The position numbers and the translations under genes are program-made. DNA of 64,000 nucleotides from Octopus sinensis (taxonomy: Eukaryota), in assembly GCF_006345805.1 (NCBI RefSeq), contig NC_043019.1, forward strand, positions 12,833,360 to 12,897,359, read 5' to 3'. The notes under the pieces were generated by a model. That model did no database searches. It was not told where the DNA came from and saw only the letters and a program-made list of their open reading frames with translations. Shown here piece after piece: positions 1-64,000 of the stretch (position 1 is the stretch's first letter; each line of letters opens with the position of its first letter).

Positions 1-409
1 TTTGACCTTAACCAGTTGACCATGTCCCTTAGTGGCTGACGATGTGTGCATCTCTGATCACGAGCAGAAGTAGTGGGGGAGCATCATAGTCATGTGTTGA
101 GAGGGATTCTTTGGGGTTTGAATAATTTACCTCTGGAAACATGGGTGGTTTTTTCAACATCCTTAAACAACCCTTATTCAGGGACCTTTTGAGCAGGATG
201 GACTACTCGACCAGAAGAAAATTCTAACTGGACCCCACCTGCAAGGTCATGTGCTATTTACCTTGATATGAGATCACCATGTCACGCACATATGGTTGTG
301 ATGCATGTGCCTGGTGTACCCTTATCAGACGGGTAGTCATGATGGGTATACTGGGCTTCGTATATTTTACCCCAGTGTCACTTTGATGGCATGCACTGCT
401 CTCTCACTC

Positions 410-450
<41 letters not shown>

Positions 451-525
451 TAATAATAATGATAATAATGATGATGATGATGATGATGATAATAATTATA
501 ATAATAATAATAATAATAATAAATA
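1..525 (+). mobile_element. Probable 3' end of a non-LTR retroelement with (AAT)n/(GAT)n tail
   Basis: Complex sequence ending abruptly in a long trinucleotide tail at 410-525. Single copy in this window. Confidence 0.4.
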
Positions 526-530
526 CTGAC

Positions 531-612
531 CTTTCTGCAATGATTCTTTCTCAGCTGCCAAAATGAGTTTCAAAAGCCGGATTTTTTCCTTTAAGTTTTC
601 CAACTCCCATTT
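531..612 (-). CDS. ATG14: ATG14 coding exon 4 (82 nt; KWELENLKEKIRLLKLILAAEKESLQK), coiled coil; gene continues beyond window start
   Basis: TTTCTAG acceptor, GTCAGT donor, phase 0-1, heptad-like leucine pattern. Confidence 0.85.
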
Positions 613-974
613 CTAGAAATAAATTTCAATAAACACATTAGTTATATCAGACTGATTGAGCCAGCAAGAAGGCCACTTAGTCTACTAGAAATAGCAGATC
701 AGCTTCATATCACACCCTCCTTACTACTACTACTACTACTACTACTACGTCATTTCATCATTGCTTTTAAGAGTCCACTTTCCCATGGTTGTAGGAGTCA
801 GATGGAATTAGTTAAAACTGATTTCCTATAGTTAGATGCCTTTCCTGTCACTAACCCTCATTAGTTTCCAAGCAAGGTAATATTTCCCCATGGATTTTTA
901 TGGAAGATCGATAAAGCAGGACAGACTTTACATGGCAGTGATATTCATTTACAACGTTCGGCACGTAAGCGAAA

Positions 975-1329
975 TATTCCGAACGTGGCCTTTGCCAGCT
1001 TCACCTGGCCCTCGTGCCGGTGGCACGTAAAAAGCACCATCCGATTGTGGCCGTTGCCAGCCTCGCCTGGCCTTCGTGCCGGTGGCACATAAAAAGCACC
1101 ATCCGATCGTGGCCGTTCGCCAGCCCTGTCTGGCACCTGTGCCAGTGGTATGTAAAAAGCACCCACTACACTCACGGAGTGGTTGATGTTAGGAAGGGCA
1201 TCCAGCCGTTGAAACATTGCCAGATCTGACTGGAGCCTGGTGCAGCCTTCTGGCTTCCCAGACCCCAGTTGAACCGTCCAACCCATGCTAGCATGGAAAG
1301 CGGACGCTAAATGATGATGATGATGATGA
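975..1329 (+). mobile_element. RTE-type LINE 3' end (VNTR ~3 units + conserved tail + (GAT)n)
   Basis: Shares the GGATGCCCTTCCTAACGCCAACCAC core (on the opposite strand) and ...CATGCTAGCATGGAAAGCGGACG-(GAT)n tail with more than 12 other copies. Confidence 0.8.
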
Positions 1330-2177
1330 ACTAACATGTGATGTCAAGACACCAACACACACACAAACACACTTCTACTATTTCTGCCTACAATATCCAC
1401 TCACAAGGCTTCAGTCACCCTAGGCTGACCAAAGCTACAGTAAAAGACACTTTCACGAGTTGCCACACAGAGGGACTGAACCTGAAACCATATGATTGGG
1501 AAGCAGACTTCTTAACTATACAGCCACACAGGTCTGAGTGTTTTAGTATATTGAAGTACACACACACACACACACACCACTGCTGTCTTCTTCTTCTTCC
1601 AATCAGGACTCATGCCATTAGCCACAAAGAATAATCTCTAATTATCCAACCCATGCCTGCATGGAAAGCAGACATTAAAAGATGATGGTGATGGTGATGA
1701 TGATGATGTACCTAGGATCATGGTAATCCAATGTCTTCTCAATATTTATGGCATCAGCCTCAAAGTTCACACTGAGTAATAAACCAATCTACAACTACAA
1801 AACCCAAAGCATCAAATAAGCAGTGTTCTAATCACAACCATTATATTTTTTATAAGGACATGGTGTATCTAGGACTACACTAATCTAATGTGTCCTCCGT
1901 TGTTGTTATTGATTAACATCAGGTCAGCTGTAATTAAGTGGACCAATGATTACAAGTTAGCTTAATCTATTTGATTATAATAAAAAAATATTGCAGCTGT
2001 AACCAAACTATATTTTTCCCAGACATTGTAAAACCAAGGCTATATCGTCCAACAAGTCCGTCCATTTCTTAAGACATAAGGAGTGTGGTTTGAAGAATGT
2101 CTGGCTGCTATTTTCAGTAGGTCAGGCAACCATAGAGGCTCCCCCTTTACTGAGATGCTGATATAAGGTAATGCTGT

Positions 2178-2495
2178 GTGGAGGCACATGGCCTAGTGGT
2201 TGGAGCAGCGGACTCACGGTCGAGGGATCGCGGATCCGAATCTCAGACCGGGTGATGTGTGTGTTTATGAGCGAAACACCTAAGCTCCATGTGGCTCCAG
2301 CAGAAGGTAATGGCGAACTTCTGCTGACTCTTTTGCCACAACTTTCTCTCACTCTTTCCTCCTGCATCTTGCAGCTCACCTGCGACGGACCGGCGTCCTG
2401 TCCAGGTGGGGAACTGGGGAACCTATACGCCAAGGAAACCAGGAAACCGGCCCTTATGAGCCAGGCGTGGCTCGAGAAGGAACAAACAAACAATA
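2178..2495 (+). mobile_element. tRNA-derived SINE with V-domain-like body
   Basis: A-box TGGCCTAGTGG and B-box-like head shared with the 25719 copy. Body TGCGACGGACCGGCGTCCTGTCCAGG resembles V-SINE cores. (AAC)n tail. Confidence 0.6.
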
Positions 2496-2666
2496 AGGTA
2501 ATGCTGATGATATGGAGGGTGATGGTAGTGATGATGATGATGATGACAACGACAATGGTATGGTGGTGGTGGTGGTGGTGACAATGTTGAAGTTGGCAGT
2601 GGTAGTGGTGGTTGTAATTGTGATGATGATAATGAGAAAGAAATAAGAGAATTTAGGTTGCCTCAC

Positions 2667-2709
2667 CTTTTTTTCTGCTGTATACTTGTTCTCGAGTCCA
2701 GGTTTTATA
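2667..2709 (-). CDS. ATG14: ATG14 coding exon 3 (43 nt; SIKPGLENKYTAEKK)
   Basis: Pyrimidine tract + CAG acceptor, GTGAGG donor, phase 2-0 bridges exons 2 and 4 in frame. Confidence 0.82.
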
Positions 2710-2759
2710 CTGAAGGGAGAATCGGACGAAAATAAAATTAAAAAATGTGAGTCCAATAA

Positions 2760-3011
2760 TAAGGCAAAGAGAATCAAAGAATATAAATAATGTAAGTGCA
2801 AAGAAGTGAGAAAGCAAGGAGGAAGATAGGGTGAGAGGGGTGGAGGAGGAAGAGAGAGTGATAGAGAAGAGAGAGAAAATGAGAAAGGGAGGGAAGTGAG
2901 AGAGGGCAGCAAAGAGAGAATGGGAACGAGAGAGAAGTAGGGAGAAAATGAAAGAGACAGAGAAGGAGTGAGAGGGGAAGAAAGAGAAAGGAAGAGAAGA
3001 GGAGGGAAGGT

Positions 3012-3057
<46 letters not shown>

Positions 3058-3295
3058 TGGAGAGGGAGAGAAAAAGGGAGGAAGAAAATGAAAGAGACAG
3101 AGAAGGAGTGAGAGGGGAAGAAAGAGAAAGGAAGAGAAGAGGAGGGAAGGTGAAAGAGAGAGAGAGAGAGAGAGAGTGATGGAGAGGGAGAGAAAAAGGG
3201 AGGAAGAAAATGAAAGAGACAGAGAAGGAGTGAGAGGGGAAGAAAGAGAAAGGAAGAGAAGAGGAGGGAAGGTGAAAGAGAGAGAGAGACTGGCT
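2760..3295. repeat. Purine-rich (GA) tract with three ~125-140 bp tandem units
   Basis: AAATGAAAGAGACAGAGAAGGAGTGAGAGGGG recurs at ~2946, 3086 and 3209. Confidence 0.85.
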
Positions 3296-3394
3296 TAGTC
3301 AAGAGACAAAGGATACAGTACAGAACCCTAGGACAAGCCTCCAAGACAAGAGGGACAAAGGTGTCCCCAGGTAATAATCAGTCCAAAGACAGGA

Positions 3395-3673
3395 TTCAAA
3401 AGGTTGCAGGTTACAACAGAGGGGACTCCATTAAGGGCAACCAAGGACCCAGCGTGACACAGAGAGTGACAAGGCTGGCCCTTTGAAATACAGGTACAGA
3501 GAAAGTTGTGGTGAAAGAGTACAGCATGAATCACCACCATCCCCTGCCGGAGCCTCGTAGAGCTTTAGGTGTTTTCGCTCAATAAACACTCACAACGCCC
3601 GGTCTGGGGATCGAAACCGCGATCCTACAACCGCGAATCTGCTGCCCTAACCACTGGGCCATTGCGCCTCCAC
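3395..3673 (-). mobile_element. tRNA-derived SINE (family of 25719), partial
   Basis: Reverse-complement match to 25719-25960. Confidence 0.8.
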
Positions 3674-3909
3674 AGTAGAATACTAACGCACATGGCACTT
3701 ATAAGTTTCTTTACAAAATGTTCTCACAATCCAAAAATTACAATTTAGCATTATAAAAAGACAGTTATTGTTGTTAGGGGTCTTTTCGCTTAATGATACA
3801 GAGTGCTCAGCCAGAATTTGAGAGATACAGATTTCAGTTCTCTGTAGAATTATGCTGGCCATATTTTTCTGTCCCCTACATTGTATTTACCCAATTTTAT
3901 AAACTGTCT

Positions 3910-4430
3910 TCACAGTAATACCCAAAAGAATACCCTCCATCAGGCATTTGCCATATCCTGAATGCCTTACTTCCCTGGGCATGGACACATTGAAACTCCG
4001 ACGTCTGGCAGCTGACTTGGCAGACACCCATAAAATTATCAACCATCATACAAACAATAACTCTGAGCACCTTTCCAAACTCCACCCATCTAACACCCAT
4101 GGACATATTTACAAAGTAAGAAAACAGCACAGCTCCCATGACTTCAGGAAACATTTTTTCACGCTAAGAGTTGCTGAAGCACGGAACAAACTGCCGGCAT
4201 CAGTTGTTAGTTGTCGGAGCACTGCATCCTTCAAAACTTCCATGCTTCCTGAGATTCGCCAACACTACACTTGATTTTCTCCCCTCCATACACACACAAG
4301 CATGTATCTGACTCATACATTGTTCGCTTTCCAGACATTTCTACATTACTGCATGTACTTTATATGCACTTTCTGACAAGTTGTGGTGCACCTGAGCACT
4401 GTATACAATTAATTTCATTATTATTATTAT
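3910..4430 (+). mobile_element. CR1-like LINE 3' fragment
   Basis: ORF 3948-4274: LTSLGMDTLKLRRLAADL...RKHFFTLRVAEARNKLPASVV...SFK, the CR1 ORF2 C-terminal pattern. (TTA)n tail. Confidence 0.75.
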
Positions 4431-4493
4431 GTAATCCTGCATTTGAGAATTTCTTTATTTTCTGTAGAATGCATGAAAAATTTTTTAACTTAC

Positions 4494-4556
4494 CTCTGCA
4501 GGTATCGTTCCCGGTTCGCCTTACTATCTATCCATCTCTCGAGTTTATCACAGTAT
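4494..4556 (-). CDS. ATG14: ATG14 coding exon 2 (63 nt; YCDKLERWIDSKANRERYLQ)
   Basis: TAG acceptor, GTAAGT donor, phase 2-2, open frame continuing exon 1. Size matches my recollection of vertebrate exon 2. Confidence 0.88.
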
Positions 4557-4705
4557 CTATAGGTGAACAATAAAGTAGAGAAAACAATTAATCTGAGAGG
4601 AATTCATGTCATTTCATTTCATTATCAGAACTAACGACTAATTGTTTTACCAACATATAAATACATCAACGTTACGAATGACTCTGTGGTCAAGAAGGAG
4701 TCATT

Positions 4706-4898
4706 TAGGCGTAGGAGTGGCTGTGTGGTAAGTAGCTTGCTTACGAACCACATGGTTCCGGGTTCAGTCCCACTACGTGGCACCTTGGGCGAGTGTCATC
4801 TACTATAGCCTCGGGCCAACCAAAGCCTTTTGAGTGGATTTGGTAGACGGAAGCTGAAAGAAGCCCGCCGTATATATGTATATATATATGTGTGTGTG

Positions 4899-4938
<40 letters not shown>

Positions 4939-5177
4939 TGTATGTGTGTGTGTGTGTGTATGTTTGTGTGTCTGTGTTTGTCCCCACAACATCGCATGAC
5001 AACCAATGCTGGTGTGTTTACGTCCCCGTAACTTAGCGGTTCGGCAAAAGAGTAAGATAGAATATGTACTAGGCTTACAAAGAATAAGTCCCGATGTCGA
5101 TTTGCTCGACTAAAGGCGGTGCTCCGGCATGGCCACAGTCAAATGACTGAAACAAGTAAAAGAGTAAAAAAGAGTAA
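4706..5177 (+). mobile_element. Octopus CORE-type tRNA SINE (OR1/OR2-like), full length, internal (TA)(TG)n
   Basis: Head GGAGTGGCTGTGTGGTAAG...GGTTCAGTCC, CORE-like CCTTGGGC(A)AGTG, tail (GAGTAAAA)n. About 20 copies or fragments in the window. Confidence 0.85.
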
Positions 5178-5819
5178 GAAATTAACTTCTTAACCACATA
5201 GTTTCAGGTCCACATATATATGGACCAGGCTGTGTGTTCTTGAGCAAGACACTTTATTTCACGTTGCTCCGGTTCATTCAGTTGTAGAAATGGGTTGCAA
5301 TGTCACTGGTGCCAAGCTGTATCGGCCCCTTTGCCTTTCCCTTGGATAACATCTGTAGCATGGGGAGCGGAGGCCGGTATACATAGGCCACTGCTGGTCT
5401 TCCATAAACAACCTTGCCCGGACTTGTGCCACAGATGGGAATTTCCAAGGTGCAATCTCATACTATAATCTTTTGTCTATTTCTTGGTTCACTTTCAAAC
5501 AGCATTACCCTGTTGTCTTTCTGTTCTATACTTTACTAGTTTCACTTAGTAGACAAGTGGCCATGCTGGGGTACTGCCATGAAGAATTTTTCTTAGTTAA
5601 ATGAATCGGTCCCAAAATTTTTTTAAAAACCTGGTGTCTTGCAAACAACTTGCACATGCAAGTGCTACCAGTCAAAAACTCTGCATACCAGAAGCCAGCA
5701 AGTGTATGTGGTCATCAGGAAAGAATGCGCGCCGTTTCGGGGCCTACCTCTCGACGGCATCAATGCGCACCGGCCCCCCTCACTGATATGAGGCCCCCCG
5801 CTTGCTAGATCAACTGGTT

Positions 5820-6290
5820 ATCAAATAAAGCTCAATATCCTTCTAGCCATCAGTTCATCGTCTCTTTTTAACCAAATCCAGTGGCTAGCCTTCTCCACTG
5901 TAGATTGGATATCGGTCATGGTGGTATTGACTTTACGATGAGTTAGGCCTAGCGATAACAACAGTCGTCTCACACTGTGTCCAACAAACCCTCTACATCC
6001 GTTTTCTTTTTCTGACGCATTATATGCTGCCTGTTAATACTCAGCAATGACTGTCTATATGACAGGCCATGAGTCGTGAGCAACAGAATCTCCTCCCATG
6101 GCTTCTGTTCTCTGCTGCTTTCATCTAGCTGTTGGTACCATTATCCAACCTCTTCCTCTTACATTTATCTGACCTCTTTGTATCTCAACCATAACCTACT
6201 TGATATCTCACACCAATAGACCAGTGCTCCGCAACAAGTACGCCATGAGATGATGCTAGATGTGCCGCAGCAGTGTAACCTGAATATAGT
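5820..6290 (-). mobile_element. Degenerate HERO-like (RLE-bearing) non-LTR retrotransposon C-terminus
   Basis: Broken-frame translation KPWEE...GCRGFVGHSVRRLLLSLGL...TVEKASHWIWLKR. Confidence 0.6.
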
Positions 6291-6788
6291 TTTTTTTACC
6301 TATACTTTTAGTTATATTTTTAGTTCAGGTGTGTTGCTGAATTTTGAAAAGTAGGCATAGGAGTGACTGTGTGGTAAGTAGCTTGCTTACCAACCACATG
6401 GTTCTGGGTTCAGTCCCACTACATGGCACCTTGGGCAAATGTCTTCTACTATAGCCTTGAGCCGACCAAAGCCTTGTGAGTGGATTTGGTAGACGGAAAC
6501 TGAAAGAAGCCCATCGTATATATATATTGTAGCCTTTGCAGATGACTGATCTAATATGTTAAAGAGAAATGTATAGATTTACTTTTTAAATGTCTCAAGG
6601 AAATTTAGGTGAAATTTGAAATTTTTGGGAAGGAGGTTTTATTAATTACAGGCATCTAAATATTTCTGTGTAGGCTTCTAAAGGGAGGGTTTGATGATGA
6701 GAGTTGAGCTCTAGAAATACCCTCTAATTCCTCTTGTTTTTGTCTTGAATGCCAAAGTTTGGAAGAAGATTTTTGAGAATCTTCCACC

Positions 6789-6825
<37 letters not shown>

Positions 6826-6985
6826 CACTCGCGGAGTGGTTGGCGTTAGGAAGGGCATCCAGCCGTAGAAACACTGCCAGATCTGACTGGGCCTGACGAA
6901 GCCTTCCAGCTTCACAGACCCCAGTTGACCCGTCCAACCCATGCTAGCATGGAAAGCGGACGCTAAATGATGATGATGATGATGA

Positions 6986-6987
<2 letters not shown>
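6826..6987 (+). mobile_element. RTE 3' tail, no VNTR
   Basis: Same tail as the 975 copy, ending in (GAT)n. Confidence 0.8.
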
Positions 6988-7020
<33 letters not shown>

Positions 7021-7022
<2 letters not shown>

Positions 7023-7335
7023 GAGACCTATTGAGTCAAGTACATCAACATCAAAATAAATATCAAATGGAAATTGTAGTTGGATACCTGTGCTGGTGAC
7101 AGGTAAAAAGCAGCAACTGATCGTGGCCGCTGCCAACCTCCCCTGGCACCTGTGCTGGTGGCACATAAAAAGGCACCCACTACACTCACAGAGTGGTTGG
7201 CGTTAGAAAGGGCATCCAGCTGTAGAAACACTGCCAGATCAGACTGGAGCCTGGCGCAGCCTCCTGGCTTCCCAGACCCCGGTCGAACCTTCCAACCTGT
7301 GCTGGCACAGAAAACGGACATAAACGATGATGATA
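7021..7335 (+). mobile_element. RTE 3' end
   Basis: Same tail family. Its upstream part is shared with 7345-7600 (inverted) and 40590. Confidence 0.75.
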
Positions 7336-7344
7336 TCTCAAAGT

Positions 7345-7600
7345 TTCAACGGCCACATTCGGTTAGTGCTTTTTACATGTCACCGACACGGATGCTAGTC
7401 AGGCGGCACTGGCATCAGCCACGTTCGGACAGTGCTTTTAACGTGTCACCGGCACGAGTATCTCAACTACATTTTCCATTTGATTTTGATTTTGCTGTTG
7501 ACATACTTGACTCAATAGGTCTCCTCAAGAACAGCGGGTCACTCTATGATCCAAGGTTAGCACAGCAGGCCGTCCTGCGAGCCATGAACTCACTTCATTT
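7345..7600 (-). mobile_element. RTE 3' UTR fragment inverted relative to the 7021 copy
   Basis: 7460-7530 is the reverse complement of 7021-7090. Confidence 0.7.
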
Positions 7601-8120
7601 GTGAATAAATAAGCATTACATTTGACAGAATAATCTGAATTCTAAAGGGTTAAGAATGTCTCTAGAACTCCCTTCAAACCCAAGCTGCGTTTGCTCCAAT
7701 AACCATCAGTAATTTGGTCAGTGAATCCTCTGCAACAGTTGATGAGAAACGACAAGATGAGCTGCTAGAGGTCACCCTGTTCCAAAGTGTGTATGCATGT
7801 GACTAGGGACGACACATGAACTCCGCACCTCAACACCGAATGATAACCATAGCTACAGCATCCACACTATCTATCCAAAGCACTTGCTACTCCCAGTATG
7901 GCATTTGTGTGTTGGATGTAGTCAGCATCCGTGAGGGATGTGGTGAACTCACTGGTCAGAGCTGGTTCAACCCACCTGGGGTGAATGTCACCACAGGTGT
8001 AAGTAAGTAAATTCATGCAACCTATTCCCTCGTTTACAGTTTATCGTCCATTTTTCTAAACAGCTGCTACTCATAAGCACGTAGGACATGGTACCATGCT
8101 TTCACTAATTGTTTTAGGTG

Positions 8121-8452
8121 CTTGTGTAGTCATCATCATCATCATCATCATCGTTTAGCGTCCGTTCTCCATGCTAGCATGGGTTGGACGGTTCGACCGG
8201 GGATCTGGGAAGCCAGAAGGCTGCACCAGGCTCCGGTCTTATCTGGCAATGTTTCTACAGCTGGGTGCCCTTCCTAACGCCAACCACTCCATGAATGTAG
8301 TGGGTGCTTTTTACGTGCCACCTGCACTGGTGCCAGGCGAGGCTGGCATCAGCCACGGCCGGATTGGTGCATTTTATGTGCCACCTGCACGGAAGCCAGT
8401 CGAGGCGGCACTGGCTTCGGCCACGATTCGGATGGTGCTTTTTACGTGCAGA
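8121..8452 (-). mobile_element. RTE 3' end, ~3 VNTR units
   Basis: (CAT)n-CGTTTAGCGTCC...CATGCTAGCATGGGTTGG on the plus strand. Confidence 0.8.
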
Positions 8453-8693
8453 TTTAAACATCATCTCAACCCACCCAGTTTTCATTTGGGTGGGCTGAGA
8501 GAGGACTGTACCAGCATTTGGTTGATACTCATTTTAACCAATGAGACTGGAGTAACATGAATTGAAGTACCTTGGTCAAGGACACAACATATTGCCCAGT
8601 CTAAGAATTGATCTCATAACTTCATGGTTGTAAGGCTAACACCCCAACCACTATGCTACACATCTTCAGTTGTGTTCCATGTTATAGGGTTGG

Positions 8694-9354
8694 GGTACTA
8701 TTTAAGAAGAGTGGTCCCAGTGCGCGCACTCGCGCATCCGTGCTAGCTAGTCATGACTAGTCGATTCTTACTTTGTGTTTTTGTGTTTTATTTACTTTGT
8801 TTTAAAAAAATTATTTACTTTTTGTTTTATTTACTTCGCTATCCATCTGAGCGTGGCCGTTTGCCAGCCTCGTCTGGCACTGTGTCGGTGGCACATGAAA
8901 AACACCATCCGAGCGTGGCCGTTCGCCAGCCTCGTCTGGCACCTGTGTCGGTGGCACATAAAAAACACCATCCGAGCGTTGCCGTTCGCCAGCCTCGTCT
9001 GGCACCTGTGTCGGTGGCACATAAAAAACACCATCCGAGCGTTGCCGTTCGCCAGCCTCGTCTGGCACCTGTGTCGGTGGCACATAAGAAGCACCCACTA
9101 CATTCACAGAGTGGTTGGCGTTAGGAAGGGCATCCAGCTGTAGAAACACTGCCAGATCAGACTGGGCCTGATGCAGCCTTCTGGCTTCCCAGACCCTAGT
9201 TGAACCGTCCAACCCATGCTAGCATGGAAAGCGAACGTTAAACGATGATGATGATGCTAGGTAGTCGTTGTAGGATCGACTAGTCACAACTAGCTAGTGC
9301 GGATGCATGAGTACGCGAGTGCGCGCACGGGGACCACCCTTCTTAAATAGTACC
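8694..9354. mobile_element. Mutator-like MITE, long TIRs (GGTACTATTTAAG...), perfect 9-bp TSD TAGGGTTGG; carries nested RTE 8845-9256
   Basis: TSD at 8685-8693 and 9355-9363. TIRs about 70-80 bp. Confidence 0.85.
8845..9256 (+). mobile_element. RTE 3' end with four 63-bp VNTR units
   Basis: GAGCGT recurs at 8911, 8974 and 9037. (GAT)n tail. Confidence 0.85.
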
Positions 9355-9479
9355 TAGGGTTGGTATATGTTTCCAATAATGTGTACATATAAGATATAAA
9401 GCCTACTATTCCATGATCCAAGTTAGCTTTGAAAGTCAGACAAAAGGACACCTTCTTTATTAGTACAGTTTATCAAAGA

Positions 9480-9750
9480 TGCGGATACACATACATACAT
9501 GTAAAAGCACCCGTACAGCATCATGTGAAAGCATCCGTGTGGTGTCACATAAAAGTGTCCGTATTGTGTGCACCACGTAAAAGCACCCAGCACACTCTGT
9601 AAAGTGGTTGGCATGTTAGGAAGGGCATCCAGCTGTAGAAACCAAGCCAAATCAGACTGGAGTCTGGTGCTGCTTGCCAGCTCTGGTCAAACCATCCAAC
9701 CCATGCCAGCATGGACAACAGATGTTAAATGGTGATGATGATGATAATGA
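9480..9750 (+). mobile_element. Diverged RTE 3' end
   Basis: Same core and (GAT)n tail. Confidence 0.7.
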
Positions 9751-9758
9751 TATACATA

Positions 9759-10160
9759 CAGGAGTGGCTGTGTGTTAAGAAGCTTGCTTCTTAACCACAT
9801 GGTTCCGGGTTCAGTCCCACTGCGTGGCAGCTTGGGCAAGTGTCTTCTACTATAGCCTCAGGCCAACCAAAGCCTTGTGAGTGGATTTGGTAGACGGAAA
9901 GAAGCCCGTCGTATATATGTATATATATATATGTGTATGTGTGTGTGTGTGTACTTGAGTGTCTGTGTTTGTCCCCCCCAACATCGCTTGACAACCGATG
10001 CTGGTGTGTTTACGTCCCCGTAACTTAGTGGTTCGGCAAAAGAGACCGATAGAATAAGTACTAGGCTTACAAAGAATAAGTCCTGGGGTCGATTTCTTCG
10101 ACTAAAGGAGGTGCTCCAGCATGGCCGCAGTCAAATGACTGAAACAAGTAAAAGAGAGAG
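9759..10160 (+). mobile_element. CORE-type SINE, full length
   Basis: Matches the 4706 copy. Confidence 0.85.
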
Positions 10161-10345
10161 TAATATATATATACACATATGGTGGGCTTCTTTCAGTTTC
10201 TGCTAACCAAATCCACTCATAAGTTTTTTGGTCGGCCCAAGGTACCATGCAGAGTGATTGAACCTGGAACTATGTGGTAGGGAAGTAAGCTTCTTACCAC
10301 AGAGCCAAGTCTGCACCCCCCACCCCCACACACATTTTTTTTTTA

Positions 10346-10760
10346 TACGCAGGAGTGGCTGTGTGGTAAGTAGCTTGCTAACCAACCACATGGTTCCGGG
10401 TTCAGTCCCACTGCGTGGCATCTTGGGCAAGTGTCTTCTGCTATAGCCCCGGGCCGACCAATGCCTTGTGAGTGGATTTGGTAGACGGAAACTGGAAGAA
10501 GCCTGTCGTATATATGTATATATATATACAGGTGTGTATGTGTGTTTGTGTGTCTGTGTTTGTCCCCCTAGCATTGCTTGACAACCGATGCTGGTGTGTT
10601 TACGTCCCCATCACTTAGCGGTTCGGCAAAAGAAACCGATAGAATAAGTACTGGGCTTACAGAGAATAAGTCCTGGGGGGGTCGATTTGCTCGACTAAAG
10701 GCGGTGCTCCAGCATGGCCGCAGTCAAATTACTGAAACAAGTAAAAGAGTAAAAGAGAAA
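10346..10760 (+). mobile_element. CORE-type SINE, full length
   Basis: Matches the 4706 copy. Confidence 0.85.
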
Positions 10761-10857
10761 ATATATACACACAAATATATACATATATACATGTAGAATT
10801 ACACATACATAATACAAAGGGCTGCAATTAAAAAACAGAAAAGCACAATGGCCTTAC

Positions 10858-11252
10858 CTCTCCTGGTCAGATTGTTTATGTTGGTGTACATAGTTCGAGT
10901 AGTTGAACTGTCCCGTATTCACACAGCTGGCACAATAGAAAGGTCGACGGGTGGTCGTACAAACTGGACACCTTTCCACGGCCACGCGGACCGCTCCCCC
11001 GGACAGCTCGAACGAACTCTCCAGGCTGGTGGTGGCCGTGTTGCTCGTGGTGGTAGTGGTAGTGGTAGATGTTGTGGTCGAAGTACTGATGACCGTTGTA
11101 GAGGCGGTGCTGGTACCGCTGGTGACCGCGACGCTGTCCACTGCCATAGACGGGTGCAATGCACTACTGCTACCCGAAGTACTCGTAACAGTTGCAGCTT
11201 TTGTAGATGTAGTAGCAGCGATAGTAGCAGACGTAGAAGAAGTAAAAGACAT
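10858..11252 (-). CDS. ATG14: ATG14 (Beclin-1-associated autophagy regulator) coding exon 1
   Basis: ATG at 11252. Encodes VAVERCPVCTTTRRPFYCASCVNTGQF, the ATG14 CxxC...CxxC motif (human [27 protein letters not shown]). Ends DQER at AG|GTAAGG donor, phase 2. Confidence 0.93.
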
Positions 11253-14730
<3,478 letters not shown>

Positions 14731-15919
14731 TATATATATATTTTGGCCTTTTCCTATGTTGTGGCTGTGGTTTGGAGGGAAATTTGTTGTTCTTGCTGTT
14801 GCCTAAGACGTCTGCCGATATTCCTAGTATCACATCACATCATATACCATTCATTATTATCCCAGATTCCCTTTCTATTCATCCGTCTCTCTTTCTCTCT
14901 CTCTGTCTCCCTCCATTACAGCTGATGTTGTTGTTGCTCTTTAAAACTGTTGTTCCTCCGCTTTCTGTTTACCCTGACGAATGCTGGGAAAAACACATAT
15001 ATTATTTTATTTTCGTTCTTTTTTTTCAAATTTTCGATGGATTTAATCATTCTTAATTAATTTATACACTTTTAAATATATATATCTAATAAATAATATT
15101 TATCTTGATAATATTTGATTTTTCCTTTTATTCATTTTCGTTCTTTTTTTCAAATTTTCGATGGATTTAACTCATTTTAAATTAATTTATACACTTTTAA
15201 TATATATATCTAATAAATAATATTTATCTTGATAATATTTGGTTTTCACCTTTTATTTATTTATTTATTTTTATTTATTTTTTTTAGTAATTTCTGTTTC
15301 ACTTAACGATATGGTTGCTAATGTTGATAAATAATGTTGTTTAACCTCTAACCCTCGGCCGTTTCGCTGGGTTTATCGACCTCCAGTTATATCAACACAC
15401 TGGGTGCTATAGTATTTATTTACTGACAGCAATACAGCCTTAGATAAAAAAAATAAATAATTAAACCCCTAAATGCGTGGGGGTCCCGTACAAACTGCCC
15501 GATGTGGCCCATTTATTAAGACGGCACTACTTCCATCTCTTATTTCTTTACTATCCACAAGGGGCTAAACACAGAAGGAACAAACAAGGACAGACAAACG
15601 GATTAAGTCGATTACATCAACCCCAGTGTGTAACTGGTACTTATTTAATCGACCCCGAAAGGATGAAAGGCAAAGTCGACCTTACGTTAACCCTGATGCA
15701 GCTGATCTTTGATCCAATGCATTCCACCCATGACCATTCCATCGTTTTAGTAATGTAGGTCTGAATTACATAGGGTGTCCAGGACTTTCACACACTTTCG
15801 CACCACAAGGAATAGAATTACATACGGCTTTAGAACCATTTCTAAATTTTCCGGAAATATATGTGATTGAATATCATACGTATATTACCGAAAACGATTT
15901 GGAAATGATTGTTATAATA

Positions 15920-16172
15920 TCTATATATATAAAACTGTAGTTGTGTGAGTGTCTGTCCCCTTCGATTTAGATTCCTAACTACTCCCACATTTTGCGGTGC
16001 AGTGTAACCAAAACCGGGTATCTTATAGTTGTGATTCATATCGAGCCCTTCTGGGTATTAGCGCGCGTCTACGATGAGTCTACGATTTAAAAAATAATTT
16101 ACCATCATTTTTTTCCATTTTAATGCATTTTTTCGCTATTATATAAGGGAAGTAACTCTCTAAAAATGTCTA
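15920..16172 (+). mobile_element. Non-autonomous Helitron, 5' part
   Basis: A|TC start; matches the 62558 copy. Confidence 0.75.
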
Positions 16173-18104
16173 ACATTTTGTCCGACATGCTAATGAGATT
16201 CTGCCTTACAAATTTTATTAAAAGTAGATAGCATTTGAATAAAAACTACTTTTTTTGGTACTTTTGGTCCCTTTAAGGCATTCATTAACAATAATTGTTT
16301 CTTATAGAAAATTCATACTTTTTATATACCGTAAATCCTCGAGTATAGTTCGCCCTTGAGTATAATACGCAGGGGTTTTTTAGGGGGCTGTACCTCTGAA
16401 AAACCTAAACCTTGTGTATAATACGCACCCCTTCTCTAACTTGAGTGAAGGAGGTCTATATAACGTCCTTCGTTTGTAAAAATGTATACGGTAACGTCCT
16501 TTATTATTATTGTATATATAACATAATGCAAACGTGTAGCTTTTTTGTGCATTTTGTTTGCAGATAATAAAGAAATAACAGTAATAACATTTAAAAAATG
16601 TTGCTTGCTGCAAGTTATGGATGATTCTTTTATGATTTCATTGCTTTCAGGCTTAGCTTAAGGTATCTTGCTGGACAGCAAAGAGAGACTTGGACATTGC
16701 CTAGAAAATAATTTTCATTTTTAACCTCGTATATAGCACGCACTAGGGATTTGGGCCTTTAAATTTTGGGAACAAAATAACTAGAAAACCGTGAGTTAAC
16801 TGGAAAAAAATCTGGAGCTGAATTTGTTTAGGCTGGGAGTGGTTGAGATACTCCTTGTTATTTTTAATCTATGTGTGTGTATGTATGTATGTATGTATGT
16901 ATGTATGTATGTGTGTATGTATGTGTGTATGTATGTATGTGTGTATGTATGTATTACATTATTATTATTATTATTATGTATGTATGTATGTATGTATGTA
17001 TGTATGTATGTATGTATGTGGGGATGGTAAACATGTGGAGGTTTGGTTTTTCCTTTTCTCTTTAATAAAAGGAAGGTGTTTTTCTGAGATGGTTGAAAAT
17101 TGGTCACAGGTCAAGAGGTCAAATATTTTTATCAATGGCAATAAATTTCTTTTAGCTTTTATATGACAGGCAGTATTTTAGGTCAGCTACAGAGAAATAC
17201 TATCAATCAAATTGTTTTAAAAGGATTTTGTTGTTGTTGTTGTTTTGACCATATATGTCTATGCTTGTTTGAGTGTATATATGTGTGTTGTGTGTTGGTT
17301 GCTGAAATGAATTTTTCTAGTTATTTTTAGTAACAGTAACTCTTCATTTATTTGTTTCAGTCATTTGACTATGGCCATGCTGGAGCACCGCCTAAAGGGT
17401 TTTAGTCAAAGAAATCGTCCCCTGGACTTATTCTTTTCTAAGCCTTGTAATTATTCTATCTGTTTCTTTTGCCAAAACGGGGACATAAACACACCAACAT
17501 GGATTGTCAAGCGTGGCGTGGCGGAGATGAACACAAATCATTATCATCATCATCATCATCATCATCATCGCTTTCATGGGTTGGACGGTTCAACTGGGGT
17601 CTGTGAAGCCAGAAGGCTGCACCAGGCCAGTCAGATCTGGCAGTGTTTCTACGGCTGGATGCCCTTCCTAACGCCAACCACTCCGGAACAAGACCCTGCA
17701 GTATCCTCCTCCACTACCACCAACACCAGGAGCTCCACTACCACTACCACCAGGAGCAATAAATTAAGTACCAGGTGTGTACTGGGTTCGATCTAATCAA
17801 CTAGTTCCTTGCCCCACCCCCAAACAGATACATACATAAATATATATACGATGGGCTTCTTTCAGTTTTCGTCTACCAAATCCTCTCGCAAGTGCCCGAG
17901 GCACTTGTCCAAGGTGTCACGCAGTGGAACTGAAACCGGAACCATGTGATTGGTAAGCAAGCTTCTAACCACACAGTTACGCCTGCACCTGAGAACATTA
18001 CTGATGATATCCAGTGATTCATCTGGAAACCTTATTCGTTTATAAAGATTTATAAATATATTTTATCTATGTTTAGCTGTTTAGCTAATGTAAATATATA
18101 TACA

Positions 18105-18515
18105 TAGGCGCAGGAGTGGCTATGTGGTAAGTAGCTTGCTAACCAACCACATGGTTCCGGGTTCAGTCCCATTGCGTGGCATCTTGGGAAAGTGTCTTCT
18201 GCTATAGCCCCGGGCCGACCAATGATTTGTGAGTGGATTTGGTAGACGGAAACTGAAAGAAGCCTGTCGTATATATGTATATATATGTATGTGTGTGCAT
18301 GTTTGTGTGTCTATGCTTGTCCCCCTAGCATTGCTTGACAACCGATGCTGGTGTGTTTACGTCCCCGTCTCTTAGCGGTTCGGCAAAAGAGACCGATAGA
18401 ATAAGTACTGGGCTTACAAAGAATAAGTCCTGGGGTCGATTTGCTCGACTAAAGGCGGTGCTCCAGCATGGCCGCGGTCAAATAACTGAAACAAGTAAAA
18501 GTGAGTAAAAGAGAA
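18105..18515 (+). mobile_element. CORE-type SINE, full length
   Basis: Matches the 4706 copy. Confidence 0.85.
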
Positions 18516-18809
18516 AGAGGGAGAATAATTAAAATAAGTGCGTAGATCACCCACCAAAGCAGATTTTGCTCACATAGATCACACACAATGTAGCACTAAC
18601 AAGAAGTAAGCTAAGGTGTAACCTAAAGTTATCTCCCTTTAAATTGTAGATCACACACCAAATAAAGTGCCTTGCTCAAGAATTCCACACACAGCCCAGT
18701 CCAGGAATTGAACTCATTACTTCATGATCGTGAAACAGGGACATAAACACACCAGCATCGGTTGTCAAGCAATGCTAGGGGGACAAATACAGACACAGAA
18801 ACATACACG

Positions 18810-18842
<33 letters not shown>

Positions 18843-18845
<3 letters not shown>

Positions 18846-19365
18846 AAACTGTAGTTGTGTGAGTGTCTGTCCCCTTCGATTTAGATTCCTAACTACTCCC
18901 ACATTTTGCGGTGCAGTTTAACCAAATTCGGGTATCTTATAGTCGTAATTCATATCGAGCCCGTCTGGCTATTAGCGTGCGTCTACGATGAGTCTACGAT
19001 TTTAAAAATAATTTAACATCATTTTTTATTCCATTTTAATGCATAATTTTTCGTGTGTCGATGGCGGCGGAGTTGGCGTCCACGGTCACACCTGCACCTG
19101 TTTGCTTCTCCCTCTTCTTCCCTCCCTCGTGAAGCTGTGGGGAAGGGAGTGTAAGGAAATCAACGTCGTAAAGCGTTGTCAAGGAGACCAGCGTTCTTTT
19201 AGAACAACGACTTCATGGCTTGAAGACACTGAGTCAACGATTTAAAAAAAAAATTATCATCATTTTTTATTCCATTTTTAATGCATTTTTTTGCTATAAC
19301 TCTCTAAAAATGCTTATATAGTTATTTCCCTTACAAACCCGAGCAACGCCGGGCGATACTGCTAG
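18843..19365 (+). mobile_element. Non-autonomous Helitron with a variant internal segment
   Basis: Ends with hairpin CCCGAGCAACGCCGGG + CGATACTGCTAG|T. Confidence 0.85.
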
Positions 19366-19699
19366 TGTACATATATACGACGGGCTTCTTTCAGTTTCCG
19401 CTACCAAATCCACTCACAAGGCTTTGGTCGACCCGAGGCTATAGTAGAAGACACTTGCCCGAGGTGCCACGCAGTGGGACTTAACCCGGAACCATGTGGT
19501 TGGTAAGCAAGCTACTTACCACACAGCCACTCCTGCGCCTATGTCAGGCAAACAAATAAATAATTGTAAATAATAGTTATTCCTTCTTGGTACGACAATG
19601 CTTGAAGCGTTACATCTACATGCTACATTTGGTAGTGGGCTACATCATATCGACCTGATATGGCATGTCATCCGAAATGATTCTCCGTGTTCTATATCT

Positions 19700-20102
19700 C
19701 TTTACTCTTTTACTTTTTTACTTGTTTCAGTCATTTGACTGCGGCCATGCTGGAGCACCGCCTTTATTCGAGCAACTTGACCCCGGGACTTATTCTTTTG
19801 TAAGCCCAGTATCTCTTTTGCCGAACCGCTAAGTGACAGGGACATAAACACACCAGCATCGATTGTCAAGTAATGCTAGGGGGCAAACACAGACACACAA
19901 ACACACACACGCACATATACATATATATACATATATACGACGGGCTTCTTTCAGTTTCCGTCTACCAAATCCACTCACAAGCCTTTGGTCCACCCGAGGC
20001 TATAGTAGAAGACACTTGCCCAAGGTGCCACGCAGTGGGACTGAACCCGGAACCCTGTGGCTGGTAAGCAAGCTACTTACCACACAGCCACTCCTGCGCC
20101 TA
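19700..20102 (-). mobile_element. CORE-type SINE, full length (5' half also at 19371-19541)
   Basis: Reverse-complement match. Confidence 0.85.
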
Positions 20103-20447
20103 TGTCAGGCAAACAAATAAATAATTGTAAATAATAGTTATTCCTTCTTGGTATGACAACGCTTGAAGCGTTACATCTACATGCTACATTTGGTAGTGGG
20201 CTACATCATATCGACCTGATAAGGCATGTCATCCGATATGATTCTCCGTATTCTGTATCCGTTACATTGCCCATCATGTCCTCGTGAAAACAATTACGCC
20301 CTTCACCAATCGCCCACAACAATACAAAAACGAAATAATAAATGGATGTGTGTGTGCATGTGCGTGTATGTTTGTGCATGTGTGTGTGTGTGTGTATGTG
20401 TGTGCTTGTGTGTGTGTGTGTGTGCACGTGCGTGTATGTTTGTGCAC

Positions 20448-20480
<33 letters not shown>

Positions 20481-20869
20481 TGCTTGTGTGTGTGTGTGTG
20501 TGCACGTGCGTGTATGTTTGTGCATGTGTGTGTGTGTGTGTGTGCTTGTGTGTGTGTGTGCACGTGCGTGTATGTTTGTGCATGTGTGAGTGTGTGCTTG
20601 TGTGTGTGTGTGAAAAGATAAGTTCAAAGTAGAACAATTCAAGGTGACAAACTTTATTTGGAAATTATGCAATTTCCTGTTGAATTTTCCCTCATTTGTG
20701 GAAATTTACAGTTTTGATGATTCATTATAAATTTGGGACAAAAACACAAAATACCTGGTTTCAAACATTTCATTATTCATATCAGTTATTCAGTCTGTAT
20801 AACCAACTTATTTTTATGCATTCTGCATTATTTTGATTGTATTTCTTTTCACGCCGATTTATTTAAATA

Positions 20870-21778
20870 CTAGCAGTATCGCCCGGCGTTGCTTGGATTT
20901 GTAAGGGAAATAACTATATAAGCATTTTTAGAGAGTTATAGCCAAAAAGTAGCAAAAAAATGCATTAAAAATGGAAAAAAATGATGGTAAATTTCTTTAA
21001 AAATCGTTGACTCATCGTAGACATTTTTAGAGAGTTACGTCCCTTATATAATAGCGAAAAAATGCATTCAAATGGAAAAAAATGATGGTAATTTTTTTTT
21101 AAATCGTAGACTCATCGTAGACATTTTTAGAGAGTTACTTCCCTTATATAATAGCGAAAAAAATGCATTAAAATGGAAAAAAATGATGGTAAATTTTTTT
21201 AAAAATCGTTGACTCATCGTAGACATTTTTAGAGAGTTACTTCCCTTATATAATAGCGAAAAAAATGCATTCAAATGGAAAAAAATGATGGTAATTTTTT
21301 TTTTAAATCGTAGACTCATCGTAGACATTTTTAGAGAGTTACTTCCTTTATATAATAGCGAAAAAAATGCATTAAAATGGAAAAAAATGATGGTAATTTT
21401 TTTTTTAAATCGTAGACTCATCTTAGACATTTTTAGAGAGTTACTTCCTTTATATAATAGCGAAAAAAATGCATTAAAATGGAAAAAAATGATGGTAATT
21501 TTTTTTTAAATCGTTGACTCATCGTAGACATTTTTAGAGAGTTACTTCCCTTATATAATAGCGAAAAAATGCATTAAAATGGAAAAAAATGATGGTAAAT
21601 TTTTTTTTTAAATCGTAGACTCATCGTAGACGCGCGCTAACACCCAGAAGGGCTTGATATGAATCACGACTATAAATTACCCGGTTTTGGTTCAACTGCA
21701 CCGCAAAATGTGGGAGTAGTTAGGAATCTAAATCGTAGGAGACAGACACTCACACAACTTGACTTTTATATGTAAAGA
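20870..21778 (-). mobile_element. Non-autonomous Helitron with ~6 internal 100-103 bp repeats
   Basis: 5' TC, 3' hairpin + CTAG, inserted in an A|T site, no TSD. Confidence 0.9.
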
Positions 21779-22046
21779 TTACACTTTTTCTCCCCCCCCC
21801 CCACACACACTCACCTCATATGTTCTCGCTTTCTGAAGTCTATTGACCTTATTGAATGACGTGAGCACGTCTCTGCTTTAGTTATTTGTTAACTGGTTTC
21901 CTGATATTTCTTTCTTATCTTTTGTTTCAGTCATTAGACTGTGGCCATGCTGGGGCAACACCTTGAAGAATTTTAGTCAAACAAATCGATCCGCGTATTT
22001 ATTATTTTTTTAAGCTTGATATTTTATTGATCTATTATTATTGATC

Positions 22047-22090
<44 letters not shown>

Positions 22091-22203
22091 TCCATCATTA
22101 AAGCAGCAAGCTGGCAGTATTGTTAGCATGCTGGTCAAAATGCTTAGCAGTATTTTGTCCGTCTTTATGTTCTGAGTTCAAATTCCGCCACGGCCAACTT
22201 TGA

Positions 22204-22621
22204 GATCTATTCGGTTTGACCGGCAGTTTTTTAAATTAATTTCCACGTAACTAAACACTTTTAAACTTCGTATACTGGTAGAATGTGTTTATAAAACATC
22301 ATTTTCTCTTGGCTTTATTGAGAAAATTCTATAGTTTGTAAGATATTTGTTGTTGTTTTTTTCTTCAATTTCTGTAATTTCAACCAATCAATGACGTCTA
22401 TTGAGGTGAAAACATTCTGTGTCGTATGAATATGTCCCTCGTTTAAGAAACAGATTGGGTTTATTTACATTTCTGAAGAAAAAAAAGGTACCCTTCCCCT
22501 CACCCCTAACCCTAACCCTAAAACAGATTGAAATGCAATAGATCGATACTAGGGTCATAATTATGGGTGACAATTTCATATGACACCGCCAGAAAAAACT
22601 GCCGTTCAAACCGAAAAGATC
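22204..22621. mobile_element. TIR MITE (GATCTTTTCGGTTTG...) containing TTAGGG repeats; other copies 47718-48510 and 58595-59018
   Basis: ~30-bp TIRs. No convincing TSD, so superfamily is unassigned. Confidence 0.75.
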
Positions 22622-22893
22622 ACTGATATATATGTGTGTGTGTTTAAGTGTCTGTGTTTGCCCCCCCCCCCAACATCGCTTGACAACCGATGTTGGTGTG
22701 TTTACGTCCCCGTAACTTAGCGGTTCGGCAAAAAAAAAGACCGACAGAATAAGTACTAGGCTTACAAAGAACAAGTCCTGGGGTCGATTTGCTCGGCTAA
22801 AGGCGGTGCTCCAGCATGGCCGCAGTCAAATGACTGAAAGAAGTAAAGAGAGTAAGCAATACGGATCACCATTAACAAATATATGCCTTCGTT

Positions 22894-23578
22894 GGTACTA
22901 CTAGCGAACAGTGGTCCTGGTGCGCGCATCCGCGCTAGCTAGTCGTAAGTAGTCGATCCTACAATGACCACTTAGCAAAGTAAATAAAACACAAAATAAA
23001 TAATTTTTTTACACAAAGTAAATAATTTTTGGTAAACAAAGTTAATTAAAACACAAAATACAAAGTAAATAATTTTTTTAAACGAAGTAATAGGCGCAGG
23101 AGTGGCTGTGTGGTAAGTAGCTTGCTTACCAACCACATGGTTCCAGGTTCAGTCCCACTGCGTGGCATCTTGTGAGTGGATTTGGTAGACGGAAACTGAA
23201 AGAATTCTCTCGCATATATGTATATATATATATAAGTGTGTGTGTATATGTTTGTGTGTCTGTGTTTGTCCCCCTAGCATTGCTTGACAACCGATGCTGG
23301 TGTGTTTACGACCCTGTCACCAAGCGGTTCGGCAAAAGGAGACCGATAGAATAAGTACTGGGCTTACAAAGAATAAGTCCCGGGGTCGATTTACTCGACT
23401 AAAGGCGGTGCTCCAGCATGGCCGCAGTCAAATGACTGAAACAAGTAAAAGAGTAAAAGAAAGTAAGTAAAATAAAACACAAAAACACAAAGTAAGGATC
23501 GACTAGTCATGACTAGCTTGGCACGGATGCGCGAGTACGCGAGTGCGCGCACCGGGACCACTGTTCGCTAGTAGTACC
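22894..23578. mobile_element. Mutator-like MITE (TIR variant GGTACTACTAGCGAAC), 9-bp TSD GCCTTCGTT/GCCTTGGTT; nested SINE 23091-23460
   Basis: 8/9 TSD match. Nested SINE has an AAGTAA TSD. Confidence 0.85.
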
Positions 23579-23968
23579 GCCTTGGTTTTTGAACAGCAGG
23601 AAAGTGATTCAGCTGAGTGTATACAAAAATGTTTGTTAGTACTCTTAAGGTAAATATTACCACAGTTGCAGACCACGTGTTTTACTGTGTTGATGAATGG
23701 TTGAAGGTTTGTAAGTTGCTAAGTCTTTAAATATTGCCGTATTTTGGACTGATTTTAAAGAAAGATCTGTTGATTATTGGGAAATCGATATTCCTATTGA
23801 TCTACGCCAGAGAAAAATAAAAGGAAAACACGGGGGTAAGAATTAATTTAGGTAAAATTGTTGTATTTGTACGTAAACAACGACATCATATATATATAAT
23901 ATATACATATATACATATATATATATATAATATATATATATATTATTATATATATATTATATATATTT

Positions 23969-24014
<46 letters not shown>

Positions 24015-24028
24015 TATATATTATATAT

Positions 24029-24109
<81 letters not shown>

Positions 24110-24147
24110 TATATTATATAGGTACTTGTATCGCAGAGTAACATATA

Positions 24148-24345
24148 GGTACTATTTAAGAAAAGTGGTCCCGGTGCGCGCACTCGCATACTCGCGCTAG
24201 CTAGTCGTGACTAGTCGATCATTGCTTTGTGTTTTTGTTTTATTTACTTTCTGTAAAAAAAAATTGGCCTAACTTCGGTATAGGTACCGGAAGTACCTGA
24301 TACATTTCAAGAAAGTGTTTTTATATATATTATATATATATATAA

Positions 24346-24377
<32 letters not shown>

Positions 24378-24594
24378 GGGGGGTTAGGGTTAGGGGTGAG
24401 AGAAAAGGGTTTCTGTTATCTTCAGAAATGTAAAGAATGCCACTTACGGTACCTATACCGAAGGATCGCCAAAAAATTATTTATTTTGTGTCTTATTTAC
24501 TTTGCTAGGTAGTCGTTCTAGGATCGACTGGTCACGACTAGCTAGCGCGAGTACGCGAGTGCACGCACCGGGACCACTCTTCTTAAATAGTACC
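24148..24594. mobile_element. Mutator-like MITE; nested second MITE 24266-24470 with 8-bp TSD AAAAAATT
   Basis: TIRs as in the 8694 copy, degenerate TSD. Inner TIR core CTTCGGTATAGGTACCG. Confidence 0.8.
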
Positions 24595-24947
24595 TACATG
24601 TATATCAGGGGTCGCCAAACTTTTCGACCATCGACCCCCTTTTACCCACTTCTTCAACATCGACCACCCTCCTCATTCAAAATATCTTAAAACCCTACCG
24701 TACCGGATACTGATGCTGGCAATTAAAACGTTCGCTAAAATATACATGTACGACAAATTAAGAAATTCTATTGAAGACGACACACTTTTTTTACATTTAA
24801 AACTATATTTTCACGGTTAGAAAATGTGAAAAATCGCATCGTATTGCTGGAATATTTTTTAATTAAAATTGACAGCATCAGTGTGAGGGATGAGCATAGC
24901 GCTAAGTATTTCAAAGCAGTTCATCTGGGCGAGTTGGTCTTTTACAT

Positions 24948-25545
24948 GCCGACCCACTTGGCTATCATCGACCCCCTGTAATTCCTCGCCGACCCCTTGG
25001 CTATCATCGACCCCCTGTAATTCCTCGCCGACCCCTTGGCTATCATCGACCCCCTGTAATTCCTCGCCGACCCCTTGGCTATCATCGACCCCCTGTAATT
25101 CCTCGCCGACCCCTTGGCTATCATCGACCCCCTGTAATTTCTCGCCGACCCCTTGGCTATCATCGATCCCTTGTAATTCCTCGCCGACTCCTTGGCTATC
25201 ATCGACACCCTGTAATTTCTCGCCGACCCCTTGGCTATCATCGACCCCCTGTAATTCCTCGCCGACCCCTTGGCTATCATCGACCCCCTGTAATTCCTCG
25301 CCGACCCCTTGGCTATCATCGACCCCCTGTAATTCCTCGCCGAACCCTTGGCTATCATCGACCCCCTGTAATTCCTCGCCGACCCCGTTGGCTATCATCG
25401 ACCCCCTGTAATTTCTCGCCGACCCCTTGGCTATCATCGATCCCTTGTAATTCCTCGCCGACTCCTTGGCTATCATCGACCCCCTGTAATTCCTCGCCGA
25501 CCCCCTTGGCTATCATCGACCCCCTGTAATTCCTCGCCGACCCCA
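24948..25545. repeat. 39-bp minisatellite, ~15 units, at the end of a hAT-like element starting CAGGGGTCGCCAAAC (24606)
   Basis: Unit CCCCTTGGCTATCATCGACCCCCTGTAATTCCTCGCCGA. Confidence 0.92.
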
Positions 25546-25718
25546 GAAGAATGTTTCCAGCTTTATCTTATTGAATGATAGTCCACGATTCCTCTGAGAT
25601 CGATTCGTTCCCTTGCGTCTCTTACTACTTATCTCCCCTTTTAATTTTTAATTTACCTTTTTACTCTAATTAAACTGAACAATTTACCTCTTCTTTATAT
25701 ACTGTTTATAGTTTAATT

Positions 25719-26103
25719 GTGGAGGCGCAATGGCCCAGTGGTTAGGGCAGCGGACTCGCGGTCATAGGATCGCGGTTTCGATTCCCAGACCGGGCGTTGT
25801 GAGTGTTTATTTAGCAAAAACACCTAAAGCTCTACGAGGCTCCGGCAGGGGATGGTGGTGATCCCTGCTGTACTCTTTCACCACAACTTTCTCTCACTCT
25901 TACTTCCTGTTTCTGTTGTACCTGTATTTCAAAGGGCCGGCCTTGTCACTCTCTGTGTCACGCTGAATATCCCCGAGAACTACGTTAAGGGTACATGTGT
26001 CTGTGGAGTGCTCAGCCACTTACACGTTAATTTCACGAGCAGGCTGTTCCGTTGATTCGGATCAACCGGAACCCTCATCGTCGTAACCGACGGAGTGCTT
26101 CCA
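25719..26103 (+). mobile_element. Full-length tRNA-derived SINE with 11-bp TSD ATAGTTTAATT
   Basis: A-box TGGCCCAGTGG, B-box GTTTCGATTCC. TSD at 25708-25718 and 26104-26114. Confidence 0.88.
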
Positions 26104-26419
26104 ATAGTTTAATTCCATTCACACCGAGAATGCTTAGTTAAAGATGCGGTTTACACAAGGAAATCAATATTTCTGTAACAGAGTTATTGATTTCTTTACC
26201 TTGGCACAAAACCAGAAATTTGTCGGGGAGGGCACAAGCAATTATATCGATTCCAGACGGGTGAAAAACGAAGTTGGTCTCATTGGGATTTGAACCTGGA
26301 ATGATTCAGCTAATCTGTGTCATTGTGTTTACTTTTCAGATGCCTCTTTTATTAATTATATAGGTTAATGACTCATTGATACATTCTTAACAATATCAAT
26401 TGACAGCGCTAGAATGCTT

Positions 26420-26822
26420 ATTCTTTTACTTGTTTCAGTCATTTGACTGGGGCCATGCTGGAGCACCGCCTTTATTCGAGCAAATCGACCCCGGGATTTA
26501 TTCTTTCTAAGCCCAGTACTTATTCTATCAGTCTCTTTTGCTGAACCGCTAAGTGACGGGGACGTAAACACACCAGCATCGGTTGTCAATGCTAGGGGGA
26601 CAAAAACACAGACACACAAACACACACACACATATACATACATATAGATATATATACGACAGGCTTCTTTCAGTTTCCATCTACCAAATCCACTCACAAG
26701 GCATTGGTTGGCCCGGGGCTATAGCAGAAGACACTTGCCTAAGATGCTACGCAGTGGGACTGAACCCGGAACCATGTGGTTGGTTAGCAAGCTACTTACC
26801 ACACAGCCACTCCTGCGCCATG
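26420..26822 (-). mobile_element. CORE-type SINE, full length
   Basis: Reverse-complement match. Confidence 0.85.
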
Positions 26823-27018
26823 TATTTAAACAGAACGCTTTTCAAGCTTTCAGTTATGGGACAGCTTCACATTCCGAGTTCAAATTCAACTGAGGTCATC
26901 TTTGCCTTTCATCCTTTTGGGGGTCAATGAAATAAGTACCAGTTGAACATTGGGGTCACTGTAATCAACTAGTCTCCTCCCACCAAATCTGAGGCTTTTT
27001 GCCTCAGGTAGAAAGGAT

Positions 27019-27270
27019 TCATCATCATCATCGTTTAACGTCCATTTTCCATGCTAGCATGGGTTGGACGGTTCAACTGGGGTCTGGGAAGCCAGAAGGC
27101 TGCGTCAGGCCCAGTCTGATCTGGCAGTGTTTCTACAGCTGGATGCCCTTCCTAATGCCAACCACTCCGTGAGTGTAGTGGGTGTTTTTTACGTGCCACC
27201 TGCACAGGTGCCAGACAAGGCTGGCAAACGGCCACGATCGGATGGTGCTTTTTACGTGCCACCAGCACGG
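27019..27270 (-). mobile_element. RTE 3' end (related copies 17541-17690 and 27925-28180)
   Basis: (CAT)n tail + core. Confidence 0.8.
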
Positions 27271-27723
27271 TGTCTATTATTATTATTAGTATTATTATTA
27301 TTAAGGCAGTGAGCTGGCAGAATCATTGGCACATGGGACAAAATGGTTAGTGGGATTTCTTCCAGTGCTTGACTTTCTGAGATCAAATTCTGTCAAGGTC
27401 AACTTTGCTTCTCATCCTCTTGCGGGGTCGATAAAATAAGTACCAGTTGAACACTGGGGTTTGATGTAATTGAGAAGCCACTTCCTACCAAAATTCCAGG
27501 CCTTTGTGCCTTTGTAGAAAGAAAGGCTGCAAGCTGGCCGAATCAATATTCCACCAAGGTCGACTTTGCTAATCATCTTTTCACAGTTGATAAAATAAGT
27601 ACTCACTAAACACAAGCATTGACTAAACCCTCCCCTCAAAAAAAAAAGAAAAATTCAAGTTTTGTGTTTATAATAAAAAGAATTATTTTTTTACTCTTAC
27701 ACAGCATCACTTGTTTTTATACA

Positions 27724-27888
27724 ATGGAAGAAAATCCCTTTCCTGATTTGAAGATAAGCAATTATGACTTCCTGGATGAATCAGATGATCGTCGGGTGTG
27801 CCCAAAGTGCGGAAAATCAAGGAAATATTTCTGCTACACCTGTTATAAACCCGTGATAGGAACTGAACATTTAACACCTGTCGTCAAG
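27724..27888 (+). CDS. DTWD1: DTWD1 (tRNA-uridine aminocarboxypropyltransferase 1) coding exon 1
   Basis: MEENPFPDLKI...RRVCPKCGKSRKYFCYTC zinc-binding-type motif. AAG|GTAAAT donor. Acceptor CAG at 27702-27704 implies an upstream non-coding exon. Confidence 0.93.
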
Positions 27889-28467
27889 GTAAATCAATCA
27901 CATCTTTACACATTTTCTTTCAGTTAACATCTGTTGTCCATGCTGGCATGGGTTGGTGTAACCAGAGCTGGCAAGCCAGCAGGATGCACCAGACTCCAGT
28001 CTGATTTGGCATGGTTTCTACAGCTGGATGCCCTTCCTAATGCCAACCACTTACAGCATGTGCTGGGTGCTTTCCACATGGTACTGCATAGGCGCTTTTA
28101 AATGGTACCACACAGGTGCTTTTATGTGATGCCATAAGGGTGGGGTACTTTTATATGTTGTGGCAACACCATAAGTACTTTACACCACCAGAAGGATCAG
28201 TCTTAACACACATGTATGTATACATATTTTACAGTCAATAAAGTACATTTCGAATGTAGTAAAGCTGTAAGGACAGCAGAGACAGAAGGGTGGAGGCTTA
28301 GCTCACATTATAAAAGTGAGGATGACAGTGAAACTGGAAAGAGATAAATTAGTGGTGAGGAGGTACCACAGTGGTTCTGCAAACTTTATGAAGTGTTATC
28401 CACCAGATCTTTCTCTGTTATCAACCATTAACCCATTAGCATTCACAATATTTTTTCAAATGTTGAT

Positions 28468-28808
28468 TGAGACCCCCTTCGGTCATGACTGACCATGGGA
28501 TTGCACCTAGAAAGTTACCCTCCCAGGCACAAGTCCAGGCAAGGTTGTTCATGGAAGACCAGCATTCGCCCATGCATACCGGCCTCCCCTCTCCTCGCTA
28601 CCAGTGTTATCCAAGGGAAAGGCAAAGGGGCCGATACAGCTTGGCACCTGTGACGTCGCAACTCATTTCTACAGCTGAGTGAACTGGAGCAACATGAAAT
28701 AAAATGTCTTGCTCAAGAACACAACACGCAGCCCGGTCCAGGATTCGAACTCACAACCTCACGATCGTATGCTCGACGCTCTAACCACTGAGCCATGCAT
28801 CTTCACAT
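28468..28808 (-). mobile_element. Third tRNA-derived SINE family (partial copy at 5225-5455)
   Basis: Head TGGCTCAGTGG...GGTTGTGAGTTCGAATCC on the minus strand. Body shared with 5225-5455. Confidence 0.75.
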
Positions 28809-28884
28809 GTAATGCTTATTTATTCACATTGGTTTGAATTAATCATGCATTACCTTGTAGCTTCGAGATATCAGTGATGGGATT

Positions 28885-29333
28885 GTATATTGGTTCTTGG
28901 TCTCAAGAATTTGTCTTATGAAGAAAGGCTGAAGACGCTCGACCTTTATTCTCTAGAAAAACGACGACGCCGTGGAGATCTCATTCTTGCTCACAACATC
29001 ATAAGCGGAAAGTGTAACCTCTCGAAAGAGCTGTTCTTCACTCCTGCTCCAGAGCGTCGGCTGCGGGGTCATTCCGAAAAGCTCTATCTGTGACGATTTC
29101 ATCTCAATCGAAGGAGAGGGGCTTTCTCTTGTCCGGGTTGCGGATCCGTGGAATAAGCTGCTAGACGAGGTGGTGAAGATGCCGACGACCGCTCGGTTCA
29201 AAGTCTCCCTTGACCTCAAGTGGCCTGAACTCTTTACATGAACACCCTCCCTGTACATAACTCCATGTCCCCCTACATGGCCTTGATTTTTGCTTTTTGA
29301 GCCAAAAAATTAACTAACTAACTAACTAACTAT
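28885..29333 (+). mobile_element. CR1-like LINE 3' fragment with (AACT)n tail
   Basis: GLKNLSYEERLKTLDLYSLEKRRRRGDLILAHNII...LRGHSEKL. Confidence 0.85.
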
Positions 29334-29473
29334 TTTTACTATGACATTGTCAAGTAGGTGTGAAAGGGCAGATCGGGCCAGTTTAAACATAAAACAAATA
29401 GAAAATTTGGGGCCAGATATGGTCGGTTTATTTGCTAAAGGGTTAATATCGTCTTTGTTCTTTCTTTCAACAG

Positions 29474-29611
29474 CTGCCGATTGCCATTGACATCCTGCGC
29501 CATCCTAGTGAGTGTGCTGGTAAAAGTACTGCCAGCCATGCTGCTGTTTTAGCGCCAGACAACGTCAGTGTCTACACGTATCCTTGTGTGCCAAATTACG
29601 ATAAAGACAAA
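29474..29611 (+). CDS. DTWD1: DTWD1 coding exon 2
   Basis: LPIAIDILRHPSECAGKSTASHAAVLAPDNVSVYTYPCVPNYDKDK. CAG acceptor, GTAAGT donor, phase 0-0. Absent from the ORF track. Confidence 0.93.
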
Positions 29612-29632
29612 GTAAGTATTAATTAGAAATTG

Positions 29633-29982
29633 ATGGCTGTGTGGTAAGTCGCTTGCTTACCAACCACATGGTTCCGGGGTTCAGTCCCACTGCGTGGCAT
29701 CTTGGGCAAGTTTCTTCTACTATAGCCTCGGACCGACAGTTGTCAAGCGATGTTGGGGGGACAAACACAGACACACAAACTTATACACACACATACATAT
29801 ATATATACATATGTACGACAGGCTTCTTTCAGTTTCCTGTCTACCAAATCCACTCACAAGGCTTTGGTCGGCCTGAGGCTACAGTAGAAGGCACTTGCCC
29901 AAGGTGCCGTGCAGTGGGAATTAACCTGGAAACAGGTAGTTGGTAAGCAAGCTACTTACCACACAGCCGCTCCTGCACCTAT
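29633..29982. mobile_element. Two CORE-SINE 5' parts in inverted orientation (29633-29737 +, 29738-29982 -)
   Basis: Head sequences are reverse complements of each other. Confidence 0.85.
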
Positions 29983-30155
29983 ATTTAATTTAATTATTAT
30001 CATAATTAATTTAATTTTTTCCATGTTTTTTTACATGTCAGTATTATCATTCGAAATGATTATGTGGATTAAAAATTTATAAAAACTTTCAACATTTTCT
30101 CTTCTCCATTTTTTTGTAACTGTTAGTTGGGTTTATATAGAATTTTATCCTATAT

Positions 30156-30558
30156 CTAACCGTATCGCCCGGCGTTGCTCGGGTTTGTTTCAGCCCTTTA
30201 GAATTGGAATTTTTGAAAAGTAAAAATTTTGCATTATGTAGCTTGTTATTTTCTTTAAGTGAACATTTTTATCTGGTTGAAATACACCAAAAAATGGCAA
30301 CACAGCAGTCAAAAAATCGTAAAAAATAAGGATTTTCATAGAAAAAAAGCACCTTTTTGATGTAAATAATTTTTGGTGTTAACAAGGTCCAATTTGAATT
30401 TTTTCTTTTATACGGAAGGAAGAGCAAGCCCTCTTCTATCATACTCTCAATTTTGGTCAACTTGTGCCGCAGGGTCTCGGAGGAGATAGTGTTAGTTGAA
30501 GGCTACCAAACCTGCCACACACAGACAACTTCATTTTATATAAATAGAGAGAGAGAGA
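30156..30558 (-). mobile_element. Second Helitron family: same termini, different interior
   Basis: A|TC...TATATAAAATGAAGTTG 5' end, same CCCGAGCAACGCCGGG hairpin, degenerate TTAG end. Confidence 0.7.
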
Positions 30559-30710
30559 TACTCATAACACATTTTTAATTAATACATATATGTATTAATT
30601 AGTGGATGGAAAAGTTGGGTGGACGAACAAATGGACAGTAGGTTGTTTGGTCAGTCATTTACTTGTTCAATTCACTACAAACTTAAATTGGTTGATTCTG
30701 TATTTTCTAG

Positions 30711-31038
30711 GTTGTTTTGGTTTTCCCTGGACCTCAGTCTGTCACACTTGAAGAGTTAAAGGCTGCTGCTGCTGCTGGGTGCATCTCCAATCCACAGACT
30801 TCTTCAGATTCTCAACATGAAATTGGGGACAAACCATATACCCATGTTAACAACGAAGATTCTACAAATGGTTTGAACGATTCTACAAAAGCTACAAAGA
30901 GGAAATCTGATTCAGCAGGTTCTCCAACTCCATGTCGAAAATACACTAAACTGTCCAAGGCGCCATTTGAAAGGGTAATCTTCATTGACTGCACATGGAA
31001 CCAAACCAACCGAATTTCTAAAGATGATCGTCTAAAAG
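30711..31038 (+). CDS. DTWD1: DTWD1 coding exon 3
   Basis: VVLVFPGPQS...RVIFIDCTWNQTNRISKDDRLKG contains the DxTW motif. TAG acceptor, GTAAAT donor, phase 0-1. Confidence 0.93.
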
Positions 31039-31044
31039 GTAAAT

Positions 31045-31660
31045 AATCATCATCATCGTCATCATTGTTCGTTTAACGTCCACTTTCCATGCTGGCATGG
31101 GTTGGACGATTTGACTGAGGACTGGCGAACCAGATGGCTGCACCAGGCTCCAATCTGATCTGGCTGAGATTCTACAGCTTGATGCCCTTCCTAATGCCAA
31201 CCACTCTGAGAGTGTAGTGGGTGCTTTAATGTGCCACCGGCACGAGGGCCAGTCTGGCGGTACTGGCAATGGTCACGCTCAAATGGTGTTTTTTATGTGC
31301 CACCTGCACAGGAGTCAGTCCAGCGGCACTGGCAACGACCTTGCTCAAATGTTTTGTCCACGTGCCACTGGCACAAGTACCAGTAAGGCGACGCTGGTCA
31401 CGATCACGCTCGAATGGTGCTTTTGGAAGCCAGTCAGCTGCTCTTGCAGTGATCCTACCCAGATGGAGCTGTCAGCGCTCCATTGGCACGCGTGCCATTC
31501 ATCGAATTTGGTTTGATTTCTATTTCATTTGCCTCAACAGGTCTTTGCAAGCAGAGTTTTGTGTCCAAAGAAGGAAAGGTACGCATAAGTGGGCTGGCTT
31601 CAACCCTGGTAAAGGCCACGGGTTATGGTCTCACTTGTCTTGTCGGGTCTTCTCCCACAC
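31045..31660 (-). mobile_element. RTE 3' end starting 6 nt after the DTWD1 exon 3 donor
   Basis: Tail, core and diverged VNTR. Confidence 0.8.
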
Positions 31661-32367
31661 AGATGCCATTAAGTTATTGTTGTTGTTGATGCTGTCATTG
31701 TTATTGATACTCCTGATATTGTTATTAAGCCTCAGATCAACTTTGAGCAAGCCTACAATCAAAAGCATTCCAGCCTTGACCATCATGTCTCTATATTTTC
31801 TTTTTTCAGAATATGTAAAATTACCTTATCCAGTGCCCCACTTTCTTTACTTTAGACAGTAGGTTGTGTTTTGAGGGAAACTTGACTGCTAGTTCTAGCA
31901 GAACAAACGACCACATAGAGGAATTCGTCATTGTTTTTATTGGTTGGCCCTGATCCTGTAGACCAGTGATTCCCAACCAGTGGTATGCAAGGGCTTTCCA
32001 GGTGGTGCGCCTGATGCTATGTGTGACCTTGAGGGGCACATGCGTATAAAATGTGCCATGTGCTCATTAATAAATGACAGTTGCTCGTTTGGTTTCTGGT
32101 GCATGTCTTCGTTCTCTCTGGGCTGGGTAGAGGCTCACTGGGGGCAAGTGAGGCAAGCATGCCATTACAAGTTAATATTTTCTTCATAAAAATGTTTACT
32201 GCCTTACACGAGGTAATCTAGCGGTGTTTTGCTACTTTTATATCCATAATTTTCTTATTGTGTATATTATTATTATTAGTATTAATATTATTTTGTATAT
32301 TTTTTTATTTTTATATTTTTTTATTTCTTGATTGATTAATTTTTCAACTTTTCCACAGGATTTAATA

Positions 32368-32909
32368 TTGGGTTGTCCTGAAAGTTTGTGCCGATTTATA
32401 GTAGCTTACCTTTCGACTTATTTTAGAACATGGTTGAGTCCATAAAATAGGATTTGACTAAGCTACATTTTCACAGAAGAAGGTTTATGTTCCTGTAACC
32501 TGTGTTAATTCTGTCACCCTTTAAAGTGAAAGATAAGAAAGTTCATTTTTGGCACTTGATGCTTTGGGAACCAGATAAAAATTACTGCAGCTCGGCTGGG
32601 ATGTGTTACCCCACCCTCCATATTCACCAGATATTGCTCCTTCGGATTCCCACTTATTCAGGTCTCTGCAGAATAGTCTTAATGGTAAAAATTTCAATTC
32701 CTTGAATGGCATAAAAAGATACCTTTATGAATTATTTGTGATGAAACCATCTCAATTCTGGGAAGAGGGTGTTTTCAAGTTAAAGGAAAGATGGAGACGC
32801 ATTGTGCAACAAAATGGTTCATATTTGGTTGATTTAAAATGTAATGGCAAGTATTTATTGACCCTTTTCTTTCCTTTAAAAATCGGCACGAACTTTCTGG
32901 ACAACCCAA
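32368..32909 (+). mobile_element. Internally deleted mariner (Tc1/mariner) element
   Basis: TIRs TTGGGTTGTCC...GCCGATTT, TA duplication, transposase C-terminus GWDVLPHPPYSPDIAPSD...RWRRIVQQNGSY. Confidence 0.92.
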
Positions 32910-32946
32910 TAACATGCATTATACATATATATATATATATATATAC

Positions 32947-33023
<77 letters not shown>

Positions 33024-33032
<9 letters not shown>

Positions 33033-33263
33033 TAAATGAAAGAATGGAGTCGAACGAAGATGTTAACAAAATTCCTTTTTCTCGACATATGTTTCGAAGA
33101 CCACATGGTTTCATTTGAAAGGAATAAAGGGTGTATGATGCAATCTTCTCATCAGGAAAGAAAATTGCATCATATACCATGTTGTCTTCAAAACATATGT
33201 CGAGAGTAAAGGAATTTTGTTAACATCTTCGTTCGACTCCATTCTTTCATTTATTCGTATATA
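33024..33263. mobile_element. Fold-back MITE (~80-bp TIRs plus inner hairpin) in (TA)n
   Basis: GAATAAATGAAAGAATGGAGTCGAACGAAGATGTTAAC... with reverse complement at 33190-33263. Confidence 0.8.
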
Positions 33264-33586
33264 ACACACAAATTTCTGCAAATGAACCCGGAGTTTCTAC
33301 CCTTGGACAGGTCGCTTCAACCGTGTTTCTGACGCGAATTTGCTACCCTGGTATCGGTTCAACGCATTTTCCATGCTGATGATAAACATAGGATAATTCA
33401 TTCACTTATAGAAATATATATATATATATTTGTATATATAATAAACTGAGATGATAAAAGGAATGAACAATTATGATATGAACTTCAATAGCTTTTAGCT
33501 GTTTCTGCTGTAAGATGCAGTGCACCCACATTTGAGTACTTCAGTATCACCCTGTTGCTTCTTCAGAGCTTGAAACATATGTACAT

Positions 33587-33624
<38 letters not shown>

Positions 33625-33650
33625 CTTGTTTCTCTTTCTTCTCTTACTAG

Positions 33651-33928
33651 GAATTCGTTGTGTGGAGATGAAGACCAGGCACACCAAATTCTGGCGCCAC
33701 CAGCGGGACAAACCAAACACCTATTTGAGTACTGTTGAAGCAATCTACTATTTTCTACGGGACTACCATACGTATTTTATCAGTGACGAGTACCACGGAG
33801 AATATGACAACCTCCTCTTTTTCTTTTGCTTTATGTATCAAAAGATACGGTGTATGTACGATGGAGGACACCATCTCCTTGCTTATAAACAAAAAGACAA
33901 AAAAGAATCTGAAGAAACACAATCATAG
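33651..33928 (+). CDS. DTWD1: DTWD1 last coding exon; total CDS 909 nt / 302 aa
   Basis: [28 protein letters not shown]...[16 protein letters not shown] stop at 33926-33928. Confidence 0.94.
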
Positions 33929-33965
33929 TGTAGAATTAATTGATATACATTTTTATTAACTTTTA

Positions 33966-33971
33966 ATTAAA
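33966..33971 (+). promoter_or_regulatory. Candidate DTWD1 polyadenylation signal ATTAAA
   Basis: First PAS-type hexamer 38 nt after the stop, in AT-rich context. Confidence 0.35.
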
Positions 33972-34075
33972 TATCCCTTTGCAATCATTTATATGGAAAT
34001 ATATTTTTTTATAAACATATTCAAATTCCGTTTTGGTTTTCATTTCACACATTCATGTGTATGTATCTATATATA

Positions 34076-34913
34076 TCATCATCATCATCATTTAGCGTCC
34101 GCTTTCCATGCGGTTCAACTGGGGACTGTGAAGCCAGAAGGCTGCATCAGGCCCAGTCTGATCTGGCAGTGTTTCTATAGCTGGATGCCCTTCCTAACGC
34201 CAACCTCTCCGTGAGTGTAGTGGGTGCTTTTTACATGCCACCCGCACAGGTGCCAGATGGAGCTGGCAAACGGCCACGGACGGATGGTGCTTTTTACGTG
34301 CCACTGACACGGGGGCCAGGCGAGGCTGGCAACGGCCACGATCGGATGGTGCTTTTTACGATCGTGCCACCGGCATCGGGGCCAGGCGAGGCTGGCAACG
34401 GCCACGAACGGATGGTGCTATGTGCCACCGGGACGGGGGCCAGGCGATGCTGGCAACGACCACGAACGGATGGTGCTTTTACGTGCCACTGGTACGGTGG
34501 ACAGTCGGGGCGGCGCTGGCAACGGCCACGATTGGATGGTTCTCTTACTTGTCACCGGCACTGGTATCACAGCTGTAATTTCCATTGATATTGATCGACT
34601 TCGACTTTGGTTCAGCTTTCTGATATCTGATTTGATTTGGTTTGATTTTGATTTTGATTTTGATTTTCACTTGCCTCAATGGGTCTTCACAAGTGGAGTT
34701 TTGTGTCCCAAGAAGGAAAGGTATGTATAAGTCGGCTGGCTACATACCAGGTAGAGGCCACAGGTTATGGTCTCACTAGTCTTGCCGGGTCTTCTCACGC
34801 ACAGCATACTTCCATAGGTCTCGGTCTCTAGTCATTTCCTTGGTGAGACCTAAAGTTTGAAGGTCGTGCTTCACCACCTCGTCCCAGGTTTTCCTGGGCC
34901 TACCTCTTCCACA
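34076..34913 (-). mobile_element. RTE 3' end including ORF2 C-terminus, ~5 VNTR units
   Basis: Minus-strand GRGRPRKTWDEVVKHDLQTLGLTKEMTRDRDLWKYAV followed by 3' UTR, VNTR and tail. Confidence 0.88.
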
Positions 34914-35702
34914 TATATATATATATATATATATACATATATAATAATAATAATAATAGGGAGTAAATGCAAACTTACAGGGAAAAATTAGATTCAGGAT
35001 TAAATTTAATTTTACAGTATAAATTTTATTTTATTTTTTTTATTTCATCTAGTTTCAGCTCACAAGCTGTGGCCATGCTGGGGCACCGCCATTTATATAT
35101 TAAATTAGAGATAAAACGACTATTAGGCAAATCAAGCAGTGAAAAACATAAACCAAAACATAGAAATAAAATTAATTAATATAATATACAAATTATAAAA
35201 TTCAAAATTTAAATTATTGTTTGATTTGCCTAATAGTGGTTTTATCTCTAATTTAATATATATATATATACGTTTTTTTCACGCTAACTACTTGATAATT
35301 TCTTATGAAGATTTTATCCTATTTTTAAATTTATATTTTTCACCGGAACAGTTCTATACTGAATTTTCGTTCCGAGTAAGCATGTTGTTACCGAAATGCA
35401 ATTCGAAAAGCCCGCCATTTACATAGATATGTAGGGATGAACAGTCATATATGCTGCGATGGACACTACAGTTGCTCGTCTGGTATATTATTTTTGTTTA
35501 TTCATACATATCTTGAGTTCGTTGCACTGAAGAACATAAAATGCATATACTGCATTGATTGTGAAATCACAGGTGATATGTAACTAAATTCTGTTTTTAA
35601 ATGACTTGCTTCGATGATTGCATTCAGTACAATTTGTTTATTTTGGTAGTTTTGACTTGAAAAGTCCCTCCTAGCATGCGGCATTTATGTGTAATAGTGC
35701 CC

Positions 35703-36096
35703 TCTTTTTTACTTTTACTTGTTTCAGTCATTTGACTGCGGCCATGCTGGAGCACCACCTTTAGTCGAGCAAATCGACCCCGGGATTTATTCTTTGTAAG
35801 CCCAGTACTTATTCTATCGGTCTCTTTTGCCGAATTGCTAAGTGACTGGGACGTAAAAACACCAGCATCGGCTGTCAAGCAATGCTAGGGGGACAAACAC
35901 AGACACACATACATATATATACATATACATATATACGACAGGTTTCTTTCAGTTTCCGTCTACCAAATCCACTCACAAGGCATTGATCGGCCTGGGGCTA
36001 TAGCAGAAGACACTTGCCTAAGATGCCACGCAGTGGGACTGAACCTGGAACCATGTGGTTGGTTAGCAAGCTACTTACCACACAGCCATTCCTGCC
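35703..36096 (-). mobile_element. CORE-type SINE in the probable 3' UTR of the unnamed gene
   Basis: Full length, sense to that gene. Confidence 0.85.
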
Positions 36097-36263
36097 TCTA
36101 TATAATATAAATATATATATATATCTATATATCACCGTGACCAACCAGGCTATCAGATGTCGCTACACATCGCTGGTCACAATGCATTTCACATTGTTTA
36201 TGCCAGCACAAAAACGAACGTTAAACGATGATGATGTATGCGTGTGTAAAATATATATTCCAG

Positions 36264-36319
36264 TTACAAGATGATGGCAATGAGAACTGCAATGCAAAGG
36301 CTGGTTCCTAATGGATAAC
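36264..36319 (-). CDS. Unnamed protein last exon: hydrophobic C-terminal tail GYPLGTSLCIAVLIAIIL*
   Basis: Poly-T tract + GCAG acceptor, phase 1 in frame with exon 3, TAA stop directly after an 11-aa hydrophobic run. Confidence 0.78.
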
Positions 36320-36460
36320 CTGCAAAAAAAAAAAAAAAAAAAGAATAATAAAACATGTTTTGTTTTTTAATAAAAAAAACAGTAATATCTGCCAGGCTTA
36401 ACCCTTTTGATACCAACTTGTTTAAAACTGCTTTTGTTTCTATGGTACAAATTTCTTGTT

Positions 36461-36686
36461 TTAACCCTTTAGTATTTAAACCGGCCATATCCGGCCAAAA
36501 TAGCTAATCTGTTTTATGTTCAAACTGACCAGATCCAGGCTCTCACACCTACCCTACAATGTTATTCTACATTAAGTAATTACACCATCAAGATCTTGAA
36601 GATATGAGATATGCATGATTAATTCAAATCAATGTGAATCAATAGGCATTATATTTAATAGAATAATCTGAACACTAAAGGGTTAA
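36461..36686. mobile_element. piggyBac-like MITE (TTAA|CCCTTT...AAAGGG|TTAA); relatives at 36747-36960, 29345-29445 and 38423-38652
   Basis: TTAA target duplication and CCC/GGG termini. Confidence 0.8.
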
Positions 36687-37324
36687 AGGGCTCTCAAAAT
36701 TTTCTTCTATCAAAATTTCTTGTAAATTTATGTCTGAAACACTAGCTTAACCCATTAGCATTTAAACCGGCCATATCCGGCCAAAAGTATTCTGTCTGTT
36801 TTATGTTCAAACTGGTCTCTTACACCAACCCTACAATATCGTTCTAGAAATTAACAGCTACCTCATCAAAATCTCATAGCTACAAGATAATGCATGATTA
36901 GTTCAAAACAATGTGGATAAAAAAAGGATTAATTTTGGCAGAATAATGCGAACACTAAATAATGACCAACTTATTTGACTAAATTTTTCAGTGTTTTCAA
37001 AATTAATTTAACCCTTTTGATACCAACCCAGCTGAAACCAGCTCTGGCTCTGTAGTACAAATGTCTTGTTTTCCTAAATTTTGAATTAAAATCTTCCACT
37101 AAACCTTAGTCACAATTGTGGTTGGTTAGCAAGCTACTTACCATACAGCCACTCCTGCTAATTTATGTTCCAAACCCCAGTTAAGTAATAACAATTATCT
37201 TAATTGAGACAAAGACGATATATTCAAGGGCCATGGTGAAAGCAAAGGGTTGTCAATTTATATTGTAAACATGGCCAATAAAGAACAACAATAAATGTAA
37301 TTATTATTATTATTATTAAAATGA

Positions 37325-37551
37325 AAAGCTGGCAGAAACGTTAGCACGCCGGGCGAAATGCTTAGCGGTATTTCGTCTGCGTTATGTTGTGAGTTCAAAT
37401 TCCACCGAGGTCAACTTTGCCTTTCATCCTTTCGGGGATCAATAAATTAAGTACCAGTGAAACATTGGGGGTGGATGTAAACAACTAGTCCCTTCTCAAC
37501 AAAATTTCAGGCCGTGCACCTTTAATAGAAAGGATTGTTATAATAATAATA

Positions 37552-37560
<9 letters not shown>
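37325..37560 (+). mobile_element. Short SINE-like family (GAGCTGGCAGAA...GAGTTCAAATTCC...CATCCTTTCGGGG) with (TAA)n tail; fragments at 15545, 22100, 26870 and 27305
   Basis: Dispersed copies, B-box-like GTTCAAATTCC. Confidence 0.7.
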
Positions 37561-37587
<27 letters not shown>

Positions 37588-37621
37588 CAATAATAAGTAG
37601 TAGTAGTAGCAGCAGCAGTAC

Positions 37622-37951
37622 CTGAAGTAGTAGTAGCAGCAGTAGTAGTAGTAGTATCAGTAGCAGCAGTAGTAGTAGTAGTAGTCTTTAGCTGTATTTC
37701 AATTGTTCCTAGAGTTTCCGGCATTAGTATTTGAGGTTCCACATTGAATTTCCATTTTAAACATTCTTTTCTGACACTCCGTATCCAGAAAGTAGAACTG
37801 TTGCCACCGTTTGTAACTTTAAAATCTTCGTGATCAAGGCATGTTTTGTCACATTCATACCTTCGGTTTGCACAACTCCAGTGAAAGGGAGTTCTTAGAT
37901 TAGGAATTTCTTCAGTGCTAAGAAGTACACTTTGTCCCAATTCCACTGGTT
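37622..37951 (-). CDS. Unnamed protein exon 3: 4-Cys, Ig-like-looking domain + Thr/Ala stalk
   Basis: TTTATTTCAG acceptor, CAG|GTACTG donor, 330 nt phase 1-1, stop-free. KPVELGQSVLLS...HWSC...YECDKTC...NSSTFWIRSVRKECLKWKF...TTTTTTAATDTTTTTAATTTS. Confidence 0.8.
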
Positions 37952-38034
37952 CTGAAATAAAGAAGTAATAGGTAGAATTGGATACAACTTAGTCACCCAT
38001 AACAGATTCATTGTCGTTAGAACCTGCCACTCAC

Positions 38035-38082
38035 TCGCATGCTCTTTGGTTTTGTGCCAGGGAGAAGTAATACAGATGCCAT
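38035..38082 (-). CDS. Unnamed secreted/GPI-like protein, coding exon 2 (YGICITSPWHKTKEHA)
   Basis: Pyrimidine tract + TAAG-AAG acceptor, GTGAGT donor, 48 nt phase 1-1. Completes the signal peptide. Confidence 0.75.
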
Positions 38083-38689
38083 CTTCTTAGAAACACAAAT
38101 GCAAAAGAAGTATTTAGCTAAAAGTAAGCCATTGTAGGTGGCATTTGTTAGGCCTGAGAGCCTTTCACATGCTCTCCTACTCTGGGATGAGGTGGTCTCT
38201 GAAGAAGCTAGAGGTACATGGCTTGTGAAAACCAAACTAGCCATGTACAGGGGTACTATCAGTCAGGTGGGCCCTTGAATACATCATCTTTGTCTCAATT
38301 AAGATAAGTGTTATTACTTAACTGGGGCTTGGAATATAAATTAGCATAGAATTATGGAAGGTTTTAATTTAGATCACTTTAACCCTTTTGTTACCATACT
38401 TGTTGAAGCACACTACATTTGTTTAACCCTTTCGTTACTGTATTTATTTTGAGATGCTCTGTCTTTCTTTCAATTAATTTTAAATATAACAAAGAATTTA
38501 GTAAAATAACTTAGTTATCATTAAGCTTGTGTGAGGAACATAAATTGTGACTAAGGTTTAGTGGAAGATTTTTATTCAAAATTTAGGAAAACAAGACATT
38601 TGTACTACAGAGCCAGAGCCAGTTTCAGCTGGGTTGGTATCAAAAGGGTTAAATTAATTTTGAAAACACTGAAGAATTTAGTCAAATAG

Positions 38690-38968
38690 CGTGGCTGTCT
38701 GCCAGCCTCGTCTGGCACCTGTGTCGGTGGCACATAAAAAACACCATTCGAGCGTGACCATCTGCCAGCCTCGTCTGGCACCTGTGTCGGTGGCACATAA
38801 AATCACCCACTACACTCTCGGAGTGGTTGGCGTTAGGAAGGGCATCCAGCTGTAGAAACACTGCCAGATCTGACTGGCCTGGTGCAGCCTTCGGGCTTGC
38901 CAGACCCCAGTTGAACCGTCCAACCCATGCTAGCATGGAAAGCGGACGTTAAACGATGATGATGATGA
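38690..38968 (+). mobile_element. RTE 3' end, 2 VNTR units
   Basis: Core + (GAT)n. Confidence 0.82.
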
Positions 38969-39165
38969 AGTTTGTCATTATTAAGAAAGTATTTCAAACG
39001 TAAATTTACAAGAAATTTTGATGGAAGAGTACAGTAATGGACTTTGGGTAGATCTACATGTGCACCACAGCTCAGTTCTCAGTTCCGTCTTCTTAATCAC
39101 TGTCCTCTAGGTCACAACAAAGGAATTTAATACTAGCTGCCCTTGGGAACTACTATATGCTAATG

Positions 39166-39384
39166 CAGTGCTTTTCAACCTTTTTGCTGGAGCGGAACCC
39201 CAAGAAAATATTTCACTGGCTCGAGGAACCCCTGTGCAATAATTTAATTGTCTTATGCACACATATCTGCATAGGAGAATTAAAAATTACTGTCGATTTT
39301 AGCATTTTTGTAACTTCTTGCAGAACCCCTGGACTGTACTGGCGGAACCCTAAGGTTCCGTGGAACCCTGGTTGAAAACCACTG
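39166..39384. mobile_element. hAT-like MITE, perfect 8-bp TSD TGCTAATG
   Basis: CAGTG...CACTG termini. TSD at 39158-39165 and 39385-39392. Confidence 0.88.
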
Positions 39385-39399
39385 TGCTAATGAGCTCAT

Positions 39400-40300
39400 T
39401 TTCAGAGTGGAATCTGCAGTGGAATTAGAAAAGAAATTTCAGGTATGGAAGCAAAACGTGGTATCAAAAGGCCTTAAAGTTAACTTGGCAAAAATCAAAA
39501 GTTCTAGTAAGTGGGAAAACAGACAGGACCTCACACCCATCAGGTAAACGATCCTGCTTAACATGTAGGAAAGGTTATACACCCAATGAATGCTATGGGC
39601 ACAGAAGAGGTGAATTGGATTCACAGGAAGGTGAACACAGAAATTAGGGTTTGCATGTGAAAGATGCATAAGAGCGATGAATATTAAGGAGACACGATAA
39701 TTAGCTTCTGTTACCTTGGTGACCTAATTAATAATGTTCTGAAAATATAGTTGCTAGAATAAGAATAGGATGGAGAAAGTTCTGGAAGTTATAACCTCGG
39801 TTATCGGCAATGCTACATGGTAGGGAGACATGGAGCCTGAATGCAGAGGATAGGCAAGGACTAGAAAAGAATAAAGCAAGTATACTTTATCGGATGGGCA
39901 ATATCAGTGTGCATCGAAAACAAAGAGCTAAAGTACTGAGAGAGAGAGAGAGTAAACATAACAGGAAGTAGATCACCCACAACAATAACAACAACAACAA
40001 TTGGCACAACACAAGCACCAGCAACTATAACAACAACCACAACAAATCTTATGACATGACGAGGATCTACTCCACAGAGTTACCCTTCATCAAGAGAGTA
40101 TTTATCCCACCCCAAATTGATAGTGAAACAGAAACAAAAGATTTCCTTAGCTAGAAATAGACTCCGACACATCTTAGACAGACTGGACTGGTTTGTTCAT
40201 GTGATGTGTATGGATGAAGGCAGCTGCTTCAAGAAGTGCTTAAAGTGGATGGAACTTGTAGAAGTGAAGATTGAGCTTCACAGAAGAGATGACAAATGAC
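39400..40300 (+). mobile_element. Degenerate RTE reverse-transcriptase C-terminal fragments
   Basis: WKQNVVSKGLKVNLAK, FCYLGDL, ARIRIGWRKF, MLHGRETW, RLDWFVHVMCMDE in broken frames. Confidence 0.75.
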
Positions 40301-40589
40301 TGAGTTGATTGACAAATGACTGAGATGATTGACAAATGACTGAGATGACTGACAAATGACTGAGATGATTGACAAATGACTGAGCTGATTGGCAATTCAC
40401 TGTGCTCGCAAAGACCTGTCCATCACATTAAAAGACAATATCCTAACTGCACACACACACACACACACACACACAGACTTGCCACTTTCTTCACTATGGC
40501 TACTTTAACCCTTTAATATTCAGATTACTCTTTCAAATGTAATGCTTATTTATTCACATTGCTTTGACTTTGAAGACCCGACAAATGCA

Positions 40590-41012
40590 GTGAGTTCATG
40601 GCTCGCAGGACAGACTGCTGCGCTGACCTTGGATCGTAGAGTGACCCGCTGTTCTTGAGGAGACCTGTTGAGTCAAGTTCGTTAAGACACCCATGCTGGT
40701 GACACGTAAAAGCACCGTTCGAGCATGGCAGTTACTAGTGACGCCGACTGGCGTCCATGTCGGTGACACGTAAAAGCACCAACCGATCGTGGCCGTTTGC
40801 CAGCTTGCTCTGGCTCCTGTGCTGGTGGCACATAAAAAGCACCCACTACACTCACGGAGTGGTTGGCGTTAGGAAGGGCATCCAGCTGTAGAAACACTGC
40901 CAAATCAGACTGGAGCCTGGTGCAGCCTCCATGGCTTGCTTACCAGACCCCGGTCGAACCGTCCAACCCATGCTAGCATGGAAAACAGACGTTAAATGAT
41001 GATGATGATGAT
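40590..41012 (+). mobile_element. RTE 3' end (subfamily of 7021/7345)
   Basis: Shared upstream segment, core and tail. Confidence 0.8.
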
Positions 41013-41764
41013 TCTGTTTATACTTGTAACCCATTCTGCCCCTCCAAGCATTACCCATATCTCATTCCTCTAACACCCAGTTCTCCATCACTCCTCTATC
41101 AATGGCACTACTCAGTGGCTGTATTCACTTGGAAACAGAATTGGCACATATTACTCCACACCGTTTTCTTTTGCGCTACCACTGACCTCCTTCTGCCAGA
41201 ACAACTTCCACTCCTTATTTCCATTATCCTTCCTTCCTTTTCCCATACTATCTTCACTGATCGGATCCTTTCTATGCCTTCATCTCCCTTCTCTGCCATA
41301 CTTCATCTTAACACCTCACATCTCGACCCTCATTCTCAGCTCCCTCTTATATCCATGATCATGCTCCAGTCACTGTAGCCACCCATATGTAACCCTATAT
41401 CTCCCACTCTACCCCTCCTACACCTACATTATTCCCTTAACTTCTCTCTCTTACCATAGCCCTTCTACATACTCAAATTTTCCATCAACTGCACCTCCAG
41501 CCTTGTCCATCACTCACTACATAAAGATAGAATGTGATTAAAAACTATGAGTGGTGAAGAGTAAAAAACAGAAGACAGAATTGAAAATAAAATTTAAAAT
41601 TAAAAATTTAAAATTGAAAATTAGTTCAAAAAGATAAAAAGGGTTTTTAAATATATTTACCATTTTGGAAGATTTTATAGGATTTCGCAACTCCCTTGTC
41701 TGTAAAAAGATGAAAACATGATTTTTGATCAACAGATTTTAATCAACAATTTGTGTTAGAATGA

Positions 41765-42200
41765 TTAGTAATTCATCATGGCTTGGCTTCGCAAACGAAG
41801 ATCAGGAAGGCTGTCCACGTTGCGTGCATGCACACTCATCACTGACAAGTATGATATGGGAAAGGCAGGTCCATGTGCAGTGTCCACAGACAGAGGTAAC
41901 ATCTGGTGTGGTGTCAGAGGCGGCTCGCGCCTTCCTCCTGCGTCTCTTGTCTTTAAGTACGTCTCTTCTTTGTTCCTCAAACTTGCTGACTGCGTTGAAG
42001 ATTGTGTGGCGCCAGACATCACAGTCCACAGCCAGGTCTGACCAGCATTGGTGGTTAATATGACATGCTGTTAGAGACTTCTTGAGGCAGTCTTTGTAGC
42101 GCCTCCTCGGAGCTCCTCTCACACAGTGGCCAGTGGAGAGTTCGACAAACAGGGCAATCTTTGGAAGGCGATGGTTCTCCATTCTGGAGACATGCTCTGC
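41765..42200 (-). mobile_element. Second RTE lineage (BovB-like) ORF2 C-terminus
   Basis: RMENHRLPKIALFVEL...RGAPRRRYKDCLK...W...CGHCTWTCLSHI Cys-rich end. Confidence 0.8.
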
Positions 42201-42202
42201 CC

Positions 42203-42847
42203 ATATATATAAACGGCAAAATGTCTGTGTGTGTGTCCTTTATACAAATCCACAATTTTTTAGTTAGAGGGCTCACACTTTCTATGGTCATTCAAAACCG
42301 TCCAAGGGTGGTCATGCACATCTTTACATTACCCCAGTCACCCCACAAATCTCTCTATATATAAACGGCAAAATGTCTGTGTGTGTGTCCTTTATACAAA
42401 TCCACAATTTTTTAGTTAGAGGGCTCACACTTTCTATGGTCATTCAAAACCGTCCAAGGGTGGTCATGCACATCTTTACATTACCCCAGTCACCCCACAA
42501 ATCTCTCTATATATAAACGGCAAAATGTCTGTGTGTGTGTCCTTTATACAAATCGACAATTTTTCAGTTAGAGGGCTCACACTTTCTATGGTCATTCAAA
42601 ACCATCCAAGGGTGGTCGTGCACATCTTTACATTTCCCCAGTCACCCCGCAAAGCCATTTAAAAATCAATAGAAGTGACTTTTTTGTGAATTTTCTATCC
42701 AAAACCCAATCAAAACACCTGAAACTTGATATGCCAATTGAATGCCAGCTAGCTGTATGCAATTGGTTGGAGATTTGGACAGTACTCGCGTTTATGTGCG
42801 CACGCACGCAGCTGTATATGCATGCACTAGCACTATGACCCGGCTAG
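42203..42847 (+). mobile_element. Helitron-like element whose 5' 152 bp is present three times head-to-tail
   Basis: A|TCTCTCTATATATAAACGGC restarts at 42350 and 42502. Ends CTAG|T; hairpin weak. Confidence 0.65.
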
Positions 42848-43292
42848 TCATTAATAATTGAACAAATCACATTTGTATTGATTGAGTGACCTTGGCCAGA
42901 GGTCTGATTGGTCAGTCATGGACAGAGGTCAGTGATTGCTAACAAAATCTTGATCGTCACAATCTAACAATCTGGTTTTGATTCTTTGGTCTTTTGGAAC
43001 TGCCAAATATTCCTGCAACACTCGAGTCACATTCTTTGGGATCTTTCCAAAAATTTTTTCCTTAATTCTTGCCTGGATACTTAAACTTTATTGTGAACAA
43101 TGAATCAGTACAATTTTTGAAAACAGTCGAAAATTACATCTCAGACACTTAATAATCTTTGTATCTGACAGTCATGTACGTCACAGACGAATGGACCTCA
43201 CATCAAAACAATGATGATGATGAGGATACAAGCACCGTTCTAATATGACCATAAATAAATAAACATGATGAATAAATAAACATTAGGTATTT

Positions 43293-43682
43293 CTCTCTTT
43301 TACTTGTTTCAGTCATTTGACTGCAGCCATGCTGGAGCACCGCCTTTAGTCGAGCAAATCAACCCCAGGACTTATTCGTTGTAAGCCTAGAACTTAATTC
43401 TATCTTACTCTTTTGCCGAACCGCTAAGTCACGGGGACGTAAACACACCAGCATCAGTTGTCAAGCGATGTTGGGGTGACAAACACAGACACACACACAA
43501 ATATATATATACATATATACGATGAGCTTCTTTTCAGTTTCCATCTACCAAATCCACTCACAAGGCTTTGGTCGGCCTGAGGCTACAGTAGACGACGCCC
43601 AAGGTGCCATGCAGTGGGACTGAACCCGGAACCATGTGGTTCGTAAGCAAGCAACTTACCACACAGCCACTCTTGCACCTAT
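43293..43682 (-). mobile_element. CORE-type SINE
   Basis: Reverse-complement match. Confidence 0.85.
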
Positions 43683-43737
43683 GAAAGCAAAAACGAAAAA
43701 ACAAGCAGAAAAATCTATTCCTGAAAATGATATAAAT

Positions 43738-44259
43738 CAGTGGTTCTCAGCCCCACTCCCTTTTTTTTTGCCTATGGACCCCTTTGATTATTATTTGATT
43801 CTGGTTGATGCCCCCCCCCACCGTTGCCACTTGTAGCTTAAAAACAAATTTTATAGATGCTTTTTTCAAAACCCCTAATTTAACATATTAAATCTTTAGG
43901 GTTTAGCTTATTCTGTCTCAAATGTAATGCTTATTTATTCACACTGTTTTGAATTAATCAGAAATTATCTTATAGCTTCTAGATTAATATAATGTGATCG
44001 TTTATTTTTAGGTTGACATTGTAGGGTAGATGTGAGGGACCTGATCTGGCTGGTTTGTACGTAAAACAGGTGTTGGCCTGTGTAGGGTGAACTATGTAAA
44101 ATGTTGGGGAAAGAAACTTAAACATTTCTTGCAGCGAATACATCTGAAGCAAAATATTATTTCACAGACCCTTAAAATATTACTGTAGATCCCCAGTTTA
44201 CTATTTTGCTTGCACGTGACCCCTAAAAGTCTCACATGGACCACAGCTGAGAACCACTG
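43738..44259. mobile_element. hAT-like MITE (CAGTGGTTCTCAG TIRs), degenerate 8-bp TSD
   Basis: ATATAAAT / GTGTAAAT flanks. Confidence 0.65.
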
Positions 44260-44364
44260 GTGTAAATGATAATTGAAACAATTATTTTTAGTAGAAAAAT
44301 AAATGTTAACAGAAAAATAAAATAAAAAAAGAAAAAAACGAAATAAAGAAAATAAAATACTCAC

Positions 44365-44404
44365 AAATACACACTAAAAACAAACAGTTCCGAAGAATGT
44401 TCAT
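44365..44404 (-). CDS. Unnamed secreted/GPI-like protein, coding exon 1 (MNILRNCLFLVCI)
   Basis: TTTTCCAG|ATC ATG acceptor with A at -3, strong GTGAGT donor, phase 1, hydrophobic signal-peptide core. Confidence 0.75.
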
Positions 44405-46261
44405 GATCTGGAAAATAATATATATAAATCAAATTTTTTTGAAAAAATTTATCAATGGCCAGCATATTAAAAAATACTTTTAAAGGTTAAATTTATAAAC
44501 AACATATAAACAAGGGCAAAAGAAAAAAATTTCTAATGCCAAATATGCCGAAACTAGACACATCGTCTATAACCATATAATTTATCACTATAAGCATGTG
44601 TCTCGAAGAAAGCCGACAGAATTTTCTAAAAAATTCCGTTATCATATCGGACCCGATTTCAGAGTTAATTCATAAGAACCTTCTCTTCATCAGTGATAAA
44701 TGCGGCAAAGAAATAAATGAAATACTTACTTATACCCATGGAAGAAGCAAACACTAACTCATGAGCACAATTAAGTACCCCAAATATATCCAAAATAGAA
44801 ATTCTCTAGCCCATTCGAGACACGTGAAATTCGAACTGAAAACTTTCGTAGATTGAGAGAGTCCAGAAGTGAACACTATTGAATTTACATCTAATATAGG
44901 ATAAAATTTTTTCCAAAAAATTTTATCAATGGTTAGCTTATTAGAAAAATACCTTTAAAGGTTAAATTTAGAAACAACTTATAAAGAAAGGTAAAAGAAA
45001 AAAATTTCTAAAGCCAAATATGCCGAAACTAGACACATCGTCCATAACCACATAATTTATCACTATAAGCACGCATCTCTTATATTTACAACATATAAGT
45101 TGTATATATATGTATATATATATAATAACAAAATAATAAATAAAACATATGCATATATACATAAATATATGTACGTACCCACATCGATATGTATATATAC
45201 ATGCATATATGGGTACAGGACACCAAAACAACGTCGAACACAATGAGAAATTAAATAAATATATGTATGTATATATGTATACACACACACATATGTACAT
45301 ATATATGTATACACACACACATATGTACATATATATGTATACACACACACACATGTAAAAACTAACACTTCCTCTTGGAAATAAAAAAAAAGTAAAGGCT
45401 TTTTATGAAAAGTAACGATAGATATATACAATTAGATGAACTGAGGTAGAAATAAAAGTAATAAAAGTCATTATTGTGAATTGTTAAAGAGATTTAAAAG
45501 CATACCGGTTTCGTGACATGCATATGTGGGCACAGACCGTCATGAAACGTGTACAACAAAAAAGTACAAAGCACGTGTACATGGAACATGAACTATTCTT
45601 TCGAAGAAAGAAAGACACAAATAGAAAACAAAGCAAAGAACGACCCTTCATCAGTTGTTGGCTGTTTCTCTAGTCTCGTATTTTGAGCATTTAACTACAA
45701 TATACGCTTTCGATAAAACAGTTGCTTCCGCAAAGCAAATTAAATAAAATTTGAGATTTTACAGCATCGTTCTATCCCTCTCTCTGTAATCACTACAAAA
45801 CAATGAAGAGGGCACAAACACAAACTTTTTGAATTTATCATAACCTACCCGTCGAGGTATGGTATTTTTCAACGTAACGGTAAATAAATATTTCCTTCAA
45901 ATTTCATGCATTGTTCATCTTTCACATTCTACAGTATGCAATTATAACAAATTTTTATCGTTGCAACTGCTGACTCTGACATTTCATTATATTGTTTACT
46001 AATCAATTTCTCCCGCTACAATTGGTAACCCTCGACTTTAACTAAAATCTTAACCGTTACAAACGTTTTTTTTTTCTTCCTCTTAAAACTCACACAAGTC
46101 TATAAATTTTGGATGTTTTTTGAAAGATACTATATTTTATCATCAGAATATATATACTTTCTCACACAACAAGTGAGATATATTTATTTTAAATCGTTGG
46201 TCTTTCTTCCCCCTCCCCACCTAATTAGTTTGGGCGTGATTTTAATTTTTTTTTTTCCTTG

Positions 46262-46880
46262 GCGAAAATCGTGCGGGCGAAAAGACCAATGGGGTGTGGG
46301 GGCGAAATTTCTGAGGATTCCACCTCATCCCACCACGTTTTTCGGACCCCCAAAAGGGCTTTGTAGCATATTAGGAGGTCACAGGAATTCATTCAACGAC
46401 AAAAAAAAAATTTTTCAGTGATTCCGGAATTGACGGGGATCTCCCCTTCGCCCCCACCCTTCTTCTGAACCAAAATAAGGGATTTGCAGTATATCAGGAT
46501 GTCAGGGTATTTGATTCCACGCAAAAAAATCCGAGTTTTTTTCTTTTTTTTTCATAGTGAAAATCGTGCGGATGTTGATATTAAAATTTACCAAAATTTC
46601 CGGGGGTTTCCATCACACCCCACTCAGTTTTTTGGGAACCTCAAAAGGGTTTCGTAGCATATTAGGATGTCACAGGAATTCATTCAACGAAAAAAAAAAA
46701 ATTTTTTCAACAATGATTCCTGGATGGGGGGAGGGGGTTCTGACACCCCCTCCTTTATTTCCGAACAAAAATAAAGGATTTGCAGCACATTAGGAGTATG
46801 GGGTGCTTGATTCTATGCAAATAATCCAATTTTTTTCTCTTTTTAGTGAAAATCGTCCGGGTGTTACTCCAAAAAATTTA
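46262..46880. repeat. ~290-295 bp diverged tandem repeat, 2+ units
   Basis: AAAATCGT(G/C)CGG at 46265, 46560 and 46849. Confidence 0.8.
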
Positions 46881-47092
46881 CCAAATTTTAAAATAATTTT
46901 TACTCATTTCCCTATTTTGTTTCCATCATGAAGAGTCGGAATCTGGGGAAAATAGATGCCAAAGCTTAAGGATATAAGGGGTCTACGGATGGAATCGCTG
47001 GTGGCGGATGACAGTCTGAACGTGAATAGACTTTCCCACTGTGATCTGCCGCTCCATCCTTTTCTTATTTCGTCACAGTTTCTTTTACTTAA

Positions 47093-47595
47093 CTGAGTGG
47101 CTGTGTGGTAAGTAGCTTGTTTACCAACCACATGGTTCCGGGTTCAGCCCCACTGCGTGGCACCTTGGGCAAGTGTCTTCTACTATAGCTTCGGGCCGAC
47201 CAAAACCTTGTGAGTGGATTTGGTAGACGGAAACTGAAAGAAGCCCGTCGTATATATGTATATATATATATATATGCGTATGTGTGTTTGTGTGTCTGTG
47301 TTTGTCCCCCTAGCATTGCTTGACAACCGATGCTGGTGTGTTTATGTCCCCGTCACTTAGACGGAAACTGAAAGAAGCCCGTCGTATATATGTATATTTA
47401 TATTTATGCGTGTGTGTGTTTGTCCCCCTAGCATTGCTTGACAACCGATGCTGGTGTGTTTATGTCCCCGTCACTTAGCGGTTCGGCAAAAGAGACCGAT
47501 AGAATAAGTCCCGGGGGTCGAGTTGCTCGATTAAAGGTGGTGCTCCAGCATGACCGCAGTCAAATGACTGAAACAAGTAGAAGAGTAGAAGAGTA
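47093..47595 (+). mobile_element. CORE-type SINE with internal ~120-bp duplication
   Basis: GACGGAAACTG...CGTCACTTAG occurs twice. Confidence 0.85.
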
Positions 47596-47980
47596 AGGAA
47601 TTCGATCACCTATTTATTTGTTTTTTTTTTTTAAATAATGAGTCAGCTTAATTGGTGATGGAAAAAATTTTTTAATATGTTTATTGCGTAAGCTGGGAAG
47701 ACTGGAATTGGAAATAGGGAGTTTTTTCTAGCGGTGTCATATGAAATTGTCACCCATAATTATGACCCTAGTATCGATCTATTGCATTTCAATCTGTTTT
47801 AGGGTTAGGGGGGGAGGGTATCTTTTTTTCTTAATTATAACAAATTAAATAAACCCAATCTGTTTTTTAAACGAGGGACATATTCATACGGCACAGAATG
47901 TTGGTTACCTCAATAGACGTCATTGATTGGTTGAAATTGCAGAAATTGAAGAAAAAAACAACAACAAATATCTTACAAAC

Positions 47981-48381
47981 TAGGCGCAGGAGTGGCTGTG
48001 TGGTAAGTAGCTTGCTAACCAACCACATGGTTACGGGTTCAGTCCCACTGCGTGGCATCTTGGGCAAGTGTCTTTTGCTATAGCCCCGGGCCGACCAATG
48101 CCTTGTGAGTGGATTTGGTAGACGGAAACTGAAAGAAGCCTGTCGTATATATGTTTATATATATATATGTGTGTGTGTGTGTGTTTGTCCCCCTAGCATT
48201 GCTTGACAACCGATGCTGGTGTGTTTACGTCCTCGTCACCTAGCGGTTCGGCAAAAGAGACCGATAGAATAAGTACTGGGCTTACAAAGAATAAGTCCCG
48301 GGGTCGATTTGTTCGACGAAAGGCGGTGCTCCAGCATGGCCGCAGTCAAAATGACTGAAACAAGTAAAAGAGTAAAAGAGT
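47981..48381 (+). mobile_element. CORE-type SINE nested in the TTAGGG-MITE, TSD AAACTA
   Basis: Interrupts the host consensus ATCTTACAAACTATAGAA. Confidence 0.85.
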
Positions 48382-48609
48382 AAACTATAGAATTTTCTCA
48401 ATAAAGCCAAGAGAAAAAGATGTTTTATAAACACATTCTACCAGTATACGAAGTTTAAAAGTGTTTACTTACCTAGAAATTATGTTAAAAACTGCCGTTC
48501 AAGCCGAAAAGAGAAGACAGACAGAAAAAATTGTTACTTCACGGGGAAAGAAAACCTTTTTTCAGTGGGGAAAGAAAGCGTCGTTAAGTTTAGTAAAAAT
48601 CAAGTTCCA

Positions 48610-51580
48610 GCTGTTATTTCTAGCGATTGCGTAAGCTGGGCAGATAGGAACCGGTCATAAAAACAAACACAAAAAAAATAGTGTAATACGTGTAAAACAA
48701 CTTCCTCTAAACGAATTAGACTAAAAAGATGCGTGAATTTCCGAAAGCGTCTGACCCGGGCAACCAATCAGAGAAAAGGCGTCGAAATAAACACGTGGTT
48801 GATTTTTGACCCCGTCTGACCCCGTCTCTCGCATCTACATGTCGACCACCGGTGGCGATCTTTCGTTACAAGATAACTACAACTCACGCGATTTCGCCTA
48901 ATGTGCTTCGACCAAGTGTTGCACGTCAAGCTTACACAATCGCTAGAAATAACAGCTAAATGCCTGGGGCGATCTTTCGTTACAAGACCACTACAAATCA
49001 CGCGATTTCGCCTAATGTGCTTCGACCAAGTGTTGCACGTCAAGCTTACACAATCGCTAGAAATACCAGCTAAATGCCTGTAAAATATTTTCCTTCAGCT
49101 TAACCACACTTTTTTTTTTTTTTTTGTTCTGAAAAAGTCACCCCCACCCGTTAGATTTCAGTTTTCTTTCTTTTCTCTTTTCAATTCCAATCTGCTCAGC
49201 TTACACAATCGCTAGAAATAACAGCTAAATGCCTGTAAAATATTTTCCTTCAGCTTATCGACCCGGTCTCTGGCGAAATTTCGATATACGTACTGCACAT
49301 TATCTCGTAACTTATTTAGTTTTTGCCATTTTCAGGAAATTTATCAGAATGTGGATGCTATAAACTCGTTTCATTGTGGATGTAAAAAAAATATAAATAA
49401 ATAAAAAACCTCAAAACTTACCAGTTTTAGGAGACCCAAAAACACGCAACTCAACACTTGTTCAAAAACCCGCCACTCAACACTCGTTTGCGCATGCGTC
49501 TTCTTTATACTAACTTTCAGTTCAACTCAGATGATTTGGCGGGGTTTTTTCCAGAAAGATAACATTGATTTGGGGTGGGGGGGTTTTCCATAAGAAAACA
49601 TTGTTTTGGGGGAGGGGTGAGATTCCAAGACAATGGAGTCGGATAGAGAGAAATATAGGTAGGTAGGTAGGTAGGTGAGTTTGCGTAGGCTGAGTACATT
49701 AGAATTGAAAAGAAAAAAGAAAACTGAAATCTAACGGGTGGTGACTTTTTCAGAACGAAATCGCGTGTGATTTGTAGTGATCTTGTAACGAAGGCGATCT
49801 TTGTTACAAGACCACTACAAATTATACACGATTTCGTTTAATGTGCTTTCGACCAAATGTTGCACGTTTAGCTTACACAATCGCTAGAAATACCAGCTAA
49901 ATGCCTGTAAAATATTTTCCTTCACTTAACCACACTTTTTTTTGTTTCGTTTTTGTTCTGAAACAGTCACCCCCACCCGTTAGATTTCAGTTTTCTTTCT
50001 TTTTTCTTTTCAATTCCAATCTGCTCAGCTTACACAATCGCTAGAAATAACAGCTAAATGCCTGGGGCGATCTTCGTTACAAGACCACTACAAATCACGC
50101 GATTTCGCCTAATGTGCTTCGACCAAGTGTTGCACGTCAAGCTTACACAATCGCTAGAAATAACAGTTAAATGCCTGGGGCGATCTTTCGTTACAAGACC
50201 ACTACAAATCACGCGATTTCGCCTAATGTGCTTCGACCAAGTGTTGCACGTCAAGCTTACACAATCGCTAGAAATACCAGCTAAATGCCTGTAAAATATT
50301 TTCCTTCAACTTAACCACACTTTTTTTTGTTTCGTTTTTGTTCTGAAACAGTCACCCCCACCCGTTAGATTTCAGTTTTCTTTCTTTTTTCTTTTCAATT
50401 CCAATCTGCTCAGCTTCGCTAGAAATACCAGCTAAATGCCTGTAAAATATTTTCCTTCAACTTAACCACACTTTTTTTTGTTTCGTTTTTGTTCTGAAAC
50501 AGTCACCCCCACCCGTTAGATTTCAGTTTTCTTTCTTTTTTCTTTTCAATTCCAATCTGCTCAGCTTACACAATCGCTAGAAATAACAGCCAAATGCCTG
50601 GGGCGATCTTTCGTTACAAGACCACTGTAAATCACGCGATTTCGCCTCATGTGCTTCGACCAAGTGTTGCACGTCAAGCTTACACAATCGCTAGAAATAA
50701 CAGTTAAATGCCTGGGGCGATCTTTCGTTACAAGACCACTACAAATCACGCGATTTCGCCTAATGTGCTTCGACCAAGTGTTGCACGTCAAGCTTACACA
50801 ATCGCTAGAAATACCAGCTAAATGCCTGTAAAATATTTTCCTTCAGCTTAACCACACTTTTTTTTTTTTTTTTTGTTCTGAAAAAGTCACCCCCACCCGT
50901 TAGATTTCAGTTTTCCATCTTTTTTCTTTTCAATTCCAATCTGCTCAGCTTCGCTAGAAATACCAGCTAAATGCCTGTAAAATATTTTCCTTCAGCTTAA
51001 CCACACTAAAGCGTTTGACCCGGTCTCTGGCGAAATTTCGATATACGTACTGCACATTATTTCGTCCGGTCGTAAGTTATTTAGTTTTTGCCATTTTGAG
51101 GAAATTTATCAGAATGTGGATGCTATAAACTCGTATCATTGTGGATGTAAAAAAAATAAAAAGAAATGAAAAACCTCAAAACTTACCAGTTTTAGGAGAC
51201 CCAAAAACACGCGACTCAACACTGTAGCAGTTCACTTGTAGTAAATAGTAGTAGCTATAACACTCGTTTGCGCATGCGTCTTCTTTATTCTAAAAACAAA
51301 CCTTGGTGTCAAGTCATTCATAAAATGTGTGTGTGTTTTATTATTACCCACAAGGGGCGAAAATGTGTGTGTGTGTGTGCATGTGTTCATCATAAACGGT
51401 TTATAGATATTTAAGTGTTTTTTGTGCCCGGGTCAGGCACGTAACATTCCCGATGTAAATTTTCCGATTCCTCTCCCCCATCCCCCTTTCGCGAGCGCGA
51501 TTTTTTGAGTCATATTCGTTTAGAGGAATTTGTTTTACGCCTATTACACTATTTTTTGTTTGTTTTTATGACCGGTTTGT
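48610..51580. repeat. Modular satellite (114-bp A and 151-158-bp B units) inside imperfect inverted termini
   Basis: GCCT anchors at 48962, 49076, 49231, 50060, 50173, 50287, 50438 and 50596. 48650-48765 is inverted relative to 51420-51580. Confidence 0.85.
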
Positions 51581-51926
51581 TTTTATGACAGTAGCAATAC
51601 CGTCTGTTAGAACTGAAAGTCGTCAACTTCGTGTATTTACGTCAGGTTTATATCTTCGTTAACTTACGCCTTATCGGCACTGTCATGCTGTTTAAACTTT
51701 ATTAATAAATATATATTCTTGCAGTGTGTGTATATGTGGCTATATGTCTGACTAATGTGTGTGTGTCTGTATTTATTGTATGTGTATATAAGTAGTTATA
51801 TGCTTATATTATCCATTATAGTAATATTTGTCTGTTGAAATCCGTTTTAAGGCGGTCAATAGTTTAATTAAAGATGTGTCTATACATGTATATAATATAT
51901 ATATATATATACATGTGTATACATAT

Positions 51927-51995
<69 letters not shown>

Positions 51996-52343
51996 GTGTA
52001 TATATACACATGTAATATATATATGTATACACATGTATAATATATATAATATATATATAAGTATATATATATATATATTTAAAAAAGGAGATGTGGAACA
52101 CGAGTTGTGATATATAAAAAAAGGAAATGAAGAAAATGCTGACAAAATAATTTAAGTATGGGAAAGTGTATTTAATTAGGTGCTGATAAGAGAAAAAAAT
52201 CTATCAGAAAGGAACTCTATCTCTCTTTAAAAAATATCTTTTAATAAGCATAACAAATGCGCAACCGGTAAAAAGAACTTTCACCTAATTAAATACACTC
52301 TCCTTTACTTAAATTATTTTGTCAGCATTTTCTTCATTTCCTT

Positions 52344-52374
<31 letters not shown>

Positions 52375-52382
52375 ATATATAT

Positions 52383-52416
<34 letters not shown>

Positions 52417-53402
52417 ATATACATGTTTAGACACATCTTATACACACATACAATAAATACAGACACACACACATTAGTCAGACATATAGCCACATATACA
52501 CACACTGCAAGAATATATTTATTTATAAACTTTAAACTGAACTTCAATTGTTTTATAAACCTAACAGCGTGGTGGTACGTAAAGAAACGGCGTAAATTAA
52601 CATACACACTATAAACATAAAGCTATAAACCTGTAGTGATGGATAGATGTAGACTGACCACTCATCACAATAATATCAAATTTCAACCTCCCCCGCCGAA
52701 ACTATGAAGTGAATTACGACCTTCACCCCCCCCCAAAAAAAAAATCTAAAACCTATTATCAGACATTTATCTCTATATCACAAAACTTTTGTTTTACTAT
52801 AACTATTTTTTTCTCCGCCCTTACATCTAGTTAGTTCAGGTTAAATATGTATACTTATGTATGTGTGTATGTATGTATGTATGTATGTATGTATGTATGT
52901 ATGTATGTATGTATGCATGTATGTATGTATGTATGTATGCATGCACGTACGTGCGCATGTGTGTATGTATGTGTACGCGCACGTATGCATGTGCCCATGT
53001 ATGTGTGTGCGTACATGTACATGCGTATGTACGTGTGTATGCCCATACGTAGGTATGTATGTATGTTTGTACTCATGTGCTACGTATGTATGTGAGTATC
53101 TAGGAGAATGGGCAGACGCGTCTGTGTGTGTGTGTACATGTGTATGTGAACGTATGTCCGTGTACTGGTATGTGTCCGTCCAAGTTGTGTACATGACTGT
53201 TACTTTGTTGAAGGTTGTATATATACACACATATATGTTTGTATAGACGCACACATATATATATGTGTGGGTGTGTGTTTGTTCCTCTCTTCATCGTCGA
53301 ACTGTGAATGGATACAACGTTTAGGTGCAACTGTGCACATAGAACCATATACGTATATGCAAGTACACACAATCATATAGACACACCAATAAATATACAT
53401 AT

Positions 53403-54805
53403 TGTTACGGTTTAGCTGGTGCATTTCCCGGTGACCCACATTGGAATTATGGTTCTGGCATGTCTAGTAGAAAAGTGACAGTCTTTTGTTCACGGAAGAC
53501 TAATGGGTTTTGGAGGGACCTTTCTGACCTTGTGCGGTCGATTGGAGGTCATTCTGAGCACCCCTTGAAGAAGTAAAGAGGAAGACAGATTAAGGGCTGA
53601 GAGCAAATAGAGATAGAGTATAAGGCTAAAGGGACAGATGGAGAGGGTAAAAGATTGAGGCGATATAGATAGAGTAAGGGAATCTAAGAGCAGATGGAGA
53701 GGGTATTGACAGTAAGAGAGAAGGACAGGCAGAGAGTATGGCAGAGCTGTCATGAGAGAGATGGAGTATAAGACTAAGGGACAGTTAGAGAGGGTATGAG
53801 CAGTACAGAGGGAGATGAGGGAGTGGAAGAAGCACAGAGACGAAGTGAGGTCTTGGCAGTTGGGAGTTGGTCGTCAGGAAGGACGGATCTGGGCAGTCGT
53901 TGAGCGGTCGTCGAAGAACACAGACGGACTCTGGAGGTCAGAGCGAGTGGATGGAACCTTGGATTTAAGGAGCAAGCGTTGGGATTCCTGGGAGCGAGCT
54001 GGGATGCGAGGAGGCCTAGGGGCAAGCGATTGGAATATGCAGAGGGATATGTACAGAGGATTTGGCAGTATTCAGAGGAATTGGCAGGATTGAGAGGAAT
54101 GGACACTGGCGGATTCAATTAGGAAGTGAGGTATGTGTTTGTGCATTGATATGTGTCACGGTGTAAAGAACAGTCAGTATTCAGAGGAATTGGCAGGATT
54201 GAGAGGAATGGGACACTGGCAGATTCAATTAGGAAGTGAGGTATGTGTTTGTGCATTGATATGTGTCACGGTGTAAAGAACAGTCAAGGACTCTGTCGAT
54301 GTGGTCGATAAGGACATTGTGAATTGAGTAAAGGACTTGTTGAATTGTAACGTGAATTGTTGTGATACGAACATTGTATAATGTATCGAAGTGTTCTGAT
54401 TGGACTGTGACGTATCGTGAACATTATTTGATCTGGACTTGTTGTGTCGTTACTGAACACTGTTATATTGTTTACATTGCATGTTGTTAAATGCTTTGAT
54501 CTGTTGTATGATGTATTGAGTAGTCACGTGCATGTCTTCCTTTAAATGTCTGCCTTAAATGTATTTGATGTTGTAACAATTGTGATTGTCGTATAAACTG
54601 TTGTTTGAATATATAAGCCAGTGTTGCCAGTTGTTGCCTCTCTTTGGGTTGTGTCTCGGGTTGTGCCTCTGTATCTCTGTGCTGTTGAGGTTGTGGCAGT
54701 ATCTATCTGTATCTCCTCTCTCCGCCTCTTTGGGTTCCGTGGCGGAACTAGTTGTGAGCCGTTCGGGACGAGCGACGACGGGCGATTCCAGTCCGTTCCG
54801 TAACA
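53403..54805 (+). mobile_element. Solo-LTR-like element, 1403 bp
   Basis: TGTTACGG...CCGTAACA termini, 4-bp TSD ATAT, TATATAAG at ~54610, internal ~109-bp tandem duplication (54066/54175). Orientation tentative. Confidence 0.6.
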
Positions 54806-54825
54806 ATATAATCTTAAAATGCTCA

Positions 54826-55168
54826 TAGGCGCAGGAGTGGCTGTGTGGTAAGTAGCTTGCTAAACAACCACATGGGCAAGTGTCTTATGCTATAGCCCCG
54901 GGCCGACCAATGCCTTGTGAGTGGATTTGGTAGACGGAAACTGAAAGAAGCCTGTCGTATATATGTATATATGTATGTGTGTGTGTGTTTGTGTATCTGT
55001 GTTTGTCCCCCTAGCATGCTGGTGTGTTTACGTCCCCGTCACTTAGAGACTGATAGAATAAGTACTGGGCTTACAAAAGAATAAGTCCCGGGGTCGATTT
55101 GCTCGACTAAAGGCGGTGCTCCAGCATGGCCGCAGTCAAATGATTGAAACAAGTAAAAGAGTAAAGAG
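54826..55168 (+). mobile_element. CORE-type SINE with internal deletions
   Basis: Matches the consensus with two gaps. Confidence 0.8.
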
Positions 55169-55249
55169 TATATGTATTCTTATCCACTTCTACATACATA
55201 TGTCCTATTACACACACGCATAAACATACATACGCACACCCACACACAC

Positions 55250-55600
55250 ATACATACGTAATACGATACAGTATACAGCCTTTCGTCTGCTTATACAGTT
55301 TGTTGCCAAACTTTAACATATGTGTTTTAAGCGTCATTCTCAGGCTGACACCGATAGCATGTGCGATGGTGGTTCTAATGTCGTGTGCACTTGAAGGTGG
55401 GTAGTCCGGCTTCGTCCATCCCTGCCAGCGTTCACAGTGAGTCTTCCTGTATGCTGAGGTAATGGTAGGTGGTCTACCTCGTTTGTTACGGGTGGGACAA
55501 GCATATAGGTTATTGCGCGATAGGTATTCATTGGTACACGTCAGGGTCAGGAAGAGCCCTAGTTCATATACATCCACATTCTTAAATATCATACCACTCT
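55250..55600 (-). mobile_element. Penelope-like RT fragment
   Basis: TLKTHMLKFGNKLYKQTKGC resembles the PLE RT FxFxxxxYxQxxG motif. Confidence 0.5.
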
Positions 55601-55637
55601 CACTAACTATTTCTATTCATTTATATCTTTATATATA

Positions 55638-55912
55638 TATATTAGAAGAAATGAGGTACTCAGAAATCCGGATGGTTTTATATTTACAGATATTTATTTG
55701 TATATTACATGTTTTTATACATCATATAACTTAGATCATGTATTAGCGCTTTCTCCCATTCTAGTGGGGTTTTCAAATCAAAGCCCACTAGAATGGGAGA
55801 AAGCGCTAATATGATATAAGTTATATGATGTATAAAAACATGTAATATACAAATAAATATCTGTAAATATAAAACCATCCGAATTTCTGAGTACCTCATT
55901 TCTTCTAATATA
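55638..55912. repeat. Long palindrome, ~130-bp arms, ~15-nt loop
   Basis: Arms ~97% identical; the same peptide appears on both strands in the ORF track. Confidence 0.92.
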
Positions 55913-56335
55913 AAATACTGTACATCATCTCCAACCTTCTAATATATATATATATATATATATTATATATCGCGTTGTTTGTTTTTTTGGTGCTTTCTTG
56001 TTTGGATTAACTTTATATATATATATATAATATATATATAAAGTTAATCCAACAAGAAAGCACCAAAAAACACAACAACGCGAGGACGTGAAACAACTAC
56101 CTCGTATGTGATGGGCACGGTATCTTTTTAGTGCTGAGTTCGTCTGCGAGTCTAACCCGCTCCTGGCAACAGTATTTGTGAAGCTCACAAGATTCGGAGG
56201 CCAAGCCTCTGAAAATACCGCTGGGAAGATTATCAGACTGAGTGACAGAGGTCATTACTTGACAAGCATAGCAAAAGTATCTTTTCACAATGAACTAAAG
56301 AAATTGAATAATAGAAGAAACGCAATATATATATA

Positions 56336-56403
<68 letters not shown>

Positions 56404-57249
56404 CGGGAAGCTTTATGAAAATAGACAAAAGACGAAGGCAGGTGGAAAACAAACGAACAATTGTATTAGTATGGCGCTCAGGAAATATAGATAAAACAAG
56501 TCTTTAACGTTTCGAGCCTACACTCTTCAACAGAAAGATACACAGAGAGAAAAAAAACACAGAAAGAAGGAGAGAAAAAAAATGCGTGCAGTAGCTAACG
56601 AATCAACATGGCGATCTGAGATAGGGGTTGTCTATGGGATAACGTATATCCAATATACTGCTAGTGAAGTACCCAACAAAGTTAATACATAAATGTTAAT
56701 GATTGCGATGCAATTAATTCATTTACTGTATTATATGGGCAAAGGTAAAATGATTTACCACAAATTACTAATACAAGATAAGAAAATGGAGAAATACATC
56801 TAAATCAATATCAATTACCAGATAATACTCAATTGACTACTACTTTGTTGTTATGTTTTTATATTAACTTACACTCTTATGTGGTGTGTGTTTAATAAAG
56901 TATGTGATTGAGTATTATCTGGTAATTGATATTTGATTTTGATGTATTTCTCCATTTTCTTATCTTATATATATATATATATATATAGTGTTAGGTGTGA
57001 TATGTACGGAATTGAATATTGAGGGGAAAAAATCTTTTTATTTCTTCATTATTATTAGCGCTTTCGTTCCTCTCTAGTATTTGTCAAATACAATTCTGTG
57101 AATGTACAAACAGCTTGTTTATTTATATAAATCAGATGATTTTGCGGGGTTTTGTCCAGAAGAGAACATTGTTTTGGGGGCGGGGTGAGATTCCAAGACA
57201 ATGGAGACGGATAGAGAGAAATATAGGTAGGTAGATAGGCAGATAGGTT

Positions 57250-57288
<39 letters not shown>

Positions 57289-57734
57289 GATGGATGGATG
57301 GATAGATAGATAGATAGATAATGTTTTCTTTTGACACATTCTACCAGTATACGAAGTTTCAAATTTTTTAGTTAACTAGGAAAATCTGGCCTTCAAAAAG
57401 AAAAGATCCACTATGTATGTGTGTGTATATGTTTGTGTGTCTGTGTTTGTCCCCCCAACATCGCTTGACAACCAACCGATGCTGGTGTGCTTACGTCCAT
57501 GTAACTTAGCGGTTCAGCAAAAGAGAGACCGATAGAATAAGTACTAGGCTTACAAAGAATAAGTCCTGGGGTTGATTTGCTCGACTGAAATGGTGGTGCT
57601 CCAGCATGGCCACAGTCAAATGACTGAAACAAGTAAAAGAGAGAAAGAGAGAGTATAACACAAAAATACAGTACTCGCGTAGCCGCGCTAGCTAGTCGTG
57701 ACTAGTCGATCCTTACTTTGTGTTTTATTTACTT

Positions 57735-57945
57735 TACTCTTTTACTTGTTTCAGTCATTTGACTGCGGCCATGCTGGAGCACCGCCTTTAGTCGAGGAAA
57801 TCGACCCCGGGACTTATTCTTTTGTAAGCCCAGTACTTATTCTATCGGTCTCTTTTGCCGAACCGCTAGGTGACGGGGACGTAAACACACCAGCATCGGT
57901 TGTCAAGCAAAGCTAGGGGACAAACAGACACACAAACATACATAC

Positions 57946-57976
<31 letters not shown>

Positions 57977-58151
57977 CACATATATACAACAGGCTTCTTT
58001 CAGTTTCCGTCTACCAAATCCACTCACAAGGCATTGGTCGGCCCGGGGCTATAGCAGAAGACACTCGCCCAAGATGCCACGCAGTGGGACTGAACCCGGA
58101 ACCATGTGGTTGTTTAGCAAGCTACTTACCACACAGCCACTCCTGCGCCTA
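57735..58151 (-). mobile_element. CORE-type SINE preceded by a Mutator-MITE fragment (57668-57735)
   Basis: Reverse-complement match. Confidence 0.85.
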
Positions 58152-58531
58152 TTATTATTTTTTATTATTTGTATATATTAATCTTTGGTTAACTTTTGGT
58201 TTTGACGTTGTAACGTTGAATTCGGGGATTTCCCTGACCGTCCTATATTGTCGAGAAGCTGATGAATTGTGCGTGCGTGCTTGTTCCTCTGTGTGTGTGT
58301 GTGTATGTGTGTGTTTGGTGTGTGTGTGTGTGTATGTGTGTGTGCGTGTGTATATGTGTGTGTGTATGTGTGTGTGTGTATGTGTTTGTGCGTGTGTGTG
58401 TATGTGTGTGTATATGTGTGTATGTGTGTGTATGTATGTGTGTGTGTGTATGTGTGTGTGTGTATGTGTGCTCCTTTGCTCCTCTGTGTGTTATTTCTAC
58501 ATTCAACAACATATAAATAAATAAACAAAAC

Positions 58532-58567
<36 letters not shown>

Positions 58568-59206
58568 CAAGCACGCACAAGCCATTAGCATCCCGGATCT
58601 TTTCGGTTTGAACGGCAGTTTTTTCTAGCGGTGTCATATGAAATTGTCACTCATAATTATGACCCTAGTATCGATCTATTGCATTTCACTCTGTTTTAGG
58701 GTTAGTTAGGGTTAGGGGTGGGGGGAAGGGTATCTTTTTTTCTTCACAAATGGAAATAAACCCAATCTGTTTCTTAAACGAGGGACATATTCATACGGCA
58801 CAGAATGTTTTCACCTCAATAGACGTCATTGATTAGTTGAAATTGCAGAAATTGAAGAAAAAAAACAACAACAAATATCTTAGAAACCATAGGATTTTCT
58901 CAATAAAGCCAAGAGAAAAAGATGTTTTATAAACACATTCTATCAGTATACGAAGTTTAAAAGTGTTTAGTTACGTGGAAATTATTTTTAAAAACTGCCG
59001 GTCAAACCGAAAAGATCCCTACATTCCACAACATAAATAAAATTTAAAAAAAACAGAAAAACAACACACATACACACACACACACACACACACAACACAA
59101 CAAGCACGTACGCACAACCCATTAGCTTTCTCTTCTCAACAAGACGACATGTCGACAGGGAATTCACCAAATTCATTGTTTGCATTATTTCGAGTCATTT
59201 ATTTTA

Positions 59207-59430
59207 TCTCTCTATATATAAACGGCAGTTTGTCTGTGCGTGTTTCTGTGTGTCTGTTTTCTTGTACCCTCACTCTGACCACGGCTTTCAACCGATTCTG
59301 ATGAAACTTGACACACACATAGCCCAATGTCATAATTTAAACTAACGCAGCGAAAATTTTGAAAAGTTCCCCCAGTTCTGAAAAATATCGATAAAATCGA
59401 CATGGGGTCGAGAATCAGAAACAAACCACA
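59207..59430 (+). mobile_element. Helitron-like 5' end running into the gap
   Basis: A|TCTCTCTATATATAAACGGCA, same start as the 42350 copy. Confidence 0.6.
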
Positions 59431-59530
59431 NNNNNNNNNNNNNNNNNNNNNNNNNNNNNNNNNNNNNNNNNNNNNNNNNNNNNNNNNNNNNNNNNNNNNN
59501 NNNNNNNNNNNNNNNNNNNNNNNNNNNNNN
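59431..59530. other. Assembly gap (100 N)
   Basis: Seen directly. Confidence 1.
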
Positions 59531-59789
59531 CAGATTGTTTGTTTTCACGAAGTGACGTAGAAAGCTCTTTTGTGACGTACTAACGTTCGTTTGAAAACTG
59601 TAAACAAGTGGGTGTAACGAACGTATATGCAACACGAAATAACTAAACTGATGTGCATATTGTTTTATTTTTTCGCATGTATCCAATGTTCTTAATATTT
59701 TTATACACGGGACTCGTATCATTTACTTTGATAAAATTTTATTCGTGCCGATTTCACTTGGGCTGTGTAATTTGTAGAACGGAAATATT

Positions 59790-60500
59790 ATATACATTTT
59801 CCGGCCACATGTTACTAGGTGGTTACTCAAAAGGTATCTGACGGACTGGGGTCTTAATCTGTTGCCGGTGTACACGGGAGCGTTCTGATAGTGCGTTTCC
59901 CGTCTGACCTACATATATTTCTTCACAATTTGGGCATTTGATGCAGTAAATTAAATTTCTGGCTTGTGAATATTTCCCGGTTTTTGTGTTTTATATTGAC
60001 CGGTATGTATGAATTGGCATGTGCCACATCGGCTATCATTGCATTTAGATACAATGAAGTTTGGTCTTTGTTGCTAAGGTCAAATTTTGCCTTTGTTAGT
60101 AATGTTTCAAGTTTTAGGTGGTCTTTTACTAAGCACCATAGCTCGATCCGTGATTATGTCTTTTAATTCATTACTTTGGGCATGATTGGTAGGTTGCTTT
60201 GGCAATGTTGAAGATATTCTGGTGACATGGGTTGTGTGTCACTATGAATGGTATGACTTGTTCTTGTTTTCCTCTTCCTTGGGTTGTTCTAAGTTTTGTA
60301 TGGGTTATTTTTATAGCCCGCTGTATGCCATTTTCTATAAGTAGAGATGGGTATTTGTTTGAGCAAAAACTCTTAGTTCTATTAGGCGTTTGTTCCTGAT
60401 ATTTGCATCTCTACAAATGGTACAAATTCTTCTGGCTAGGCAGTATGGGATGTTACGTTTTGTATGACAGCGCGTTCGCGTCAGGTTCAATTCGCTTCGT
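59790..60500 (-). mobile_element. Penelope-like element fragment: RT C-terminus + GIY-YIG endonuclease
   Basis: HTKRNIPYCLARRICTIC and NLIYCIKCPNCEEIYVGQTGNALSERSRVH in frameshifted pieces. Confidence 0.82.
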
Positions 60501-61754
60501 CGCTTCGTTTCATTTCTTTCCTCCCAGTATGTTTTAATATATATATATATATACATCTCTTATTATAAAAGGCAGATTATCTGCCTCCCTTTGGGAGTTA
60601 TAGAAATCTACAATATAGGATTTCTTCAATTACAATTTACCTAGCATTTTTAAGAGTAGAATGCATCGGGTTCATGCCAGGTCCAGTTTTTAAAATTAAA
60701 CTCCAATTAAGCAAAATTTACAGAAAACTCACATTCTGGTGTGTATGTCAAATGCTTTCTTAATGTGGTTTACACCACACACACACGCAACACAGTGTGC
60801 AACGAATAAAATGAAAGTAAATAGCGACAGAGTGATTTGAGGAAGACTAAACTGAAAGTATTTAAACCACTACTCAAAAAAATAAAAAACACAGCAAACA
60901 GAAACAAATAAATAATACGATTTACTCCTCACGCAATTTCTTCAATTAGAGTGTACCCATGATTTTTCAGAGTACTTCAGTGGGTGATGCCATAAAACAT
61001 TTCTTTCAATTTTACCACCAATTAGACAAAATTCGAGAAAACTCAATTTTAACATATCCTCCGAAAGCATTGATGTACATGTGTGCGTGCGTGGGTGTGT
61101 GTGTGTCATTCCTCACACACACGCATACACAGACATATATGAGAGTGGCGAACACAAACGTTTCAAACAACTACATACAAACACGTGTGTGTTTGTTATT
61201 AGTAAAAAGGCGCCAAAACACAACTCACTTATCATTCCAACACATTTGCAAAGACACGGACGGTGGAATTGCTATAACAATACAGAAAAGGTAAATGGTT
61301 TTATTTTACTCTGTATATTTTTATTATATAATTATATATAGATATATGTATATATAATTGCAGTATGAAAACAGGTTTATGTATAACAGACGACACTTAT
61401 ATATAGTTATTATAATAAGAGATTAATAAATGTATGCATCCGTTTAACCCTTTCGTTACCAAACCGCCTGAATTTACCTATTCATATTTAAATGAGAATA
61501 TCAGAGCAAATCTCTTTAGTACATTCGTGAAACCACGTATTATACTTCGTAAACACTTCAACTACGTTTTGTACAAAATCGAAGGTAATTTTAATTCCGT
61601 GAATTATGGGAGATTTTTTTCGAAATTTGTTCCTTGTGTTTTCAAAATTTGTAATTCTGACAAAAAATGGATACGAATTCATTATACAAGCAGCGAGTCA
61701 GAATTCGAAGGATTTCTACTGAAGACCTCATAAATCAACTGGCGATGTTTCGCA

Positions 61755-62504
61755 TGTCGTAGCACAAGTTTTCCGTCGATTTCCGTAAAAAACTTTTATT
61801 TTTTTACATAAGTAATGAGAGCAAAAGAGACTAAGAGGAAGCGATTTTATGACGAGGAAGTTTCTCTTTGAAGTTACCGTCTAGGGGAAGCATCGATGTA
61901 CATGTGTATATGTGTGTGTTTGATGGGGTGTGGGAGACAGACGGTATGTTGTGTAAGTGAAGTGCTTCTGTTAGTGTGTGTGAAGAGACAGAGTAATGTG
62001 TGAAAGAGAGATAACTGATTTTTTACTCGGTGTGTGTGTGTATGTATGTATCTATGTATGTGTGTGTGTATGTATGTGTGTGTGTGTATGTATGTATGGC
62101 CGATTCATCGTAATTACAATGAATCGGCCATACATACATACACACACACACATACACATACTTACACACACACATACATAGATACATACACACACACACA
62201 CACATACATACATACATATACACACACACCGAGTAAAAAATCAGTTATCTCTCTTTCACACATTACTCTGTCTCTTCACACACACTAACAGAAGCACTTC
62301 ACTTACACAACATACCGTCTGTCTCCCACACCCCATCAAACACACACATATACACATGTACATCGATGCTTCCCCTAGACGGTAACTTCAAAGAGAAACT
62401 TCCTCGTCATAAAATCGCTTCCTCTTAGTCTCTTTTGCTCTCATTACTTATGTAAAAAAATAAAAGTTTTTTACGGAAATCGACGGAAAACTTGTGCTAC
62501 GACA
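61755..62504. repeat. 750-bp spacerless palindrome inside a piggyBac-like element (TTAACCCTTTCG at ~61444)
   Basis: Centre GTAATTAC at 62110-62117. Arms identical except for microsatellite length and one base. Confidence 0.95.
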
Positions 62505-62557
62505 ACCGAAACAAACGAAACGTTGCCATCTAACTCTATGACTGAAAAAATAAAGCA

Positions 62558-62955
62558 TCTTTATATAAGAGTGAAGTTGTGTGTCTGTCTCCTACGATTT
62601 AGATTCCTAACTACTCCCAGATTTTGCGGTGCAGTTTAACCAAAAGCGGGTATCTTATAGTCGTGATTCATATCGAGCCCTTCTGGGTATTAGCGCGCGT
62701 CTACGATGAGTCTATACGATTTAAAAAAAAATTTACCATCATATTTTTTTTCCATTTTAATGCATTTTTTCGCTTTTATATAAGGGAAGTAACTCTCTAA
62801 AAATATCTACGATGTGTCAACGATTTAAAAAAAAATTCCTTAATTTTTTTTCAATTTTTAATGCATTTTTTTGCTATTTTTTGGCTATAACTCTCTAAAA
62901 ATGCTTATATAGTTATTTCCCTTACAAACCCGAGCAACGCCGGGCGATACTGCTA

Positions 62956-62956
<1 letters not shown>
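62558..62956 (+). mobile_element. Non-autonomous Helitron, complete 399-bp copy
   Basis: A|TC ... CCCGAGCAACGCCGGG ... CTAG|T. Confidence 0.9.
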
Positions 62957-62995
<39 letters not shown>

Positions 62996-63019
62996 TTATA
63001 TATATATATATATAACACC

Positions 63020-63118
<99 letters not shown>

Positions 63119-63145
63119 TGTATGTATGTATGTATGTATGTATGT

Positions 63146-63208
<63 letters not shown>

Positions 63209-63454
63209 TAGTGGCTGTGTGGTAAGTAGCTTACATACCAACCACATGGTTCCGGGTTCAGTCCCACTGCGTGGCACCTTGGGCAAGTGTCTTCTACTAT
63301 AGCCTCGGGCCGACCAAAGCCTTGTGAGTGGATTTGGTAGTCGGAAACTGAAAGAAGCCCCTCATATATAAATATATGTTGCCGTATTTTACAATCCTGT
63401 AAATAATAATAATAATGATATGTTTAGAAGCTTAAAGCTTATGGTGATCACCGT

Positions 63455-64000
63455 GCAAAAGGCGTTGCTGGTAACGATCATGCTCGAATGGTGCTTTTTA
63501 CGTGCCACCGGCACGGAAGCCAGTTAGCCGCTCAGGCAACGATCACGCTCGGATGGTGCTCTTAGCACTCAACTAGTACGGATGCCAGTCATCGAATTTG
63601 ATTTCGATTTCACTTGTTTCAACAGGTCTTCGCACGCCGAGTTTAGTGTCCAATGAAGGCTAGTTATGCATAAGTGGGCTGGTTACACCCCTGACATAGG
63701 TTATGTTCTCATTTGGCTTGCCGGGTCTTCACAAGCACAGCATATTTCCTAAAGTCTCGGTCACTAGTCATTGCCTCGGTGAGGCTTAGTGTTCGATGGT
63801 CGTGCTTCACTACTTCATCCCAGATCTTCCAGGGTCTACCTCTTCCACAGGTTCCCTCAACCGCTAGGGTGTAGCACTTTTTCACACAGCTATCCTCGTC
63901 CATTCTCGCCACATGACCATACCAGCTAAGTCGTCTCTCTTGCACACCACATCTGATGCTTCTTAGGTCCAACTTTTCTCTCAAGGTACTTACACTCTGT
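63455..64000 (-). mobile_element. RTE ORF2 C-terminus + 3' UTR
   Basis: RRLSWYGHVARMDEDSCVKKC...GRGRPWKIWDEVVKHD, followed by the same 3' UTR/VNTR as 34076. Confidence 0.88.

What the first reader, a model, noticed from the sequence alone, without database searches (positions are those of the whole stretch)
36264..44404. Hidden 4-exon gene for a small GPI-like cell-surface protein with an unrecognised Cys/Trp (Ig-like?) domain
Four all-phase-1 exons with strong splice sites join without stops into 157 aa: MNILRNCLFLVCIYGICIT|SPWHKTKEHAKPVELGQSVLLSTEEIPNLRTPFHWSCANRRYECDKTCLDHEDFKVTNGGNSSTFWIRSVRKECLKWKFNVEPQILMPETLGTIEIQLK-TTTTTTAATDTTTTTAATTTSG-YPLGTSLCIAVLIAIIL. That is a signal peptide, an ~90-aa domain (4 Cys, NSS sequon, GQSVxL..W..STFxIxxV pattern), a mucin-like stalk encoded by (ACT/GCT)n, and a hydrophobic tail with no cytoplasmic part. 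The domain lacks the canonical B-strand Cys of Ig folds and I cannot name a family. It may belong to a cephalopod-specific surface recognition, adhesion or immune family.
Basis: partly seen in the sequence, partly recalled or inferred. Interest (0 to 1): 0.8.

Follow-up and report, generated by a model that had tools for sequence, protein, structure and literature searches.

The report
Annotated octopus Ig-like surface protein gene

Summary
The four stretches splice in frame to the 157 aa quoted. The window is Octopus sinensis chromosome CM016881.1, and the gene is already annotated as RefSeq LOC115223473 (uncharacterised; isoforms X1 and X2).

Exons 1, 3 and 4 match isoform X2 exactly. The real exon 2 is a 39-nt mini-exon at 41699-41661 that encodes the conserved first strand, 'YKIFQ'. 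Three results support this: the RefSeq model, a 13-bit gain against a family profile, and an identical 39-nt mini-exon in a paralogue.

The domain is not an orphan. About 24 clusters of uncharacterised proteins from O. sinensis, O. bimaculoides, O. vulgaris and Argonauta hians carry 1-4 tandem copies, followed by a membrane segment. No Pfam model reaches threshold.

With the family alignment, AlphaFold2 gives an 8-strand beta-sandwich (pLDDT 93.6). Foldseek matches only Ig V-type domains (TM 0.55-0.68). Strand B never has a Cys, so the canonical disulfide is absent. C42/C46 are invariant or nearly so, and C35/C72 co-vary.

GPI anchoring is plausible for X2 but untested. X1 reads through the weak exon-3 donor into a microsatellite and ends differently.

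Verdict: an ordinary, already annotated gene, and a member of an undescribed octopod-restricted Ig-like family. Modest interest.

The parts
44365..44404 (-). Exon 1 (coding part): ATG plus the first part of the signal peptide, MNILRNCLFLVCI(Y). It ends in phase 1 with donor GTGAGT.
   Evidence: Identical to the N-terminus of RefSeq X1 and X2. The paralogue LOC115225372 has an equivalent 46-nt phase-1 first exon.
41661..41699 (-). True exon 2: a 39-nt phase 1-1 mini-exon encoding (Y)KGVAKSYKIFQN(E). It carries the end of the signal peptide, the likely cleavage region, and strand A of the Ig-like domain (family motif Y-x-I-x-Q).
   Evidence: Located from the RefSeq protein. It adds 13 bits and extends the match to the family HMM from position 10 back to position 2. 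The paralogue has a 39-nt mini-exon with the same phase and near-identical flanks, ttcatcttttacag|...|gtaaac. It has the best acceptor among the candidates.
38035..38082 (-). Unsupported; most likely intronic sequence that happens to be open with AG/GT borders.
   Evidence: Absent from both RefSeq isoforms. It has no counterpart in the family profile. It is one of 12 comparable chance candidates in the interval. Its acceptor has a competing AG 3 nt upstream.
37686..37951 (-). Exon 3, first part: strands A'/B to G of the non-canonical Ig-like domain (PVELGQ...IEIQLK). Includes W33, C35, C42, C46, C72, W75, F77 and the N-x-S sequon.
37622..37685 (-). Exon 3, last part: the Thr/Ala-rich stalk TTTTTTAATDTTTTTAATTTS(G), encoded by an (ACT/GCT)n microsatellite. 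The weak donor CAG|GTACTG lies inside the repeat.
   Evidence: Some paralogues also have Thr-rich stalks (P0029, P0031).
37485..37621 (-). Read-through extension used by RefSeq isoform X1 (intron 3 retained): ...GTAAATTTTYYCCYYYYYYYYYYIIIIITILSIKGARPEILLRRD*, translated from (ACT)n/(TAT)n/(ATT)n microsatellites.
   Evidence: ORF 37485..37946.
36264..36319 (-). Exon 4 (coding part, isoform X2): (G)YPLGTSLCIAVLIAIIL*. This is the hydrophobic C-terminal tail with nothing after it. The acceptor is t17gcag.
   Evidence: Identical to the X2 C-terminus.

Best explanation
The locus is the annotated Octopus sinensis gene LOC115223473.

Gene model. The correct coding structure is exon 1 (44404-44365), a 39-nt mini-exon (41699-41661), the domain-plus-stalk exon (37951-37622) and, in isoform X2, a short tail exon (36319-36264). 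All junctions are phase 1.

Product. It encodes a 154-aa precursor made of:
- a short signal peptide;
- one ~95-aa non-canonical immunoglobulin-like domain, in which the B-F disulfide is replaced by hydrophobic residues;
- an invariant or near-invariant C-x3-C pair (C42/C46) and a co-varying C35/C72 pair;
- one conserved N-glycosylation sequon;
- a Thr-rich, probably O-glycosylated stalk;
- a short hydrophobic C-terminus.

Family. It is a dispersed single-domain member of an octopod-restricted family. Other members carry 1-4 tandem copies of the domain plus a transmembrane segment, and many of them share one other chromosome.

Likely mechanism (inferred). The protein enters the secretory pathway and is held on the outer face of the plasma membrane, either by a GPI anchor (X2) or by a short membrane segment (X1). 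There it presents one Ig-like domain on a glycosylated stalk for extracellular protein-protein recognition.

Shown here: the gene model, family membership and the fold prediction. Inferred: secretion, the type of anchor and the recognition role. The confidence given applies to the shown parts (gene model, family membership, Ig-like fold); the surface-recognition mechanism alone I would put near 0.5 and GPI anchoring near 0.3.
For: Gene and annotation. There are 0 mismatches to CM016881.1, and the CDS span is 36264-44404.

Exon 2.

Family:
- 37 hits at E<=1e-3 and 17 at E<=1e-10, several with 2-4 matched stretches.
- member sequences with a signal peptide, tandem domains and a transmembrane segment.
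- all looked-up members are from O. sinensis, O. bimaculoides, O. vulgaris or Argonauta hians, apart from one unnamed Logan contig. At least seven O. sinensis loci lie on the 21.3-Mb chromosome CM016885.1.
- alignment with W33 and C42 invariant, and E41, C46, V54, S61, W75, F77 and L94 conserved in at least 90%. Our protein keeps all of them.

Fold:
- pLDDT 93.6, pTM 0.85, 8 strands.
- the top 50 Foldseek hits are all Ig V-type domains, with probability 1.00 and TMq 0.46-0.68 (mostly 0.55-0.68).
- sub-threshold I-set and Ig_3 matches.
- the five best PDB profile hits are myotilin, titin, obscurin, CD2 and CD79b Ig domains, at E 0.1-0.8.

Cysteines. C35 and C72 are both present in 13 domains, both absent in 13, and split in 2+2. 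Position 21 is never Cys.

Tail. Several paralogues also end at the hydrophobic segment (P0010, P0014, P0016, P0029). Others continue into short basic cytoplasmic tails.
Against: - No transcript reads could be inspected. Exon use rests on the RefSeq models and on homology.
- No orthologue was found among annotated proteins of O. vulgaris or O. bimaculoides, so purifying selection on this copy is untested.
- The signal-peptide h-region is only about 8 residues (CLFLVCIY) with the true exon 2, against 11-15 in paralogues. Secretion is therefore not certain.
- The hydrophobic tail of X2 is only 11-14 residues. The residues near the candidate omega sites are imperfect: S136-G-Y has a bulky residue at omega+2, and A131/A132 are followed by Thr.
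- RefSeq lists three transcripts for the read-through X1 and one for X2, so the GPI-like tail may be the minor form.
- Foldseek TM-scores are moderate and rmsd is 4-6 A.
- The disulfide pairing is inferred from co-variation, not from coordinates.
- Function is entirely inferred.
Confidence: 0.8

Rival explanations
1. Exon 2 at 38082-38035 is the constitutive exon or a major alternative, and it gives a longer signal peptide.
For: The exon is open, phase-compatible and has a consensus donor, AG|GTGAGT. It would give a more canonical h-region, LFLVCIYGICIT. All exons are phase 1, so cassette use is formally possible.
Against: It is absent from RefSeq X1 and X2. It removes the conserved strand A, costing 13 bits against the family HMM. 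The paralogue's gene plan shows a 39-nt mini-exon at the corresponding place. It is one of 12 similar chance candidates, its acceptor is weak (8 of 14 pyrimidines), and there is an upstream competing AG. Including both exons would split the domain.
Confidence: 0.05
2. The mature protein is not GPI-anchored. It is either a type I membrane protein that uses the X1 read-through tail (a Tyr/Ile-rich segment followed by KGARPEILLRRD), or it is released as a soluble glycoprotein because the short tails do not hold it in the membrane.
For: RefSeq lists three X1 transcripts and one X2. The exon-3 donor GTACTG is weak and lies in a microsatellite. Multi-domain paralogues are plain transmembrane proteins with basic cytoplasmic tails. 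The X2 tail looks like a truncated version of those transmembrane segments, and its omega region is imperfect.
Against: The X1 tail is a translated microsatellite, which is unlikely to be conserved. Its strongly hydrophobic core is only about 10 residues (IIIIITILSI). X2 and at least four paralogues end exactly at a hydrophobic segment preceded by small residues, which is the classical GPI-signal layout.
Confidence: 0.4
3. This copy is a decaying or non-functional dispersed paralogue that is transcribed and annotated but no longer makes a working surface protein.
For: It is a singleton away from the family's main chromosome. Its signal-peptide h-region is shortened, with Lys where paralogues have Cys-Leu. 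It has a 5-residue insertion and a diverged F-G region, and the HMM alignment stops at position 78 of 93. Its stalk and both alternative tails come from microsatellites. No orthologue is annotated in sister species.
Against: The reading frame is intact across four exons with good splice sites. Every invariant or near-invariant family residue and the N-x-S sequon are kept. AF2 folds this very sequence with high confidence.
Confidence: 0.15
4. Exon 3 derives from ankyrin repeats, so the product would be an intracellular protein fragment rather than an extracellular domain.
For: Ank_3 matches residues 49-69 at E=0.06. Thirteen of the 37 hits are long proteins matched in several stretches only around TPFHWSCANRRYEC. 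The three whose sequences were read (P0015, P0035, P0036) are ankyrin-repeat proteins.
Against: None of the 29 paralogous domains hits Ank. The family consensus RPVVWKCxNYKYECD is less ankyrin-like. AF2 predicts an all-beta fold with pLDDT 93.6 and no helices. Foldseek finds only Ig domains. The similarity is confined to about 25 residues.
Confidence: 0.01

Closest known systems
Unnamed octopod family of 'uncharacterized protein LOC...' genes, for example O. sinensis LOC115225115, LOC115229017 and LOC115225372; O. bimaculoides LOC106867739 and LOC106881157; O. vulgaris CAI9743493; Argonauta hians GAB1602345
   Same: They share the same ~93-aa domain at 28-47% identity in the alignment, with W33, C42, C46, W75, F77 and the N-x-S/T sequon. 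The exon plan is the same: a 39-nt mini-exon plus a phase 1-1 domain exon. All have an N-terminal signal peptide and a C-terminal hydrophobic segment.
   Different: Ours has a single domain, a shorter signal-peptide h-region, a 5-residue insertion before strand G, and a microsatellite-encoded Thr stalk. It lies alone on another chromosome. Many relatives have 2-4 domains, true transmembrane segments with basic tails, or an extra Cys-rich domain.
Immunoglobulin superfamily V/I-set domains that lack the canonical disulfide: the CD2/CD58/CD48 (SLAM) family and the CEACAM N-domains (comparison from established knowledge)
   Same: Ig-like sandwich with the strand-C Trp but no B-F disulfide. These are cell-surface recognition molecules. 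Their families mix GPI-anchored and transmembrane members, or isoforms produced by alternative 3' exons, and they show lineage-specific tandem expansion. CD2 is among the best, though non-significant, PDB profile hits.
   Different: No significant sequence similarity (E 0.4). The C-x3-C pair and the C35/C72 pair are not features of those families. Nothing here tests homology beyond the fold, or function.
Thy-1 (CD90): a small GPI-anchored protein with a single V-type Ig domain (from established knowledge)
   Same: Overall layout: a signal peptide, one Ig-like domain of about 100 aa, N-glycans, a C-terminal GPI signal and no cytoplasmic part.
   Different: Thy-1 keeps the canonical disulfide and has no mucin-like stalk. 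There is no sequence similarity, and GPI anchoring is unproven here.
Pfam I-set (PF07679) and Ig_3 (PF13927)
   Same: These are the weak best matches: paralogue P0003 scores 23.6 bits against a cut-off of 23.7, and 7 of 30 and 4 of 30 family domains match at E<1.
   Different: No member reaches the gathering score, and our own sequence does not match at all.

Membership tests
Octopod LOC115225115-like domain family (unnamed, not in Pfam) | Significant match of the domain to a family profile built without the query | tested here: met
   102.8 bits, E 3e-34, HMM positions 2-78 of 93. phmmer E-values reach 1e-67 to paralogues.
Octopod LOC115225115-like domain family (unnamed, not in Pfam) | Conserved residues W33, E41, C42, C46, V54, S61, W75, F77 and L94 | tested here: met
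   All are present in our sequence.
Octopod LOC115225115-like domain family (unnamed, not in Pfam) | Exon plan: phase-1 signal exon, 39-nt phase 1-1 mini-exon (Y-x-I-x-Q), phase-1 domain exon | tested here: met
   Window 41699-41661 compared with L002 13267-13305: same length, phase and flanks. Only one paralogue was examined.
Octopod LOC115225115-like domain family (unnamed, not in Pfam) | N-terminal signal peptide and C-terminal membrane segment | tested here: inconclusive
   Both are present by eye, but both are shorter than in paralogues: h-region about 8 aa, tail 11-14 aa. No predictor was available.
Immunoglobulin superfamily (Ig-like beta-sandwich) | Predicted or solved fold superposes on Ig domains | tested here: met
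   AF2 pLDDT 93.6, pTM 0.85, 8 strands. Foldseek PDB: the top 50 hits are all Ig V-type domains, TMq up to 0.68, probability 1.00, E from 4e-4.
Immunoglobulin superfamily (Ig-like beta-sandwich) | Sequence match to a curated Ig model at its gathering score | tested here: not met
   Our protein has no Ig hit. The best paralogue scores 23.6 against 23.7 bits for I-set. PDB profile hits are at E 0.1-0.8.
Immunoglobulin superfamily (Ig-like beta-sandwich) | Canonical strand-B to strand-F disulfide packed on the strand-C Trp | tested here: not met
   The Trp is invariant (W33). The strand-B position is I, T, V or A and never Cys in 30 domains. The conserved inward-facing strand-F residues are W75 and F77. 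Some accepted IgSF domains, such as CD2 domain 1, also lack this disulfide, so this does not exclude the fold.
Immunoglobulin superfamily (Ig-like beta-sandwich) | Domain exon bounded by phase-1 introns | tested here: met
   Exons 2 and 3 are both phase 1-1.
GPI-anchored proteins | Cleavable N-terminal signal peptide | tested here: inconclusive
   MNILR / CLFLVCIY / KGVA|KS by eye. The h-region is short. SignalP was not available.
GPI-anchored proteins | C-terminal hydrophobic tail with no cytoplasmic residues | tested here: met
   X2 ends ...SLCIAVLIAIIL*. This does not hold for isoform X1.
GPI-anchored proteins | Omega site: small residues at omega and omega+2, a 5-10 residue spacer, then the tail | tested here: inconclusive
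   Candidates by eye only: A131/A132 (omega+2 is Thr) and S136 (omega+2 is Tyr). No GPI predictor was available.
GPI-anchored proteins | Release by PI-PLC, or lipid-anchor chemistry | not testable with these tools
   Requires an experiment.
Ankyrin repeat proteins | Helix-turn-helix repeats matching Ank models | tested here: not met
   Ank_3 at E 0.06-0.1, for our sequence only. The model is all-beta.

The most novel reading that the evidence does not exclude
The family is an octopod-specific, rapidly diversifying set of non-canonical Ig-like surface receptors. It has 1-4 domains, both GPI-like and transmembrane members, and a cluster on one chromosome. It would serve self/non-self or cell-cell recognition, for example innate immunity, sucker or skin chemotactile surfaces, or neuronal wiring. 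That would make it an independent invention comparable to the vertebrate CEACAM and SLAM families. LOC115223473 would be its minimal, Thy-1-like member, with the anchor type switched by alternative splicing.
Probability: 0.15. Interest if true: 0.55.

Novelty: new member of a known kind. Interest (0 to 1): 0.3.

Why it matters

What is worth keeping is the family. About two dozen clusters of octopod proteins labelled 'uncharacterized' share a domain that no Pfam model captures. With a family alignment it folds confidently into an Ig-like sandwich with an unusual cysteine pattern.

Lineage-restricted, tandemly expanded Ig-like surface proteins are typical raw material for immune and cell-recognition systems. 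Cephalopods are already known for large lineage-specific gene-family expansions such as the protocadherins. A defined domain model would improve annotation of octopus genomes and give expression atlases a handle on these genes.

Nothing here shows a function, so the matter is of modest interest.

Tried and rejected
1. Word-indexed protein search with the 157-aa protein and with the 30-domain alignment. Both found only the gene's own RefSeq cluster. The paralogues appeared only in the exhaustive phmmer search.
2. AF2 on the single sequence gave a useless model, pLDDT 37.6. It was superseded by the alignment-based model.
3. The ankyrin-repeat lead was rejected. The similarity is confined to our sequence, and the fold is all-beta.
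4. A search for paralogues inside the window by tblastn and by six-frame HMM found none.
5. No repeat covers the exon itself. There is only a 77-bp inverted repeat pair flanking that exon and exon 3.
6. Literature searches on the LOC identifiers and on octopus-specific or IgSF gene families found nothing on this gene or family. The one octopus-specific-gene paper I checked concerns unrelated genes.
7. tRNA and Rfam scans of the window found nothing.
8. Pfam scans of two transposon-looking ORFs in the window (41805-42182 on the minus strand, 32603-32989 on the plus strand) gave no hit. Their identity remains a guess.
9. The exact-sequence contig look-up for X2 found nothing, because only the longest product of a gene is indexed. 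The look-up for X1 worked.

Full report
**1. Observation**

They translate without stops into exactly the 157 residues quoted.

**2. Source and annotation**

A protein search with the 157-aa product returned one cluster: 'uncharacterized protein LOC115223473' of Octopus sinensis. It has isoform X2 (XP_029649930.1, 154 aa) and isoform X1 (XP_036368504-6, 181 aa).

The contig look-up placed X1 on GCA_006345805.1 CM016881.1, with an annotated CDS span of 8141 bp. Window 26264-54404 is the exact reverse complement of that stretch, with 0 mismatches in 28,141 bp. The annotated span maps to 36264-44404, which is exactly the finding's coordinates. The gene is therefore not hidden. It is a RefSeq model without a name.

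**3. Exon 2 is wrong**

Between them it reads (Y)KGVAKSYKIFQN(E) instead of (Y)GICITSPWHKTKEHA(K). That peptide is encoded at 41699-41661. It is a 39-nt phase 1-1 exon with acceptor ttcatctttttacag and donor gtaaat.

Three independent results favour it:
- **Family profile.** A family HMM built without this gene scores the RefSeq version at 102.8 bits, aligned from HMM position 2. The mini-exon supplies the conserved 'Y-K-I-x-Q' first strand.
- **Paralogue gene plan.** LOC115225372 has the same plan: a 46-nt phase-1 first exon, then a 39-nt mini-exon (ttcatcttttacag|GT TCC ... CAA AAT G|gtaaac), then the domain exon. A similar mini-exon precedes its second domain.
- **Chance expectation.** The 6.4 kb between exon 1 and exon 3 contains 170 open, phase-compatible AG..GT candidates of 30-200 nt. 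The RefSeq exon has the best acceptor.

With the true exon the h-region is only about 8 residues (CLFLVCIY), against 11-15 in paralogues. I could not look at RNA-seq reads.

**4. The domain belongs to a family**

An exhaustive phmmer search of 1.84 billion representatives with the exon-3 domain gave 37 hits at E<=1e-3. Seventeen were at E<=1e-10 and four at E<=1e-30, several with 2-4 matched stretches.

About 24 of the hits are true relatives. Of the 20 whose source I looked up, all come from O. sinensis, O. bimaculoides, O. vulgaris or Argonauta hians, except one unnamed Logan contig, and every named one is labelled uncharacterised or hypothetical. Four relatives were not looked up.

The other 13 hits are long proteins matched in several stretches only around TPFHWSCANRRYEC. 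The three I read are ankyrin-repeat proteins. I treat this as chance similarity, for these reasons:
- none of the 29 paralogous domains hits Ank;
- the family consensus is less ankyrin-like;
- the predicted fold is all-beta.

Family architecture is a signal peptide, then 1-4 tandem copies of a ~93-aa domain, then a membrane segment. Some members carry a second Cys-rich domain type before the membrane segment. The membrane segment is either followed by a short basic tail or is the very C-terminus. At least seven O. sinensis loci lie on one 21.3-Mb chromosome, CM016885.1. Our gene sits alone on CM016881.1, and the window contains no second copy.

**5. Fold**

No Pfam model reaches its cut-off. 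The recurring weak matches are Ig models: I-set at 23.6 against 23.7 bits for P0003, I-set in 7 of 30 domains, and Ig_3 in 4 of 30. A profile search of PDB sequences puts the Ig domains of myotilin, titin, obscurin, CD2 and CD79b on top, at non-significant E-values of 0.1-0.8.

AF2 on the single sequence failed, with pLDDT 37.6. With the 30-domain alignment it gave pLDDT 93.6 and pTM 0.85, with eight beta strands. Foldseek against the PDB returned only Ig V-type domains among the top 50: VHH, VL, VH, vNAR, CD8-alpha and TCR V. TMq was 0.46-0.68, mostly 0.55-0.68. Probability was 1.00 and the best E was 4e-4.

The strand-B position (T21 in ours) is I, T, V or A in all 30 domains and never Cys. 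W33 is invariant. W75 and F77 are the conserved residues of strand F.

The cysteines behave as two pairs. C42 is invariant and C46 is present in 29 of 30 (C-x3-C). C35 and C72 are both present in 13 domains, both absent in 13, and split in 2+2. A subset lacking them has an F-C-D...C pair instead. The pairing is inferred from co-variation. I could not read the model coordinates, and related sequences are not independent observations.

**6. Stalk and tails**

The stalk TTTTTTAATDTTTTTAATTTS is encoded by an (ACT/GCT)n microsatellite. The exon-3 donor (CAG|GTACTG) lies inside that repeat and is weak.

RefSeq X1 reads straight through it into (TAT)n/(ATT)n and ends ...YYCCYYYYYYYYYYIIIIITILSIKGARPEILLRRD. 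Three transcript accessions encode X1 and one encodes X2.

X2 ends ...TTTSGYPLGTSLCIAVLIAIIL. It has 11 strongly hydrophobic residues, nothing after them, and small residues upstream (A131, A132, S136, G137). This is the general layout of a GPI signal, and four paralogues end the same way. However, the tail is short and the omega+2 positions are not ideal. No GPI or signal-peptide predictor was available. I rate GPI anchoring of X2 as plausible, at roughly one in three. It remains untested.

**7. Likely function**

The most likely reading is a small, glycosylated, membrane-tethered extracellular protein that presents a single non-canonical Ig-like domain for protein-protein recognition.

The nearest functional analogies come from general knowledge and were not tested here. 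One is Thy-1, a single Ig domain on a GPI anchor. The others are the CD2/CD58/CD48 and CEACAM families, which have Ig V-like domains without the canonical disulfide, both GPI and transmembrane forms, and lineage-specific expansion.

The main rivals are:
- a non-GPI anchor, or release as a soluble protein;
- a decaying dispersed paralogue, suggested by the short signal peptide, the diverged F-G region, the microsatellite-derived tails and the lack of an annotated orthologue, but countered by the intact frame and full retention of conserved residues;

**8. Novelty**

The gene is already annotated. The fold is a known kind. I found no Pfam model for the family and no mention of it in the papers I could search. 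It appears restricted to octopods, as far as a single-sequence search can show.

I file it as a new member of a known kind and score its interest as modest.

Noticed in passing
window 27724-33928 (+): The neighbouring annotated gene on the opposite strand, tail to tail with LOC115223473, encodes a 302-aa product with a Pfam DTW domain (PF03942), according to the contig look-up.
   Followed up: no
window 10854-11252 (-): An ORF whose C-terminal part (CPVCTTTRRPFYCASCVNTGQF...) matches the first 31 positions of Pfam ATG14 (E 3e-4, below the cut-off). It may be the first coding exon of an ATG14/Barkor-like gene, preceded by a Thr/Ser-rich low-complexity run.
   Followed up: partly
window 44428-44604 and 44901-45079: A ~178-bp direct repeat (89% identity) lies just upstream of exon 1, in the presumed promoter or 5' region of the gene.
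   Followed up: no
It could be the ends of a small mobile element, or chance.
   Followed up: no
window 41802-42182 (-) and 32603-32992 (+): Two ORFs look, from memory only, like transposon remnants. The first has a basic tail resembling the end of a non-LTR retrotransposon ORF2 and lies about 100 bp upstream of true exon 2. The second has a 'YSPDIAPSD.HLF' motif like a mariner transposase C-terminus and lies inside the DTW gene. Pfam gave no hit for either.
   Followed up: partly
window 37485-37700 (-): The exon-3 donor sits inside a compound (ACT)n(GCT)n(TAT)n(ATT)n microsatellite. Repeat-length variation could therefore change both stalk length and the splice versus read-through choice between isoforms X2 and X1.
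   Followed up: partly
window 24859-25476, 12800-14489 and 20206-20672: Long minisatellite or microsatellite arrays give spurious long ORFs on both strands. Examples are a ~39-nt unit reading GVGEELQGVDDSQ, and (CTGT/CTAT)-type arrays reading [10 protein letters not shown]. An assembly gap of 100 N lies at 59431-59530.
   Followed up: no
proteins P0020, P0023, P0026, P0029, P0037 (paralogues, not in the window): Some family members carry a second, different Cys-containing domain after the Ig-like one (KPKIE...C.Y.V.A.CS.P.T.I.C...), in one or more copies. I did not characterise it.
   Followed up: no
protein P0034 (not in the window): One hit joins C2H2 zinc fingers directly to a copy of the domain. 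This is probably a gene-model fusion artefact in a neighbouring-gene region.
   Followed up: no
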